A stretch of 62,491 bases of DNA, filler included. It is 14 parts of 14 records of this genome, joined end to end, with 100 filler letters (N's around TTAATTAATTAA, not from the genome) between each part and the next. Parts side by side here need not be neighbours in the genome. Positions count along the whole stretch, not along the records: positions 50,446 to 55,603 come from SRR15195285_10220; 13 more parts are not named here. The stretch is one strand, 5' to 3'. The notes beneath the pieces are model-generated. The model ran no database searches. It had not been told where the DNA came from and was given only the letters and a program-made list of their open reading frames with translations. A program made the position numbers and the translations under genes. Of this stretch, positions 1 to 62,491 are shown piece by piece (positions within the stretch are counted from its first letter, which is position 1; every line of letters starts with the position of its first letter).

Positions 1-212
1 TCAGAATCGATCATTTTTTGGTGAATCATCACGATATTCGAGATATAATGCAGTTCGGTTGTGACGAGGACTCGAGGAGCGATCCTCCGATCCAGCAGGC
101 ACCAGGCATCAGCATGCAGCTTGTGCAAGCAGGTGGGCTCTCGATCGCACGCACGCGCACATACAGCCGCACGCGCACGCCCACAAGCAGCCAGCAGCAG
201 CCAGCAGCAGCC

Positions 213-2597
213 ATGGCGATGGCGGAAGACATGTCCGTGGCGGAACTGAAGCAGGCGCTGACGAAGATGCGCGTGCGGTGCGATCAGTGCGTCGAGAAGA
301 GCGAGCTGCTCAAGCTGTACAAGGAGGAGGTCGGGAGGGAGCGTCCGCTGCCGACCGCAGCGGCGGCGGCGGGCTTCGCTGCGGCGACCGGGGTGCCGGC
401 GCCGGCGCCCATGCCGACGAGGCCGGTACCCGCGCCGGCCCCTGCATCCTCGCAAGGAGGCGGCTCGTATGTCAACGGCAAATATGTGCCGCCACCGAAG
501 AGCGCTATCGAACAGATGCTAGGGGACTTCGACTTCAAGACTGTGGCGATTGTTGTGATCGCCATATTCTGGGTGTGGGGAGTGGCAAGCCAAGGAGGTG
601 GCGGCATGGACGGCCTCGGCGACGACGAAGGCGAATACGACGAGAGGGACACGTCCTCGTACATCAACGGAAAAGTGGTCGAGGTCGTAACCCACGATCA
701 GTTCCTCGGAGCTCTGACGCACCATCGGGACAACACTGGACTTCCAGTCGTTGTGGACTTCTTCTCACATTCGTGTGGTCCCTGTCGCATGATCGCGCCG
801 GAGTACAAGAAGCTCGCGCGTCAATTCAAGGGCAAAGCAGTATTCCTGAAGGTGGATGTCAACGCCAATTACGAGACGTCGCAGGCGGCACGTGTGCGTG
901 CGATGCCTACGTTCCAGTTTTTTCAGAACGGGAAGAAGAAGCACGAGTTCTCCGGGTGCGAACTGCGCAGCCCGCCACCGTTCTTATACGCCACCTCATG
1001 TGTCCACCAGCTGATCTCCTGCTGTGCGTGGGTTTTGTAGTGCGGACTCGCGTCAGCTGCACCAAATGATATCTCAGATGGCTGCAAAAGCAGAACGGCA
1101 CGGCACGTACGTGGGGGTGGAGGTGACAGCGTCGGCACTAGAGAGTTTCTACACCAAGCACGACCCCGAGAAGGCTGGCGATGCAGCCAAGACCGCCAAA
1201 AAGTTCGCGCGCAAGACAAACAAGCTGATGACTGCTTTGCGAGACAAATATGACGACGTCCCGGAGCTGCAGCCGGAGGGCACTGAGGCTGAGCAAAAGA
1301 AAACTAAGCGCGCCGCCGCTGAATCTACAAAGACGGGGAGCAGTAGCAGCGGGGGCGGTGGTGGTGGGAAATCACTGTCAGATTACGATTTAGACGCGTT
1401 GCAAGCTGAAGTAACCCGTCGCATTGCAGACAGTGACAGTGAAGATCAGGACGCGGACGACGGTACCGAGCTCTTTCTGGACGACCAGGCAGCTGCAAAG
1501 ATTGGCCCGTCCTCAGGTGTTGAGGAAGTTACCATTATTGGCGGCGGCCCAGCTGGATTGGCGGCAGCAATATACGCAGCTCGGGCGGGGTTGAAGCCAT
1601 TGATTGTCGCACCCGCATTTGGTGGCCAGCTGCTCGGAAAGGGTGTTGACGTTGAAAATTATCCTGGAGTAGTTGGAAGTGAAGCAACTGGCCGCGGTAT
1701 TGTCGACCTGATGCGGAAGCAGGCGGTCGCGTTTGATACCCGCATGCTCAATGACGCAGTTGTCAAAGTGGCCCGCCCATCCAACGAAGCGGAGCCATTT
1801 GCCATTACTCTCAATGGGACCATGCTGGATGGCTCGAAGAACACTGAGCGCACGATGCTCAGCCGCACAGTCATCGTGGCGACTGTAAGCTAGGTTGCTT
1901 CTGTCTGTTGACTATCTGTGGCTTTATGGATAATTCATTGATAATTCGGCACCGGCTAAACAATCGTCTTGTCCTGTTCGTTCAACTCCAGGGTGCCGAT
2001 TCACGCTGGCTTGGAGTTAAAGGTGAGCACGATTTCCGTGGCAAAGGTGTCTCCTCATGCGCGACTTGCGATGGCTTCCTCTTCCGCGATCAGCCTGTCG
2101 TGGTTGTGGGTGGCGGAGACACCGCAATGGAAGATGCCCTCGTACTTGCGCGGACATCATCAAGTGTCACTGTTATCCACCGCAGGGACAGTTTCCGAGC
2201 CTCAAAGGTCCTCGCAGACAGGGTACTTACCCATCCCAAAATCAACGTGGTGTGGAACTCTGTCGTTGAAGAGTTCGTGGGGAGTACGGAGCAGCTAACG
2301 CATGTGGTCGTCAAGAACTCGGGCGACAGCTCCAGCTCTAACATTCCGTGCGTGGCTGGGTTCGTCGCCATCGGTCACATTCCGAACACCGATTTTGTTG
2401 GACTGCTTGTTGAGCGCGACAACCAAGGCTACGTCGCGCTTGCGGAGGCTCAATCCACGAAAACCTCGGTGCCCGGACTGTTCGCGTGCGGCGACGCCGC
2501 GGACAAGGTTTACAGACAAGCGATTACGTCAGCTGGCTCTGGAGCGATGGCAGCGCTTGACGCAGAGCGCTGGCTCAGCGAACACAAGCCAAAATAA
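213..2597 (+). CDS. Fusion of ARMET-C/SAP-like CxxC domain, TM helix, thioredoxin, small helical domain and low-MW thioredoxin reductase (3 exons)
   Basis: Introns 956-1040 (GTGCGA..TGTAG) and 1885-1991 (GTAAGC..TCCAG) restore FSG/ADSRQL and VAT/GADSRWLG. Motifs: ELKQAL..CDQCVEKSEL; Trx SCGPC and MPTF; TrxR IIGGGPAG, VENYPG, GVSSCATCDG, VVGGGDTA, HRRD, GLFACGD, YRQAITSAGSGAMAA. Confidence 0.9.
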
Positions 2598-2615
2598 ACT
2601 GGACTGTGCATTGGA

Positions 2616-3752
2616 TCACAGCCCAATGGTTTTGGCTCCGAGTACCGCTTTGTCGAAATCCTTTTTCTCCGCCGCGCGCTCAGATTTGGTCGGTGCTACC
2701 TCTCCATGCTCATCAATCGAAAGCTCCACTCGATCCAAGCGCCCTGCAAATGGGGCTTGCAGTACGGCTGCCTGCTCCGGCGTCAGCCCCTCGTACATAG
2801 CAGCAGGCCAGCTCGTGCCGCCCTCGGCCATGTAGTTACGACCATACGCAACGTTGGCAGGGGAAAAGCGAAATAGAGCCACCCGGCGCTGTTTGTCGGC
2901 ACGTGTCCATGGTAGCGACCCGTGCGTGGCTGCCTCACTAAACAGTAGAACATCTCCCGCTTTTGTCACTGGCTGGAAGACGTGCTCGTCGTTCTCGAGT
3001 CCGTGCACCATCGCTTCCGACATCGGGTAGTTGGCCTTGTGACTGCCTTTCACAATGCAAAAACCGCCATCCCCAGGGTCATGGTCACACAGCTGCACCG
3101 TGCACCCGAGCAGCATGTTGTACATTGTACCGTGCCGAAAGCTGTACTCGAGATGTGGCTGAAACTTGCCGGTCACCGGCGCTGTCACGCCACCATGCAG
3201 CTGGAACCCTTCGGCTCCACAGTTCTGCGCCAGCACCAGAGGGAGGTGATCCATCCTGTAGCCCTTACCGAGCAGTTCATGGTAGTACGGCACCATGCGT
3301 GGATGTGCGAGAAGCGATCGGAACACGTCTGCGTGCGGCGGCTCCCACTCCAGGCAGCGGCCAAGGTCCAGTCGGCCTGTGCGGCCGTCGCCACTCATGG
3401 CGGTGTTGTCACGGGTGTTTCGTAGCCCTGAGCGTCTTTCGAGCTGCTGGTCGAGATGAGCGTCGACTGCTGCGTTTGCAGCAGCGACCTCATCCGCGCT
3501 AAAGACGCCCTTGACGACGACGTATCCGTTCAGGTCGAACAGGAATTTGTCCTGCTCTGGCATGGCGTCAAGCGCTGCCGCCGTCGCCTTCGCTGCGCCC
3601 GCCGTGAAGGAGCGGTGCGCCGCGCCTGGCATCGAGGATTGTCTGGATAGCGTACCGCCTGCGCCACCCAAGTGTACGAGGTGCGGCAAACGGTGTGTGG
3701 TGGACGGCATGCGGCGCTGAAGCAGACCCAGAGCGGCTGGGCCAGCTGACAT
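2616..3752 (-). CDS. PhyH-family Fe(II)/2-oxoglutarate oxygenase with a probable mitochondrial-type presequence
   Basis: FDLNGYVVVKGVFS, GGFCIVKGSHK, KAGDVLLFSEAATHGSLPW and RRVALFRF. The Arg/Ser-rich acid-free N-terminus starts at ATG 3752 (start inferred). Confidence 0.85.
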   Translation of the reverse strand: MSAGPAALGLLQRRMPSTTHRLPHLVHLGGAGGTLSRQSSMPGAAHRSFTAGAAKATAAALDAMPEQDKFLFDLNGYVVVKGVFSADEVAAANAAVDAHLDQQLERRSGLRNTRDNTAMSGDGRTGRLDLGRCLEWEPPHADVFRSLLAHPRMVPYYHELLGKGYRMDHLPLVLAQNCGAEGFQLHGGVTAPVTGKFQPHLEYSFRHGTMYNMLLGCTVQLCDHDPGDGGFCIVKGSHKANYPMSEAMVHGLENDEHVFQPVTKAGDVLLFSEAATHGSLPWTRADKQRRVALFRFSPANVAYGRNYMAEGGTSWPAAMYEGLTPEQAAVLQAPFAGRLDRVELSIDEHGEVAPTKSERAAEKKDFDKAVLGAKTIGL

Positions 3753-4187
3753 CACCTTCAGTTGACTCGCCGGCGCCCTTGCCGGCGGCGGCCATGCAGC
3801 TGTCCACACTCCACAGCCGGTTGTACATACTCTGAGATCTAGGATCCTACTACTCTGAGTAGTAGTATCCCCCATTCGTCTGGTTGATTTGTTGATAAGA
3901 ATCAAGTAAGACTGTATAAGACAATAAGTGACCGCCGGTCGCTCGCGATGCGGACGCGTGACCGTGACTCGAGTGACGCGTGAGGCTCGTGCTGTGGCGC
4001 CGGCTGACGGCGCACGCGCGCGGCCCGCGCGCGCGTTGTTACTGATTACACGTACGATCATACGTAGACACGGACACCCGGATGACACGCGCCGCGCGGT
4101 ATCATCCCGCGCCGCGGACCGCGCGCGCGACGGCGTACGCGCCGCCGGCGTACGTAGAGCGCTGCAGCGCTTGTAGCTTCATCGTTC

Positions 4188-4287
4188 NNNNNNNNNNNNN
4201 NNNNNNNNNNNNNNNNNNNNNNNNNNNNNNNTTAATTAATTAANNNNNNNNNNNNNNNNNNNNNNNNNNNNNNNNNNNNNNNNNNNN
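4188..4287. other. Artificial contig-joining spacer (N44-TTAATTAATTAA-N44); first of 13
   Basis: The identical 100-nt spacer, with stops in all six frames, also lies at 9847, 16013, 22031, 25479, 29821, 35020, 39216, 42843, 46456, 50346, 55604 and 58752. Confidence 0.99.
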
Positions 4288-4430
4288 GATTCGAGGGTCG
4301 AGCACCTGGGTAAACGCGCGTACAGGCTACAAGCCAGGCAGAGGACCCAGTTCGCCAGTGGATCGCGCGCGGAGTCGAGCACGCGTTAGGGCACTAGTAC
4401 GCGCGTCAGTTTAGCGTACTCGACTACGTA

Positions 4431-6023
4431 ATGCTATGGGCTGTTGTGACGGTTTTGGCCGCCATGGGGGCGCCGATGGAGCGACCAGTGGGTGCTGCTG
4501 CGGACGTCGAATACGCTCTGACCACCACTCAGCCGGCAGTGCTGAACAGGACGGCAGTCAGCGCTGTGGTGGAACCGTCCTACAGCGAGGGGGCGCTGGA
4601 GAAACAGGTATTTGCGCACTTCATGCTGTGTTTCGCGGCCTATGGCGAAAAGGGCAACAGTAGCAATGCGACAGCTGGTTACCAGCAAGAGATGGCTGTC
4701 GCGCAAGCAAATGGGCTCGATGGATTTGCCATCGAGTACCTGGGGCGAGATTCGTACTATCTTCCATCTGCAATTGGAATGTTCGCTGCCTGCGAGGCCT
4801 ACAACGCAGCTCTGCCGGCGGGTAGCAAGCCATTCAAGCTATTCGTCATCATCAACTTTTGTTGTGGCCTCAACCTGACAGATGCTGTTGACTTGTACAC
4901 CCGCTTCCATGCCTCGTCGTGTGCGCACAAGGTCGACGGCCGCCCAGTGTTCTCGTCTTGGTCTGCAGTGAATTCCCGGCGTCTGTTCCGGGAGGAAGCT
5001 GCACGATGGGATCATGGATTCTACCAGCCGATTCGTACAAGAGGGTTGCCACGACCATTTTTCTTGCCGTTTGTCTATCCAGCCAACTATTCGGGCGATC
5101 CAGCTGCGCCGCATGTGACAGGACACTGTGCTGAAGGGACATGCCCTGAAAGCCCAGACTACGCGCAACAAACGGCCATTCTTGACGAAGCAGACGGGTT
5201 TGGGTCTGCGCTCGATGGTTTGTGGTACTGGGGGTGCTCCCCACCTGCAGATGCTGTGGTGAACTCGTCTCGTGACACCGTCCGTGCGTGTCGCGAAGTT
5301 GGCAAGCTCGTCGCGACCCCTGTGAGTGGACCATACAGTCCACATGGCAAGGGTAATAATCGATACACGCCCGGGCATGGCGCTCGAGCAGTCATTGATG
5401 TTTGGACGGAGCATATCCAGAGTCAGCCAGATATGGTCATTTTCACCACTTGGAATGATCTCGGCGAGCATCATTACGTCGGACCGTATAATCTTCAGCA
5501 CCATGGGTACCAGCGCTACAATGCCTTTCCACACCTGGCGTACCTGGAGCTCAGTGCGTACTTCATACAGTGGTACAAGCTCCCGCCTGGCTCACCAGCA
5601 CCGGCAATTGCAACAGAGCAGTTGTTTTACTTCTACAACCTACAGCCTGCGAACAATACGTGTCCAGGTGATCCGGTGGGGCCAGGGCGGTTCGTCCTCG
5701 ACGATCCTCAATTCCCGCTCGAGGACCGGTTGTACGCTACGCTGCTGCTGAATGAGTCGGCAGAATTGACGCTTACCTCCGGAGACAACAAGCCTCGGCG
5801 GTTTGTGGCGCAGCCTGGTGTAGTGTCTTTCGAAGTACCCAGGGTAGCGGGGCTGCAGCATGTACAAGTTTCCCGTGGAGGTGTGCTGCTAGCAAACGTG
5901 ACCGGCACGGAGCGAGTCAATGCAAGTAACGATCAGGCGGTACTAGCACGCTGCGACCATCAAACCTTCACCGGTTCTGCGCTATTGAAGTCCGCGGAGC
6001 AAACTGGTGGCATTGTCGAATAG
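4431..6023 (+). CDS. Secreted glycoside hydrolase family 71 (alpha-1,3-glucanase/mutanase-like), intronless
   Basis: Signal peptide MLWAVVTVLAAMG; GH71 motifs KQVFAHFM, AQANGLDGFAI, DGRPVFSSW and TTWNDLGEHHYVGP. Confidence 0.88.
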   Translation: MLWAVVTVLAAMGAPMERPVGAAADVEYALTTTQPAVLNRTAVSAVVEPSYSEGALEKQVFAHFMLCFAAYGEKGNSSNATAGYQQEMAVAQANGLDGFAIEYLGRDSYYLPSAIGMFAACEAYNAALPAGSKPFKLFVIINFCCGLNLTDAVDLYTRFHASSCAHKVDGRPVFSSWSAVNSRRLFREEAARWDHGFYQPIRTRGLPRPFFLPFVYPANYSGDPAAPHVTGHCAEGTCPESPDYAQQTAILDEADGFGSALDGLWYWGCSPPADAVVNSSRDTVRACREVGKLVATPVSGPYSPHGKGNNRYTPGHGARAVIDVWTEHIQSQPDMVIFTTWNDLGEHHYVGPYNLQHHGYQRYNAFPHLAYLELSAYFIQWYKLPPGSPAPAIATEQLFYFYNLQPANNTCPGDPVGPGRFVLDDPQFPLEDRLYATLLLNESAELTLTSGDNKPRRFVAQPGVVSFEVPRVAGLQHVQVSRGGVLLANVTGTERVNASNDQAVLARCDHQTFTGSALLKSAEQTGGIVE

Positions 6024-6322
6024 TCATGTTGCTAGGCGGATGGCATTTCGCTTGTGCGTGCTACTGTACTACATTTCCTGAATATATTGTGAAGCTAATT
6101 TGTCCATTAGTACGCGTGTGATGCAAGATTGCGAGTGTCTACCGTAGCTAGTGGCAATTCGCCGCGCCTGGCACCAACATCATTCCAAGTACACTGCGAC
6201 AAACAGGACGGGGCTCGCCAGCATCAGGCCGATCTTGCCACAGAGTATTGTACCCCCCGCTCTTTGTTCCCCTGAAGTACCTCTCTACTTGAGTACTGTG
6301 GAGATCCATTTGAATGGCATCT

Positions 6323-9211
6323 TCACCCGCCGAATCCATACACATGGTCTGTTTGTGGCAGGAGGCTGCCGTCTCCCTTAGTCCCATCACCCACAGCAGA
6401 GGTTGCCGGCCCGTTTCCACGCAACGGGTAGCGATACCGGCGAAAAATATAGACTGTCGGCCCACTCGCATTCTCAAGGTCGACTGATCCCGTCGTGCTC
6501 TGATGTCTCGGCCTGTGCACCTCCAAAATCCAACTCAATCTAGCAGCTGTCGAGCACACGTTATCGTTGCGGGGGTGCCCTTTCTGGAGCCCACGCACGA
6601 CTGCCTCCAGCCAAGCCGGAGTAGGAACTGTGTGGTTGTGAGCCTCTCCCGCTGCATCTCTTGGCAGAGCATTGTGCGAGACTAAAACAAAACTCCCTCC
6701 GGGGGCGACCTACCCATTACGCAGAATCCGCGACTCAAGAGCAATGTTGCAGAGCGTGAATGGCGCAAAGACATTCTGGATTCTCATGGTGCGAAATGCA
6801 AGGGAGAAGAGGCGCCGGCGTCTTACCAGCTGGGCGACCTGTGCCGCTGCAGTTTCAACTGTGCGCATTCCGTTCTCCGTATCGCAGAGCAATGCGTCCG
6901 TAGTCGATTTGTCCACCACGAGGTCGAAGGCGCCCTCTCCCCCCACACCAGCCTTCCGCAGCTGCTCCACACAGGTTCTGACGTCTGCTTCGATAAGGCG
7001 AATATCCATCGCCACTCCTAGACCACGTGCCTCAGCCAGCTCGAGACCCGCAAGGTCAATACCAACCAGCTCACCACGATGGCCATCAGCACGAAGATCC
7101 TGTATGTATGCACGTGCAATTTACGAGCAAACGGTTTACAAGGCTTGCAGAGAAAATTGCGTGTGCACGCGCGGGATTGTGTGTTCGAAGGATGTTGGCT
7201 GGGCATTTACCGCCAGAAACCGAGACGTCCCGCATCCCAAGTCCAGTACGCGTGCTACCGGGCCGCTAGCTGCCAGGGCACGCTGGACGAGCTCACGCAG
7301 CTCCACGTAGCTTAGCAGCCACTCATCCGTCGCGTCGTCGTCTGGCCTCTTCCTCTTCCGACGATCTTTGCCGTCTGAATCGTAACGCTTTCGCCAATAA
7401 TCGAGATCGCCGTAAGACCGCTCCGGTTCTTCGACTAGTACAACCTCGACGTCTTCGTCTGATTCAACCGTTGCCTCTTCGTCAACGTCACTGGGATCTG
7501 CCAACGTGCAAGACGCAAACTGCTGCTCCTGCTCGCAAAGCGCACAGTCGCAAGCGAATCCATATTGTGCCAGTGCATGCCGTCGTTCTTCAGTGTCTAG
7601 TCCCTGACCCACCAAGCACCGGAACGAATTTTCTCAGGCTACTCTACGCACGCTGTAGCCCAAATTATCTAGACTCTAAGAGTTTGAATGGCTGAGCGTG
7701 CGGCAGGCGACCGAGAGTTTGAGCAGCAAAGTGCCTCACCGTGTCTCGATTGATGTAGCTGTGAGTTACTTCCTCGCCTTCACGCAAAGGCCGCAGAGCC
7801 ACAACATCGCAGCACGTATTGTGGTGATTCCATTCTAGCTCTGCATTTGGCTCGCACGAATGGTTGATTAGCGCCCCTACTGGGTACAACGCCGAGGCTT
7901 CACACTCAGGTAGTGCATTGAATGCAGTAGCCAGGTCCGAGGCCACCTGCGCCAGGGGGCTCTCAGGAGAGATGGACATCGCCTCCTGTTCGTCATCGCT
8001 ACCTTCACACTCGCGCTGCCCGTTTTCCTCTTTTTCCTGTTCGTTTCGTCCGTTCTGGTCACTCTGCTCCGCCTGCTGCTGTTCAGATTCGGCATTCTCT
8101 GCTGCGTCGTCACCACTGGCATCATCATTCCGGGCTTCTTGTTCGCTCTCACTGTCCTCATCACTGTCGCTCGTGTCTGCATCACCATGAGCTCGTTTCC
8201 ATCTCAACGCTGCCCTCAATGTGTCCCTTGCAAACTGCGGCAACTTAGGATATTTTCGCAACCACTCGGATGCATTTGCGTCACCGCGCTTGGCCACTGC
8301 TACTGTGTGTGATAGCAGCCCCTCGAGATAGTTGCGCACCGGAGACTCCACAGTCACTACAAAGGAGTTCTGGGTGGCCAATCCTACGAGTTTTTCCCAC
8401 AGACCTGGCGGCAACCAGTGCCTCCTCGCCGATTCCAAGTATCCTCCAGCACGGAGAGCACGCAACAGCAGCTCACGGCCAGCTCGGCAATCAGCCTGGT
8501 GGTGAGCGCGAGCGCGGCGCTTATCTGCTGCCCCAGTCCCAAGCGGCAAGACAACGATATCTGGCCAGGCTGCGCATTGGTACTCCTCAGCCCATTCTGC
8601 GGGCAGCGCTCCGCGTACAGCGCTATCTGCTACGAGCTCAGCTGCCAAGAGCTGCGCGTGGCAGCACTCAGAAGCAAAAGTACGGAACAGGTCGCTGGCA
8701 GCCACGTGGGCGGCGTTTGCGCTGCAAAACGCGGCGTGCCGAGCACTGTGGAGCTCCCGGTGCTCATGGCAGCAGTACTGCACTTGTTTGCACTGAGCGC
8801 ACGATCGTGGGGACGCCTCTACCTCTGGGTGCGGCACCGCAGTTGGTGCGGGCGTATTCACACCCAGGTGCTTGAGCTGGTCGCGCAATGATCCGAGCTG
8901 CAGCGACGCACACACGGTCCAAGAGTTACACCGAGCACCAGCAAGAACGAGAGCGTCAGAAGACGCACCGGACAAAGGCACCAGCCGCAGGCTGTGGTCG
9001 CAGCGTCGGTACCCGGTACCCGGGCGTGCGCCACAGGCAGTTCGGACATCAGCACCGTCCCCGTGGCCACAGCGCCCTGGCTGTGCAGCGCTCTGCCACG
9101 CTGGTCCGCGTGACACACAACCGCCAGCTTCGCCCCGTCCCCGCCCCCGAGCACAACATCCGCCTGAGCGCGGCGCCGTCCCCGTAGCGACGAGCCATCG
9201 GCGCCACTCAT
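6323..9211 (-). CDS. SMYD-type SET/MYND lysine methyltransferase fused to an EEF1AKMT4/METTL13-like class I methyltransferase (5 exons)
   Basis: N-SET GRALHSQGAVATGTVLMSELP; MYND CGWC..CAQC..YCC..H..H..C; C-SET INHSCEPN and GEEVTHSY; post-SET FACDCALC. In the same exon follow YGDLDYWRKRY, DEWL and RVLDLGCGTS, later FDLVVDKSTTDALLC and VAPGGSFVLVS. GT-AG introns at 8898-8968 and about 7605-7740, 7100-7210 and 6710-6825. Confidence 0.8.
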
Positions 9212-9697
9212 GCAATGCCACCGGATTGTCTGTGTTCGACCTCGTCGTCCTCCTCACGCTGGTCGGTTACGTATCCGTCGTCTCGTCCCGCACGCGCTGT
9301 ACAGTAGAGTGCTGACGCGCAGTAGCGCGCGCCCGCGGCGCGCGCAGCGCCATGCAGCAAAACACAGTGTTCTGCATTACATGTATATATTACATTATAT
9401 TGAGCATTTCACCATTTTCACATTTCAGCATTCGAAGTCAAGATAAATCCAGCAGACTCCGTGGTCTTCGACGATCAATTTCATACAGCCATCCATCCCA
9501 TCGCGCAGAACTGAGAACAGCACTAATTTCAGGGACAGTGCGCGAACCAAACGGGAGGCAGAGCAAGCGACTCGAGGTGGTCAAAACGCAGCCCATCGAT
9601 TTCCCAGTGGTTTGTTGGGGGAGGGCGCTTGTGGCTGCGCTGCTCGTCGAGGAGATCGATCTCTATCGCATCGTATCGCCAGCTGCCCCAGCTCAGG

Positions 9698-9846
9698 ATG
9701 TCGGTGGAGCTCTCAGTCAGCGCTTCGGGGGCGACCAATGTCGTCGTCAAATCCCCTGCACCGCCGCCTGCCGTCGAAGCGGCCGCGCCAGCTCCCGCTC
9801 CCGCTGCCGCTGCCCCCGCTCCGGCTCCGGCTCCGGCTCCGGCTCC
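9698..9846 (+). CDS. 5' fragment of an unknown Pro/Ala-rich protein running into the gap
   Basis: ATG 9698 opens MSVELSVSASGATNVVVKSPAPPPAVEAAAPAPAP, ending in a (GCTCCG)n run at the contig end. Confidence 0.35.
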
Positions 9847-10504
9847 NNNNNNNNNNNNNNNNNNNNNNNNNNNNNNNNNNNNNNNNNNNNTTAATTAATT
9901 AANNNNNNNNNNNNNNNNNNNNNNNNNNNNNNNNNNNNNNNNNNNNAGTTGACCCATCATTCCCGGTTCAGCTCTATAGTAGTAGCACGTAGATCTACTG
10001 TACTATGTAGATCTTGTACTGTAGTAGGATTCCGCGGGTAGGCCGGCACCGGAGTGCCGATATGCATAATCATATAACAATGCCATTGATGGTATATGCA
10101 GTATATGGCATACTATATGCTGGCGACTCTACCAGCGTGTACCCCAGCCTGGCGGCAGATGCCAGTCGGAAGTGCCGCGCTGCGCAGATCTCGCCCCAGC
10201 TCCTCGACAGCGCCACTCCAAACGTGCAGGCCAGGAAGACACTAGACAAGGGAGGTAGAGGAAGAGCTGCCGAGATACAGTACAGGTGGGCGATAGAGGT
10301 CGGGGCGGGTGGGGAGGAGGAGGAGGTCAAGCCAAATAGCCACAACCAGTACGGTAGGCTGGAGCCTCACGTCAGGAAGGGGAGGCTGGCAGCAGGCAAA
10401 GATAGGAGATCTACTGTGTGGTAGCAGCACAGCGCGTCCAGCACTTTCTAGGGTTACCGGTGCGGAGATAGGGCCGGGGTCGGCTCCAGCGCACAGTCTG
10501 CCAA

Positions 10505-13500
10505 ATGACAGCACCGCACGGCCGCGTACGCGTGTCAACGGCATCGGATGTTGTGCGAGCAGGCGCGTGCGTGCGTGCGCTGGTGGGGCTGCTTGTTCAT
10601 GCCAGCATTCTGGCCCGAGCGCCAGCTGGCGCCGTTGAATGGGCGCGCGCATCTGCCGAACAGAATGAGGCCATCGCCCAGGCGCTGCAGCAGATTTGCG
10701 AAGTCAACCCGAACGCCACGATGTGTCCTGAGGCATGTACGAACAAATTTTATCAGGAGCAGCAGGACTCTTGTTCGCAGCTCACCCGAGATATGCGCCT
10801 GCATGGGCGCGCGGGCGAAGCTTGCCCAGATTGGTCGTTTCTTTGCTGCAATCCTGCTTGTCTGGTTCCCCTAGGAGAGATATCGGAGATATATCCAAGC
10901 GACAGCGCATGCTCAGACCGCAATCTTGTTGAGTTAAGCAAAGCATCGGGCGAGATAACGGACGAACAGCACGCTGAAATTACCGGATATATGGTCACAT
11001 CCATGAGTACCTTCAGCCAAGTCGATCGTTCTAAATACTGTTCTCGTGAAACCCCGTTGGTATGCCTTCAATCCATTGGGTCGGAGATAGACTGTGTTGA
11101 GCGCAAACAGCCCTCGAGTAACGTGGGCCAGTGTCACTGCTGGAACGAGACTGCAACGCCGTGTGGGCAGACGGGCATGGAGTGGAAAGGAGTTGACTGC
11201 AGCCATGGGAGTGAGCAATTCACATGGTCGCTGTGAGTGCTTGGAATCTTGCTTGGTTCGATCTTGACACACCCTTCAGCGCGTGCACGTGATAGCTCGG
11301 ATTCTCACGCATCGACCCATGCATTGTGCGCACAAGCAGAGACCTGCGTGACAGCATGATATCCGAGATCCCCGCAAACACTCCTCTACGCAATATGAGA
11401 GACCTTCTGTTTGTGTGAGATCAGCTTGAGTCTCTTCCCTCTGGTCTCTTTTTGCCCGTAACTTGGTGGCTCACGCTCTCCGACTTCGCTGTGCGCTTAG
11501 CTACGTAAGTGGGAACCAAGATTTGGAGACCTATCCGGTCATTAGTATCGAGCGGTGTGACATTGGCTTCTACGAGACAGACGGTGGGCAGGTGTGTGCA
11601 CGCTGTCTCAGCACAGGCTTGAAAGATACATTCTTGCCATTCGCGGGGTTTGTGGCTGCGATCGTCTCAATCGGAACGTTGATTTACCACGTCGCGAGCT
11701 CAGCATGGCGGCCAAGCAACCGGCCTGGCCCGGAATGTGTCGTCCACTGCGGCCGATATCAAAGCGCTGCGGAGGTGGCACAACAGTGGCATGATGCTTT
11801 GGCAATACATCTCGATTTGTCTGCTGAGGAGGTTGCAGTAGACCGCGCTTTCTCATTTGGTATCGAGGTCGGCGACGAAATCGAAGTGCTCGACAAGAGC
11901 GAAATGAAGCGTACGAAACTGTGGTACCATTCGGCGGTGCTAAGGTGGCTACTTTGGGCGGCGCTCGCTGGCGCGCTCTACGCTGCACTAACAAACGCCT
12001 CCAAGACCGATCAGATTGCACGCGCGGTCTCCAATGTAATGGAATACACCATATTCATAGTCTTGTGTTGCTGCGGCCCGTGCTGTGTGTGTTTCGGAAT
12101 CTGGAGACGATCTGCAAAGAAACGTGACAGAGAGCGCTGGTGGCAAGAGGATCTCTCTGGAACTGTGCTGCAGATCGAGCCGCGAGTCGAGGTGTCTTTG
12201 CACGGAGATCCGGGCAGGTGGGAAGTTCCTGCACACAGTTTGCGTAAACTGCCGCCGAGTGCAGTTGGGGCCAACCAAATGCCAGCTCTATGTTTTTGTG
12301 TCACAGAAGATTGGGCCACAGCAGCAACCACGCACTTATCCTGCATATTACCAGCCGAAGCTGCTCCTGGAAAGACACTTCGGATTGATACAGGTCACCA
12401 GGATATTGATATGCCTGTACCTGCCGGTGCACAGCCTGGCGACAAGGTTCGAGTTACTGCAGATGGCTTCGTGGACGACTGTATCCACACTTTGGTACGG
12501 CGCGCTGGAGCTTCCGAGGCACTCTTGCGGCTGGAGAAGGCCGAGCTGGTGGGAGCAGTTAGTGCACTGACAAGCGAACAGGTTGAGCACCTGTCTGCGG
12601 GCGTGATATTCGTCTTGTGCGGTGAATCCGTGCCGAGCTCCGCGAATGTGGTCCGTATACTTTCGCTACTGCACGTCAGCGACCAACAGGTTGTGACTGT
12701 TGATTTGCATGGACAAGTGGATCTTGCAGACCAGGACAAGTTGAGGCACAAAACAGCTGCGCTCAATTATCTCGACAACTTCCTTGCCGCATCTCGCCAC
12801 GACGGTGATCACTTGCAACAGCAAGGTAGGTTCACAGACGCCATGGATGATTCTGTGAATGCACGCGAAGCCCTAGTGGGCGCAGGGTCGCAGCGAACCT
12901 TGCAGCAGGCAGCCACACAGCTAGGCAGCTTGGCGAAGATCGTGACAGCACAGTTGCAACAGAGCTTCGCGTTCCTGAACTTGAACCTAGAGTGGCCATG
13001 GTATCTGCGCCTGCTCGGCAGTAAAATCGGCAGCTGGATTCGGTTTGATTTGCCACAGCTTGTTCCGGTTGCATGCATTGTCGGCGGAGGCAGCATGAAC
13101 CAACGATATGCGATGTTGGTCTGGATGTTAGTGGCAATTCCACTACCGATCATCACCCTCCGCGCGCTCATCAAAAGGAACCGGAAACAGTGGGAAACAG
13201 TTGGCGATGAAGCAGCAGCTGTTCGAGCAGCTCATCAGACCAATTTTGGGTGGGCAGTTTTCACCCTGGTCAGCCCTATGGGGTTTGCAGTGATCGCTGA
13301 CGTAACTGTTCGCAATACGTCGGCTGGAACTTCATCGCCGATGGTGACTTTCGGCTGCATTTGTCTAGCGACGCCGATTGTAGTCCTACTGCCAGGATAC
13401 GCGCTTGTACAATTGAAAAGGGCTCAAATGGCAGGTACCGTTCATTCGCGTGCGTTTGAGTCTCGATTCGGCTGGCTATGCGCACGCTATCGGGCCCGAT

Positions 13501-15541
13501 GTGCGTGGTGGGAGCTGCTGTATCTTGAAGCGCGCTTTGCTACCGCAGTTGCAGGAGCGCTCTCTACGATGCATCCGATGCAAGCAACTCAGCTTATAAT
13601 CGCCATCACTTCGTTCATGCTGTTTGCTCAACTAATCCTGAAACCATTCGCGGAAACAGCAGACGAGGCCCAGCACTGGTCGTCAAACAATAAGATAGCC
13701 GCCGTAGGCTACGTATCCCAGCTTATCGTGCTCGGGTCTGGAATGCTTTCGTTACACATGGATTGGGAAGAGGATCCGCCGGCTGGAAACGCAGAGGCCG
13801 AGATTGGTATCGCGGAAGGCCTAGTTTCTATGTTGACTGTTGTTGCCATGCTGACACCACTTTTCTTGTCGTTCTGGATCTTGCTGATGAGTCGCTCCGC
13901 CGACATCATTGAGGAGGAGGATAGTCCTCGAGACAGTAATGAAACTTACACGCAGAACCCACTGACATCCGATGCAAGCGTAGATGAGGGCACCGAGCCT
14001 GAGGACCTCGACAATTTGGTGCAAGTGAAATCAGTCAAGCTCGTTGACAATACCGAGAGTGAGCTGATGATCGACGGACAAGGCCTGGAGTATACAACGC
14101 TTAGTGCCACATTGTGTCGTGTATCAAAAAGTACAACGAGCAAAGTGGTCCGTACTCTGGCACCCGGAGAAGTGGTGGTAGTTGTCGAAGAAACTTATTC
14201 CAATGGGCACCATCGTGCACGAATCGGAGATCACGAGTGGGTCAGCATTGAGACGTCAACTGGCAAAATAGTTATGCGACCTGGCAGGGTACAATCCGCT
14301 GATCCAAACGCTGGAATGTACAAAGTCATTGCAAAGACACCAGTCCACGAAACGATTGACGTCTTGGACCAAAAAGTGGTTGCGATGCTCAACATCGGTG
14401 AATTTGTCGTAGTGGATAGAACCGCACGTACAGCAACCCAGGAGTCCCATCTGCGAGGCCGGATCGATCGAGGTGGTGGTCTGTTCTACTGGTGTTCCAT
14501 TTCCCTAGGGACACCAGGCTCGTACAATATGCTGAAGACATGTCCTGGGGAGTCACCAGCAGCCTACACGGTCGTTGCAGACACAGCTGTATATTCTGGC
14601 GTATCAGTCGAGTCCAAACAATCAGGCAGCCTTGCCGCAGGTTCAGTTGTTGACGTGTTTGAATTGCTCGAAAGCCCACCAGGTGCTCAAGGCCACGTTC
14701 GAGGGCGCGTCACTGGTACGTAAAGACGATCCCATTAGTACAATCGCACCAGGTCGCAGGCCTGTCTACGGACACGTTGGTAGGCCGCCTGTGATCCATG
14801 TGTGCTGCGTGCTGCCAACTACATGATATTTTTATGCATGTTCCTGTGTACGTAGACAAGGAGTGGGTGAGCATCACCACCACCGAGGGAGAGGAATTTG
14901 TTCGTGCTAATGTTTCGACGCAGGTGCAGCAGATGCAGGTCGTGTGTCCAGTCGGCATATCTTGTGGTGCTCTTATTGCGGTAAACACCCCAGATGGCCG
15001 ACAGATGCAAGTACAAGTGCCACAAAATGTGACTCCGGGTATGCCTTTCTACGTCAATATCATGCCTGCCTCTGCGGCGGCTGGAGAGCCATCCAATTTA
15101 CGCCAGCTCAGGATATTGCACAAGGCTACCGTTCGCGAGTCAGCAAATGTCCGCAGCCGGGAGGTCGGGGTGTTGGTTCCAGGCGAGGTTGTCCCGTGGC
15201 TCGAGGAGGGCATGGACAACAGCAGCGGCCACCTGCGCGTGCGGATTGGTGACAACCAATGGATCAGCCGCGTGACGCCTGGGAATAATGCACTCGCGTA
15301 CGAACCTACCACACCAGGTGTAAGCAAGCTGCAGGTTGTGCAGACAGCTACCGTACGAAGTGGCGCGGGCGTCGACAGCAACAAGGTTGGTGAGTTGACC
15401 AGGGGCACAGTTGTGGTGGCGCATGAGGAGCTTGAGTTAGGTGGGCATGTGCGCGTCCGCATTACCGTGGAACGGGGCCAAGATCAATGGATCAGCCGCG
15501 TGACCGCAAAGGGGGCGCTGTTGGCCGAGCTGTTCGTCTAG
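10505..15541 (+). CDS. Large receptor-like membrane protein: Cys-rich/LRR ectodomain, multi-TM (about 7TM, TRP/GPCR-like) core and five C-terminal SH3b-like repeats
   Basis: LRR cap EWKGVDC plus a short LRR exon LDLRDSMISEIP..; CDIGFY..CARC; core motifs LNLEWPW and RFGWLCARYR..WWELL; repeats of type TVRE..S..VG.L..GE.V..E......R.RI...WIS. Introns at about 11234-11339, 11410-11500 and 14716-14855. Confidence 0.7.
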
Positions 15542-15899
15542 ACATACTAGACAAATGGACAAACGCAGACACCATGTGGAAGAATCAAACTGTGCAGAGC
15601 CCGAATGTTGACCAAACTGAAGTAATTCGAGTGATATTCAAGTGTGAGAAATGGCGGATTGTGAACGCAGCACTTTCTAGCACCGCCACCCGACGGGTGC
15701 CGGTGGACAGTGCCAGCCATTGCGGTGTGGACTCAAAAATAATGGAATCGAGTACTTTAATAGCTCTATTTTTTTAAAATGTGTGTGTTGGGTTTCGTAG
15801 ACCTTTTTCGGAAAAGTAAATTTCACGAAGATTTTCTGCATGCCTGCATACTTGCATACCTGCCCCGTTTTTAAAACATTAGTATAAAACCTCGGACGG

Positions 15900-16012
15900 A
15901 TCAATTTCAGTCAGATTTCCAGTAAGTCATAATCAGAATTCGGAATTCTGCATGCAGTCAATTCGAAAATTCTCAGAACCAGTCAGAATTCCGATCATGC
16001 AAAATCCATTCC
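15900..16012. repeat. AT-rich degenerate CAGTCA/GAATTC repeat tract at the contig end
   Basis: Repeated CAGTCA(G/A) and (CA)GAATTC units, including the inverted CAGAATTCGGAATTCTG, in an AT-rich stretch unlike the flanking coding DNA. Confidence 0.5.
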
Positions 16013-16194
16013 NNNNNNNNNNNNNNNNNNNNNNNNNNNNNNNNNNNNNNNNNNNNTTAATTAATTAANNNNNNNNNNNNNNNNNNNNNNNNNNNNNNNN
16101 NNNNNNNNNNNNAAGCCGATCACAGTGATGTCGGCTATTCCGGCCGGACGCCCAAGTGGAGGGTGAAGACTGTTCCACCATTGTATTCTATCAT

Positions 16195-16479
16195 TTAAAA
16201 ACAACTCATTTCACCATTACTCCTCCTGTCTGCGCGGAAGCGGCTGCGGTTCATCGAGCTCATTGCGAGATAATGGTCGGCATGCAAAGGATAGCGCTCT
16301 GACGCCACTTGCTGCCATGCGCGGGTAACATCACGCCCACCGAAATCCGCTTCAAAGCTGTAATCCTCGAGAACAAATCCGTCAACGTAAGGTATGATCG
16401 ACAGTCGGTCCCCAAGACTCACTGCCAAACCGGTCGTTCGCCCATAACTCAGCAATCCAAGCTCTGCCCCCATCGCCAT
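16195..16479 (-). pseudogene. Divergent actin-like fragment (equivalent to about actin residues 135-200)
   Basis: AELGLLSYGRTTGLAVSLGDRLSIIPYVDGFVLEDYSFEADFGGRDVT..ERY aligns by eye with actin [49 protein letters not shown]..ERGY. The actin N-terminal third is absent. Confidence 0.7.
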
Positions 16480-16509
16480 CGCACGAAAGCATCCTCGACT
16501 CGATCACTC

Positions 16510-19500
16510 TCATACAAGAATGTCGGCCACGTCAATCGCGCTGCCGATGGCCACTTGGAGCTCAGCGATCTGATCTGCGGCGGGAGCAGTGCCGAGGAGC
16601 GTGTGGATGGAGGCCTTGAGACGTGCGGTGCCTTCTGCGCCCCTTCCATCCTTGTCCAAGACGTGCACCTTCAGGTCTCGTAAGCAAAGCACCTCGTACA
16701 GGAACAATCCAAGGTCAGCGATGTAGTCCAAGGCAGACTCGAACGCCGCCTCAGCTTCTTGCGGTCTGCCCAAGAAAGCTAAGCAACGTCCTTTGGACGT
16801 GTGACCCTTCCAATGAGTGATCGGAGCGACCGATCCGGCCTGGGAAAAGTCGGTGCTGATGGCAGCCTCTGCATACAACAACGCTTGATCATACAGCGCA
16901 AGCTTCTCACATACCCACGCAGCCATCGTGAACGAGTTCATGACCGAGTGCATCAGATTTTGACAGCAGTGTGGAAAGCCACCCTTGGAGAAAACGACCA
17001 GGTCCTTGACACTTGGCAACGACGTCGAGATCTCATCGATGCTCAACCCGCTTTCATCGATATCTACCACCAGCAACCATGCCAGCTTCAAGACCCACGA
17101 CCAATGTTCTGCACTGTCGAGGTGTTGACCCATTGTCCTGCGACAGAGGGCAAACAGAGGTAGCACGCAGATAAAATCGGTCAGGATCATTTCAGACTGA
17201 CACAGTGGTTGCATATTTTGCTTACGTATCTCCACGAGGGCGCACAGTTGGAATATAAACCACCATCTTATCGATAAAAGTATCGATCGACTGCCAGTTT
17301 AGACCTGCCTTGCTGAAGAGGGGTCGGCACTGCTCAGAGCGTCCCAATATGTACCCGAATTCTGTCTGGCCAATGGGTTGAAACGTCACGTTTAAGGCCT
17401 CTACAGCTAGCTCGGGATCGTCGACCATACATTCATACAGCTTCAGTGAGCGTTCGAAGCACCGATTTGCAGCCACGAGATTGCCGTAATGAACAGCGAG
17501 ATATCTGGATGGCAGGACCCAGGTAAGACACGGATCTTGGCCACAGGCGATTTCAGTTAGTTTCTTGTGATGTACCTGCACCATGTATGGTCAAATCATC
17601 TGCTGTGCAATGTTCACCACATCAAATACGGGTATCCTCATCTAAGCTTGCGTTTCAAACGGCTTACGTCGTAATTGTAGCGATCGCTTATCCACAACAA
17701 CAGCTCAGCATTTGAACCGAAGATTCCATCCCAGTCAAAGCGCTCGTGACGCAAAGCCATCTCGTAGCATGCGAAACAGGTCAGAGTCAATCCTGCTTGT
17801 AGACGCTGTGTTTCATCTTGAATCACTCGCGCAGCTTTTGAAGCTGCTTCCATCTGCGCATGTAAGATTTAGTTTTTTAAAATATAGATGCGATTTAGTA
17901 ATCTGCGCTATAACTTACAAAGCGCAGAAAAGCCTCTGCAAAAAGGAGTCCATCGTCCCCAATTTCGCCAGTAAATGCCGTCAGGCTTGACGGATAGAAC
18001 AGTGCCATCTCAGTAACAGCTGGAATTTGATCGGCCACTGGGGCGCCCACAAGATATTCCAGGCCTGAGACCGAGTACATCCAGCATGAGTAGTAATGTA
18101 CAACACTGGAGTGCAAGACTGAGTCAACACGTACGCGGCAAAAACCGATAGTCAACCGGGTCAAACTTCGATAGCAGCTGCACCAATACCTCCAGCTCTA
18201 AACGTTCCTCATCTGCGCGATGTTCAGATGCTTCACCAGCCGCCAGTTCTCCGAGAGCATCCATGGCTCTGCGTTCAATCTCAAGCTTCGCAGGTATGTC
18301 ATGACCATCTGTCAAAGCACACCTTCCGGCATTCGCAGCCAGCTTAGCCACGTCGAACTTCCGTCCGTCATCATTCGCCTTCTCCACTAGTTGCAGCAGC
18401 TTTTCGTAGCCGAGAAATCTGCCAGCACTCCTGACGATATCGTCCTGCGGTGTATCTCCAAGCCAATAGTTGATTGCGTGCTGATCGTTCTCCCAGTCAG
18501 AATTCCAGCCATGCTGAATATGCTTGGAGCAGTAATCGCGCACGTAGCGCGATATCAGAGTGTTGCCCGCATTATTCCACTCAGGCGACTTGGAGACGGC
18601 ATCAACTGGCCGAGCGGCACGCAGTAAGTCCACCAGCCTTCGATGAGATTGCCGTAGTTCTTCGTCCGTGTGCTGAGATGCGACGAAGTCGCCAACGATG
18701 TCTGCCGATGGACACGAACAATAAGTTGACGTTGTCAACCAGTTTGTTGTCAATAACTTGGTCGTCACGTTATGACAAGAATGCCATTCGCGAGGTCAAG
18801 GAGTGGAACTCACCGTGCAATGCAGGACGGTCAACTGACCCAAGGACAAGTGACCTGCGAACACGGCTGGTTTGTTACCACGACTGGACTGCCGGCACCA
18901 TTGCACCATTGCACCATTGTAAGACTTACCTGTCGATCAGCTGCTTTATCAAGCGCCGAGTGGTGAGCACGTTGGGACGTTTTCTGAATGTTCCGTCCAG
19001 CTTGGGGACGGCCTCGAACATAATCGCTAATATCAATGGAGGTACCACCGCATCTTCAGGAAGCAGAGCCAGCGCCTTGAACATATGAAGCACGTTCTCC
19101 CGCTGTGGCCCACGGATGCTGTTAAGGCTCGCGCAAATCACAGACTCTTCCACCGTGCGCTCTTTGTCAGCAGACTCTTCCCGCATCATATCTACAATGC
19201 CTTCCCATTCGTCTACTTCAAGGCCCAACCCGATGTCTTGGACAAGTTTGCCCGCTATCGAGATCGATAGAGGCAGGAGCTTGCAGAATTGTACTAGCTC
19301 CCGGGTCTGCGGCGGTACATCGCCGTCAGCACTGAGTCCGGCAGTCGAGAGCAGCATCTCGACGGCTTCCGCTTCTGTAGGCAGCCCGATGGTTACAAGC
19401 TCGGTTCGCATGGAGCTGCTGCTCTGGATCACTTGGTGGACCCGTGAGGACAGCAACACTTTGCCCCCGCTGTCTTCATCGATAAAGTTCAGCAGTTTCT

Positions 19501-21692
19501 CTTGCTCTGGATCCCAGCAATCGTCCAGTACGAGGAGCAACCTCTTCTTCTGCATTGCTAATTGCAAACTTTGCTTACGTTGCGAGTCAGGCTCGTCACC
19601 GGTGAATACGGCACCAGTCAGCTGCTGAAGCACCAAACTTTGCACATGTATCGGCGACGGCGTTTGCCCGAGAGTTACCTGCTCGCATGAATTAGATTCT
19701 CGGAAAATTCAGTGGAAGTAAAATGATGGACGGACGCCTTCTTGGTTTTGATTTCTACTCGGAGGACTAATTTGTCAAAGTACTCACCCATGCGATGGAC
19801 TCAAATTGCTCCCGGACACTGTGTTGCCTCACCAGCCAGCTAGACACTACCGTCTTACCTATCCCACCCATGCCCTGCAACCAGTTTGTTTGCAAACAGA
19901 CCAAAATTCCTGAGCAACACCCGGCAGCGACAGGCCACATGGGTGGCGATTTGATTGTTGCTGTGTTGTTTACCAGAAAGCCAATTCTGTGAGCCTCTCC
20001 GTCGACCAGATGGGAAAGAAGCTCCTTCATGGGCTGAGTCACAAACACACCCAATGGGAGCTCTGGGACATCTGCGGGCACCATTGCTTGGGCGCGTTCG
20101 TCCTCCTTGGACATCATTGCCCGCGAGTCAGGTTGAATTGAGTATGTGTCGTTCTCCTTTTTCAGACGGTCGAGCTCGCCACGTAGATCGCTGACGGAGA
20201 AGTCAGGCGATCCGGACATCTGGAGTTCAAAGTCATCTGACTCGGGATTAGGCGATAGTGCAAGCATTATCTGGCGCATGAGACCGTCAATGCCCTCTTC
20301 TGCCGAAGCCTCATCGGAAATCGGCGTCCACAAGATGCCAGCGGTCAGCAGACCAAGCCACCCGGACGGCGTGTAGTTCTCTTGCACCATCACTGGGACA
20401 ATTGGAATGCCTGTTTGCTGCGCAAACTTTAGCTCCTGCAAAATTTAGCGACGCACAACGGCACGAGAGTGACATCAGGTCTAACAAATATTCGCGCACT
20501 GCTCCTAGCTGCCCATGTCTTCTTCTTCTACTCGAATAGCACGCTCGTGCTAAAAAATGCCCAGTCACGCCCCGAGCGGAACAAAATGAGCATTATGGGC
20601 AAAGGTGGATCGGTTCCTTGCTGAGCTACTCAGCCTGGCAGCTGCGTACTATTATTCCATTTGCATCCACCCCAATGGTAGTGTGTTGCTGCTCAATGAG
20701 ACTAAGGTCAATTGTGAACACCGCAATCCCAAAGTGGCAACGCACCAGCTTGCAGTTGACCGAAGATTCATACTTCTCGGTCATGAATGGGATGATACAG
20801 GCAGCGTTACTGACTCCCTCGGCCATGGAGTCGTAGATGTCGGTTTGCATGCCACCGTCTGTGGGCAGCCGGCGCCACCAGTATGAGCAATTAAATGCAC
20901 ATCATACGAGCTTTTTTGCCAGACCTTTAAGAGGTTAGACGCACCGATGTCCATCCACGTCGGGATGCCCTTTTTGTTCAGCATATCACGTGCGGCTACC
21001 ACCAAGGCCTGGGCGTCCCACTGATATGATAAGATGGCGTGCTTGTCTCCAAATAGGCCTGCTTGCGCGACAGCCACGTTGGCAGTGCCGTAGTGTGCGG
21101 AAACAGGGGTGTCTCTGTCCTTAGCTACGGTCTCACTGTCGCTGAACCCAGCCTTCTCCATGACAAGCGCAATTAGAGCGGCCTTCACGTCATCGGCATC
21201 GTCCGCCTCGTCAATTTTGTCTTCATCAACGCCTGCCTCGGCTGCGCGCTTTTTCAACGCGCGTGGCTTCAACGACTCCAGGTCTTCTGCGAGAGCCGCT
21301 GCTGCCTGTTGGCGTGTGGGGTCGTTCGTAGCTTTCTCGATAATCAGAGCAATAATGGTGGCCTTAACGTCATCAGCGTCGTCTGCCTCATCGAGCTTCT
21401 CTTTGTCCACACCAAGCTCCCGAGCACGGTTTTTGAGAGCACGGGGTTTCAGCGTCTCCAGCTCGTCTCGAAGAGCCTGCGCTTGAGAGGACTTTGCATT
21501 TTCTGCTTCTTGCTTCAAAATAAGGTCCACTAGTGTAGCCTTCACATCATCCGCATCGTCGGCTTCGTCGATCTTGTCCTCGTCGACGCCGACCTCCGCG
21601 GCCCGCTTTTTAAGTGCCCGAGGCTTGAGGGACGAGAGTTCTGTGCGCAGCGCTGCAGACTCCGGCGGGGTCCCCTCCGGAATGGACGCCAT
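16510..21692 (-). CDS. NLR-like STAND protein: three SAP/HeH-like repeats, TIR, NB-ARC (APAF-1 type), helical region and TPR; multi-exon
   Basis: TIR HAILSYQW..WMDI/DGG..SVNCKL/ELKFA (introns 20859-20944 and 20436-20745); P-loop GMGGIGKT; Walker B LLVLDDCW; KVLLSSR; CKLLPLSISIAG (GLPL-equivalent); LH/D (MHD-equivalent, split by an intron near 18815); TPR KGRCLAFLGRPQEAEAAFESAL. Confidence 0.85.
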
Positions 21693-22330
21693 GTGATCCC
21701 TCTGGCAGCGGGCGCTCTCGACTGGCAGCGGGTGCTCTCCCAGCCTCTCTGCAACCCTCGTACCACCACCCAGTACCAAGTAGTTTTACACGGCCTCAGG
21801 AGCAAAATACAGCCGCAAGGCGCAGCGGACCCGGCGCCTCGTGCTCCTCCCCGGGGGGCGGTACGTAGGTGCCCCAAGCGCTCCGTCTCGGGATCCGTCG
21901 CGCCGGCCTCTAGAGGGCTAGCTAGCGCGCGGACTGCGCGCTCATCCACGTCTCCAACGCGCGGTCTCGCGCGGCACGTCTGAACTGGACGTGATCGAGA
22001 CCTTCGGAGCAGGAGGAAGAGGCACGAGAANNNNNNNNNNNNNNNNNNNNNNNNNNNNNNNNNNNNNNNNNNNNTTAATTAATTAANNNNNNNNNNNNNN
22101 NNNNNNNNNNNNNNNNNNNNNNNNNNNNNNTGAGCGGCTAGCAGAAGAGCTAAGACAGTGTAAGGCTGAGACTGGCAACGACGTTGAGATGCGCAGTAAG
22201 CTCGTCCAGAAGGTGGTGGCACAGGCCAAGGTAGCTGGAGGTGCAGCGTAAAAACATTTATCTGACAGACTAATCGAATCTTTGTAAAACGCAGCAGCGC
22301 GATGCTACGGCGCTCGGCCACGAAAGAGCC

Positions 22331-25033
22331 TCACAGCAAATCTCGAACTACGCCACCAGCACTTCCTGCTGCGGCCAGCTCCTGCTCGAGCTGGGCCACC
22401 TTCTCTTGCAGCCGATAATTATCTTGGCGCAGCTCCCGCCATTCTTGGCTTCGTCTGCCTTCCTCGTCAGATTCATCAGCCGTCGGACCTGACAGTATAC
22501 CCCCGATTGAAACCAGTGTCTCACCTCTGTCATCTCTGCCCAAGCCGTCGTTGGGCATCGTCGAATCCCTTGGAACGAGGCGGTGCTGTTCGTCGTGTCG
22601 CACGTCGTCATCTTTGTCCCGCTCGAGACTACTGTAGCTTCGCTCTGTTGATTCAGATCTGGATAAAGAGCGAAGTAGCAGTCCACTCCTCAACCCACGG
22701 CCGCTTCCGCTGCCACAACATGTCGCCTTGACCAACGAAGTATCATAGAGAACGAGCGGACCGATTGCAGCAATACCCATGAGCACGAACGATGTCAGAT
22801 AATAGTTGCTCAGCAAGTCGAGGTGTTTCATGGTGTTGTACGTCACGTCCCACCATGTTCTGTTTACGATCCACTGGCATAAGCTTCGCACTAGCAAAGC
22901 CCACATAACCATAAAATCATAGCAAGTCTGAAGACCCGTAAGCTGGTCATCTGCGGCCAAGAAAGCAGCATGTTGCGAGCTGGCAGGAGTGTCCAATATG
23001 CCATCGCCACCTTGCTCTGGGTGTAGTATAGGATTTGCGTCCGCATTGGTATGGCGCTCTAGATGCGACATCGCTGCTTCTGTTCGGGTGACGGCCTCTT
23101 TCAACCGACGCCGCAACCTCCACTCAAGCGAACGGAGGATCCATAGCGCAACTACGGAGCAAAGCACCGCAAATATAGCTAGCAGAAGGCTATCACCATA
23201 CAGTGGCATGTTGTTGCAGAAGGGCTTGCTCATCGCGCCGGTGTTCCAAAATCCGGGTTTGTCACATTGGCCACCGACATCTTCGTCGCATACCACGGAC
23301 ACAGAGTCGTCGCACTGTGCATCTACCCAGGTGGGTCCACCCTCCGGTTGCGCAAAGGTTGGGAGCACAGAGCAGGCCAGCTCGTGCGATGTACCTTCAC
23401 AGTCCGTCCACTTCGTCGACTTCAATGCTGAGACTCGCGTAGCTTCGTCTAGCTCTGGCGGGGGCTCGGGCTCGGGTTCTGGTTCTGGCAGCGGTTCCGG
23501 CTCTGGGTCTACTTCCTTCACAACCTTGCCGCCAACAGACAGTCCCTGGCGGGTCGACCGAATCGAGTCATACAAAAGAGTTGCGTTGTTGGTTGAGAGT
23601 GCACGCTCACACGCTGCCAGCAACGGGCTGATCGTCTCGGTAATGTTTTCCTCCGAAAACCATGACCCCGAGGACGAACCGTCGGAGAGCGCCTCTGGTT
23701 CCGGCTCTGGCTCAGGTACCGGGTCTGACGAGACGATATCTGACACCGTCTCTGCGAAGTCTTGTGCTGTTTCGGATGCAGACTTGCCCTTCAGCACAAA
23801 ATCGTCTGCGACATCGTAGTCAGCGAAGGTGATCAGCCCCATGATTAGGCGCTGCAACGCCATTGATGAGATGTTCGTGAAGGTCCGCATAGTGGTTTCC
23901 AGGATGCGGTGGCCGTGCTGCCCTAGAAAGCGCAGCCTGGTTGCAAGATCGCGTCTGAGTTTGTCTCTGGGACGGTTCTCAAGATCGCGCTTAGTGGCCT
24001 CCCGTATGTAGTCATCGTCCGAATGACAATTCCGGCAGCAAGAGACCAGACGTTGCTTTTCGTCAGCCCGCTTGGCGATTTGTTGCAAAGGGAATAGAGC
24101 CAGCGCAGTCACAACGAATGTGCCAACACACACCGCCGTTCTCAGTGTGACTGGCAAGCCATGATATGCTGAACTGTAGTAGTGCACGTTCTTCAGGTTC
24201 TCATCACTCATCGTACTGTGGGCAGCAGTGATCTCCAGCGCCTCCATGCAGAATACCGCCAACAGCCAAGCCAGGGCAGCAGCACCAACGTCCACCACAC
24301 GCTCGAGCCGAGCCAGGTTGAGATTCATTTGATAGCGAGCGCTGATTCGGACAGGTAATTCGTAGAAGGCGACTATGAGCACGAGCGCGATCACAGCGAG
24401 CCAGCTAAGAGCATCCCAGGCGTTCTGCGGCGCGTCGGTGCTACTGGGCGTCCAGTCGTATACGTGGTGCAAAAGTACAGCCACAGTGAACATCTGCGTG
24501 CTGCTCCACTTGTCGATGATGCGTGTTAGTACTGTCGTTCGGACAGTGTGAGATACTCGGCTGCCTAGCTCTTGCGCGCGCACGTCGTGTCGGGTCCCAA
24601 GCGACATGGTTCCCTCGAGCGCGGTTTTGTTCTCCTCGATCTTTCGGCTGACTCGCTCGTGGGCATCTCGCGCGGCATCAACCTTCCCGAAGAGGAAGTA
24701 GATTCCACATCCAACCACGATCAGGCACAACAGAGAGTAAACCAAGAAGATAAATGTTTCGTATGCCTCAAACGTGTCGCCGGTACCGTCTGTGTGGCTC
24801 GAGCTCCAGGTGCCGTCAGGGTCAATGATTTTTGTGATGGTCCTTCCGACGGCAAAACCGGCGATCGTGTTAAGTGCGCCCGTGATCAGCTCGTTCCGCT
24901 CGACCGTTCGCCACCCGCTGAGGTCGTCCTCCTTTGCCTCAATCTCCCGCCTCGCTCTGCTGCAGTCGGCCTGCCCCCACTTCCCGGCAACTGGCATCAC
25001 CGTCACGGCGGGGACGCTCGTCAGGGAGCTCAT
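22331..25033 (-). CDS. Unknown multi-pass membrane protein with PEPE-rich and Cys-rich loop and C-terminal coiled coil, apparently intronless
   Basis: About 900-codon ORF with many hydrophobic segments, two (PE)n tracts and a coiled-coil tail. The start at MSSLTSVP (25033) is inferred. Confidence 0.65.
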   Translation of the reverse strand: MSSLTSVPAVTVMPVAGKWGQADCSRARREIEAKEDDLSGWRTVERNELITGALNTIAGFAVGRTITKIIDPDGTWSSSHTDGTGDTFEAYETFIFLVYSLLCLIVVGCGIYFLFGKVDAARDAHERVSRKIEENKTALEGTMSLGTRHDVRAQELGSRVSHTVRTTVLTRIIDKWSSTQMFTVAVLLHHVYDWTPSSTDAPQNAWDALSWLAVIALVLIVAFYELPVRISARYQMNLNLARLERVVDVGAAALAWLLAVFCMEALEITAAHSTMSDENLKNVHYYSSAYHGLPVTLRTAVCVGTFVVTALALFPLQQIAKRADEKQRLVSCCRNCHSDDDYIREATKRDLENRPRDKLRRDLATRLRFLGQHGHRILETTMRTFTNISSMALQRLIMGLITFADYDVADDFVLKGKSASETAQDFAETVSDIVSSDPVPEPEPEPEALSDGSSSGSWFSEENITETISPLLAACERALSTNNATLLYDSIRSTRQGLSVGGKVVKEVDPEPEPLPEPEPEPEPPPELDEATRVSALKSTKWTDCEGTSHELACSVLPTFAQPEGGPTWVDAQCDDSVSVVCDEDVGGQCDKPGFWNTGAMSKPFCNNMPLYGDSLLLAIFAVLCSVVALWILRSLEWRLRRRLKEAVTRTEAAMSHLERHTNADANPILHPEQGGDGILDTPASSQHAAFLAADDQLTGLQTCYDFMVMWALLVRSLCQWIVNRTWWDVTYNTMKHLDLLSNYYLTSFVLMGIAAIGPLVLYDTSLVKATCCGSGSGRGLRSGLLLRSLSRSESTERSYSSLERDKDDDVRHDEQHRLVPRDSTMPNDGLGRDDRGETLVSIGGILSGPTADESDEEGRRSQEWRELRQDNYRLQEKVAQLEQELAAAGSAGGVVRDLL

Positions 25034-25659
25034 CCCGACCACGGCACGGACCTGCCAGCAGCCAGCAGAGAGGGCACGGCGGATCCGGCGGTCAATTGTC
25101 CGCCGAACACAGAAGCTCCTTGGCAACAACCAGCTGGTCTGTTGACCTCGACACACAGAAAACACCCTGGGTGTGCCACCAGAAGGGAACGACACGGCGC
25201 ACGCCGAGGCGGGGAGCGCCGCGCGACGCGACGCGGAGCCTCGCCGCGCCGGCGGTGCGCCGTATGGCCGGCGGCGTATACGTATGCGATCGGCGCGCCG
25301 GCCGCGCCAGGCGTCGCGACCACGCAGACGCACATTTCCGCATTGTGGACGACGACAGTCGAATGATCAAGGTGAAATTGCTGGCAGGATGGTGCAACGC
25401 AGTGCATAATACAGCAGTACAGCTGTACATGTATTTTCGAAATTCGTGATCTGTTGGGTGCGCTGGGTGTGGGAGTAGNNNNNNNNNNNNNNNNNNNNNN
25501 NNNNNNNNNNNNNNNNNNNNNNTTAATTAATTAANNNNNNNNNNNNNNNNNNNNNNNNNNNNNNNNNNNNNNNNNNNNAATATCAAGTTGTACACGGGAC
25601 TTCATGGCACATTGTGTGCTACAGGGTGCGCGCGGGATCGCGCGGCGCGACTCGGATGG

Positions 25660-26471
25660 ATGCGCTCCGTCTTGGGCGCTGCTCGTGAAGGAGCGGTCCG
25701 GCGTGCTTTGACGGCAGTGGCGACCGCGAGCGAGCGCACGCGCTCAGCCTCGCAGCTGCTGCACGTGCGACGTGCAGGCGTGACCGGGGCCGCGGGGGCG
25801 CTTATTGTAGCCGGTGGGGCGCTTGTTTTCAGACGGATGCTTCAGGGAGCTGGCGGCGCTGGCGGCCGCGGGTGCGTTGCTCCACGATGCAAGCTCGCAT
25901 CGTTGATATTTAGACAGCTGACTTGGTACATCATTTTCTGTAGAATCAATACGACTTTTTATCGTGTGTCGTCAGGGCAGGTCCTGGTGGTCACCTGCCG
26001 GCTTCTGCGGGGCCAGGCTTGGGGCACACGACGAATGCCGCCGACCAGGCCGAGGCAGCAGCGATGCGGACGGGGAGTGGGGAAGTAGTGGGCGGCGGTG
26101 CCGCGTTATCTGCGTTCGAGTCGCTCGCGACGGTCAAGATTGACGCTGATGCCACGCAGAAGTATGTGCTGATCGAGGCAACCAATGCGGCAGAGTTCAC
26201 GAGCAAATACCTCGTGCGCGGGGACCAGTGGGCTGACTATCACAAAGACGCGGCGCGAGACACGCTCATTGAACTCGATGAGATTGGGGTGCGCTATGAG
26301 GTGCTCGGGGGTGGGCGTATCAAGCACGATTCAGCATCCAAGAAGATCGAGATCTATGGTTTTTCGTACGGTTTTCCATGGGCGGACGAGCCGCGGCACG
26401 ACCTATCGGCGGAGGCGGTGAGCGCCGCCTTCCCAGATTTCGAGGTTACAACGAGCAACGCAGGGTATTAG
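25660..26471 (+). CDS. PHPT1: Janus/ocnus-family 14-kDa phosphohistidine phosphatase with a spliced N-terminal extension
   Basis: KYVLI, KYLVRG..YHKD and GGGRIKHD..IEIYGFSYGF. The putative intron 25872-25975 (GTGCGT..GTCAG) joins an upstream exon in frame. Confidence 0.8.
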
Positions 26472-26608
26472 CAACAGAGGTAGGCCACTGTAGTGCCTCT
26501 GCAACAAAGAATCCCACTGTAAGCTTCGATCTTCTCGCGTGCACCCAAGGTGCGCGAAAACTGCATTGGACAACCTCAGCACCCGATAGTGTAGCGAGAA
26601 GGCCCCAC

Positions 26609-26650
26609 AGTGCACCTTGGCAACAGGGATAGTGCACCTTGGCAACAGGG
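26609..26650 (+). repeat. Perfect 20-bp direct repeat, two copies with period 22
   Basis: AGTGCACCTTGGCAACAGGG at 26609 and 26631, between converging genes. Confidence 0.9.
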
Positions 26651-26671
26651 GCTCTTGATCGCGGGCCTTGA

Positions 26672-29600
26672 TCACGCAACCACCGAATCCAACTTGTCAA
26701 AAAATTGGGTCTGGAACTGCAGCCTTTTCTTCAGCTCTTCCTGGGCAGCTGATGTGCTGGCGGGAGGCCCATACTCGTCCATTTTGTCATCACTGGTTCC
26801 AGCCACGCGGAGAGCACGACTACGAGTCTGCAATAATACAGCACGTTGCGGGATCAGTAAAGTGCTCTGTGGCCGTGCGGCGCCATGGCGCGCGTGTATG
26901 ATTGTCTAAAATTGCTGCTTTGCAGAAGGACAGAGTAAGGATGGACGCGCACACACCAGATCCGACTTTGCTAGTAGGAGCCCTACTCCAGATGCACCAT
27001 CTGGCTCAGTCTCCTTGACGCCTACGTGCAAAGCCATTGACTCACCACCACTGACGCCAATACCACTGCCTTTGCGGGAACGCTTGTGTGAGCTGCGTCT
27101 TGCACCGCGCGAGAGCCCCTTACGCATTTCCTCTTTCGTAATGACGCCGTCGCCATCGGTATCCAGTGCGGCGAATAGAAGATCGGCCGCTGTCTGTCCG
27201 CGAATCTCTCCAGCGCTGGTCGCTGTGGTGGCTTGGCTGATCTCACTTTCGGATACCTCTGCACCAATGCTCGGGATGGTGTCAATATCACCGAGGAAGC
27301 TGTGAGGCAACGCAGTATGCTTCGAGTCGTCGAGGAATCTACTCATAGTGGACGCTTCACGAGCCCCACCTGCAATTTGACGGACTGTATCGGTGGTATC
27401 ACCGCCAACCATGCCAATTTTGTAACCCTCAATGTACGAGCTGAGCTCAGGTGTGGGCCGGGAGCGCAGCTGTCTTTGCATCGAAGCTTGCTCCATTTCC
27501 TTTTTCTGCAGCAGTTGCTCCATCGTTTGCAGACGGCTGCTGTCCATGATCGATCGCTGCTCGAACTCGCGAGCGAGACGTCGCTGCTCTTCTACCTGTT
27601 GCTCGAGCAATCCAAGCTGACCAGTCCACTCCTGCTTCACTTTGCGATCTGAAAAGCAACACGGCACACATAGAATCACATTCAAACAACATGGACCAAG
27701 CGAGCGAGCAGACCGCATCAGCTGCCACAGCGACAAAGTTGCGCTAAGCGACAAAAAAGGATCATCTAAGCGCATCAAGATAAGCATGCACTCTGGGCGC
27801 GGAAAATGATGGGAATGGCACAACAGACATTGTTCCGTCTCCTCCTGTGTCACACGCAGCTCTTCTTTATGCACAACGACGGCTCGCTCCAGCGCAACCT
27901 TTTGTACCTCCGCGGCATTCTTGGCTGCCTGTGTTGCACGCTTCTGAGCAGCAAGCTCATCTTCTAGCTGGCGTACGCGCTCAGCTTCGAGTCCCCTTGC
28001 AGCCTCCATCGCTTCCACGCTCTGATTTGCGCTGGACTGTGCGTTCTTGGCTTGTGCGCGAAGGCTCTGCTCCTCTGCTCCCTTGCGATGGAGAGCATTG
28101 GTGGCATCGGCGAGGCTCTTCTTCACTCCCGCGAGCTCGGCCTCGAGATTTGCAATCTGACGCAGGAGCCGACCTGTCGAATGACTAGCCTCATTTTGTG
28201 TCTCCGTCCTGACTTCGTGCGCTCTCTTTTCTAGATACGCATTGCGACCGGTAAGCGAACACAGCTGCCAAAGCTTAAAAGCAAGTTGGAAGCGCAGGCG
28301 TAGCTCTTTTGACGCCCGCAGTCGACAAAGCATGGAAGCGATACGATCTTGGACCTCCGCGTGCTTTTCCAGTTCAGTGTGCATCGCCATCTGCTTTGCA
28401 TTTACTTCTGCCGTCGCGAGCTTTAACCGTGCCTCGGTTCGTGCTCTTTGGTTTAAGCGCACGTGATCCAACCATGTTTTGAAAACTTGGCTGCGCTGTT
28501 GTTGGTACAATTTGCACATGACTTTCCTACTAATCTTCAGAATCCGATGCTGCTCAGCCCAACATTGCCACGCTGCGCCAACTACTCTCATGCAAATTCG
28601 CGCAGTTGCTCGCTGGAGTAGTTGTCGCGCCCGCTTCTCGACAGCGACGTCAGCTTTCCACACGGCAAACGCAGAACCCAGAACTCCGTTCAGCCATTTA
28701 TTCAGCAGCTTATTGGCCAGCTTTTTGGTCCCTGCTCTCTTCTTTGCATCATCACGCCAGGTGATGAAACAAGCGTTTACACCACGACCTTCAATGGCGA
28801 CTTGTAGTTTACCAATAATGTGCTCCCGATGAGCAGCAAGTGCGTTCTGAAGCAGCTGCACCTCTTCTTCAGCTCGGGCCTTCTTACTCGACTTCACGGA
28901 CACTGACCATTTGTTCAGTGCTGCACTCAATCTACGATTCGTCATCTTCTTTATGATCCGCCTTAACGATTTGGCTTGCGAAATCCGATCCTTCCATTTC
29001 ACGAATGCGCTGAACATCTCGCTCAGTGTCAAACGCGCCAAACATTTACGGAGTTTGTTGCTTCGCTCCGTCTGCTCAACTACGTAATCAAACCATGCCA
29101 TGAATGCTACGACTGCGCAAATGAATGTTGCCAATTGTCAGGTGAGAAGTAAAGTCAGACGAGCGGATTATCAAGTGCAACGGAAGGGGAGCAAAGGAAA
29201 CAACACGAGCGGCAAGCATGACTATGCACGTACCGCATGCACGATTCGTTAGCTTTGCCAGCGCACGCCTACATATCTGAGCATGTCGCTTCATTTCAGC
29301 CCAACTACTGAATGTTTTGTACATCGATGCGAATCGCATTCTGTTGATGATCTTGAGGCTCGAGGCCCTTTGCTCCTTAGATTTACCTATCTTGTCGACC
29401 CAAGCATTGAAGGCTACAGTCACCGTAGACCTCTGAATTCGAGAGACTGCTCTGAGTAGCGCGAGCCTTGTCGTTCTGGTCTCTATCGCATTATCATACC
29501 AAGACAGAAAACAACGGGCAAGCGAGCCTGTCCGAAACCGAAACATGAGCCTCTGCAATTTCACACTTTCCTCCTTGCAACTCCGAGAGCATCGACTCCA

Positions 29601-29820
29601 TTCATTGAAGCTCGCAGAAAGGACCTGAAGGGTCAATCTAGCAAGTACACGCCTCCCAACAATAATGAGACGCTTGTGCTCCGCCCATGCGCGGAAGGCT
29701 TTGAAAACAGCTGCATCGCGCATCATTGTCACTATCTTTAGAACCGACTGCCGATACCTCTTAAGGTCGTCGATTGCAAAGCACCAACTACGGAAAGCAG
29801 CTCCCACTGTGGCATTCAAC
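26672..29820 (-). CDS. Sfi1-like centrin-binding repeat protein with coiled coil and EF-hand (5' truncated by the gap)
   Basis: Many periodic (A/C)FxxW repeats (AAFRSW, KAFRAW, ASFNEW, RCFLSW, VAFNAW and others); EF-hand FAALDTDGDGVITKEE; probable last exon TRSRALRV..DSVVA* ending at 26672. Confidence 0.7.
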
Positions 29821-30439
29821 NNNNNNNNNNNNNNNNNNNNNNNNNNNNNNNNNNNNNNNNNNNNTTAATTAATTAANNNNNNNNNNNNNNNNNNNNNNNN
29901 NNNNNNNNNNNNNNNNNNNNAAGCGAATCCAACCCAGCCTGTTCGTGAGCCATACGATTCTCTCCACTCTGCCGTCTGGGGACTCGGACTGTCCCAGTTC
30001 GACCAGTGTCCGTGCACGATTTACGGTTTGGATGAGATCATTCCAGTTTCCACCGGGCAATCAAGGGGTCGAGAAAGGAGAATCCACCCCCGGGCGGGCG
30101 ACGGCGGACCGGGGGGCGTGTACACACGTCGGTAAATTCTAAAATGTACGGGCGGCCGTGCACCGCGCGCGGTGCATAGCGCGGAGGGGCTCACCCCCGG
30201 CCGACGACGGACGCCGGCCTCCCGCCGAGCGACGCCTTCGGCCCGCGCGCGGCCACACCTGCGTGCGTGGTGGCGGCTTGAGGCATGGGCGTTGAGGCGT
30301 GAGGGCGGCGGCGGCCTGCTCACTGCAGAGCAACTGAGCATAGATGAGACTGCCTGCGCTATAGCCCAGAGTGACTCATCGAAGGGCACATTGTAGTCGA
30401 AATATACACTGCTGGCACCAGCTGCTGCACCAGACTGCT

Positions 30440-33400
30440 ATGGCGCCGCTGGGCGCTGGCAGGGCTAAGAAAAGTGGGTATGCGCCGGTATCGATGACCG
30501 ACGGTGTGGACAGCGCGCAGGCGGTGAGCGGCTCGTCCCACCAGCTCTCCGGCCACAACGCGATGGGCGAGGTCGAGGCGCATTGGTCGGGGCTGTCGCC
30601 TGAGGAAGCCCGCGACTTCCCAGGCTGCCCATCCAGTCGTGTGCTGTTTCCGGAGTACGACGCGGGCTTTTTCACGTACCGACTCCGCTGAATTGCTCTA
30701 TTGGTCACTGATCGGCTGCGTTCTACACAGTTATATGGCATTCGCTGCATGGAGCAGGTACTGGTCGTATCAGTGGATGACGCCGCTGATGAAGCTTGGC
30801 AACCGCTGCCACCTGCAGGACTCAGACGTGTGGGCGATCCACCCGAAGGAAGCTTGCTACACAAACGGCCCGCCGATGCGCGAGAAGTGGCAGGAGGAGC
30901 AGCGGGCGGCGCACGCCGCAAGTCGCGAGCCCACCATTGGCTGGCCGATCTTCTACACCGTGCGAAAGCACATGGCCAAGGCCGGTTGTGGCAAGCTGCT
31001 CGGCGATGGCTTCAAGCTGATCAACCCCTTCGTACTGCGCCAGATACTCTTAGTCGTCGAAGGCAACAAGGATGCGATCGTTGAGGCGGACAGGGCGTAT
31101 CTGCTCGCGCTTGTGCTGTTCATTACCACGTGGTTGCAAGTCATCATCGACCAGCGCTACCAGTACTACGTCCAACGCGTCGGCTTCCGCACGCAGTGTG
31201 CCATGATCTCGGTGCTATACCGCCAGATCCTGGAGCTTACTCCTGGCGCTCGCGCTGCGTACTCGAGCGGCAAGATTGCGAATCTGATGTCGACTGACTG
31301 CGCCAAGGTCCAGACAGTCGTTGCCCAGTTCAATCACCTTTGGCTTGTTCCGGTTCACTTCATCCTTGCCCTCTCGCTGCTGATTTGGACGGTTGGTCCT
31401 GCCGGGTTTGCTGGTCTTGCAACGACATTGCTTTTGATACCACTTGGAAAGAAGTTGGTTGCGAAGCTCAAGAGCATTCGAAAGGACGCTTTGAAGTGCA
31501 CGGATGAGAGGCTCAAGCTGACGCAGGAGGCACTGTCTGGGATCAGGATCGTCAAATTCATGGCGTGGGAGCATAGCCTTACAGAGAAAATCGACCGTGT
31601 GCGGACGAAAGAGCTTGCGTTGCTCCGTGCCGCTGCAATCTACAAAGCACTGAACTTTACACTAATGGCTTCCTCGCCAATGATCATCTGCATCACGACC
31701 CTTACAGTGTATGGTGCACTCGGTGGAAAGCTCACAGCCTCGACGGCTTTCACTACGTTCTCTTTGCTCAACATTCTGAAACAACCGATTGAGATGATGC
31801 CGAACGTCATTACCGACGTTTTTGTGGACGGGAAAGTTTCGCTGGCACGACTGACGACCTTCCTGTCAGAGCCAGGCATGGCTCGGTACGTGCAGCCGAT
31901 AGACTCCGCTGGCCGGAATAGCGACCTGGTGTTGGACATTCAGGGAGCATCGTTTGCGTGGCAGCCACTGCCAAAAAAGATTGCCTGGTCGGGTCAGGAG
32001 CGCAGTGGCGGCCGAGGCGGGGGCGGTCGTGGTGGTGGCAGGGGGAAAAAGGACACTAGCAAGCCGAACCAAAAGAGTGACGCTGAAAAGGAAGCCGATC
32101 GGCTGCTCCAGAAGGCTAAGGAGAACCAGGGTAGACCGGTCTTGACAGATATCTCACTCACGGTTAAACGCGGGCAGCTTTGCTGCATTGTCGGGGGGGT
32201 CGGGTGTGGGAAGAGCAGTTTCATTCATGGCATACTTGGTGAGATGGCGCTAACACCCGACGGCGGTCGCGTGTGCGTGGATGTCAAGATATCATACGCC
32301 CCACAGAGCGCATTCACCCTTAACGATACCGTACGCTCCAACATCTTACTCGGTCTTCCATTCGTCCAAAAACAATACGACGAAGTGGTGGAGGCGTGCG
32401 CGTTGCGCTCAGATTTTGCGCAGCTGCCCTCTGGAGATTTAAGCCAGATAGGAGAAAATGGTACACCAATCAATCTGATATACACTGCAACAATTGAGCA
32501 ATCTGATGTACAACTAATGTATTTCATACTGGTGCTGATGCTTGCAGGCATTAATCTCAGCGGTGGTCAACGACAACGCATCGGTCTTGCACGCGCTGTA
32601 TATGCGGCGGTTGTCGGTGACGCAGAAATGTTGCTTTTAGACGATCCGCTCTCTGCTGTCGATGCACATGTCGGTGCTCACATCTTTGACCAATGCATCA
32701 ATGGTTTGCTCCGCTCTCGGCACCTCACCGTGATCATGCCAGTCCACAATCTGCAATTTCTGCAGCGTGCGGATCACGTTGTCTATCTCCACCAGACCAA
32801 TGGGACAATTACGGAGCAGGGCGATTACGAGGATCTGATCCAGGCAGGTGGTGAGTTCGCGAAGATGATGGAGACTTTTGCAAGCGTTTCTTCAAAGGAT
32901 GGCGAGGCGTCTCCAGCTTCTCCAACCCGTGCCGCTGAGCTACTCGCTGCAGCCAAGGCGCATGTCGGTGGGCCAACGCATAAAGCGATCAAGCGGCTAT
33001 ATCATAATCTCAAGGAAGATCCTGGCAATGTGATCATTAAGGAGGCTATCAAATTGGCGGAGACAGAGGAGATGGAGGATGATCCTGGTAAAAGTGATAC
33101 CACGAAGGGTGATAAAAACAAACAAGAGGGCACGCAGAAGACCGAAAAGAAGACAGAGAAACAAGGCAAGCTGATGACCGTCGAGGAAAGAGCGGTTGGC
33201 GGAGTCGATCGGGGTGTTTGGCTGTACTACGCGACCACATGTGGCCTGACACTCAGCTGGATAGTTTTCTTTTGCTACATTGGCGGAATGGGTGCCAAAG
33301 TATTGACTGACTGGTGGATGTCGCGCTGGTCGGTTGACGACACAAGCGTGCTCATTGGGTACGAGGAAAGCTGGACGGTGATCGATCGTACCGTTGGGTT

Positions 33401-34915
33401 TCTTTTTGTGTATGGGCTGCTCGGAGTGTTTGTGGTTGTGCTCAACGGTATCAAGACAGTCGTCGTATGCGTGATCGGACTCAAAGCGGCACGGACATTG
33501 CACTCAAGCATGCTCCAGTCGCTGCTTTGTGCGCCAACATCCTTTTTCGACCAGGTACGTCAGCCCACCATTCTGTCAACACTACGTTGAATTTGCACAT
33601 GTGTAAATTGCGTGCCGTGTATTCACTCTCAGACCCCGGTTGGACGAATTCTCAATCGTTTTAGCTCGGATATGCAGTCCATCGACATGGGCCTCACCGA
33701 TCAGTTCATAGCTTTTGCTGAGCAGCTTTTCACCATCATTGGTGTTTTCTCCGTGATTCTTGTGGTCTACTTGCCCTTTCTCGTGCTTGTACCGCCACTG
33801 TTCATGTTCTACAGCAATATGCAGCGACGCTATCGCAATGCATCACGCGAGTTGAAGCGGCTCAACTCCATTTCCAAGTCACCAATATTCTCACACTTCC
33901 AAGAGTCGCTAGCTGGGCTGACCGTCATCCGCGCTTATGCAGTGACTGACCAATTCATCGCAAAAAGTGATGGCAATGTCAACAACAACATGCGCTTCCA
34001 GCTCGTAGGTATGACAGCTGGGCGTTGGATGACTTTTCAGCTGAACTTCTCAGCAGCTTGCATTGTTGGCGTGGTTGCGATGTCCATCACGCTCAACCAT
34101 GAAACGGTTGATCCTGGTACCACTGGGCTCGCACTTACATATGCCATGCTGTGCACCCGCACGCTTGGTATGATCATCAGGTTCTTCACTGACCTGGTGA
34201 GCAGCTCTCCCTGGAGTCCATTCATTTTTGAGCTCCCTAGGTCCTTCACTGGCCTGCTCCCACTGCTCGTTTGCTGCACAGGAGCTGCAAATGAACTCGA
34301 TAGAGCGCGTGAAATACTACATTGATATTGATCACGAAGCATTGTTTGATATTCCAGAAACGGATCCTGGCCCGCAGTGGCCTCGACAAGCAAGGGTTGC
34401 ATTTAGCGACGTTTGTGCACGCTATCGGCCCGGGCTTCCATTGGTTGTCAAGGATTTATCTTTTCACGTCCAGCCTGGTCAGAAAGTTGGCGTGGTTGGG
34501 AGGACCGGTGCGGGGAAGTCATCCGTAATGCTGCTGCTGTTTCGAATTCTCGAGCTGGAGAGTGGGAAGATCGAGATTGATGGCGTGAACATTGCTACCC
34601 TCGGTTTGCGTCGGTTGCGCAAAGCCATTGCTATGTTGCCGCAGGATCCTACACTCTTTGCTGGCACTGTCCGCAACAACCTCGACCCGTTCGGTGAAGC
34701 TAGTGACACACGTGTGTGGGAAGCACTGAGCCGAGCGCAGATGGAGGATGCTGTCCATGCGTTGCCCAATGGTCTGGATAGTGAAGTCGGTGAAGGCGGT
34801 TCGGCATTTAGTGTAGGGCAGAGGCAACTGCTTTGTCTTGCGCGAGCGGTGCTGCGAGACTCGAAGTTGCTCATCATGGACGAGTGCACAGCATCAGTGG
34901 ATGTCGCGACGGATT
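30440..34915 (+). CDS. ABCC/MRP-family full-length ABC transporter (last exon lost in the gap)
   Basis: NBD1 [20 protein letters not shown] and [24 protein letters not shown]2 [17 protein letters not shown] and MDECTASVD. Introns 30676-30757, 32461-32547, about 33555-33632 and about 34196-34281. Confidence 0.95.
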
Positions 34916-34989
34916 GTGAGCACACTGCTTATTGGCCGTCGGGCTGCCGTCACATGGATTCTGCTCTCACCCTGTTTGCGGGCGCGCGC

Positions 34990-35019
34990 GTGTGTGTGTG
35001 TTTGTGTGTGTGTGTGTGT
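34990..35019 (+). repeat. (GT)n microsatellite at the contig end, inside an intron
   Basis: GTGTGT run up to the gap. Confidence 0.9.
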
Positions 35020-35877
35020 NNNNNNNNNNNNNNNNNNNNNNNNNNNNNNNNNNNNNNNNNNNNTTAATTAATTAANNNNNNNNNNNNNNNNNNNNNNNNN
35101 NNNNNNNNNNNNNNNNNNNAATTTTGCGCAGTCTGTACTGGAAAATAGTAGATCTACTATGATACATGTACCGGTAATCTACTAGTACTACTACATGTAC
35201 ATGTATAATAGGAAGTTCCTACCGGGTATTCTGTATTCAGCTGATCACGACGAAGAGTGATCGCTGGCTGGTGTGGCTGCTGCTGCTGCTGCGCACAGAA
35301 GGCGGCCTGGGCCTCGCGGTCGATCTGGATACCGCAGCCCTGTATTGTAGTATGCACTGTGCTGTTTGAGGCTGCTGGCTGGTGGTGCCTGGAGAGCAGT
35401 GAGCAGTGAGCAGTGGGGTGCTCTGGGAGGGTGGTGCGGGAAACCGAACGGATCCCGAATAGCCGGCGCGGCAGTGAGGAAACGGACATCCTGATCAACT
35501 GCTGCTGCTGCTGCTGCTGCTGGCCATAGCTCACGCTGCTGCTCAGCGGTAGATCGACTGTGGTGGTGCGTGGTGTGGTGCGGTGTGGGCACGGCTGATT
35601 GGTGGTTGCGGGTGGACGGCGTGCTGGCTGGGAACGCCAGGACAGCGCAGGCATCATCGGGTACGGTATCGTTGGAAACGGACAGCTCCGTTGGGAGAGC
35701 GCGCGCTGGGCGGTGGGTGGGGCGGCTGGGTGGTGGCGGCGGCGGCATCGGCTTGGCTGAGCTTGGCCAAGATGCCGCGGCCGTGAGTGCGGCCTGGTGG
35801 TGGTGCCCGCGCTAGCGGAGGACTGTGGCTCTCGTCGTGTTGCACTGGCCTCACGGTATCCCTAGCGGCGCGCAGCC

Positions 35878-37595
35878 ATGCCGGCACGCGCGGGTGGCAG
35901 CGACCACTCGGTGCAGCGGGCGCTGAGCCGCATGCTGGAGCTGGGCTACGGCCTGCACGAGTCGGAGTTTGCGTTGCTGCGTGCCGGCGGCGATATCAAC
36001 GAGGCCATCGAGGAGCTGCAGTCCTCGACCCAGCGCCCGCCGCGCTCCCAGACGCAGCCCACCCGAACGGTGGAGTCCGGCGCGTGGACGCTGCAGCGCA
36101 CGGGGCCGAGGCCGCGCGTTGTTTCCGTACGACAGAAGCACGGCCCACGGACGGTGCCAGGAATGCGCGCTAAGATGGTGGTCAGGAGCGCCGCGCACAA
36201 GGCGGCGCACGAGGTACAGTTTGTGGCCGGCATGCGAGCCGATGCCACCGCCCACAGGCATATCAAGGGCAAGAGTGACATGGACACGGACCACGCGTCG
36301 CGCGCGGAGAAAGCGGCGCGGCACCGGCGGCGCGAGGCGGCGCGCCAGGCTGCCGAAGAGGCGCGCTGTCGACGGCACGCCGCCATGTCAGTCCGGGGTC
36401 CGTCTGTGCAGGAGCTCAATGCGCGAGCGAAGAAGCGCGACGAGGCGCTGTTCTCGATGCGCCCTGGCACGAAAAGCGTCACAGACTCCCTTCACGCGTC
36501 AAAGGGAAGCTTCACAGGCACGCAGCTCACAAAGATGGACCACGCGCTCGGGCTGTTCTCATCCTACCTGCCACCCGACCATCCCGTGCTTGCGCAAATG
36601 GGTCAGACGCTGCAGGGTGACGAGATGCCCATCTTAGAGGATAAGGATCTCGACGATGAGAACTCCTGTGAAAACCCGTGGATTACAGACACGAACCGCG
36701 GCAAGGAGAATGATGGCACGAGCAAGAAAGGAATGTTCGATCACAGTGGAGACACATCCGAGGAGGAGGAGGAAGCACGAGAGCTGGAGGCCGCGAAGCA
36801 CGGCCAGATTACTGACACGAGCGACAGTGGGAAGGCAGCGCGAGAGATTGCCGAGCTCGATCCGACACGCTACTACCGACAGACCTCTTCCCCCATCGCA
36901 GCTGCTCTGGAGGCTCGGGCCCGGGATGACTACAACGCTGACAACAACGGTCAGCAGCAGCGGCAGCGCCTCCGCCGGCCGGCCACAGCTCCCGCCGGCC
37001 GCCGCGTGTCCGAGCGCCGCCCGACCCAAGGGGCGCAGACGTTCTTCGGGCGGGGAGGCGTGAACCCGAGCCCAAGTCAACTGCTGCTTGGTTCGATGGG
37101 CACTGTGACGATGCAAAGTAGCCCGCGTCGTCGACCGGCGACTGCGGGTTACACGCGTGGCGGCGGCGGGGGCGTACATCCCGCCGATCTTGGCAAGGGT
37201 TTCGGATGCAGCACCGCCCGGCAAGGTTTGCACGACCCTACACGAAATGTACTCGACCACTACCGCTCTGCGGGGCCCGGGCCGGGTGGGTATGACGTCG
37301 AGGCAGGACTCACCCCTGGCGTTGGCGGCAACAATTGGGTGAAGGACGAGCACCTCAGCAATAGTCGCTCGGGTGCGCGTTGCTTACTGATGCGAGCCAG
37401 GATGCTCATCGATCACCTGCACTGCCGCTCGCTCATGTATGCAAGTGCCTAACGTGCTGTTCTGATACTGTGATTGCAGGTGAGGTTGGTGCACGGCACG
37501 GATGGGCAGCGAGTCATACACCTCGGTACCACCACGCTGAGCATGCCTTTACGGCACCTGGGCTCTATCCTACTCCAGACGTACAGTATCAGTGA
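35878..37595 (+). CDS. Probable ciliary protein with an N-terminal UBA-like domain and a PGPGxY (SHIPPO/STPG-like) motif
   Basis: ALSRMLELGY..SEFALLRAGGDINEAIEEL (UBA-like); two RPATA motifs; GPGPGGYDV; intron about 37373-37479. Confidence 0.55.
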
Positions 37596-37732
37596 AAACA
37601 TTAAGTGTGGAGAAGCTTATCTACGTACTCTCGAGAGCCTCGCCTCCACGTCTGTTTCCGACACAGCTGTAGAAAAGTGCTGCATCTATGCAGCTAAGCA
37701 GCTAAGTAGCTAGCCATATGAACGGCTAGCAT

Positions 37733-39215
37733 CTACAACTGACCAAGCTTCATTCCGACAACTTGAATCAGCTCATCAAATTCTCGAAAAAAATGGGAGC
37801 GGTTGCCAAATTCGTAATAACTGCCAGAGCTCCCCGACGCTGGCGGAGGAAGGGCAGTGACGGAGTCAACATCGTCGTCGTTGTCGACCCCTGGGCGGTG
37901 TGCATGCAGCTGAAGCGATTTGGCAACGTGCCGCGCCTCCTCCGGTGGGATGAAGGGATCGTCCGTGGAATGAAACTGGATTATCCAGTCGGAGTTGGCT
38001 CTGATCTTGCTCCACTGCATGCGCAACACAGGCAGTACGCATAGCCTGGTGACTGCACTGGCACTCGGCTGCTCTGGTGCACAGATCGCCCGATTGGTAC
38101 CAGTTTTGGTCGACTCACCTGCCACGGCCTGGAGTAGTACCCCGCAGCTCTCTCGCCGGCGTCGCCGAGGTCAGTGTGGCACGCCGAAACCAGCACTGCC
38201 CCCCGCAGCCGCGTGCTCTCGAGCAACCTCATGCAGGCCACTGCACCGCTGCTGTGGCCGATGACGATCGTGTCTGCGTCGCAAGCGCACTGCCGCTGCA
38301 GGAACGGCACCCATATTTTCTCTCGCGCGCGATCTGCGCCCACAACAACAAAGGGTGCAGTTGCCGCAGTAACGATTGTGGAACCAGACGATCAGGAGTC
38401 CTCATGCAGATGGGACGCCTCCTTACAGGCATCGGGAAAGGTCCGGCAGACAACCCTATGGGGGCGCAATCATGACGAACGCGTGCCACAATCAGTCCCT
38501 GACAATCAGTCCCCGACGAACACCCCACAATCAGTCTAGTGAAATCGAGCTCGAAAAGGTTGCTCACTCGCTGAACCACCCCGTCGCCCGAAACTCATCA
38601 GCTGCCCATCGGTACCCTGCAGCAATGCACGCGCCGGTGAGTCGCAGCGGCGGTGAAAGCATCGGCTCGGAAGCGGCGCGCCCGAACGGTTCTGGTGCAG
38701 CCTACTAGACTGCGGGTGGTGGCGAAATGGACGCGAGGGAGGACAGAGCAGCGTGGTGCGGAGCCCACAGTTCGCCTTGTCAATGTTCGCGCAGCCATTG
38801 CCGGGCGCGATCACCAGCCTCGGCAGCGGCCGCCTGGCCAGACCCGGCTCCGGTTCCGGCTCCGGCTCGGACTCTGGCTCCGGCGGCCCTCCTGCACCCC
38901 TCACCGCAGCCTCCTGTGTGGCCACAGGACGACCCACGCGGCCTGCACGGTGGCTGCCCTCCAGTTGATCCGTTGCTCGCTCTCTGCGGCGTCAGGGTGA
39001 CTGGCGATTTAGACGTTCTATACAGACACAGAGCTCTGACAAAGTCCACTTACAGATCAATTGACAGGGTGGTGTGCACCGCCTGCGTATGTGAGCGCAG
39101 CGCCTGGCGGGTGGGGAATGGCTCAACCGACTCCAGGCAATCCTCGTGCTCGCACCAGTGACACTCACCCCGCTGCTGGTGCTGGTGCTGGTGGTGGTGC
39201 TGGTGGTGGTGGTGG
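37733..39215 (-). CDS. RBBP9: RBBP9/YdeN-family serine hydrolase (multi-exon, 5' truncated)
   Basis: Spliced motifs LVIAPGNGC..AN/WYRW, FPDA/YRAREKIW, IGHSSGAVA, VLVSAC.TDLGD..ERAAGYYSRPW, QFHSTDDPFIP and RSHF. Confidence 0.9.
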
Positions 39216-39349
39216 NNNNNNNNNNNNNNNNNNNNNNNNNNNNNNNNNNNNNNNNNNNNTTAATTAATTAANNNNNNNNNNNNNNNNNNNNNNNNNNNNN
39301 NNNNNNNNNNNNNNNCCCGGGCGCTGCCGCGCACCATCGGCTGTACCCA

Positions 39350-40420
39350 ATGGAGTCCACCCAGACCGTCGTGGCACGTGCTAATCCGGCCACCACACGG
39401 TGTTGCTGCACTACCACCAGCAGGCGCTCGGGGATGATGGTCGCGTCGATCGCTCGCCACCTGCAGCCCTCGGCCGTGGCCGCCGCCGCCACCGCCGTGG
39501 CGGATCTGCCCGTGCCGCTCACGGAGGTCCCGGCGGGGGTGGAGATGACGCCGGACGTGACGTTCCTGCTCGACAGCAACCGCGCGGAGCTCGCCGATCT
39601 CTACCAGCCATCGGCGGAGTACGACGGTCCGCCGCGTGCTGCTATCGTGTTCATCCACGGCGGCGGGTGGGTCGGCGGTGACAAGGACCAGGCCCGCAGC
39701 ACGAACGTGTGCTCCCACCTCGCGCTGCACGGCTACACCTGCCTCAGCATCAACTACCTGCTCGCGAGCGATAGCGACTACAGCCGGCCGGCGTGGCCGC
39801 AGAACTACCACGACTGCCAGCGCGCGGTGCAGTGGCTGCGGGAGCACGCCGCCAAGCTGAACATCGACCCCAACCAGATAGGCGTCTGCGGCGGCAGCGC
39901 CGGCGGCCACTTAGCGCACCTGGTAGCCCTGGCGCCACCCGCGCTGGCGGCAGGCAACCCAGCGGCTGTCGGCCTCTCGCCGACAACCCCGGTCGACGGT
40001 GTATGCTGCTGCGTCAACCTCTACGGGCCGACCTCGTTCATGACGGGCATTGGCGACGCGGACAAGCCTCCATCCTCACAGACGATGTTCGAAGGTCCCT
40101 TCGCGGAGCACCGCGACGTCTACCGCCAGGCGTCGCCCGAAACGCATATCCACCCAGACAATCCACCGGTATTCCTCGTTCACGGCACTGCCGACGATAC
40201 CGTCGACATTCGCCAGCTGGAGCGGTATTACGCGAAGGCGCGAGAGTGGGGCGCGCCAGTGCAGTTCCGTGCGGTCGAGGGTGCACCACATGCGTTCCAC
40301 CTGGAGCCACTCGACGGACTCGGAGACTCCGACTTAAAGCCTGAGGTTTTCGCCTTCTTTGATGAACACCTGGGGGCGACAGCAGGGATGGCAGCGCCGG
40401 ACGAGGTCGCCGGAGCCTAG
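39350..40420 (+). CDS. Alpha/beta hydrolase (HSL/BD-FAE-like esterase), intronless
   Basis: FIHGGGWVGGDK, GGSAGGHL nucleophile elbow, HGTADDTV and GAPHAF. Confidence 0.9.
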   Translation: MESTQTVVARANPATTRCCCTTTSRRSGMMVASIARHLQPSAVAAAATAVADLPVPLTEVPAGVEMTPDVTFLLDSNRAELADLYQPSAEYDGPPRAAIVFIHGGGWVGGDKDQARSTNVCSHLALHGYTCLSINYLLASDSDYSRPAWPQNYHDCQRAVQWLREHAAKLNIDPNQIGVCGGSAGGHLAHLVALAPPALAAGNPAAVGLSPTTPVDGVCCCVNLYGPTSFMTGIGDADKPPSSQTMFEGPFAEHRDVYRQASPETHIHPDNPPVFLVHGTADDTVDIRQLERYYAKAREWGAPVQFRAVEGAPHAFHLEPLDGLGDSDLKPEVFAFFDEHLGATAGMAAPDEVAGA

Positions 40421-40711
40421 CTTCTCGATCCTCTCACCGGCGTTCCGTGCACTACGCGCTGCGAGTGCTGACCTAGCGCGCTGAGTATGCGTAATTCGTA
40501 TCGTATATCTCAATTCGGTTCATGGGTTGGGCTAGCGCAATGTCGACGAGAGGAGCGTGACGTTTTGCGACCTGTGATATCAGCGGCGAGTAGTGAGACA
40601 GAATCCGATGGCGCTTGGTGCTGATGCTGGGCATACAGTACGATAATACGATCTAACAATGACATTCACATATCGACCTGTCCCCTCACGGGTTGCGCAA
40701 TACCGGCACGC

Positions 40712-42279
40712 CTATTGGTCGGTGGCGGCGCAGAATGTTGAGATCTCTTCGTGCTTGCAGCCTGCGAGCGCTAGCTGAATGTCGTGGCTTCCTGCACAGA
40801 ACTCGCACGACGTCTGGTCCTGCGTGTCGCCACAGAGTCGGTCCAGCGCGGCCACACAGCGCGGTGGCTCGCCACAGATCGTCTCGCAGGCCGCCTTCTC
40901 CACCCCCGGGAGGTGGCGGCCCGACTTCACGCAACGGTCGTGCTCGCATCGGTACTGGTCCATACCGTCCGCCAAGCCTGCCCAGGCGCCTGAGTAGCTG
41001 CACTCGTCACTCAAGATCTGACCGGGCTCACTATCAGTGCCGGGCGTCATCTTCAACGAGAAAGTATTTTTGCAGCCGTATGTGTAGGTGTACACGAGCT
41101 CAAGGCCGCCATGGGGCTGCGCTGTACCGGTCACGCCGCACTCACCCTGCGAGCAAGGCCCAACCGAGCCAATCTCGATGCAATCGGCTGGGTTGTCGGC
41201 CTTGTACTTGACCACGGCTGGGTGCTCCGCATATTGCTGGCAGCCCGAGGGCAGCTCATCTTTCGGGATCTCGCCACACACGGAGAGCATATACGCGTAG
41301 CCCTCGGCATCGGCAGGGGCGTGGTGCGTCTTGCCCCGGAGGCTCGACAGCGACACGCCGTCGCACTCGCACGTCGAGAGATCGCATCTTGAACCCGGTG
41401 TTGGACCACAGCCGTACGGATCCCCGGGCACTGGCTCAAAAAGACATCGGTGCAGCAGTTGCCACTCTCATCGTCGCACTGACCTGGACTGATGTAGTCG
41501 CAGCTGTAGCAGTGGTTTGAGCTATCGCAGTAACTGCCGAGCTCGCAGTCGTCATCGTCGTCACACGTCTGGGACGGCGGCGGCGACGGTGGTGGCGACG
41601 GGCCTCCACAGCCGTACGGGTCACCCGAGCACTGGGTCAAAAAGACATCGCTGCAGCACGAGCCGCTCTCATCGTCACATCGATCTGGATTGATATAGTC
41701 GCAGCTGTAGCAGTGGTTTGAGCTGTCGCAGTACTTGCCGAGCTCGCAGTCCCCATCGTCGTCACATGTCGGCCGGGACGGTGGTGGCGACGGTGGTGGC
41801 GACGGTGGTGGCGGCGGCGTGTCTCCCACGCACCAGACCTCCGTCTTGCGAAAGTAGCATGTGCCGGTTGCGCCGTCCGCGCTGCACTGTACGGACGCGC
41901 CGCAACCGTTGCAGCCGTTGCCCGGCTCTCCGGCTGCTCCGCACGTGGTGTCCCCGACCGAGCAGTCGCTGCCACAGTCGTTCGACCGGCAGACGTCCGC
42001 GCAGCTCGGCGTGCCGAAACCCACGAGGTACGGCTGGGTGCTCGCATCGACGTTCTGCACTTCGCCCGTCTGGTGAAGGTGGGTCTGCACGCAGCTCCCT
42101 TCGTCTTGCGGATCGACGCTGTGGACCAAGACTCGGTCGCCCACCTGCGGCTCCTGCGCGCACGGCGCCCATCGCGTGCCGGACGACACCAGCACCTGGC
42201 CTGGAGGATCCTGATTGGTTGGACGGGCGGTGGTGGACGACGCGTACGCGGCGATGAAGAGGACGGCGGGGCGAAGCAT
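40712..42279 (-). CDS. Secreted Cys-rich protein with two Cys repeats, Pro linkers and an MRH (mannose-6-phosphate receptor homology)-like domain; 1-nt frameshift near 41425
   Basis: Signal peptide MLRPAVLFIAAYASSTTA. Repeat 1 ends FLTQCSGDPYGC, whereas repeat 2 reads FLSQCPG/DPYGC only after a -1 shift. MRH-like SLSSL..YAYMLSVCG..CIEIG..LELVY..C..ECSY..W. Confidence 0.7.
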
Positions 42280-42942
42280 CGCGTTCCGGAAGTAGTGGAA
42301 GAGACGGCTGTGTGGCGGTTGCGCTGCGGGCTGGGGTACTTGTCGAGCGCGGCTTGGCACTGGTTGCGACTCCAGTGGCCATTGCAGGTCCGGCGCTGAG
42401 GTCGTCGTCTTCCTGGCGCGCCGCGCGCGGGCCTGGTGCAGCAATTGCATGTCGATGTCTGCATGATATGCCTTGCTGTGGTCATCGTCTTTTTCTGTGA
42501 TCGAAGCCTGCAGCTGCCCCTTCGCACAGGGGCAAGACGAAATTACGGAGCTCTACTGTGCCGCCGATGAATCAAAGGGCGTGTCTTGCTGGAGCCGCCC
42601 GCCCGGCCGCCAGGAGCTCCCGCTGCGCACGGCCAGACCTGCCGGGCTAGACCTGCGCGCCACCAGCTCCATGTCGTTTGACTGGGGCGCTGCAGAGGCC
42701 GCGGTGACGGCCTGGGAGCAAGGCGACGAGCTGCCTGCCAAAGCCTGCGGCCACTGTGGACGAGAGCGAGGGCGCAGGGATTGCCGCAGTGGCACCCCAA
42801 TGACGGCAGGGCCGCGGCCCAACGCCCTTAGACTTCAGTTTCNNNNNNNNNNNNNNNNNNNNNNNNNNNNNNNNNNNNNNNNNNNNTTAATTAATTAANN
42901 NNNNNNNNNNNNNNNNNNNNNNNNNNNNNNNNNNNNNNNNNN

Positions 42943-45613
42943 TTTGACGAGTCGCGGCCACGCGGCGATCCTGACGCGAGTGTGCAAAGCCCTGGGTAGC
43001 GGTGGTGGCGAGGATGATCCAACTCTTTGGATCAGTGATCTGAAGGAAATGGAAGCGGATGGAGATCTAGAAGCTTTTCTCCAGGGGTGTCACGACTCAA
43101 TGGACGGCGATACCAATGGTGGGGGCCCCAGCGAAGCGAAGTCTGCAGACGGACCTGAGCGCAGCGCTGATGAAGGTGCCACTCAGCTGATCATTCTGGA
43201 GAGGCCTCCTTCTCCTCGCAGCGGAGGCCCTGGGTTTGGTATCAACCTTGCGCCTGACTGTGTCGTCACATCATTCAGTCACGAGGAGAGCTGCGCCAAA
43301 ATTGCGGGAGTGGAGGTGGGCAGCCACATTCTAGAGATAAACGGGGCTCCGGTCTCAACTAAAGACGACGCAGTGTCATGTTTGCGCGACACGGAGCCAG
43401 GGAGCTCTGTGTCGTTTCTCTTGGCGGGCAGTTCTGGTCGACGCTGGGATCCCACAGCAGGCAAATGGATAGGCGATGCCGGAGAGGATGGTGACGAAGA
43501 CCTGGATGGAGATGAGGACGACCAGGATCAGGACGAGGGTGGGGAAGAGGACAGTGCAGATGAAGATGACGAGCCGCTTGACTTTACGGGTGGACCGATC
43601 AAGTTTGCAGTTCTGGCAACATGCACTGTGCGCGACGGCCCAGATTCCACGACACCCAAAGTCGGGGAGCACAAACAGGGGGACACCATCGAGATTGTTC
43701 AGGAAGCCAGGAATAGCGATGGTTTAAAGGTGTACCAGACAATCACGGCCCCGAAGGGTGCCACCCGTGGGGGCTGGGTCAAACTAAAGACGTCCAAGGG
43801 GAAGGAGCTTTTGTCGGTTGTTTTGCAGTTTACCAACACGGGTGAGGTTGAGAAGGCACAGGACCCAAAAGAACCGCCACGAGATCTACTACCGTTGCAG
43901 AAGTTTTTCGGAAAAATCGACAAGGTGAAAGTCAAGATCACTGTTGATGGAGCCGGCATCTTCGTTGCAGAAGATACTAAGGAAGCGAAGAAGGTGCTCT
44001 CGTACTCAACTCGGCGCATCGTTAGCTGGTCTGTCGAGAAGAAAAACTCGTTGGTGCTTGTCGCGAACGTTGCAGACGGCGCCATAGATGAAGTCACCTT
44101 CCTTCTCAAGAACCCTGAAGGTCTGGAGGCTGCACTGGCAGAAGCGGCGATGGCTTCGTGCGTGTGGAAGGTTGATTCGGAAGCTTGGCAAGACGATGGC
44201 CTCACACCGGAGGAGAAAATAGAGAAGGAAAATGCTATCTCTGCGGTTGCTCAACAGAAAAAGAGTGATGACGACAAGGAGGCTGAATTACGACGTGAGA
44301 TCGGTGACTTGCGTCTCAAAGACCTACGAAAAAAAGCCAAAGAAATGGGCGTTTCAAAGGACACGCTTCAAACCGCAACCGATGCTGATCAGCCAGAGGA
44401 GGCCATGATCGAAGTTATCGTTGCGCACGTGCTCAAGTCAAAACAAGCCGAGCAGCCAGAAGAAGCCGAGCAGCCAGAAGAGGCCGAGGCCGTATCGGTT
44501 GCTGAACCGGCAGCAGCAGGAGCCGTTTCGGAAGGTGAACCTCCACAGCGACCAGATGACGAGATCGATCCGATTAGCCACGCCGAAATGAAGAAAAAGG
44601 CTGCTCAGGCCGAAGCTCTGTTGCAAGAAGCTGCTAGATTGATCGACTGGCAAGCAGGGATGGTGATTGATGTCGACACCGAGGACGGTGTTGAGCAAGG
44701 TGCGACTATACTGGGGCCATCGAGCCAAGGAAATCCAAAAGAGATGCAGGTTCGCTTCGCGGACGGAACAGTTGATGACTGGGACAAAGAAGACTTTGTG
44801 TTCCGGGGGGATGATGAAGAGGACGACCCTAATGCTGACACTCCCAGAGGGAATGCTGCGGCAATTGCCTTACAGCAAGAGGTCGTCAAGCACGGCACAC
44901 GCGACGTGGCGAAGATTAGAAAGCTCCGTCGAGCATCATTGGAGCCCGCTGATGCCAGCGCTGCAATGACTGCAGCTGCGGCAGCTGCCGACGACCAACG
45001 GGTCGACTCGCTGGAGCGGGACATAAAACAGCTCTCGGACTCGCTTGCTCAGGAGAAGCACGCACACGCCGACACAAAACAGGAGCTGAAGGAGCTTCGG
45101 GAGAAGCTGGCTGTCGCGGACGCTCGGTCTGAAGAATTGCAAGTTTCAACTGACAGATCTCGGACACAGCTGGAAGAGGAAGTTGCGGCGCACGAGGCGA
45201 CCAAACTAGAGTCTAGCGAAAAAGGAGCAGCCTTGGATAAGATGTCAGTGCAGGTTACTATGCTGGAAGCTACGCACGCGCAAACTACCGCTCAGTCGAC
45301 TGCTGCTGTCGAAGCAGCTCTGGGCACGGCTGCCGCAGCCCAAGCCGAAGCAACTGCTGCCAGGAAGGCTCTCGAGGAGTGTCGGAAATTACAGCACGGG
45401 CAGCAGGAGGCGGCTACACTCCACGGGACGAAGTCTGATGCAGACAAGGATCTTGCAACGAAGGACGGCGAAATTGCGAGACTTCAGCAGAAAATCAACA
45501 GTCTCGAAGAGATAATGCTCACAGACCGCAGCTCGGCCACATTGACTTGGAACATGATGGATAAAATGCTGACAAGTGACGTGCTCTTGAACACTGATGA
45601 GAGCTGGACGTAA
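42943..45613 (+). CDS. Multidomain scaffold: PDZ, SH3b-like, PH/PTB-like, SAP/HeH-like and coiled coil (5' truncated)
   Basis: PDZ GFGINL..VTSF..AKIAGVEVGSHILEINGAPV; SH3b-like CTVRDGPDSTTPKVG..GWVKL; LRREIGDLRLKDLRKKAKEMGV; C-terminal heptads. Confidence 0.7.
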
Positions 45614-46029
45614 CTCTCGACCGAATCTGGACCGGTCTTGATCGTGGTGAATGCGATACAGGGCGTTCATATCACGTGACGGCTGCAGTGCCGATAGTCA
45701 TTTCAGGTGATTCCAGCTCTAATGGGTTACAAAGTGAGCAGTACTCTAGGTGGGTGGCATGCTGGCGGTGACTCTAGCAGCGCGCCTGGCTGCACGCTCA
45801 CAGGGACTCCATGTGAAACTGGTTTCAAATTGCTTCACTACAGCTTCTTCGTAACCATTTTCATACACCACCTCGCCATGGTAGACGGGTAGGTGTTTTC
45901 TAAAGTTCGTGGGTCATCACACTACTAAAGGTGTGAACTCGGTGCGGACATTCCAACTCTGCCCCATCTAGATACAACTTACGATGAAGTCGGGCATGCT
46001 GCAATGACGTCGGTGAGGGCATCGGCCAT

Positions 46030-46455
46030 TCACATGATTTGTGTGACTGCCACACCTTCCTCAGTCCATCCACGCTGTAGACCGACGTGTTGCTGTAGAA
46101 TCTCGTATTGCCCCCTCGAATCACCGAGCGCATTGCCGAGCTGCTGCGATAGCGCAGCGTACCGACGAGCTCGCTCCACATCGCTACAAGTAGATTTGAT
46201 TTCTCTACCGCTCCGTTCCTCTCCACCGATGCGGCCCAAGCGTTTGGTCTTTGCCACAGAATCTTGCGCAGGAGCATCTGCTCCTGCGTTATGGTCGAGA
46301 TGTGCCAGCCGCAAGCGATAGTACTCCTCTTTAGCTTGCAGCTCGTACGGATACGTCTGCGTCGATGCCGCTGGGCTTCCCACCGCTGCGCTCACCGCTT
46401 CAGAAAGCAAGTGGTCGAATGTGGTGGGAGGCTGCTGCTGCTGCTGCTGCTGCTG
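46030..46455 (-). CDS. 3' part of an unknown protein, starting in a CAG repeat at the gap
   Basis: Open frame from the contig end to the stop at 46030 with protein-like composition; no recognised motif. Confidence 0.35.
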   Translation of the reverse strand, partial: QQQQQQQQPPTTFDHLLSEAVSAAVGSPAASTQTYPYELQAKEEYYRLRLAHLDHNAGADAPAQDSVAKTKRLGRIGGEERSGREIKSTCSDVERARRYAALSQQLGNALGDSRGQYEILQQHVGLQRGWTEEGVAVTQIM

Positions 46456-46800
46456 NNNNNNNNNNNNNNNNNNNNNNNNNNNNNNNNNNNNNNNNNNNNT
46501 TAATTAATTAANNNNNNNNNNNNNNNNNNNNNNNNNNNNNNNNNNNNNNNNNNNNGCGTTGGCAGTTGTTGGGATTCCTGCGGGGGTGCCTTCTCGGGGT
46601 CACTTCTTGATCGAGATCATCGAAGACGTCACAGGCCCCCACGTGCAAACGAACCGCTGATAATCGAGAATCGGACCTGGTTGGCGAGTCGGAAAACCGA
46701 TGATCAAAATTTGGCCGTTCACCGGTAGCGGTGATATATATATATAAATGTAGAGGATATATGATACATCATATATGATATACGCTGTCCGGTGCACCGT

Positions 46801-47145
46801 CCGTGGGCGGCGCTGAGCCGTGGGCGGCACGTGGAATAACGGCCTGCTCCTCGATACACTGCAGTGCGCAGGGCGGTGTGGCGGCACTGGCAGAGGCTGG
46901 CTTGACGGCGACCCTCGGAGAGGGTGTGTAGTGGTGCCGCTGCTGGGCGACGGCGTGGAATAGCGGCCTGTTCTGTGCTCGTGTTCGTGTTGCGCCCGAT
47001 ACTGCAGGGCGGGGTGGCGGCATTGGCAGACCTCTGTTCCTCGATACTGCGCCACAGGGGGCAGTGCGACAGCGTTGGCAGAGGCTGGGTTGACGACTCG
47101 ACGGGGCTCGTGAGCAGCGCTGGGCTGCCCTGGCAGAGGGTGTGC
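46801..47145. repeat. Degenerate shuffled GC-rich repeat modules upstream of the DUF4239-like gene
   Basis: GTGGAATARCGGCCTG at 46831 and 46955; CAGGGCGGKGTGGCGGCAYTGGCAGA at 46869 and 47005; TGGCAGAGGCTGGSTTGACG at 46888 and 47076; CCTCGATAC at 46849 and 47039. Confidence 0.75.
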
Positions 47146-47204
47146 GGCGCGCTGTGCACGCGCTCGGACTGAGATTGGCGCTGTTCGGTGGGCTGGGAGA
47201 TAGC

Positions 47205-48890
47205 ATGGACGGCTCCGAGTCGGACGAGATGGAGGTGGACGGAGAGGTTTCGCCGGCTGCTCCGGCCGAGACGAGCGGGGCGATCGCGGACAAGAAAGTG
47301 CTGCCGAAGACCGTGCAGCGGTGCGTGACCAATCCTAGCCGCAACCCTGCATACTGCTTCTCTGCGCCCCTGCCTGCAAGGCACACGCTCCGCGAGCTGT
47401 GGAGCTGACGAGACTGTGTGCACTCGTGGCGTGGTAGGCGCCGCCCCTCGCTATCCAACGTGCTTCAGGGCGACAGCAAAGATCCGACTGTGCAGCAGGA
47501 GCTGGCCATGAAGCTCGCCAACGCCGCTGCCGACATGGCCAATGACGCAGGCGGCGCGCCGCGGTACGCGCAGAAAAGCAGCACGAATATGGAGGATGCC
47601 GGCGTGAACTCTCCAGACTCCACACAGATAATCTTGATGCCGCTGATCCTGGTGTTGACGTTTATTCTGTTCATCGTGGTCACGGTCAAGCAGCGGCAGT
47701 TCACCGAGGCAGTCATTGACCGGAACAACTTCGAGATCTACTCCGAGCGCGAGGCAGAGCACGAGCTGCTGAACGAGCCGATTGGCGCCTATGTCGGGTG
47801 TGTGGGGATCATCTTTGCACTCATGTACACCTCTGTGTACAACGACGCGCAGGTCCGGCAGTCCGAGATCCGCAACGCTCTGGCGCAGGAGGCGGGAGGC
47901 GTTCACACGGCCATGCTGCTCGTGCGGACCCTGGACGCGGACGATAACATCAACAAGACACGCGCGCTGCTGTTGTTCTCCTCATACATCGAGAACTTAG
48001 CGACGGAGATTTTCTTCAAATCCCGGAGTCCTAAGAACCACGAGCAGGTGCTCCACTCATCAATCGAGTCTCTCTATGCCGCGATCCCATTCCTTGCCGA
48101 GATCGCGTCGGACGGCGAAGGCGACGAGATGGACCGCGTATTGATCCAGCGGGTGGTGGACGCTTTGAATCGCGTGTGCGAGGCGAGGCATCGACGCGTC
48201 TCAGAAGAACGCCACTCGGTGTCGATGATGACATTCGTGTTCTTGACGGTTCTTGCTGCCTTCACCTTCTATGGCATATCGTTTCTGCAGATGGGAGCGG
48301 GAGGTTTGACCTCATCGGTGGTGATTATGACCGGCGTATCGCTGCTCATGAGCATGGCCGTGCTGGTGAGTTGCGTTGACTTCTGTAGGCACGAGGCACC
48401 AGACCTACGATGAGACTCAGTCCCTTCCTTAGACAGTCTGTGAGCTTCGATAGCTGCGACAGCAGGACCCGTTTTTTGACACTCACCCGATACACCTCCA
48501 CCTAGCAAATGAAACTTACTGCTGGCTCTGACGCCTTTATTTGTCATGGCCGTTGCCATGCTCGTCAATACCTCACAGGCCGACGTGGCGATACCATGGA
48601 AAGGGTTCATTGTCGTCGACACCGGAATCTTTGTCTCGATCCGGAAGGACATCAGCCTTGTGCTGGACCAGGAGCAGGAGGACACTTTGATGGGCGGCGT
48701 CGGGAAGCGCAACAGTGTGGTGATGGGAGAGATAGACGACGATTTGAGGAAACGGATGGCATCGGGCGTGGCAATCAACCAGCATCAACATATCGCTGTT
48801 GCTATGGCGAAGAGACGGGGCTCCACGGCGGGCATGACCAGTACTGACTTCGAGCGCCCCAAGTCGTCCGGCAGCGGCCCAACACCGTGA
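47205..48890 (+). CDS. DUF4239-like membrane protein (3 exons)
   Basis: VGIIFALMYTSVYNDAQ..ALAQEAGGV, R.RR, a TM hairpin, then L/ADVAIPWKGFIVV. Introns 47321-47437 and 48366-48578. Confidence 0.7.
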
Positions 48891-49142
48891 GGGCGCTGCA
48901 GCATGCTGTGCTCTTTCAGAATACCACGCGATCTTCTTTTCCCCCCGTCATCATTTGGCATCTTCTACTACATCGCCAAGCATCCTCTAGAGAGTGCCTG
49001 AGTGGGGGAGATCGGATCCAGAGGGCGTACCGTCTCAAAACAACACAGCACCAGTGCTACTGGCACTGATGAACACAAAAGGCATTCATTTTCAGGCACA
49101 AGTCTCGTTTTGGTGTAGAGTCATGCATATCTTTTGACGTGG

Positions 49143-49199
49143 TATCATCATCTGTGTAGCTGCTCATGTGCGCAGCTGCTTTGGCCAAATGCTGTCATG
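49143..49199 (-). promoter_or_regulatory. SECIS candidate B (type II-like, imperfect)
   Basis: AUGA-N12-AAA, mini-stem AGCUGC/GCAGCU, stem CAUUUG/CAGAUG and 3' UGAU. The register next to the quartet is off by one. Confidence 0.3.
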
Positions 49200-49488
49200 C
49201 TGTTCAGCGATCTTGCGTTGGACTTGTGGCACGCCGTTGTGTGAGCTCGGACAGCAGGCACACCCTTGAGAGCATCGCTACGTTCCAATCGGTATCATGT
49301 CGGTGATACGATTCGGGCGCAACAGCAGTCTCACCGGGCGTGGTTGCTTTCGTCATCGTCATTAGTGCCAAGGTCTATCGCGCCAAGAGTTTCCAACTCC
49401 ACCTCCTGCGCTCGATCGCTTCCAAAGTTTGTACGTTGCTTCGGGCCACGGTCGTCATAGTTGGACTCACGGGGGCTCGTCTCAGGGT

Positions 49489-49557
49489 CGGTCGTTCTAC
49501 TGCGCTGCCGCCTCAACAGGCGTGTCTACCTTGCAGGCGTTCACAGCCACAGGACCG
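49489..49557 (-). promoter_or_regulatory. SECIS candidate A (type I geometry, non-canonical core)
   Basis: CUGUG/CGCAG lower helix, GUGAA core, about 11-bp upper helix CGCCU..AGGCG and apical AGACAC. The 3' core reads GCAG instead of NGAN. Confidence 0.25.
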
Positions 49558-49589
49558 CGTGCTGCATCGGCCTAGTCTGTGGCAACGCT

Positions 49590-50231
49590 CTAAAGCCGCT
49601 GCTGCAGATCACCGATTTTCGCCTGCAACTTGGGACGGGAGAAGCCACTAGATCGAAAGCCAGCCATCGCTTGTTCGTACAGTGACATGGCGGAGACTAG
49701 ATCACTTGCGACCGAACTGCGCTGCAGCTCGTCGCCCTTCTTTACTAGCGGCATCAACCGCTGCTCTAGTTCCTTCAGCGCGGATGGCGCAGTACCTGGC
49801 CCACGCTTCAGTGCAGCTAGTTTCGCGCGCTCGGCCTCCTGCTTCTTTTTTGTGCGTGCCTCCTTCGCCGCCGCCTTTGCTGCCTCGCAGCCCTTACTGC
49901 CGCTGCTGGCGGCGGACGCACCGGCACCGTCGGAGTTATCGCCGCCTCCGCCTCGGGCTCCTACGGCCCGCTCGAGGTCGCTGAGATCCATGCCTTTGAC
50001 GCGGTTCTGCGCCGCACTCCAGATCGTCGCGCCGGACGCATCACTTGTCACGACGATGGCGCCCTTGTTCCCCTTCTTCTCCGCCTTGACCTGGATGCCC
50101 GCCTTGCCTCGGAGGATCGCGCCCTTGACGAGCTCGAACTCCGAGTTCCCATCTCACTTGCTGCAGTACGCAACCGTCACGCTGCGCAGCGCCCCGCCGC
50201 CAGCGCCGCCGCTCTTCTTCTCGCGCCCCAT
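49590..50231 (-). CDS. Rdx-family (SelW/SelH/SelT-like) selenoprotein, 213 aa, with Sec at codon 26 and a C-terminal helical domain
   Basis: ATG 50231 gives MGREKKSGGAGGGALRSVTVAYCSK-UGA(50154-50156)-DGNSEFELVKGAILRGKAGIQVKAEKKGNKGAIVVTSDASGATIWS.., in frame with ORF 49590-50051. This matches the VxVxYCxxU motif and the downstream G-x-hydrophobic-x-V..IWS Rdx pattern. Confidence 0.82.
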
Positions 50232-50445
50232 CGACCGTCCGCTCAGCGCCTCACAGACCCGCCGCAGGTGCCACAGCGGAGCCACAGCTCGCTGCTCGGT
50301 CGAGGCGATACCGTATAGACTGAGACCGAGTTCGATGGCACCCCTNNNNNNNNNNNNNNNNNNNNNNNNNNNNNNNNNNNNNNNNNNNNTTAATTAATTA
50401 ANNNNNNNNNNNNNNNNNNNNNNNNNNNNNNNNNNNNNNNNNNNN

Positions 50446-50849
50446 GACTCACTTCATGACTCACTTTTCGTGACGAAAATGCTTGGCTGTGGCGCGCCAG
50501 CGACGCATTGTACCCCTGTATCTACCTCTGCTGCTCTACAGGTCGCGCTGCGCGGAACGCAAGCTTCGCCCAGAGACGAGATGCAGGGGGCACATCGGGC
50601 GATGGCCGCTGCCAGTGTCAGTCTGCGTGTTATCCCTTGCATCAGGCCGGACGGGAGAACCAACCGGGTCTATTTATGAATCGCTCCACACTTGAGATGC
50701 TTCTGTCGACGATTGTGGAACAGGGGGCAGATGGGTTGGTCATCTGGGGAGCTAAGCCTGACGCAGTGCCTGGGGAGAAGTGCGAAGTGTTTGAAAGCTG
50801 GCTAAATGATTGTGACGTTGGGCCCACTGTTGGGGGCATTAATACATGA
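50446..50849 (+). pseudogene. 3' part of a hyaluronidase-like GH56 gene, apparently disrupted by indels
   Basis: ENAWLWRASDALYPCIYL and TIVEQGADGLVIWG match GH56 WLWxxSxALYPSIYL and GAxGxVIWG. The segment between them fits better in another frame, and there is an in-frame TGA at 50457. Confidence 0.6.
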
Positions 50850-50978
50850 TTCTGCCTCAGCGTGACGTTGCTGCGCTGCTTGCCTGAACCTGTCGCTACT
50901 CTGTACTCAGCTGCTTGCCGGCAAAGTCGCCGGTTGCGGTCCTCCCGGGTCTTCTTGCATATCTCCTCTATCTCTGAT

Positions 50979-53900
50979 TCACAGAGAGTCTGTCTGTCCC
51001 GAGTATGTGTGCAATGATTTGCGTACATCCGCCGCCCTCTGGTTCCAATTTGCGTGTCGCGTGGCCTCGGTAGCACGCTCCAGAATCTCTTTTAAGTCAT
51101 CGGCGTCTCGGTGTGTCTTTACCCCTTGGAAGAGGCAGATTGCCGCCACAATTCCACGGACGTGGCATTCTACAGACATGGAGTTCTGTTGCACAACCTT
51201 CTGCGCACCATGGAGGGAGGAGTCCTCTGTCAAGTCCTGAAGCATATCAGCGGCCTTGCTTAGCACTGCCTTTGGCTCAATCGTCGGCAGAGAGTCGATT
51301 CCCTGAAACGCCGCGGTCGCTGAGGCAAAGAAGTCGCTCTCAGCATTTTCACCCACCAGCAGCGGCAAGACGGCCTTGACTGCACCTCTCTCATGAAGCT
51401 CGAGCGTCATGAGCCACTCCAGTAGAACGTTGTCGACTACCGTCTCGCTGGCACCGAGCATCGATCGAAGCGCTCCGGTCGAGACGATTGGCATGACAAC
51501 AAGAGAATTCGAAAGCCCCTCAAGAAATCCCTTATCCCATCGCTGGCCGTCGATCAGCCGAGCCTGATCAAGGTAGATGCGCAGGCGTCGCTTGTCGCCG
51601 CTGCAGTCCTCTGACGGCTTCTCCACCGAGGACAGCGCATCGAAAAGACGTCTGGCAAGTGGTGCATCTGATTGGACTCTGTAGCTTATGAACACATCGT
51701 ACTGCAGCTGCACCACGGACTCCAATCGATCGAAATAGCTGCGCAGCAATTCCATATCGTCACGGCTTGCCAGCCCAAGCTGGAGCAAAAGAAACGCTCG
51801 CCTCTCTTGAGACAGTAAATCGGCCTCGGCTTCCGCCTCGGCACCTTTTTGCACGCTGAAAAGGGCCGAGCTTAAGAGGCGCCATTTTGCGTGTACGGCG
51901 ACGATAAACATCACAAGGACAGCTAATACACTCGATAGCAGCGCCGTATCGTAGATGGTAATGACGTTGTCCTGTTGTGCTGTCGATGCACTTCCATCGC
52001 GCGCATTCACTCCGAAAACGGCTATTGCGGTCGTCACGGAAGCAAAGATCTGTATCTCTGTTGCCAATTTAAGCAAATTGTCAGAAGGGTGCTTGTAGGG
52101 CTCGAAGTAAACCTGCAACGAGAGTGACAACATAGCAACGAAGACTGCAATGTAGAGCTGCAGGGTTGTGCCACGCCCTGCCACAACAAGCAAACCGACC
52201 AGGAACAATTTTCGGAGGAGGTCGACCCCTTCCCAGTAGTTGAGATGACTGTGAAACGCATTGATCAAGAAGCTGTACTGGCTGGCCGTCGCCACATCAC
52301 AAATGGCGGAGGCCGCTTCCTTTTCATTGCACTCAAGTTCTGCGGCAACCCTTGTCGCAACAAACTTGTCAACTACTGAGACCTGGTACTTCTTCTTATT
52401 GTTGACAATCATGAAAACTAGGCCACCTGGAGTTCCGAGACAGAACAAGACGACGACCAATCCCGCTACGGCCTGGTATGTAAAGTGCTCCGATGTGTAG
52501 CAGTCCTCCTCAAAGGCAGTCACTAGGACGCTGAACCTGCCGAGGTTTCGGCAGACGAATAGGGCAAACGTCCTATTGCAAATTCCAGGGAAGAGAAGAA
52601 ACAATACCAAGAAAAGCTCCTCGTTCAGGCGCGCAGATTCTTTGGCAATGGCAAACCGAACCAGGACGAATCCTACGCAGAGCGCAGGTAGGACCAGTAC
52701 TCGTATCACCCACGCGGCATAAAACGAGACGGACACCACGCACCTCACTTGTAAGATGGATTCCACGTCGACGACCAGCACAGCCATCGCGTCGAATAAG
52801 CGTTTTGTATACCCTGGAAACTCGGTATCAAGCACAATACCTAGGTGGGTTACAATTTGCAGGTAGCCGACGATGATGCGACCGGGTTGAAGGACCGAGT
52901 GAAACAGTAAGTACACGGTCGTCGAGCCACAGATTGTAATCGGACTGTACTCGGTAGACTCGGGTGTGGCCTCGCTGCTGTTGGCTGTGGCATTAGAAAC
53001 GGGATTGGTACGCGCGTGGTCTCCGTCTGCGTCTTCGTTTGCACTGTCGGCACGCTGAGCCTCTGAGGAAATTACTACAGCTTTTGCTTTGCCCACATCA
53101 ATCCAGAGCTTGACCATCAACAACACGCTTGCGATCACAACAAGCAAAGGCAGTGCACTGTCAGTTGCTGTGCATGGCTCGCACTGGTGGCCACTGATTT
53201 GCGTGTAGCCAGTGGCGCACACAGCGCAAAGAACGCCGGTGTACCCATGCTTCGTATGACAGCGTCCGCCTGCTAGACATGCTTCCGGGTGAGGACACCG
53301 AAATAGTATTGGAGAGATTCCATCAACCAGGAAACTCTCAGGCAATTGCGGTGATGACCAGCCAGCGCTGACGGCTGGGCCACCTTGATCGTTGAGCTCT
53401 AAGCATGTCCCACTCGCGGAGAGAGACGTACATACCGCCGTGTTCGCGTTCGGTTCGTTCCAAGAGTAATCCTCTACTTCATATGGAATGCAGCTGATTG
53501 TCCTTCCAGCAGTAGAGTTGTACGTCCCCACATCACACAAACATCCGGTGTTGTCGTTCGTTGATCGAGTGCCCTCAACACATGGTAGACAGATTGTCTG
53601 TCCTGTGTCAGCGGCGTACGACCCGTGATCACATGGATTGCAAATACCGATCATACTGGCCTGGCCCGGTGAGCAGGGCACACATTCCGTCGCGGCTTCG
53701 TTTGGCTCAGTTCCCGGAGCACAGACGTAGCACCGGTCTCCGTCGCCGACTTCGTTGACTGCGCATCTGGTACAAAACCGAGAGCTGTCGAATAGTTGAC
53801 AGCTGTATCCAGGCGCGCACGGTAGCGTGGTGCACGATTCAAGTCGGCCTCCTTCCAACACGACGTTGTTGCCCATCTCTGCTCTTTCGTCCACGGCAGC

Positions 53901-55603
53901 AAATGAAGTGTTTTGTACAGCGACACTAGGCACAGACGCGGTCCAGATTTGAGCTCCGACACCAGCACTGTTTGAGCTGAAAACGCAGTCCGTTATCATC
54001 GCAGAGCCCGTTGTCATAATTGCCAATGCGCCACCTTGCCCAGTACGCACTGAGAAGTCAGTGTGCGACCACAAGTACGATAGCCCATCGAAACGGCAAG
54101 TGGGCAGCGTTCCGACGGCACAGGGACACACGACGTGCCCAGAGTTTTTGGATCCCTGATTGCAGCCACCTTTCTCTCTTTGGAAGCCGTTGGATGGGTC
54201 CCGTGGATTCTGGGTCACACCTGGCGCATTGCGATTATCACTAAATCGAGGGTATACGCGAGGGACCACATCAGGTATGTCTATCCATCCATCTCCTTCC
54301 CAGATCGGCATCACTTGCTGTGTTCCCAGACGGACGCCGTGCCAGAGACGGTACCGCCCTTCAGGCAGGCTGACCACCTCGGTGTACAGGTGGAACGGGT
54401 AATACTGATCCACTCCTTGGATTTCTACGTCCATGCCATGCTGTGGGCTAATCAGTGTCCCGTTATCCCGATGGTAGACTCCACCCGCCGCAAGTAAATC
54501 ATCATCTGCAGGCCCAATATACCACACAGGCGACGCGTATTCGCGTCCATCGCTTGGAAAGCCACCAGCGCCGGAGAACAAACGCACGGTGATGTCCTGA
54601 ACTGGTGCATCGGTTCGGAGCACAGCGTTGCGATTGAATACGATAGATACCATCTGAAGCGCCCCTTCAGCACGGTAGGTAAGTGCTCCACCGGTGTGGA
54701 AGGCACGATTACCCTCAAATACGCTGTGCGAAATCTCAGCTCGGCCTGGCCCTTTGATTGCAAGAGCTCCTCCTGACGCGGCCATGTTTTCGACGAAGGT
54801 GCAGTAGCTGATCTGAGCAAGCGTACTGACATACAGCCACACCGTCCCAAATGCTGCGCTTGTGCCCTGATTCTCTGCCATGGTCCCACTGTGCGCTACG
54901 TGCGTGTGCTTGAGGGTGACCGAATCCACCCAGAACATGATGATCGCTAAGTACTCGTGAGTGGGATCCTCTCCGATTACTCTATTTACCACCAGGTTGT
55001 CTGTGGTGACGTTGAAGGTGCCCGAGTGCAGGCTCTGCTGGTTAGAGAACCAAAGACCATGAAACTGAAAATGGACGTCTTCGACAAGCACGTCCTGATG
55101 CAAAATATCCATGAAAGCATCCTCTCTCGCATCCATACATGCATTCACGCCAAATCCGTTGATGATCAACCCAGTGTGGTGTGAGCTATGAGAGTGCGAG
55201 ATGATTGTTCGGATCATGTGGAACTTGCTGTCAGCACCATACATGAGGTTGTCGCCCCGGATATTGCAATACAAGAGACCATTGACCACCACGCCGATAT
55301 AAGCACCGTTGTCAAAAAACTGGCTGTCTTCCACGATAATCCGGATCGGCCACGCGTTATTCAATCTCATGACTCCGCCTGCCCACACTGCAACATTTGC
55401 CCAAAACGTCGAATTCGTGATCCGGATTTCGAGACCGCCGCGACCTCCATCAGGGTGACCGCCGACCTCACCCTGCGCAGGGCGCGCACTGTCAAGGTAG
55501 TACCGCCCATCAACAGCGAATACCCCGCCTGAGGTCGCGAAGTTGTGATCAGCAACGCAGTGATCGAACACGATCTTCGCGCCGTGGCCGCCGTTGTACT
55601 GCA
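50979..55603 (-). CDS. Receptor with Pmp-like beta-helix ectodomain, Cys-rich (GCC2/TNFR-like) repeats, about 7TM core and cytoplasmic TIR domain (5' truncated)
   Basis: FxxN..GGA repeats; CxxCxxG repeats; GYTGVLCAVCATGY; GYLQIV and FLINAF..YWEGVDLLRK, PYK..DNLL; TIR YDVFISYR..IYLD..WDKGFLEGL..VMPIVS..DNVLLEW. Confidence 0.85.
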
Positions 55604-55703
55604 NNNNNNNNNNNNNNNNNNNNNNNNNNNNNNNNNNNNNNNNNNNNTTAATTAATTAANNNNNNNNNNNNNNNNNNNNNNNNNNNNNNNNNNNNNNNNN
55701 NNN

Positions 55704-56469
55704 AAACTCGTACTTGGTGCACTGTAAAATTGCGAAAAAGACTTTGGAGGTGCACGAGGCCAGCACTGGCACGAAGTTTGGGCTGAAAGAGCGACAGGAG
55801 CTGTGTGTTGCAGCTAGCCGCAGAACCACATCCATTCCCATGTTTCGTTATACAGAAATGACTTGAACAAGTCAACGTGCGCCGTTCGCTCGAGCTGACA
55901 GACTGCCGAAATTTGCGATTTGTTCTCAACACAGGTACGAGAAAAAGGGTGGCTCAGCTGCCCGTTTGACGAAGCGTATTGGTTCGACGTATACCGCGTC
56001 GGTCTTTGTCAATCTGTACTCGCTGCTCTGCTCGATTCCGCAAGAGGAGATGAAAGGAAAGCGGGTCTCAGTGTTTTCGTACGGATCAGGCTCGGCATCC
56101 ACGATGTACCATCTCGAGGCACGGGGTGAAGTCAAGATAGACCGTACCGTGTTTGATCGGCTGTCGTCACGACAGAAGATTACTGTACGCCTGCTGCCCA
56201 GCCTGCCCTGTCTCTGTCCTGGCGCTGTGTGCCAACTACGGTTTCTTGGTATCTTAACTCATGCCGTGCTGCTCCAATATGGGACTGAACTGCAGGTGGC
56301 TCAATTTCACACTCTTGCGGATGCGTATTCGAATATGTACGGAGTGAAAGACTGGAAGGCACCATCACCACCGCAAGGGCAACCGGTCGAATACCCACGA
56401 GACTGCGTACTCGAGGCAATTGACGAGTTTGGGGTGCGACAATACTCAGAATCAAGCTCGAAGCAGTGA
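55704..56469 (+). CDS. HMGS: HMG-CoA synthase, C-terminal part (5' truncated, about 2 introns)
   Basis: RIGSTYTASVFVNLYSLL, GKRVSVFSYGSGSAST and LEAIDEFGVRQY. Confidence 0.85.
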
Positions 56470-56561
56470 CAGTGGAATGGAGAAGCTTTGCTACACGATG
56501 ATGGATTCGATGAGCACATAAATCCGAGCTGGTGACAATGTCAGCGGTTGCACCAGCTGCC

Positions 56562-58751
56562 CTAGTACCACGGATACCCTCGACAACTTGGATTGCTCAT
56601 CCATCTTGCCGTGTACCATGGCACGACTGGAGCGCTCGCATTGCTTCTCTCGGAATGCTGGGACACTTGGGCTCGTGATGGCGGGGTGCCTGCCGGGTTC
56701 CACGCCTCATCACTGTAGAACTTACCGGGCGTACCCATCGGAAGCGCCCACCACTCGCTAATCGCCTGCTGCATGGTCTTGCCACCGACTGTAATCTGAT
56801 TCCAGACGCCAGATAGTTGTCGCTTCACCTTTCCGGCGGCTTGCGGCGTCGTAGAGAAGGATTCCTCGAAATACGAACCCAAGTAGCACTGCATGCATGA
56901 TCGAACTAGTGAGGAACGAGAGAGTGTCGTCTAAGTACTCAAAGACACACCCGTCTTTCGACGGCACACAAGACAACCCCTAGTGGGGAAGGACGGGAGC
57001 TCGGCAGACTGCATGCAGCAAGCCGCACCTGATGAAAAAATCCACCGCCGCCGTTTTTGCTTTTGGCCGCCGTCTGGTACAGCGAGACGTACTCATTTTG
57101 CGCTGGCGCCCACCAAGAATTAATGATGGCAGGGTTGCACAGATCTGGATACTGCACGCAAGTGTACTGGTCTCTGAAGTAGTTTCCGCGCTCAGAACAA
57201 GCTACTTGCAGAATGTTGCCGCTCGGTTGCCCCTCATACGCGCACTGTACATCCCAGGTCGCGACCATCTGGTTTACTGCAAAGAGGTCGGTCTTGACAG
57301 TTTCTAGCATGTCTTGTGGATAGAGTGAGCTAGGTCTGTGACGTCATTATACAGCATGCCGCACAGAGTTCCACACTCGAAGTCAGCCACCGCAAACGTC
57401 AAATGATGAAAAGATCGTAATGGCAGCGATTGGAATTCACTCACGTGGTGATCGATGCAAGTGACGCGAGGTTGGTCAAAGCGGTCTGGTACCAGGACGG
57501 GATCAGATGGCTGCCGGTACCGTTGTAACAGTCTGCAGTGAGTGGCTTAGGGCAGCAGTTTTTGCCCATTATGCCGGCGGTGCAGAACAGAGTCTGGCGT
57601 AAATTCGGGCGCAGGCCATCGACAGGCAACGCCTTGAAAACTTGTAGACCCGGTGCCACGGTCTTGATGGTAGAATGCCACGTGTCCGCTGTAAGGTACA
57701 CTTGTTGCCCACCCGATCCGAATCCTGTCAAGAGAACCTTCGTCGCCTTGCTGAGCCCAAGTTTCGCGAGGATCTGTACGCTCTCCCCTAGAATTTGCTT
57801 ACCTTGAAACGTCATGACAGCGGCATCATGTGGTGGCTTGAGGGGCGGGTGGAGCTCACTGCCCTTCACAATGGCATCGCCAAGCCCAAATGAAAAATCG
57901 CAGGTTGAGACCCTGACTTGGTTGGCCTGGCAGAAATCAGGGTTGGTCGTACAATTCTGACCCGTGATTGAGTTCCCACCGTTGATTGGAACAGGCGGAG
58001 ATGGTGAGCCAGCTGGTGGAGCCGACCCATTCGCAGCTCCAAACATCGCACATGTGTCATTCGAGATGCAGAAGCCGACGCTGGGACTAGGTCCACCAAT
58101 CTGAATGAGCCATGTCGTCGAGGGCGAAGGGTTGACCCAGGCGGAAACCGAAGCCACAGCGCCATTGAGGCACTTCGCGGTCGGCAAGGGATGCACGGTG
58201 TAATTCGCTGGCGGGCCCGGAGCAGGTGTGGGTGGCCCCGGTGGAGCGGGTGAGGGCGGCGACGGCGGCGGCGGGGACGGCGGCGGGGGGGACGGCGGCG
58301 GTGGCTGCGGGGACGGTGGTGGCGAAGGGGGTGCTGGAGCTGGGGTTGGCGATGGTGGGTGTGCGTGCATTAAGTAACCCGAGGTGAATCTCGCGTCCGC
58401 CTTAGTGTTGCAACCTGACGGACACGCCCAGCCCTTGTTGCCAGAATCGCGTTTGTGAGCGTTTAGCTGCTCAAACGTCGCGCCTTTCAAATGGCAGGCT
58501 GGTGTTCCAAAGTTAACGGTGGTCCACGAGTTGCAGCGGGTGTCCGCCTCACACTTCGAGCAGCACTGGTCAGGTGGCGTATTTGGCAGCATCTGGAGAT
58601 CAGGAAAGTAGGTCCCGAATGAGGTCGACGGCAGCACAGTGCAGGTACCAGGTGGAGGAGGCGGTGCCTCGGAGAATAGTGGCGCTGTATCCAGCCGGCC
58701 GCCAGCTGGTGCACATGTACAAGGTATAGTCAGCGTGAGGACGGCAAGCAG
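56562..58751 (-). CDS. Secreted PAN/apple-domain, Pro-linker, pectin-acetylesterase/Notum-like protein with degenerate catalytic motifs
   Basis: Signal remnant LLAVLTLTIPCTCA; PAN CCSKC..CNSWT..CHLK; AKCLNG, NPDFCQANQVRVSTCD, FQGKQIL, LSKATKVLLTGFGSGG and C-terminal NPSC. Introns near 57365-57445 and 56890-57030. Confidence 0.75.
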
Positions 58752-58851
58752 NNNNNNNNNNNNNNNNNNNNNNNNNNNNNNNNNNNNNNNNNNNNTTAAT
58801 TAATTAANNNNNNNNNNNNNNNNNNNNNNNNNNNNNNNNNNNNNNNNNNNN

Positions 58852-58881
58852 GGGCATAAGGGCCTTATGCCCGGTGTCACG
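58852..58881 (+). repeat. Left terminal inverted repeat with internal hairpin
   Basis: GGGCATAAGG-G-CCTTATGCCC-GG-TGTCACG forms the first bases of the contig. Confidence 0.9.
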
Positions 58882-59043
58882 AGACAAGGCCACCCGCGAG
58901 GCAAGGGTGTCACAAAGCGGCAGGTTGTAAAAAATTGCCCGAGCTGCAGATTGCCTAGTACATGGTCTTGCGAAAGTCTCAACATAGTTCAACATTATTG
59001 TGAAAACGATGCGGTTTACCAAACGTTGAGCTACTTGGCCTGG

Positions 59044-61680
59044 CTAGTTTGCCAGGGTCGCTGCCTCGTCCCACAACCCGGCGAGTGCATCCTGCACCTC
59101 TCGTCGAACTTGCTCCAACACCCGCACATCAAGGGTATACGCAATATCGTTCGCTGGGCGTACGTGCGATAGACCTTGAATCACTTTCGAAACGCCACCT
59201 AGGGCCTTCTGAGCTGTTGCCATAACCTCGTTCTGCCGTCGATTGGCGCTCAGCTTGTTGAACCAGCTCGTTGGAGCCTGGTCGACGGCCCGCTTCAGCG
59301 CCAATAGGAGCTCATAATCTTGTAGGCCAAGCAAAGTTTGCTCCCACTGCAGCGTATCCAAAGGCGCTATGGAATTCGTGCCGTTGCGTCTTGGAGGTAG
59401 CAGCAACACGCCAGACTCGCCGTACAGCAGTGTCTTATTGAAACCCATGTCCGCCCGGAACATTCCACTGAAGTCAGAGCCAGAGCGCTTCCAGTCTGAC
59501 ACCGACCACCAACACAAGGCGCCGGAGAGCCGCTGTTGAAAGACCGCCCAGAAGAAAGTGCGCGTGCGAAGCAGCGGCTGTGACAGCAGATTAACGCCGT
59601 TGTTGTACAGCGTCAGCTGTATGCCTGCCGCTCGTGCTGCGGGGTAAAGACCCTTGTACCACTGAAAGGCATCAGAATGCATGTCCCAAACGCCTGGCGA
59701 GTACGCTGCAACAAGTTCAGGAGTCGGTACACCACCAGAGACACGTAGCCGGATCCGCACACCTGCTGTCTTTGCGACAGCTTTGATGTGGTTCGCGACG
59801 GCAGTAAGCGCATTGACGGTAGGTGAATCCATTGTTGGTTCGTCGAAAAACTTGATCAAACCACGATCACCAGCACCGTGCCTCTTCAAAATCGCAAAAC
59901 ACTGCAAAAGGAACGAGCTCGATGCTTTCTCGTAGCGAGTCGTCAGTCGAGCGTTCGTCTCATCAGTAAATATTGGCAGCCCTAACCATGTTGCGTTTGC
60001 TGCCACTCCGTGGTGTCCAGGCAAGTGAATGCCAGGAATCTTGAGCCACTGTCCTCCACTCGATCCAACAGTATCACCTTTGAACGGAGAATGCGCGACG
60101 ATGTAAGCAAGCTCCCGCTCGTAATCTGCAGATGAGACATTGACGGTATCATCTTGGTTGAGAACAACCGAGAGCTGCGTCATGTCGGGGCCGGTAAACA
60201 CACGGTGATCCCATAGGTTGCCGTAGTAAGCAGCAAAAGTCTGTTCATCAGGAGGGATTGGGCCGCTGTGCTGCCACAAGTTGCCGTAAATGTCAATGCT
60301 GGGCTGAATCGGAATTGCGATGGCGGGTGGCCCCACCTCCAGCTGAACTCGAAACGAGAGTATCAACGAAACTACATTGTCTTGCTCAGTGCTGTTCTCA
60401 GCCCGAGTTCTTCCTGTGGCAGAATTGTCTGGCAGCAGCAGTTTAACCGCTGTAGACATGTTGCCCTGCGGCGCGTCTGCAGGGACTGTGAGTTTGAACC
60501 AAAACGTGCGAACCGTCTCGAAAGCTGTATTGCGGTCAGTCACATTTGCTTGCTGCTGATCTGCGACTGAATCGTTGCTCGTGACGAGGTACTCAGGGGT
60601 GTTGCCGAGACGACCGTGCGGTGGGGTTCCAATTGTGAGCTCTATGTTCTTCACTTCGCGGACAGTCATCACTGAGCTAGGAAGAGAAAATCTGGGTGAA
60701 CCAGTGCGATCCAAATTGCACCCGCTGTTCCCATAGCCACACGGTGGCGCTGGTGGCGCCAGCCCCGACCATCGCCAGGCACCTGTGGTTGCATCCACGG
60801 CGCAAGATCCGTGTACAGCGACTTGGAAGGCGACGCGCTCGTTGCGCCCAGCGTAGAGATATACAGCCGGCTGCGCTATGGGCGCAACTATCTCACCTCG
60901 CTCTTCAATGCGGCCGTGCTGCCTTGTTTGGGAGATAGCTGCTTGGTGAACATCGTTGCTGTAGACTCTAGCCGACGAATGCGCATGCCATGCTGAGCAC
61001 ACCTTTGGTGATTGGGATGATGCGATCTTAGTTAGTGGAGACCGGGCCACGGTAGCGTTTGGCTGGAGAATTTCGCAGGAAAAAGACGCCACGTTGAGAC
61101 TAGCACCAACCCAGCTGACGTTCTGATGGGACTGCTTGCCAAAGGTGACGGACAGCGAAACGTTTCCATTTGCGCCAACAGGGACCATGAAGTCACCCAA
61201 CGTCATGAGCTGCCAGGTAGTGTCAACAGCAGCCACACGGCGTTCGACCGCGACGCTGCCCACCGATCCTACTGTGTTGGTAGCAACTCCATTGAGCTCG
61301 GCTGTGACTGTCAACGAATTCGTGCTGGAGGAGGTGTGCCGAAAGAAGCTGAGCCGAATGAGTTTGCCTTTCGACCTAGAGAGGTCCAAACTCGTTGTCC
61401 ATGTCCCTGTACCACCGAGGACCTGCAGACTGCCAGCGCTGCCATTGTGGACTAGCGACGGGTCCCAGCGCAGCTTTGCAGGGGCCTGACCGCCCACCTT
61501 GCCGGCCTTGCTCCCGGGGACCCACCCGTCAGAGCCAGACCCACCTGCACGCACCGGATTGACCAGCGCCCCACCGCAGGTCGTGTCGCCTGACGGAGCG
61601 GCCGTCGCTGATGATCCAGTTTCCACGGCCTTACCCAGCAAGGCGGCCATGAGAACCACCATGAGCGCTTGCGGCATCAT
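59044..61680 (-). CDS. Secreted DUF4091/GH123-like glycoside hydrolase with an N-terminal CBM-like domain, intronless
   Basis: Signal peptide MMPQALMVVLMAALLG; AGRNERVAFQV, FWFKLTVPADAPQG, FFDEP, GALCWW, GESGVLLLP and LQWEQTLLGLQDYELL. Confidence 0.75.
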   Translation of the reverse strand: MMPQALMVVLMAALLGKAVETGSSATAAPSGDTTCGGALVNPVRAGGSGSDGWVPGSKAGKVGGQAPAKLRWDPSLVHNGSAGSLQVLGGTGTWTTSLDLSRSKGKLIRLSFFRHTSSSTNSLTVTAELNGVATNTVGSVGSVAVERRVAAVDTTWQLMTLGDFMVPVGANGNVSLSVTFGKQSHQNVSWVGASLNVASFSCEILQPNATVARSPLTKIASSQSPKVCSAWHAHSSARVYSNDVHQAAISQTRQHGRIEERGEIVAPIAQPAVYLYAGRNERVAFQVAVHGSCAVDATTGAWRWSGLAPPAPPCGYGNSGCNLDRTGSPRFSLPSSVMTVREVKNIELTIGTPPHGRLGNTPEYLVTSNDSVADQQQANVTDRNTAFETVRTFWFKLTVPADAPQGNMSTAVKLLLPDNSATGRTRAENSTEQDNVVSLILSFRVQLEVGPPAIAIPIQPSIDIYGNLWQHSGPIPPDEQTFAAYYGNLWDHRVFTGPDMTQLSVVLNQDDTVNVSSADYERELAYIVAHSPFKGDTVGSSGGQWLKIPGIHLPGHHGVAANATWLGLPIFTDETNARLTTRYEKASSSFLLQCFAILKRHGAGDRGLIKFFDEPTMDSPTVNALTAVANHIKAVAKTAGVRIRLRVSGGVPTPELVAAYSPGVWDMHSDAFQWYKGLYPAARAAGIQLTLYNNGVNLLSQPLLRTRTFFWAVFQQRLSGALCWWSVSDWKRSGSDFSGMFRADMGFNKTLLYGESGVLLLPPRRNGTNSIAPLDTLQWEQTLLGLQDYELLLALKRAVDQAPTSWFNKLSANRRQNEVMATAQKALGGVSKVIQGLSHVRPANDIAYTLDVRVLEQVRREVQDALAGLWDEAATLAN

Positions 61681-62319
61681 CGCGGTAGGCGATCCGTCCG
61701 GCAAGTACTACACACTGGTTCCGGTTTGCCTGCTGTAGTATGGCTATCGTGTCTCTATCGACTCTACACGTACACCGCGGTATCCACTATCCCACAGCTG
61801 TAGGTGTAGCTAGTAGTAGCTAGGCGGATACCGTACACGTATTCGAATATAGGCTACATATATTATAGCCGCGCGTGCTCCCATGCACCGCGCGCGCGTG
61901 CCGCCACCGCGCGCGCGAGCGAGAGGGCAGCGGCGCGGCACCGGCGGCACTACGCGTAGAAACATTGAATATAGGATCCGCTACAAGCGCCGGAATGCAT
62001 TTTTAAAAAACATAAAACGGAAAGTAACACACTCTGAAAAGGCTGGCGCAAACACCCTGATGAAACTTTTGAAATGAGATCAACTTCATTTGAACTGGCG
62101 GCGCCCAGAATGCTCAGGTCGAGTCAGCAGTGCATCATCAGAACATGACATGAGGTCTGTAATTCTGAGTGCCGCCGGGCCACAGCGCGCAAACGATCTT
62201 CGATGTGTCGGTGGCAGTCAGAACGTCGAGCCCGAAAACTAGCGCACAGGCGCGAGGTAGATACCTTCGCCCGCGCTTGATGATCGTGGCCATTTGGACC
62301 TCCGCGCCTGCGTGCTTGA

Positions 62320-62469
62320 TCAGATAGTCTTGATGATGCACAGCGAGGAACGACAGCTGTGTTCTCCTATTGATGTGACTGAGTCAGGGATCTCCACAGC
62401 TGTCAGGGATGAGCAGCTGTTAAAGGCAGATTCCCCTATTGATGTCGAGCCCAAGTAGATGCGTGACAT
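62320..62469 (-). pseudogene. BspA-type LRR (LRR_5) fragment of about 1.5 repeats, in a 49-codon ORF below the track threshold
   Basis: MSRIYLGSTSIGESAFNSCSSLTAVEIPDSVTSIGEHSCRSSL..* matches the TSIGxxAFxxCxxLxxVxIPxSV consensus. Confidence 0.8.
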
Positions 62470-62491
62470 AGGGCATAAGGCCTTATGCCCT
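62462..62491 (-). repeat. Right terminal inverted repeat with a perfect 22-bp palindrome
   Basis: The reverse complement reads A-GGGCATAAGG-CCTTATGCCC-TA-TGTCACG, matching the left end with one gap and two mismatches. Confidence 0.9.

Follow-up and report, generated by a model that had tools for sequence, protein, structure and literature searches.

The window, i.e. the whole stretch of 62,491 nucleotides analysed here, is composed of 14 short contigs split by 13 artificial spacers (N44-TTAATTAATTAA-N44). The contig of interest (positions 16113-22030) is 5.9 kb long and of metagenome type. A spacer at 16013-16112, assigned to neither strand, separates it from an unrelated contig; beyond 16113 lies this artificial sequence and not genomic DNA. 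The minus strand of the contig carries a complete gene for a TIR/NB-ARC/TPR receptor and, directly behind it, a fragment with similarity to actin, past which the contig ends after 154 nt.

The receptor gene starts at an inferred ATG near position 21692. Its larger part (17137-21692, minus strand) encodes three N-terminal repeats of ~50 residues, a TIR_2-like region, an NB-ARC domain and helical/TPR-like exons, and the last exon (16513-17136, minus strand) encodes a TPR-like C-terminal domain. The NB-ARC domain scored above its Pfam cut-off (57.3 vs 23.5 bits; 19708-18926), with the P-loop exon reaching 25.7 bits. The split exons of the N-terminus gave no direct Pfam TIR match; they aligned with the Pfam TIR_2 domain of protein P0045 (residues 503-623) at 57% over 37 residues (E 3e-13), and the comparison with the repeats and TIR_2 region of P0045 yielded 38% over 188 residues. 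Among the C-terminal repeats one TPR unit was detected at 21-22 bits, which is below the Pfam cut-offs, and LRR matches were absent. Protein P0010, which has NB-ARC plus TPR matches below threshold, aligned with residues 4-932 of its 933 in six pieces (19868-16516). Fungal and brown-algal STAND proteins of the NB-ARC/TPR type resemble the receptor in their NB-ARC domain and in belonging to a large family, and probably also in an N-terminal signalling domain and helical TPR-like repeats (for fungal NLR diversity see PMC4986451; the brown-algal ROCO paper PMC11378527 mentions NB-ARC and TPR); the receptor differs from them in its threefold repeat followed by a TIR_2-like region and in TPR matches that stay below cut-off. 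The first-pass annotation had described this neighbour as an NLR, with plant NLRs as background; an NB-ARC gene it is, but one of a marine protist and not a plant NB-LRR gene, with TPR-like repeats where plant NLRs have LRRs.

The receptor reading ends with ..DVADILV and a TGA at 16512-16510. Searches with the last exon retrieved 294 homologues, and the best alignments stop 0-4 residues short of the homologues' own ends; all nine homologues that were fetched terminate within 0-2 residues of the receptor stop, at the same motif. By homology, this TGA is the native end of the receptor family. Stop-codon reassignment or read-through was considered and ruled out, as the homologues terminate at the same point. 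A short spacer (16483-16509, minus strand) begins with GAG and a second in-frame TGA (16506-16504), behind which a frame of 102 codons is open (16503-16195), in phase with the receptor and containing ..AMAMGAELGLLSYGRTTGLAVSLGDRLSIIPYVDGFVLEDYSFEADFGGRDVTRAWQQVASERY... Sharing of the receptor's frame has by itself a chance of one in three. Only the 72 codons at 16267-16482 (minus strand) belong to an actin-related (Arp-like) domain, corresponding to residues 1674-1745 of protein P0001, and the tail at 16195-16266 (minus strand) adds 23 unrelated codons and a TAA (16197-16195) and matches no parent protein. An actin-like segment that shares strand and frame with the receptor and lies behind its stop, as annotated at first pass, therefore exists on the minus-strand reading, but its homology is confined to 16482-16267 and does not fill the whole of 16195-16520 as annotated.

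The open frame matched Pfam Actin with an E-value of 1.3e-5 and 24.4 bits (curated cut-off 27), residues 10-70 aligning with positions 129-190 of the 410-position profile. Searches against PDB sequences returned 123 distinct matches at E<=1, the best being an actin (2.8e-5) and Arp1 (4.4e-5). Judged from these scores, the actin likeness is evidently beyond chance. The fragment aligns to residues ~130-197 of actin (family PF00022, actins and Arps), including the GRTTG motif and the GGRD-containing strand; an actin or actin-related protein over the whole fold was rejected at this score and with such partial coverage of the profile. Much closer relatives were found at E-values down to 8e-31 and with up to 84% identity. 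The best of them, P0001, combines WW and PH domains with a C-terminal Actin domain (residues 1554-1923) and is 84% identical to the fragment, which corresponds to the middle of that domain and comprises 72 of its ~370 residues. All five long relatives carry Pfam Actin and none of them NB-ARC; the parent-type proteins P0001 and P0003 pass the Actin cut-off with 133 and 146 bits. When JGI metagenome contigs were scanned with the alignment of the fragment, seven loci were retrieved, with L001 as the sole close relative and L002-L007 as ordinary actin-like matches of 36-39%. In L001, the relative's parent gene continues from ..YL directly into PSIRKWKEAH, a motif that is absent from the window, and homology to P0001 was confined to 16482-16261, nothing else of this protein being found in the window. 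Unlike free-standing actins, the fragment represents about one fifth of the fold, and its true relatives are end domains of WW-PH proteins of ~1900 residues. The designation 'actin' consequently holds as to likeness, but the relatives are multidomain actin-related proteins and not conventional actins. On these alignments, the fragment is a scrap of a large WW-PH-actin-related gene of marine protists.

Contigs of metagenome sequencing runs presented the fragment in two forms, near-identical (~99%) over the 356 nt from 16113 to 16468. These are low-depth contigs (k=31, 2-7x), and one run may be the window's own source. In the parent form, found in runs X1 (record 1, covering 16113-16468) and X4 (record 22, 16292-16468), the segment runs upstream into intact coding sequence of the parent gene and diverges from the window after 16468. 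The reverse complement of this loose end, a 30-letter consensus, translates in frame as ..SVPRLAMRPQ before AELG, as in the parent protein. In the joined form, found in runs X2 and X3, the segment leads into the receptor gene in the same way as the window's sequence: record 10 of X2 crosses the junction with 1016 nt (16217-17232) and one mismatch, and record 14 of X3 crosses it at 16396-16560. Since X2 differs from the window at 16390, it is not merely the same consensus. The coding parts of the two forms differ at two positions (16390 and 16396), both synonymous as read. Gaps in coverage, such as those of X1 and X4 over 16509-16706, were not counted as evidence.

Near-identity to the parent form begins at 16468, and 16469-16482 are weakly alike. 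Upstream of 16468, a 15-nt local match to L001 was equalled by 174 of 5000 shuffles and by 7 of 176 real control windows; an old, frameshifted continuation of the parent gene up to the receptor stop was dropped at this borderline value. On the other side, 16113-16266 (minus strand) is non-coding sequence belonging to a repeat with at least two other contexts. No homology to the parent protein was found in it, it is cut off by the end of the contig, and a GT donor after ..HYL is absent at the boundary between fragment and repeat; it may represent an intron or an inserted element of the parent gene, or the parent form may likewise be broken at this boundary. In X1 and X4, contigs match up to 16249 and then continue with 234 or 255 unlike letters of the same consensus, and record 1 of X1 passes 16249 uninterrupted. 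Indel variants occur at 16176, 16194 and 16199, and X4 has a 42-nt joint that goes back from 16176 to 16135. Across the whole window, blastn with 16113-16600 as query detected neither the fragment nor the repeat a second time. The Rfam search gave a single lncRNA match at chance level (E 0.48), and a repeat search was likewise uninformative.

We consider it probable that part of the organism's own large WW-PH-actin-related gene was copied and, by a recent event at the DNA level, placed behind a complete NLR-like gene, where the fragment remains untranslated. The copy would consist of ~200-216 nt from the middle of the actin-related domain together with at least 154 nt of the parent's downstream non-coding repeat, lying 27-41 nt past the native stop of the TIR/NB-ARC/TPR gene. 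The copy extends into the parent's non-coding flank and still matches the parent form at ~99%, so that it would have originated recently and at the DNA level, by duplication or ectopic recombination. The adjoining repeat probably aided this event, since the boundary 16266/16267 is common to both forms and the contig breaks off within the repeat. The fragment would at most belong to the 3' flank or untranslated region of the receptor gene and would leave the receptor protein unchanged. One of two options offered at first pass, a relic that insertion or recombination left behind in connection with an actin-related gene, fits these data: the same 356 nt lie in parent context in two runs and continue into the receptor gene in two others.

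A processed pseudogene (retrocopy) was rejected, as near-identity to the parent-form contigs extends through 16266-16113, which match no parent protein. Duplicated (unprocessed) gene fragments and gene fragments captured by transposable elements, e.g. by Pack-MULEs or Helitrons, are known classes. With these the fragment shares that it is a short internal gene part copied at the DNA level with non-coding flank, nearly identical to its parent and abutting a repeat of several contexts. Capture by a transposable element may have been involved; in contrast to typical cases, only one side of the repeat is on this contig, which ends inside it, and element termini, a target-site duplication and a transposase are not visible. 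The arrangement of the X3 contig, which joins 16396 back to 17188, is not accounted for by a partial duplicate. The in-phase open frame and the two synonymous differences are contrary to neutral decay; at ~99% identity, too little time has passed for decay.

No run was seen with both forms, which could therefore represent one locus in different alleles or strain variants. In some haplotypes or strains, insertion or recombination at 16468/16469 would then have joined a segment with the receptor gene to the only actin-related gene, and the window would show a disrupted parent gene, or a receptor nested in a very large new intron, with no duplicate at all. X1 and X4 indeed give the parent form alone across 16468, without covering 16509-16706, and X2 and X3 the joined form alone, but a lack of coverage in contigs of 2-7x depth is no proof. 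Taken from the loose end, the parent sequence reads ..CAG|G across the break, a typical intron-gain site, and intron positions of the actin-related gene vary between relatives; the sequence immediately upstream of 16468, however, has no terminal AG there. Moreover, the intron would measure at least 5.5 kb, compared with 65-310 nt for the eight introns inferred in the receptor gene, and the other contig end (21786-22030) lacks an exon of the parent gene. We regard this allelic explanation as unlikely, although it is the strongest competitor of a partial duplicate. Somewhat less likely still is an assembly artefact, in which the receptor's true 3' flank has just a short stretch in common with the parent gene, where assemblers crossed from one locus to the other. 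The contig itself invites this suspicion, being 5.9 kb long, of metagenome type and terminating within a repeat 154 nt past the fragment, as do the abrupt change of identity at 16468 from weak to ~99% and the X3 contig, which departs from the path of the window at 16396 and rejoins it at 17188. Yet Logan contigs consist entirely of 31-mers present in reads, so that reads of X2 and X3, two runs belonging to two studies, must contain the junction 16468/16469; the X2 contig is unbranched from 17232 to 16217 and has its own variant at 16390. Even if assemblers had erred, at least 73 nt of actin-related sequence would truly lie behind the stop.

Two further explanations would ascribe a product to the fragment. 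The gene caller predicts a protein of 94 residues from the ATG at 16479, and the protein collection contains this very prediction of the window (P0156) with a precomputed Actin match, which would suit a small independent gene or one exon of some other gene. Against this, the distance of 27-41 nt from the upstream stop leaves no space for a promoter, the N- and C-terminal parts of the fold are missing, as first-pass inspection had noted for promoter and N-terminus, and a search for proteins similar in length to the 102-residue frame gave one match among six candidates, P0156 itself. A separate gene is the least credible of all readings. Hardly more plausible is an integrated decoy or alternative isoform, produced by a hypothetical 54-nt intron (16462-16515, minus strand) that would extend the receptor by a 68-residue actin-related peptide and the 23-residue tail; such an extension might serve as bait for an effector aimed at the parent protein. 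The donor-like GTATGA at 16515 and the in-frame excision to ..GCAGAG at 16462 are present as first described, the fragment is open in the receptor frame for 102 codons, the donor has a G at +5 like all eight inferred donors, and the shortest inferred intron (65 nt) is near 54 nt in length. The sole in-frame splice nevertheless requires a GAG acceptor, rightly called weak at first pass: it occurs in none of the eight inferred introns, all of which use CAG, and the CAG two bases earlier would give a 52-nt excision, out of frame and with a stop after four codons. T at +4 and A at +6 of the donor are likewise found in none of the eight. Two in-frame stops intervene, the receptor ends where its family natively ends (9/9 homologues), 72 of ~370 residues cannot form an actin fold, and the ~99% identity to the parent form extends to the non-coding flank. 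Relatives were also checked for a fusion of NB-ARC and actin: Actin (E<=1e-4) was found in 0 of 46 long-tailed last-exon homologues chosen among the 150 listed of 294, and NB-ARC in 0 of the 5 relatives of the fragment. The fusion originally suggested thus finds no support.

Plant NLRs are known to carry integrated domains, or integrated decoys, such as the HMA domain of RGA5 and Pik-1 and the WRKY domain of RRS1. The present locus is similar in that the C-terminal end of an NB-ARC gene is followed, on one strand and in one frame, by part of an unrelated host gene (for integrated domains of plant NLRs cf. PMC10561179 and 10.1101/2021.08.23.457316). It differs in that the piece lies outside the coding sequence, is an unfoldable 72-residue internal scrap and is conserved in no relative found. 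Classification as an NLR with integrated domain was rejected in three respects: for a shared frame or transcript, TGA 16512-16510 and TGA 16506-16504 lie between; for a foldable host domain, the score stays below 27 bits; and for recurrence in paralogues or related species, the counts among the listed homologues and the fragment's relatives were zero. That a receptor of a wild marine protist has been caught acquiring an integrated domain, as an evolutionarily days-old, in-phase and population-polymorphic copy expressed as a minor GTATGA...GAG isoform, is very improbable; the donor of the copied fragment would in that case be a host cytoskeletal or membrane-traffic protein. If true, an integrated-decoy-like event would have been found for the first time outside land plants, and a decoy would carry that concept over to marine protists.

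On the evidence, genome rearrangement has probably left an ordinary by-product here, a partial duplicate of a gene next to a repeat, on a metagenome-type contig of limited length; the case also cautions that coincidence of frame at contig ends is a poor ground for calling fusions. As parent and joined forms occur in independent metagenome assemblies, the 3' end of this NLR-like gene appears to be structurally variable in a natural population, and such scraps are raw material for possible integrated domains.

On the minus strand, the last exon (16513-17136) of the TIR/NB-ARC/TPR receptor gene (16510 to a predicted start at about 21692) reads ..AIGSAIDVADILV into a TGA stop (16512-16510), followed by GAG, a second TGA (16506-16504) and 102 open codons (16503-16198) ended by TAA. 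Residues 10-70 of this open frame align with positions 129-190 of the 410-position Pfam Actin profile at E 1.3e-5, with a score of 24.4 bits, below the curated cut-off of 27, and PDB actins and Arp1 match it with E 3e-5 to 5e-4. The actin-like segment that the first-pass annotation placed behind the NLR stop, on the same strand and in the same frame, is therefore real. The shared frame alone is a one-in-three coincidence.

When longer proteins were searched with the actin-like fragment (16267-16482, minus strand), five of 194 candidates were related to it at E<=1e-3 (identity 67-84%), and all five carry Pfam Actin; their alignment with the fragment showed 67-86% identity over 72 columns. The best relative, P0001 (1945 residues), has Actin at 1554-1923; WW, PH in two stretches and, weakly, PX were also detected in it. 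In a tblastn comparison with the whole window each relative gave one match inside 16482-16261, and no further homology to the five was found outside this interval. After ..HADHYL (16267) the frame of the window continues as AMSSMNRS.., which matches no relative, all of them going on with ..IRKWKEA..; a GT donor directly after ..HADHYL is absent. The fragment thus represents 72 residues of an actin-related fold of about 370, and comes from its middle. The single close locus among JGI metagenome contigs, L001 (1138 nt), contains GT-AG introns after ..SIIP, ..GEY and ..FKA and reads uninterrupted through ..SYLPSIRKWKEAH... The window fragment lacks these introns and carries non-homologous sequence where L001 has exon; intron positions thus differ among relatives. 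The parent family is unusual in its organisation: its proteins, P0001 and P0003 among them, run to about 1900 residues and combine WW, PH in two stretches and a weak PX match with an actin-related domain at the C-terminus. It is known here solely from marine eukaryote assemblies and metagenomes.

The NB-ARC domain of the receptor gene scored 57.3 bits (cut-off 23.5), and no LRR matches were found in the gene. Its homologue P0010 (933 residues, NB-ARC and weak TPR) can be aligned along 19868-16516 in six pieces that take in its residues 4-932. The part 5' of this alignment comprises three copies of a charged N-terminal repeat of about 50 residues (..LKPRALKKRAAE.GVDEDKIDEADDADDVKA.., 20781-21692, minus strand), for which no Pfam family was found at E<=1, and exons aligning to the repeat-plus-TIR_2 region of the homologue P0045, in which this repeat occurs twice. 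Eight introns, all predicted, were placed from alignments and sequence, two of them by visual inspection of the sequence (86, 310, 109, 112, 70, 65, 92 and 88 nt). DNA contigs of the metagenome run X4 omit two stretches: 865 nt (19879-20745), between the intron-1 donor at 20745 and a point just short of the P-loop exon, and 91 nt (20853-20945) around the 86-nt intron that separates the two TIR-like exons. These omissions, with short matching sides of 28 and 22 nt, may reflect paralogous genes or else presence/absence variation of exons and introns. A phmmer search of 1.84 billion representatives with the last exon (208 residues) gave 294 matches at E<=1e-3, and in the best homologues the match ends 0-4 residues short of their own C-termini. 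The C-terminal motif ..LG..I....(V/I)L-x lies at the window's stop in all nine homologues fetched, one having two extra residues. The stop of the receptor gene is native to the family.

The in-frame 54-nt excision proposed earlier does not agree with the introns of this gene, as the frame is kept solely with a GAG acceptor at 16462; all eight predicted introns end in CAG and none in GAG. With the CAG at 16464 as acceptor for the GTATGA donor (16515), the excision would be 52 nt long and out of frame, and translation would meet a stop after four codons. The predicted donors are GTGCGT and GTGAGT (two each), GTACGT, GTAAGT and GTAAGC (two); the +5 G of the candidate donor occurs in 8/8, its +4 T and +6 A each in 0/8. 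The suggested search for NB-ARC plus actin fusions likewise returned none: Actin was absent at E<=1e-4 from the 46 homologues with long C-terminal tails, taken from the 150 listed for the last exon, and NB-ARC from the five relatives of the fragment. Three of the 46 (P0045, P0066 and P0094) have, after a receptor-type C-terminal TPR-like domain, an N-terminal repeat and TIR_2. The TIR_2 looks like the start of the next tandem gene, which suggests head-to-tail tandem gene arrays or gene predictions running into the next gene.

Parts of the contig are present in 19 metagenome runs of marine or aquatic origin, which belong to 9 studies; none is on record as RNA. Logan contigs from four runs (X1-X4) of four studies, all of low depth and with one run possibly being the source of the window, were compared with it. 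The joined form was found in X2 record 10 (1016 nt), spanning 16217-17232 with one mismatch, and X3 record 14 (16396-16560). The parent form was found in X1 record 1 (16113-16468, 3 mismatches) and X4 record 22 (16292-16468), which beyond 16468 share one sequence unlike the window; the reverse complement of this sequence, translated by hand, reads in frame ..SVPRLAMRPQ right before AELG, as does the parent protein in P0001. The boundary at which the two forms become nearly identical is therefore 16468/16469. On its upstream side, resemblance to the parent gene of the relative L001 is limited to 15 nt and borderline: shuffles (174 of 5000) and control windows (7 of 176) also reach such a score. 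The placeable coding differences, at 16390 (X2's own variant) and 16396, are both third-position and synonymous. At 16143 all three covering runs (X1, X2, X4) have A; the G of the window is either erroneous or a minority variant.

As a third context, another contig in X1 and in X4 matches the window only up to 16249 and then differs for 234 or 255 nt, and 16135-16199 contains indel variants and a 42-nt joint that goes back. Thus, 16113-16249 is a repeat in at least three contexts, which is why the contig ends at 16113. A bridging contig of X3 leads from 16396 back to 17188. It may reflect a 793-nt tandem duplication that takes in the last exon, the stop and the 73 nt of the fragment nearest to it, or else a chimera at low depth.

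The window consists of 14 contigs of about 3-6 kb divided by 13 spacers N44-TTAATTAATTAA-N44 (4188-4287, 9847-9946, 16013-16112, 22031-22130 and nine more), so genes on either side of a spacer are unlinked. The junction of receptor stop and fragment lies at the low-coordinate end of contig 16113-22030 (5918 nt). As 16013-16112 is such an artificial spacer, sequence to its left is not part of the locus. The GC content is about 49-62% and the genes have short GT-AG introns; the window appears to come from a marine eukaryote whose assembly is fragmentary.

We consider it probable that the fragment arose when part of the organism's WW-PH-actin-related gene was recently duplicated at the DNA level, and that it is not translated with the receptor gene. 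The copy would consist of an exon piece and the non-coding repeat next to it, placed 27-41 nt past the native stop codon of a complete TIR/NB-ARC/TPR gene. To judge from the exon/repeat boundary that both forms share and from the several contexts of the repeat, the copy may have been made through ectopic recombination at this repeat, or the repeat may have carried the piece along. That both forms are alleles of one locus, with some haplotypes carrying the receptor segment as an insertion in the parent gene, seems unlikely. An assembly walk between two loci is somewhat less likely still; X2 record 10 and X3 record 14 cross the junction of stop and fragment the same way as the window.

The first-pass alternatives were an integrated decoy and a relic. 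A true decoy or isoform is very improbable: the three features of NLR decoys that were tested, a shared reading frame, a foldable domain and recurrence in relatives, are all absent here, and the arrangement is like plant integrated decoys in position and phase alone. A small separate gene has hardly any probability. The relic reading fits, as a product of duplication or recombination with an actin-related gene, in line with the two metagenome forms. We class the arrangement with duplicated gene fragments and pseudo-exons, of the kind often present close to repeats.

Follow-up and report, generated by a model that had tools for sequence, protein, structure and literature searches.

An apparently picozoan gene encoding acidic helical repeats, a TIR domain with a conserved glutamate, an NB-ARC switch and an all-helical C-terminal half

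For the gene described here we establish that it is eukaryotic, how its exons and domains are arranged, that its motifs are intact and to which family it belongs; its product consists of three helical repeats followed by a TIR domain, an NB-ARC domain and an all-helical C-terminal half. The gene lies in a stretch of DNA of 62,491 nucleotides, filler included, which we call the window, and it is no isolated case but one member of a large protist family that had not yet been described. We consider it probable, at roughly 60%, that the protein is a STAND receptor of the NLR type in which ligand-triggered oligomerisation activates a TIR NADase. Receptors of the TIR-STAND type have central roles in the immunity of plants and in the defence of bacteria against phages, and, to our knowledge, their distribution among unicellular eukaryotes is poorly charted. 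In its accessible portions, an atlas of eukaryotic TIRs describes several eukaryote-only TIR clades, none of which is characterised (PMC13142454). With all introns resolved, the locus yields a full gene model for one protist TIR family, which proves to be large and apparently picozoan with its catalytic and switch residues under conservation, and it adds an undescribed N-terminal repeat module.

The gene occupies positions 16510..21692 on the minus strand, within a short contig (16113..22030, SRR15195285_10156), and it begins and ends where the original prediction had placed it, with the ATG at 21692..21690 and the stop codon at 16512..16510. Removal of ten introns of 65-310 nt, all ten of which read GT..CAG, leaves a coding sequence of 4077 nt that translates into 1358 residues with no internal stop; the GC content is 0.543 in the exons and 0.469 in the introns. 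The 11 exons are as follows.

21692-20945, 20858-20746, 20435-19974 and 19874-19788, minus strand: exons 1-4
19678-18930, 18854-18814, 18701-18135 and 18064-17919, minus strand: exons 5-8
17853-17668, 17575-17226 and 17137-16510, minus strand: exons 9-11

The spliced model was placed back onto the window with tblastn, and the collinear alignment with relatives spans all splice junctions and reaches both termini: residues 4-1118 of the 1120 residues of P0006 align to model residues 234-1357, and P0013 and P0001 align, each at 47% identity, to residues 6-630 and 444-1357, respectively. An assembly chimera, or a pseudogene in decay, from which no full-length protein would be made, is a highly improbable explanation of the locus. 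The window is made of short contigs, none of the contigs in the four metagenome runs compared spans the entire gene, and the search for RNA runs containing the gene found none, all of which would fit such an origin, but the frame stays open after ten canonical introns, the catalytic and switch residues are all intact, the termini and junctions agree with independent full-length relatives, and the genomic sequence recurs in pieces on metagenome contigs of four studies, for the most part at 99% identity or more. The objection that TIR and NB-ARC might belong to separate genes, which had been raised with the original prediction, is answered by a stop-free ORF at 19767..20444 that holds the second half of the TIR from Glu288 onwards, the linker and the P-loop, and in which intron 3 (99 nt) is in frame and free of stops; the two domains are therefore parts of one gene with no splice assumed.

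The TIR domain and its ORF are located as follows.

20262..21053, minus strand: TIR domain, about residues 214-345, exons 1-3, placed by alignment with relatives
20433..20435, minus strand: GAG codon of Glu288, the first codon of exon 3, candidate catalytic glutamate in NCKL/ELKFA
19767..20444, minus strand: stop-free ORF with the TIR second half, linker and P-loop

Because intron 1 (20859-20944) and intron 2 (20436-20745) split the domain, TIR_2 (PF13676) reaches a low 16.1 bits on the unspliced ORFs of the window, against a cut-off of 28. In relatives that align residue for residue with the spliced protein the same profile scores 54-73 bits, and the family TIR HMM covers model residues 211-348. 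Exon 2 ends with AAC TGC AAG CTG and exon 3 starts with GAG CTA, which gives NCKL/EL, so the predicted motif is indeed read across this junction, and the column of Glu288 is a glutamate in 94 of the 96 family TIRs that cover it. This residue sits in the canonical C-x-x-E-L position of the alpha-C helix motif. When a sequence profile of the family was compared with solved structures, the TIR protein Cat1 was the sole chain found (E=0.0016), with NCkLEL falling on its WCWDEL, a WCxxEL motif. The TIR of SARM1 and Cat1 cleave NAD+, and the aligned glutamate is what we take to be the catalytic residue in Cat1, SARM1 and plant TIRs. According to the accessible part of one study, TIR NADase activity and cell death both require this glutamate (10.1101/2021.11.29.470438). 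From homology to plant TNLs, SARM1 and bacterial TIR systems, we infer that the TIR would be a NADase of the Glu288-dependent type.

The TIR fold was compared on the model of P0013 (pLDDT 86, residues 220-360) rather than on the window protein. Among its matches, where gaps in Z below 1 count as ties, are Hydra TRR-2 (Z 15.9), SARM1 as the closest enzymatic TIR (Z 14.8, rmsd 2.2, 126 residues aligned), the scaffold TIRs of IL-1RAcPb (14.4), MyD88 (14.3) and MAL (14.1), Cat1 (13.6, 21% identity) and RPS4 (12.8). These comparisons bear on a reading that we regard as improbable, in which the STAND switch is the same and the TIR is a non-enzymatic scaffold that recruits other TIR or SAM proteins, as in the animal TLR, MyD88 and MAL. 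TRR-2, IL-1RAcPb, MyD88 and MAL are among the top structural matches, and the relatives P0056 and P0077, which carry the repeats, a SAM domain and a TIR without an NB-ARC, could serve as partners of the window protein, which has no SAM domain; however, SARM1 and Cat1 match about equally well, and the retention of the C-x-x-E-L glutamate across the family would be unexpected in a pure scaffold.

The proposed switch is the NB-ARC domain, for which the Pfam search, run on the raw unspliced ORFs of the window, gave 57.3 bits for the exon 5 ORF and 25.7 bits for the P-loop ORF (PF00931; cut-off 23.5).

18667..20024, minus strand: NB-ARC (nucleotide-binding domain, helical domain and winged helix), about residues 425-745, exons 3-7
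19851..19874, minus strand: P-loop GMGGIGKT, residues 442-449, at the start of exon 4
19520..19537, minus strand: Walker B LLVLDD, residues 518-523
18700..18820, minus strand: MHD-like LHD, residues 732-734, intron 6 included

The domain also contains the sensor-I arginine in SSR(549) and an LLPL motif, and the LHD is split over the 41-nt micro-exon 6 and the start of exon 7. The predicted Apaf-1/plant-type NB-ARC is thus present with P-loop, Walker B, sensor arginine, LPL and LHD intact. Within the family, conservation is nearly complete for K448 (123/124) and complete for D522 (118/118), D523 (117/117), R549 (115/115) and LPL (108/108); the consensus around the MHD is LIDRSLVLGTVDRPxLHD, with His in 71 of 71 and Asp in 67 of 69 members. 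In the models of two relatives 47% identical to the window protein, the NB-ARC matches Apaf-1 with Z 18.4 over 303 aligned residues (P0001) and ZAR1 with Z 19.6 over 222 (P0013).

The C-terminal half is carried by the last exons.

16513..18666, minus strand: all-helical, TPR-like C-terminal half, residues 746-1358
16723-16809, minus strand: single TPR-profile motif, residues 1260-1288, sub-threshold

The motif scores 22.8 bits with TPR_8 (cut-off 25.7) and 22.3 bits with TPR_2, where the cut-offs range over 25.7-27.8, and TPR matches in relatives are likewise sub-threshold, e.g., TPR_12 in P0041 (25.9 versus 30.1). The P0001 model (pLDDT 87.8, pTM 0.82) is all-alpha from about residue 350, after the NB-ARC, and resembles the TPR of APPBP2 (Z 15.1) and LGN (Z 12.1), to be read with a Z near 13 being the edge of chance level for helical repeats. 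The C-terminus is thus modelled, by way of this relative, as a TPR-like alpha-solenoid, so that the proposed TPR sensor holds as a structural model, whereas the sequence profiles stay under their cut-offs. No LRR family was detected in any exon ORF or relative searched.

Upstream of the TIR the protein carries three tandem repeats.

21132..21656, minus strand: three tandem helical repeats of 56 residues, 59-66% pairwise identity
21489-21656, minus strand: repeat 1, residues 13-68
21312-21479, minus strand: repeat 2, residues 72-127
21132-21299, minus strand: repeat 3, residues 132-187

Three N-terminal helical repeats had been foreseen, and they are borne out. Each is made up of a basic helix (LKPRALKKRA), an acidic stretch (DEADDADD) and a hydrophobic helix, with a net charge of -3 to -8, and in the P0013 model each folds into 3-4 helices with pLDDT above 95. 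The repeat occurs in 61 of the 185 proteins examined, in one to nine copies. The HeH label originally attached to it finds no significant match in support: no Pfam family for the 56-residue repeat was found in the window or the relatives searched, and the best Pfam match of the window repeats is the weak one to Rho_N (E=0.36), a member of the HeH clan, which in the relative P0051 reaches 20.9 bits against a cut-off of 24.9 and covers the first helix alone. The net negative charge also argues against the DNA binding that is typical of SAP/HeH motifs. The repeat is a helical module not previously described, and the three acidic copies may form an accessory arm of variable copy number, which most likely regulates or tethers the TIR instead of binding DNA.

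The family comprises at least 249 clusters at E<=1e-30, with several divergent paralogues within single labelled assemblies, in answer to the paralogue count that had been proposed as a check, and this size makes the gene less surprising. NB-ARC is present in all of the first 20 relatives, and TIR_2 together with NB-ARC, above the Pfam cut-offs, in ten of them and in 13 of 22 further representatives; N-termini differ among family members. All eight EukProt-accessioned relatives are labelled Picozoa sp., and the family is apparently picozoan. Picozoa are reported to be plastid-lacking relatives of red algae. With its spliceosomal introns the gene comes, as had been proposed, from a single-celled eukaryote, here a marine one, and no prokaryotic genome with the TIR motifs of the family was confirmed. 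At the sequence level, no membership in NCBIfam or PADLOC families was found: five of seven PADLOC queries returned no family, the other two gave weak TIR matches alone (SAVED_TIR 20.5 bits, bSEFIR), and none of the matches was to an Avs or NLR-like model. The likeness to bacterial Avs that had been drawn is one of architecture only.

The lack of a matching PADLOC defence model would also suit a switch for cell death or NAD metabolism that responds to internal stress such as starvation, damage or life-cycle cues, similar to Apaf-1 or SARM1, and is no pathogen receptor. Such a role would be in line with the P0001 NB-ARC being equally near to Apaf-1 and to plant NLRs, and with the plant TNPs of the same architecture, for which the accessible portions of the literature describe no clear immune phenotype (10.1101/2021.11.29.470438; PMC12856790). 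We nevertheless hold it to be unlikely, although it retains appreciable weight, as the large number of divergent clusters, the paralogues per assembly and the varying N-termini form the pattern of a receptor repertoire and not that of a single housekeeping death switch.

In the preferred reading of a ligand-activated receptor, the NB-ARC, ADP-bound and closed, would keep the protein an inactive monomer, and the TPR-like solenoid would sense the trigger, which may come from a pathogen or virus or be a molecule of the host that has been modified. Nucleotide exchange would then open the NB-ARC and drive oligomerisation, which would bring the TIRs side by side, so that NAD+-cleaving active sites arise around Glu288; the resulting NAD+ depletion, or signals derived from ADP-ribose, would lead to arrest or death of the infected cell. 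We infer that a ligand is sensed, that the protein oligomerises, that the TIR has NADase chemistry, that immunity or cell death results and what the repeats do, and the two structure models were built for relatives that share 47% identity with the window protein, with the inter-domain arrangement of the P0013 model being uncertain (pTM 0.49). If the TIR is a NADase, immunity of the abortive-infection type would reach an uncultured lineage of marine picoeukaryotes, and the TIR would be a tractable one for biochemistry. A bolder and rather doubtful reading is that Picozoa possess a large, lineage-expanded TIR-NB-ARC-TPR repertoire that either stands apart from the TNP and TNL lines of plants or is ancestral to them, and in which the acidic repeat is a novel regulatory module, adjusted through its copy number. 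That would push the plant-type TIR resistosome back to unicellular members or neighbours of Archaeplastida, and the repeat, present in one to nine copies and in some cases accompanied by SAM or additional TIRs, would control whether or where the TIRs assemble, in the manner of the ARM and SAM domains of SARM1.

Among known systems, the plant TNPs (formerly XTNX) resemble the family in having extra N-terminal sequence before a TIR, an NB-ARC with Walker A, Walker B, GLPL and MHD motifs, and TPR-like repeats without LRRs, a likeness that rests on their published descriptions, in the accessible portions of which acidic N-terminal repeats do not appear. According to the same portions, TNPs originated in land plants and lack orthologues in green or red algae, and the catalytic glutamate is needed for the sole TNP known to be active in cell death (10.1101/2021.11.29.470438; PMC12856790), whereas the named members of the present family are all labelled Picozoa sp. 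Most TNPs are there described as causing no cell death and as having no known function (PMC12856790), and architecture alone is thus no proof of an immune role. Plant TNLs (the RPP1, Roq1 and WRR4A resistosomes) likewise have the TIR N-terminal to the NB-ARC and a P-loop of the GMGGIGKT type, and the RPP1 tetramer is the best whole-model Foldseek match, covering TIR and NB-ARC (E 5e-12, 449 columns). However, sequence identity is low, at about 18-26%, and the gene has about 210 residues of repeats before its TIR and, in place of an LRR or C-JID-like domain, a helical C-terminus, as modelled on a relative. NB-ARC domains with C-terminal TPRs are also found in proposed immune receptors of Ectocarpus (PMC3341825) and Acanthamoeba (PMC4053784). 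Those of Ectocarpus form a multigene family, but the paper does not mention TIR, which the present gene has, and it describes every TPR as a single exon that is shuffled (PMC3341825). The C-terminal half of the present gene is instead spread over five exons whose boundaries do not follow repeats. The archaeal STAND-TPR protein (PDB 6mfv) matches the NB-ARC/NOD and TPR-like layout of the P0001 model over residues 4-924 (Z 13.3), and MalT matches it at Z 13.1 and 12.8 (domain III 12.8), values at the edge of chance level for helical repeats; both differ from the gene in having no TIR effector. SARM1/TIR-1 and the bacterial TIR NADases (Cat1, ThsB) share the TIR fold and the glutamate in the C-x-x-E-L helix, and some relatives have a SARM1-like combination of SAM and TIR, but activation here would come through the NB-ARC switch in place of an ARM-SAM octamer or a CARF or SLOG sensor. 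In its core architecture the gene corresponds to plant TNPs and other TIR-STANDs, and it does not represent a new kind of system.

The gene at 16510..21692 on the minus strand, which by homology most likely encodes a receptor of the NLR/STAND type, is composed of 11 exons and 10 introns (65-310 nt, all GT..CAG). With exon boundaries set by coordinates on the minus-strand reading, the 4077-nt CDS translates into 1358 aa with zero internal stops, and its limits (ATG at 21692, stop at 16510-16512) are those of the original prediction. The GC content is 0.543 in the exons and 0.469 in the introns. Relatives for a collinearity check were found with exon 5, and the spliced protein was then compared with them by blastp. 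Three of these database proteins together cover the model over its length: P0013 (640 aa) aligns with its residues 3-629 to model aa 6-630 at 47% identity, P0006 (1120 aa) with residues 4-1118 to aa 234-1357, and P0001 (933 aa) with residues 4-932 to aa 444-1357, again at 47% identity. In MAFFT alignments with the relatives all junctions are bridged without gap or insertion (DI|DG, CKL|ELK, GF-L|GMGG, AW|VTLGQ), and micro-exon 6 (41 nt) completes LIDRSLVLGSVDRPALHD in agreement with the family consensus. Another database protein, P0136 (303 aa), is 100% identical to model aa 1-249; it is exon 1 of this very locus, with the reading carried on into intron 1. The gene model is thus supported by whole-length collinear relatives, beyond the splice signals alone, and this speaks against the rival that the locus is an artefact or a pseudogene. 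Intron 3 (99 nt) is in frame and without a stop, so the stop-to-stop ORF 19767..20444 joins the second half of the TIR, through a linker, to the P-loop; TIR and NB-ARC therefore lie in one gene, as predicted, even without any assumed splice. On contigs of 4-5 kb, several relatives are encoded by single unbroken ORFs 1100-1500 aa long, hence the two domains are contiguous in those proteins too.

The window (62,491 bases) is a chain of 14 short contigs and not a single piece of a chromosome. The contigs are joined at 13 places by a spacer made of TTAATTAATTAA between two 44-N runs (N44-TTAATTAATTAA-N44), therefore genes on either side of a spacer are not genomic neighbours. The gene occupies nearly the whole of its contig, and when the model was searched by tblastn against the rest of the window, no further TIR or NB-ARC gene turned up there. 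The features of the window are as follows.

Features of the window
4188-4287, 9847-9946, 16013-16112, 22031-22130 and nine more: spacers, whole window
16113..22030: contig that carries the gene
16195-16503, minus strand: actin-like ORF of 102 aa with an Actin profile match, directly 3' of the gene's stop
22334-25366, minus strand: stop-free ORF of 1011 aa on the neighbouring contig, containing hydrophobic segments as well as low-complexity PEPEPE runs
42944-45610, plus strand: stop-free PDZ-type ORF of 904 aa on another contig, with a repeat copy near 44216-44422

The 102-aa ORF aligns to a central part of the Actin profile (positions 129-190 of 410) with 24.4 bits against a cut-off of 27, and it is a piece of a divergent actin-like gene or pseudogene. 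Contigs from two metagenome runs depart from the window sequence at 16468 and 16249, so this end of the gene's contig may be variable or chimeric. The PDZ matches of the 904-aa ORF, which has a long coiled-coil-like tail, are likewise sub-threshold (25.8 bits vs 27), and the 1011-aa ORF matched no Pfam family beyond one compositional match.

Sampled words of the locus are present in 19 runs from 8 studies of marine, seawater or aquatic metagenomes, which carry 0.14-0.33 of them, and marine metagenome contigs from four studies reproduce parts of the locus, intron sequence among them, mostly at 99% identity or more. The contigs of four such runs (X1, X2, X3 and X5) are unspliced genomic pieces, none of which spans the whole gene, and no RNA run with the gene occurs among the 19 matching runs. 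Two joints in X3 contigs were set aside. One, from 20853 to 20945, has the intron 1 donor at its upper end and ends 5 nt inside exon 2, while the other, from 19879 to 20745, runs from the last base of exon 2 to a point 5 nt before exon 4 and would skip the in-frame exon 3. Their short sides are only 22 and 28 letters, and they more likely stem from other organisms or paralogues.

Since the TIR is split by two introns, the window's own pieces, as raw ORFs, reach at most 16.1 bits with TIR_2, while relatives that align residue for residue with the model score 54-73 bits. The candidate catalytic residue, Glu288, is encoded by the GAG at 20435-20433, the first codon of exon 3, within S-V-N-C-K-L-E-L, which corresponds to the catalytic-Glu motif of SARM1 and plant TIRs. 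In a family HMM alignment of 128 TIR domains from 122 of 185 proteins, Glu is found in 94 of the 96 domains that cover this column. A search of solved structures with a profile of 14 TIR-bearing fragments returned Cat1, a CRISPR-associated TIR, as the sole chain with E<0.01 (E 0.0016), with the family's NCkLEL opposite WCWDEL of Cat1; a single-sequence search with a relative's TIR gave chance matches only. That this position holds the catalytic glutamate of NAD-cleaving TIRs is established (10.1101/2021.11.29.470438). The TIR and its glutamate are therefore present as originally proposed, and NAD+ cleavage is predicted by homology.

The NB-ARC also bears out the prediction, as it scores above the Pfam cut-off on raw ORFs (57.3 and 25.7 bits vs 23.5) and contains every expected motif in near-invariant form. 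Counted among 139 family NB-ARC domains, the P-loop GMGGIGKT keeps K448 in 123/124, Walker B (LLVLDD) keeps D522 in 118/118 and D523 in 117/117, the Arg of SSR549 is found in 115/115 and the GLPL-like LLPL in 108/108, and the MHD-like LHD retains His in 71/71 and Asp in 67/69. The multigene family is large and divergent, yet keeps the glutamate and all switch residues; this fits a repertoire of putatively active enzyme-receptors and speaks against the rival readings of the TIR as a pure scaffold and of the gene as a pseudogene.

AlphaFold2 models were obtained for the relatives P0013 and P0001, not for the window protein. In the P0013 model (pLDDT 86.2), which comprises the repeats, the TIR and half the NB-ARC, the top Foldseek match is the tetramer of the plant TNL RPP1 (E 5e-12, 449 columns), followed by NRC, ZAR1, Roq1, Apaf-1 and CED-4. 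With VIA-align, its TIR part (220-360) resembles Hydra TRR-2 (Z 15.9), the SARM1 TIR (Z 14.8, rmsd 2.2), MyD88 (14.3), Cat1 (13.6), RPS4 (12.8) and RPP1 (12.3), and its NB-ARC part resembles ZAR1 (Z 19.6) and Apaf-1 (Z 16.5). The P0001 model, which extends from the NB-ARC to the C-terminus (pLDDT 87.8, pTM 0.82), is similar to Apaf-1 over residues 4-400 (Z 18.4) and is all-helical past the winged helix. Its C-terminal half resembles the TPR solenoids of APPBP2 (Z 15.1) and MalT (13.1 and 12.8), with LGN, PlcR, PEX5 and AimR as other matches, and 6mfv, an archaeal STAND with a TPR sensor, matches over 4-924 (Z 13.3). The proposed TPR sensor is thus borne out as a TPR-like solenoid in the model of this relative, but the sole TPR motif in the sequence (aa 1260-1288) is sub-threshold, with 22.8 bits vs 25.7. 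'TPR-like helical sensor' is the safe description of this half.

The N-terminus carries three repeats (aa 13-68, 72-127 and 132-187; pairwise identity 59-66%), each with a basic helix, an acidic stretch and a hydrophobic helix, and the P0013 model places 3-4 helices in each repeat with pLDDT >95. The claim of three helical repeats therefore stands, and their 'HeH' label remains a guess, as they match no Pfam family and are net acidic. SAP/HeH motifs usually bind DNA, and the net charges of the repeats (-4, -3 and -8; -17 for aa 1-210) argue against such a role. Rho_N resembles only the first helix, both in the window (E 0.36) and in the relative P0051 (20.9 bits vs a cut-off of 24.9). Single-sequence searches of solved structures with the repeats gave chance matches only, and the N-terminal region found unnamed clusters only in the ESM Atlas (best score 0.91). 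Of the 185 proteins examined, a repeat HMM detects the module in 61, with between 1 and 9 copies each, located ahead of TIR-NB-ARC, together with SAM and TIR (P0056, P0077) or at both ends of the protein (P0022, three N-terminal and four C-terminal). The N-termini of the family are modular: among P0056, P0077, P0049, P0054 and P0022, some members combine 7-8 repeats with SAM and TIR without an NB-ARC, and in others the NB-ARC is preceded by two or three TIR_2 stretches. The copy (tblastn E 9e-4) inside the 904-aa PDZ-type ORF, which is unrelated to the TIR gene, makes the repeat a general module in this organism, and the repeat is a recurrent one.

HMMER with P0013 retrieves 11,160 representatives at E<=0.001, 2,300 at 1e-10 and 249 at 1e-30, the weaker tiers being surely generic NB-ARC proteins. 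Eight relatives have EukProt accessions, and all eight (five assemblies) bear the label Picozoa sp., while the others derive from assemblies of marine metagenomes or from Logan; divergent paralogues occur within single assemblies, e.g. P0003 with P0169 and P0022 with P0190. Among prokaryotes, sampled as one genome per species, 68 pattern matches yielded 0 confirmed relatives, an absence that is weak as the search was pattern-based. Neither PADLOC nor NCBIfam gave a family membership, NCBIfam showing only far-sub-threshold matches to bacterial NB-ARC-TPR families. Outside the family, a homologue search returned only flowering-plant CNLs (36-63 bits), which reflects the word index and the make-up of the database and is not read as a phylogenetic signal.

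As an NLR/STAND, the protein would rest with its NB-ARC closed and ADP-bound until the helical sensor captures a trigger. Nucleotide exchange and oligomerisation would follow, TIR-TIR contacts would complete NAD+-cleaving sites around Glu288, and cell arrest or death would be the outcome, the NAD+ being either depleted or converted to a signal. A rival reading is a death switch that responds to internal stress.

The literature searched, at the level of main texts, contained no prior description of the family or of the repeat. The only paper retrieved for 'Picozoa' and 'TIR' together deals, judging by its title and abstract, with phycobiliproteins. A 2026 preprint (PMC13142454) reports, in its main text, 7,432 eukaryotic TIRs from EukProt and states that clades 3 and 9-13, which are confined to eukaryotes, are uncharacterised; that text does not mention Picozoa, and the supplement tables may already list these TIRs. 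NB-ARC-TPR families have been described in Ectocarpus, where a TIR is never mentioned (PMC3341825), and in Acanthamoeba (PMC4053784). According to 10.1101/2021.11.29.470438 and PMC12856790, the land-plant TNPs are TIR-NB-ARC-TPR proteins of unknown function that arose in land plants and are without algal orthologues. The finding helps to trace how TIR immunity evolved and yields testable biochemistry, but it is no surprise to specialists. Since the TIR-STAND core is familiar and no earlier description of the family or the repeat was found, what is new is the lineage in which it occurs, how large the family is, and its N-terminal repeat module, while the TIR-NB-ARC-TPR architecture is one that this gene shares with the land-plant TNPs.

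Follow-up and report, generated by a model that had tools for sequence, protein, structure and literature searches.

A marine-protist gene for a very large multi-pass surface protein with a SARM1-type TIR domain

The stretch of DNA analysed (the window: 62,491 nucleotides, 14 contigs with 13 linkers between them) carries a real marine-protist gene for a very large cell-surface protein, in which a long ectodomain and a multi-pass membrane module precede a TIR domain whose SARM1-type fold was confirmed by structure prediction. On balance, this protein is probably a ligand-activated surface receptor of about 2000 aa, whose TIR would cleave NAD+ on clustering, a mechanism that we infer. The features of the gene are as follows.

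50979..55601, minus strand: receptor coding sequence, 1540 codons plus stop, 5'-truncated, corresponding to P0002 residues 453-1992
53967..55601, minus strand: ectodomain part 1, Pmp-like FxxN...GGA[ILV] repeats (P0001 residues 1-545)
53334..53966, minus strand: Cys-rich ectodomain part 2, ephrin-receptor-like/TNFR-like type (residues 546-756)
53202..53333, minus strand: DUF7630, Cys-rich stalk directly N-terminal of TM1 (residues 757-800)
53100..53168, minus strand: TM1, predicted (residues 812-834)
51891..52928, minus strand: TM2-TM9 module, predicted, a likely divergent relative of the Pfam TRP family PF06011 (residues 892-1237)
51711..51848, minus strand: juxtamembrane helical hairpin, conserved, predicted cytoplasmic (residues 1252-1297)
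51048..51710, minus strand: TIR domain, SARM1-like, with a family-specific helical insert (residues 1298-1518)
51546..51548, minus strand: codon of Gly1352 in the BB-loop LIDGQRWD, aligning with SARM1 G601
51417..51419, minus strand: codon of Glu1395 in DNVLLEW, the putative catalytic Glu, aligning with SARM1 E642

Reading frame and source of the gene

The frame at 50979-55601 (minus strand) runs without an internal stop for 1540 codons and ends at a TGA at 50979-50981, which bears out an earlier note on this DNA, where one uninterrupted frame of more than 1500 codons had been claimed. The contig carrying the gene extends from 50446 to 55603 and the frame continues up to the N/TTAATTAATTAA linker at 55604; the contig end thus truncates the gene on its 5' side. 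A public protein set contains P0002 (1992 aa), encoded on a 28-kb contig of a separate assembly, which is 100% identical to the window frame over 1540 aa (tblastn) and supplies 452 further N-terminal residues; its N-terminus, read by eye and in P0002 only, is signal-peptide-like. In addition, marine metagenome contigs hold pieces at least 99% identical to the receptor stretch (15 of 15 pieces in X1, one of which extends 589 nt past the contig end), and contigs from several studies jointly tile the stretch without joints, parts left uncovered in the metagenome runs carrying no meaning. One metatranscriptomic library contained two short contigs of identical sequence, 151 and 217 nt long; such libraries may contain DNA.

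A source assembled from short, linker-joined contigs might raise the suspicion of a chimeric assembly, or of read-through of separate genes. This explanation is rejected as extremely improbable, considering the single stop-free frame, the identical protein from another assembly, the jointless metagenome coverage and the same domain order in six other proteins from four sources (P0003-P0008).

A two-tier system, in which the receptor would be accompanied by an NLR, had also been envisaged. An NB-ARC+TPR gene is indeed present elsewhere, at 16113-22030 on a contig other than the receptor's, but no TIR was found at E<=1 in the frames upstream of it, which leaves the proposal weak. Since the contigs are merely linker-joined, the window holds no information on linkage between the two genes.

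Ectodomain, membrane module and topology

The first part of the ectodomain, previously described as a Pmp-type beta-helix, contains five GG[AV][ILVMF] motifs, a number that none of 2000 shuffles reached, and three combined FxxN..GGA motifs against a shuffle maximum of one. The Pmp-type repeats are put forward on this motif enrichment, while the receptor's own profile matches stay below threshold: Chlam_PMP scores 13.8 bits (cut-off 20.6) and POMP_repeat 9.8 bits in P0002, with 16 bits (cut-off 15) in the homologue P0005. A parallel beta-helix is what we infer for this part from its sequence. Chlam_PMP clusters of ciliates (score 0.77) appeared as a lead in the Protein Atlas, not counted as evidence. 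The Cys-rich character of the remaining ectodomain, also noted before, is well founded, with 26 Cys in residues 520-840 and DUF7630 scoring 33.8 bits, above its cut-off of 27, in a position common to P0003, P0005, P0007, P0031 and P0037. The Ephrin_rec_like profile matched the receptor at E 0.0022 (sub-cut-off), and the mastigoneme-like protein Mst1 gave a weak match to the Cys-rich region (E 0.012).

As regards the membrane part, the AF2 model (m109fc9d9adde, pLDDT 83.8), hydropathy and charge bias predict nine helices, so that the about seven proposed earlier should be replaced by a module with probably nine. TM2 is weakly hydrophobic (family mean KD 0.59), and helices 1123-1141 and 1146-1166 may each cross the membrane or not. 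C-terminal of TM1 lies a disordered acidic loop (residues 835-891) and within the TM2-TM9 module a helical insert (residues 1079-1113), both predicted to be cytoplasmic.

The PF06011 profile reached only 11.2 bits on the receptor (E 0.16), under the gathering cut-off of 28.5, and a Pfam search with the isolated module returned no family at E<=0.01. Among 31 aligned relatives, 15 matched PF06011 at E<=0.01 (best E 5.1e-9), and the cut-off was passed by P0007 (35.9 bits), P0024 (29.4) and P0149 (30.3). The module is therefore best read, at the level of sequence, as a divergent sister group of PF06011 rather than a member, the TRP-like proteins of that family appearing as its sole family link. 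The membrane model gave no Foldseek match in the PDB at E<=0.001, and when VIA-align compared it with 48,161 chains, Z rose no higher than 7.5, a level that helical models reach as background; microbial rhodopsins and GPCRs were likewise at background (Z of at most 6.8, Foldseek E of at least 0.54). With fold searches at this level, a channel, transporter or GPCR fold can be neither assigned nor excluded. From the TRP/GPCR-like bundle of the earlier note the TRP likeness is retained through PF06011, whereas GPCR identity was dropped, no 7tm Pfam family matching at E<=1 and nine helices being predicted.

Net charge is positive in the loops predicted inside (after TM9, K+R 3.5 vs D+E 1.0) and negative in those predicted outside, conserved cysteines being confined to the latter (26/26, 27/29 and 27/29). 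In P0008 an EF-hand pair is inserted in the TM1-TM2 loop, and the tails found in paralogues at the position of the TIR are kinase, WD40, ankyrin and EF-hand. These four lines of evidence put the TIR on the cytoplasmic side, as had been claimed, and together with the model they place the ectodomain outside, with an odd number of predicted spans between the two. The receptor could reside in an internal membrane instead of the cell surface.

The TIR domain and the receptor superfamily

The AF2 model of the TIR part (pLDDT 87.5) found its best Foldseek matches in the TIRs of L6, Roq1 and RUN1, and VIA-align gave Z values of 14.6 for RUN1, 13.8 for C. elegans TIR-1 and 13.4 for hSARM1; 48 of the 50 VIA-align matches listed are, by title, TIR domains or TIR-bearing proteins. 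The model superposes on the SARM1 TIR with an rmsd of 2.6 A over 140/140 SARM1 TIR residues. Both the model and these matches uphold the earlier view of a surface protein that is multi-pass and has a true TIR, the span of which, given before as about 51350-51700, is by fold about 51048-51710. A family profile searched against the PDB had the SARM1 TIR as its best match (E 0.003); SARM1 was reached in this way only, phmmer with the single TIR-region sequence yielding nothing meaningful from the PDB. TIR_2 (PF13676) scored 23.6 bits on the receptor (E 7.5e-5), under the Pfam cut-off of 28, which is passed by the close homologues P0003 (34.8 bits), P0005 (32.0), P0006 (34.6) and P0007 (34.0); the shortfall is thus a matter of score and not of fold. 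As the receptor's own scores are sub-cut-off, the TIR and PF06011 assignments lean on relatives and on predicted fold.

The two motifs singled out earlier, FISYR (start at 51692) and DNVLLEW with its conserved Glu, are both in place. In an alignment of 26 sequences the BB-loop Gly (G102) is invariant and the putative catalytic Glu (E145) is kept in at least 90%, the SARM1 counterparts being the residues as named in PDB titles. Nevertheless, a conserved Glu is no guarantee of activity: in the available part of one report, 4 of 29 protist TIRs with this residue made cADPR in E. coli and the other 25 gave no product (10.64898/2026.04.20.719644). A two-copy complex prediction of the cytoplasmic part, run without controls or a family alignment, scored 0.00, a value that speaks neither for nor against TIR self-association.

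The flavodoxin-like TIR fold predicted for the receptor is common to SARM1, TIR-1 and plant TNL TIRs. Compared with the SARM1 and TNL domains, the receptor TIR carries a helical insert (221 model residues vs a core of about 140) and an extra conserved N-terminal helical hairpin, and is tethered to a multi-pass membrane protein instead of being joined to ARM-SAM or NB-ARC-LRR. The juxtamembrane hairpin (model helices 2-24 and 30-47) accompanies this TIR type, which also occurs in the soluble kinase proteins P0009 and P0135, the latter matching the hairpin too, from query position 455. With TLRs and IL-1R the receptor shares its logic, in that a big recognition domain outside the cell is anchored in the membrane and followed by a TIR on the cytoplasmic side, and some of its relatives have LRR ectodomains as TLRs do. 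On the other hand, TLRs are single-pass and the receptor has nine predicted helices; the TLR/IL-1R TIR type, PF01582, has no match in the receptor at E<=1, its TIR being of the TIR_2/SARM1 type; and its ectodomain consists of Pmp-like and Cys-rich repeats in place of LRR or Ig, neither of which gave a Pfam match in the receptor at E<=1.

The fungal TRP-like PF06011 proteins (S. pombe Pkd2, Trp663 and Trp1322, yeast Flc, A. nidulans TrpR) are very distant kin, as the 11.2 bits indicate. Within the available text of PMC8618638, the PF06011 proteins of fungi figure as TRP-like Ca2+ channels and pkd2, trp1322 and trp663 of S. pombe are named TRP-like channels, on which the placing of Pkd2 in PF06011 is based. 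According to the accessible portion of its report (10.1101/2022.08.11.503631), Pkd2 begins with a signal peptide and an N-domain that is extracellular, crosses the membrane with nine TM helices and ends in a cytoplasmic tail, a layout matching the one predicted for the receptor, with N-domain outside and C-tail inside. The ectodomain of the receptor is, however, different from the ML-like lipid-binding domain of the fungal proteins, and its tail is a TIR where theirs is a disordered coiled-coil.

The membrane module occurs in thousands of environmental proteins, with 3971 representatives of the superfamily at E<=0.001; in 19 of the best 150 the matched stretch runs continuously from the module into the TIR. 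A second word-based homologue search, for the module, returned four proteins. The tails that follow the module in 30 long relatives comprise TIR_2 (6), kinase (4), WD40 (1) and EF-hands (1), one protein with TIR_2 plus kinase being entered in both counts, and both P0008 and P0061 have EF-hands joined to the module. Ectodomains of the relatives include CUB, LRR, MAM, LamG, FG-GAP and EGF, which are typical extracellular modules, as well as a PDC sensor; P0043, for instance, combines CUB and LRR (88.7 bits) with the module and TIR_2 (55.3 bits). Judging from these sequences, the membrane module carries a large modular receptor superfamily with swappable ectodomains (CUB, LRR, MAM, beta-helix) and tails. 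A Protein Atlas lead, not counted as evidence, is given by Ephrin_rec_like+TIR_2 clusters (0.91), whose commonest phylum is Haptophyta.

A literature search found no description of this membrane-module receptor family, and the superfamily is apparently undescribed so far. Other protists had been named in the earlier note as a place where this architecture might prove to be well known already; on this point the literature found goes no further than one paper, with a passing mention of multi-helix TIR proteins of Gephyrocapsa huxleyi (PMC12489294). In the part of that paper available, virus infection elicits a response of TIR genes whose products have extracellular regions or multiple TM helices, the example cogent1101_i1 is single-pass, the multi-helix proteins appear only in Table S9, and neither the membrane family, the ectodomain family nor the superfamily is described.

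Proposed mechanism, alternatives and implications

From N to C, the protein runs from a signal-peptide-like start through Pmp-like repeats, Cys-rich ephrin-receptor-like modules and the DUF7630 stalk to one membrane helix, a disordered loop predicted to be cytoplasmic, the eight-helix PF06011-related module, the hairpin and the SARM1-like TIR. In the mechanism proposed, an extracellular ligand (a particle, glycan, virus or bacterium being candidates) would bind the ectodomain, and the signal would pass through the nine-helix module or cluster it. The TIR domains thus brought together would switch on NAD+ cleavage, with a cADPR-type signal or local NAD+ depletion as the outcome. The receptor would then be a functional analogue of Toll-like receptors, differing from them in its enzymatic TIR and multi-pass chassis.

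The nine-helix module might instead form a channel permeable to Ca2+ and perhaps mechanosensitive, comparable to fission-yeast Pkd2, with the TIR as a regulatory appendage: its NAD+-derived product might act in cis to gate the channel, or channel Ca2+ might control the TIR. The PF06011 matches in 15 of the 31 relatives, the channel nature of the fungal proteins as available in PMC8618638, the similar Pkd2 layout in the accessible portion of 10.1101/2022.08.11.503631 and the EF-hands on the module in P0008 and P0061 are consistent with such a channel. It is nevertheless considered unlikely, since the kinase, WD40 and ankyrin tails on the same module are more easily reconciled with an all-purpose receptor chassis than with a nucleotide-gated channel, neither a pore motif nor a nucleotide-binding site of known type was recognised, and solved channels scored no better than background (best Z 7.5). 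A catalytically silent TIR, acting through TIR-TIR contacts with a cytosolic adaptor as in animal TLR/MyD88, is given a similarly small chance. The soluble kinase proteins P0009 and P0135, with the same TIR type, could be the partners, and the 25 of 29 protist TIRs that gave no product (10.64898/2026.04.20.719644, available part) would be in line with silence; strong conservation of the Glu and the BB-loop Gly argues against it, as does the fact that the nearest relatives in sequence and fold (SARM1, TIR-1, plant TNL TIRs) are enzymatic.

The input, too, may be other than immune. Adhesion, mating, prey capture or nutrient and mechanical sensing, with the TIR as a general output, would suit both the very large size of the superfamily (the 3971 representatives) and its CUB, MAM, FG-GAP, EGF and PDC sensor domains, which are common in adhesion and environmental sensing. 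Characterised TIRs are, however, overwhelmingly tied to defence and cell-death signalling (established knowledge), and in G. huxleyi membrane TIR genes show a response to virus infection, as stated in the available part of PMC12489294, so that a non-immune sensor seems improbable.

Beyond the NAD+-cleaving receptor preferred here, a bolder extension can be formulated, in which the ligand would activate the TIR, its cADPR or ADPR-isomer product would open the protein's own module for Ca2+, and the module would serve marine protists as their principal receptor chassis. We hold this to be a long shot, and the idea that the chassis is chiefly haptophyte comes from the Atlas leads only. If it were true, one polypeptide would do the work of a plant TNL, EDS1 and a helper-NLR channel and would likewise fuse the TIR and the membrane effector of bacterial Thoeris, while the nine-helix module would stand where plants and animals have single-pass receptor kinases and TLRs.

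TIR signalling is now viewed as an ancient immune chemistry of bacteria, plants and animals; to our knowledge, almost nothing is known of the signal input to TIRs in free-living protists. A SARM1-type TIR wired to a huge ectodomain via a multi-pass module would represent a third solution besides single-pass TLRs and cytosolic NLRs, and would tie NAD+-derived messengers to a TRP-like membrane protein in a way that can be tested. The superfamily, in turn, may provide concrete candidates for the sensing of viruses, bacteria and prey in ecologically dominant plankton.

The receptor frame and its surroundings

The window is made up of 14 short contigs (3.0-6.1 kb) separated by 13 linkers, each an N-run, TTAATTAATTAA and a further N-run; contig order therefore carries no information on neighbourhood. 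The receptor gene is carried by the 5158-bp contig at 50446-55603:

55601-50979, minus strand: receptor open frame of 1540 codons (translation P0001), from the first full codon at 55601 to the TGA at 50979-50981

Since the frame is open up to the upper end of the contig, the gene runs off it at the 5' end. A protein from a public eukaryote set (P0002; 1992 aa, encoded on a 28-kb contig) is identical across all 1540 residues, and its extra 452 N-terminal residues open with a hydrophobic stretch which, read by eye, looks like a signal peptide. The receptor stretch, whole or in part, was found in 19 rows from 17 studies of marine and seawater metagenome contigs, at least half of the words of 50446-55603 being present in 5 metagenome rows. 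In one marine run (X1), 15 of 15 pieces were at least 99% identical to it, and a metagenome piece overlapping the contig extends 589 nt beyond position 55603. Joints within the stretch were looked for in the metagenome contigs and none was seen; single-base differences between runs indicate a natural population with a wide distribution. Given the identical public protein and the matching, joint-free contigs, the frame is a genuine part of a natural genome, free of introns, and the uninterrupted run of more than 1500 codons described in the earlier note is confirmed.

Two further genes of the window are listed here, the first being the NLR to which the same note had alluded:

16513-20444, minus strand: NLR-like gene with NB-ARC and TPR, on the contig at 16113-22030
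11430-14720, plus strand: PF06011-like frame of 1097 aa (Pfam and hhalign)

In the NLR-like gene, NB-ARC falls in the frames 18929-19708 (57.3 bits) and 19770-20444 (25.7 bits) and the TPR repeats in 16513-17298, a division which points to introns or frameshifts. In the frames upstream of the gene (20784-21785 and 21545-22030), TIR was searched for and not found at E<=1. Elsewhere in the window, three plus-strand frames (30528-33587, 33591-34322 and 34201-35019) carry ABC_membrane and ABC_tran matches and are probably one full-size ABC transporter (30528-35019) broken by introns or frameshifts. A bestrophin-like open frame (59.2 bits) occupies 47409-48410 on the plus strand; bestrophins are listed in PMC12489294 among the genes expressed in virus-resistant G. 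huxleyi.

The TIR domain

The Pfam profile TIR_2 matched residues 1293-1413 (P0001 numbering throughout) with 23.6 bits, under its cut-off of 28, which is exceeded by the homologues P0003 (34.8 bits), P0005 (32.0), P0006 (34.6) and P0007 (34.0). An alignment of residues 1251-1540 with 25 relatives (A1) was used both for AlphaFold2 and for a profile search. The AlphaFold check proposed in the earlier note gave a confident model with a TIR fold (pLDDT 87.5, pTM 0.79), for which Foldseek returned three matches below E 0.001, all of them plant TIR domains (L6, Roq1 and RUN1). VIA-align placed it closest to the TIR domains of RUN1 (Z 14.6), C. elegans TIR-1 (13.8) and human SARM1 (13.4; rmsd 2.6 A across 140 of 140 residues); judged by title, 48 of the 50 entries listed are TIR domains or bear one, the titles of 8fex and 7m5h being silent. 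The aligned range locates the domain as follows:

51048-51710, minus strand: TIR domain (model residues 48-268, P0001 residues 1298-1518; VIA-align)

Moreover, the A1 profile found the SARM1 TIR as its best relative among solved structures (E 0.003). The BB-loop glycine G1352 (LxDGxRWD) is invariant in the A1 family and the glutamate E1395 of DNVLLEW (codon 51417-51419) nearly so. In the A1 profile both align with a SARM1 Gly and Glu 41 residues apart, the spacing of G601 and E642 as named in the PDB titles of SARM1 mutants; E642 is the catalytic Glu. With the fold, the profile match and the aligned pair together, the domain thus reads as a SARM1-like TIR that keeps the catalytic signature, a putative enzyme, and the TIR claimed earlier is borne out. 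By modelled fold and catalytic residues it belongs to the enzymatic TIR superfamily, although its Pfam score is under the cut-off. A1 and the model also showed a helical insert specific to the family and, directly N-terminal to the TIR, a conserved hairpin of two helices.

The membrane module

Hydropathy revealed many hydrophobic segments in the receptor, and an AlphaFold2 model built from residues 800-1262 and 30 relatives (A2) resolved nine long helices (pLDDT 83.8, pTM 0.80).

Elements of the membrane module (P0001 residues, minus-strand gene; AlphaFold2 model from A2)
812-856: helix 1
835-891: disordered loop
892-924: helix 2
960-986: helix 3
990-1013: helix 4
1037-1074: helix 5
1079-1113: helical soluble insert
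1123-1141: helix 6
1146-1166: helix 7
1172-1200: helix 8
1207-1261: helix 9

Loop charges were taken family-wide, the sides being assigned by a nine-span model with the N-terminus out and the C-terminus in. Inside loops are net positive (K+R vs D+E: after TM1, 4.0 vs 2.0; TM3-4, 3.4 vs 2.0; after TM5, 3.6 vs 2.6; after TM9, 3.5 vs 1.0) and outside loops net negative (TM2-3, 2.4 vs 3.6; TM4-5, 2.1 vs 4.5; TM8-9, 1.4 vs 2.7), and the conserved cysteines C954 (26/26), C1017 (27/29) and C1034 (27/29) sit in outside loops. Independent support for this orientation comes from domain context: the homologue P0008 has an EF-hand pair within the TM1-TM2 loop, in P0004 a weak RRM separates the last helix from the TIR, and other relatives have a kinase, ankyrin plus kinase, WD40 or EF-hand at the position of the TIR. 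Charge bias, cysteines and domain context therefore agree with a cytoplasmic TIR, as the earlier note proposed, rather than an extracellular one. For the ectodomain to be outside and the tail inside, the chain must cross the membrane an odd number of times; nine crossings accommodate all predicted helices, and a count of seven is compatible only with a re-entrant short pair 1123-1166. Thus, the multi-pass character stands and the count of about seven becomes nine predicted helices.

As regards kinship, PF06011 (Pfam TRP) reached 11.2 bits with the receptor and the isolated module matched nothing in Pfam at E<=0.01, while PF06011 matched 15 of the 31 A2 members at that threshold (best 5.1e-9), with P0007, P0024 and P0149 passing its cut-off. 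No GPCR family in Pfam matched the receptor, and Foldseek and VIA-align found no solved structure above background for the membrane model. A GPCR reading was considered and dropped, leaving the TRP half of the earlier "TRP/GPCR-like TM bundle". From these profile matches we take the module for a divergent sister group to the PF06011 proteins, a relative and not a member. For the fission-yeast members of PF06011, Pkd2, Trp663 and Trp1322, 10.1101/2022.08.11.503631 models nine TM helices between an extracellular N-domain, preceded by a signal peptide, and a cytoplasmic tail, which is the layout of the receptor. The 11430-14720 frame, in which a TIR was looked for and not found, exceeds the PF06011 cut-off (32.7 bits) and matches A2 with an hhalign probability of 86% (E 4.8e-6); its product is distantly paralogous to the nine-helix module.

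Ectodomain, family and proposed working

Residues 1-545 contain five GG[AV][ILVMF] motifs, a number reached in 0 of 2000 shuffles, three of them preceded by FxxN (shuffle maximum, one). This pattern has the appearance of a Pmp-type repeat signature; for the putative Pmp-type beta-helix of the earlier note, the profile matches stay under threshold. The Cys-rich ectodomain is confirmed, residues 520-840 holding 26 Cys; residues 546-800 gave weak ephrin-receptor-like and TNFR-like Pfam matches, and DUF7630, immediately N-terminal to TM1, is significant (33.8 bits).

A scan of residues 800-1540 against 1.84 billion representative proteins gave 3971 proteins at E<=0.001 (768 at E<=1e-10), and in 19 of the best 150 representatives a single matched stretch runs from the membrane module (query <=440) into the TIR (>=555). 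Among 30 long representatives scanned with Pfam, the module is followed by TIR_2 (6), protein kinase (4), WD40 (1) or EF-hands (1), P0051, with module, kinase and TIR on one chain, being counted under both TIR_2 and kinase; it is preceded by CUB, LRR, MAM, LamG, beta-helix, FG-GAP, PDC sensor, EGF or DUF285. The environmental protein P0043 (2340 aa) joins CUB and a strong LRR (88.7 bits) on the outside, through the receptor's type of membrane module, to an internal TIR_2 (55.3 bits), so that head and tail resemble a TLR and the body is multi-pass. P0009 and P0135 are soluble kinase proteins carrying the receptor's type of TIR with its helical hairpin; together with P0051 they could act as partners or provide other outputs. 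For haptophytes as the source of the family, a Protein Atlas pointer is a lead only.

Beyond the demonstrated domain order, fold, conserved catalytic residues, topology parity and family modularity, a way of working can be proposed in which a ligand bound outside would act through the nine-helix module to cluster the TIRs inside, which would then cleave NAD+, yielding a nucleotide signal or NAD+ loss. It is proposed because oligomerisation is what activates SARM1, plant TNLs and bacterial TIRs. It is also proposed because 4 of 29 tested protist TIRs with the conserved Glu make cADPR, according to 10.64898/2026.04.20.719644; the lack of product from the other 25 counts against an enzymatic mechanism and in favour of the rival in which the TIR is a scaffold. 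A channel-centred reading can point to PF06011, whose fungal proteins are candidate TRP-like Ca2+ channels (PMC8618638). The boldest reading that the data leave, sensor, TIR and channel in one polypeptide, seems improbable to us. The other rivals are a sensor outside immunity and an artefact, the latter, as an assembly chimera, being rejected on the public protein and the joint-free contigs.

Overall, the observation in the earlier note holds with corrections and its interpretation in part. The eight titles found for PF06011 concern fungal channels or animal sensory genes, except for one on human TMEM18; none was found for DUF7630, and no listed title on multi-pass or transmembrane TIR architectures in protists or haptophytes describes the receptor family. 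Relatives may be among the entries of Table S9 of PMC12489294. The outline of working is that of a TLR, from which the receptor differs in how many spans it has, in its kind of ectodomain and in the subtype of its TIR.
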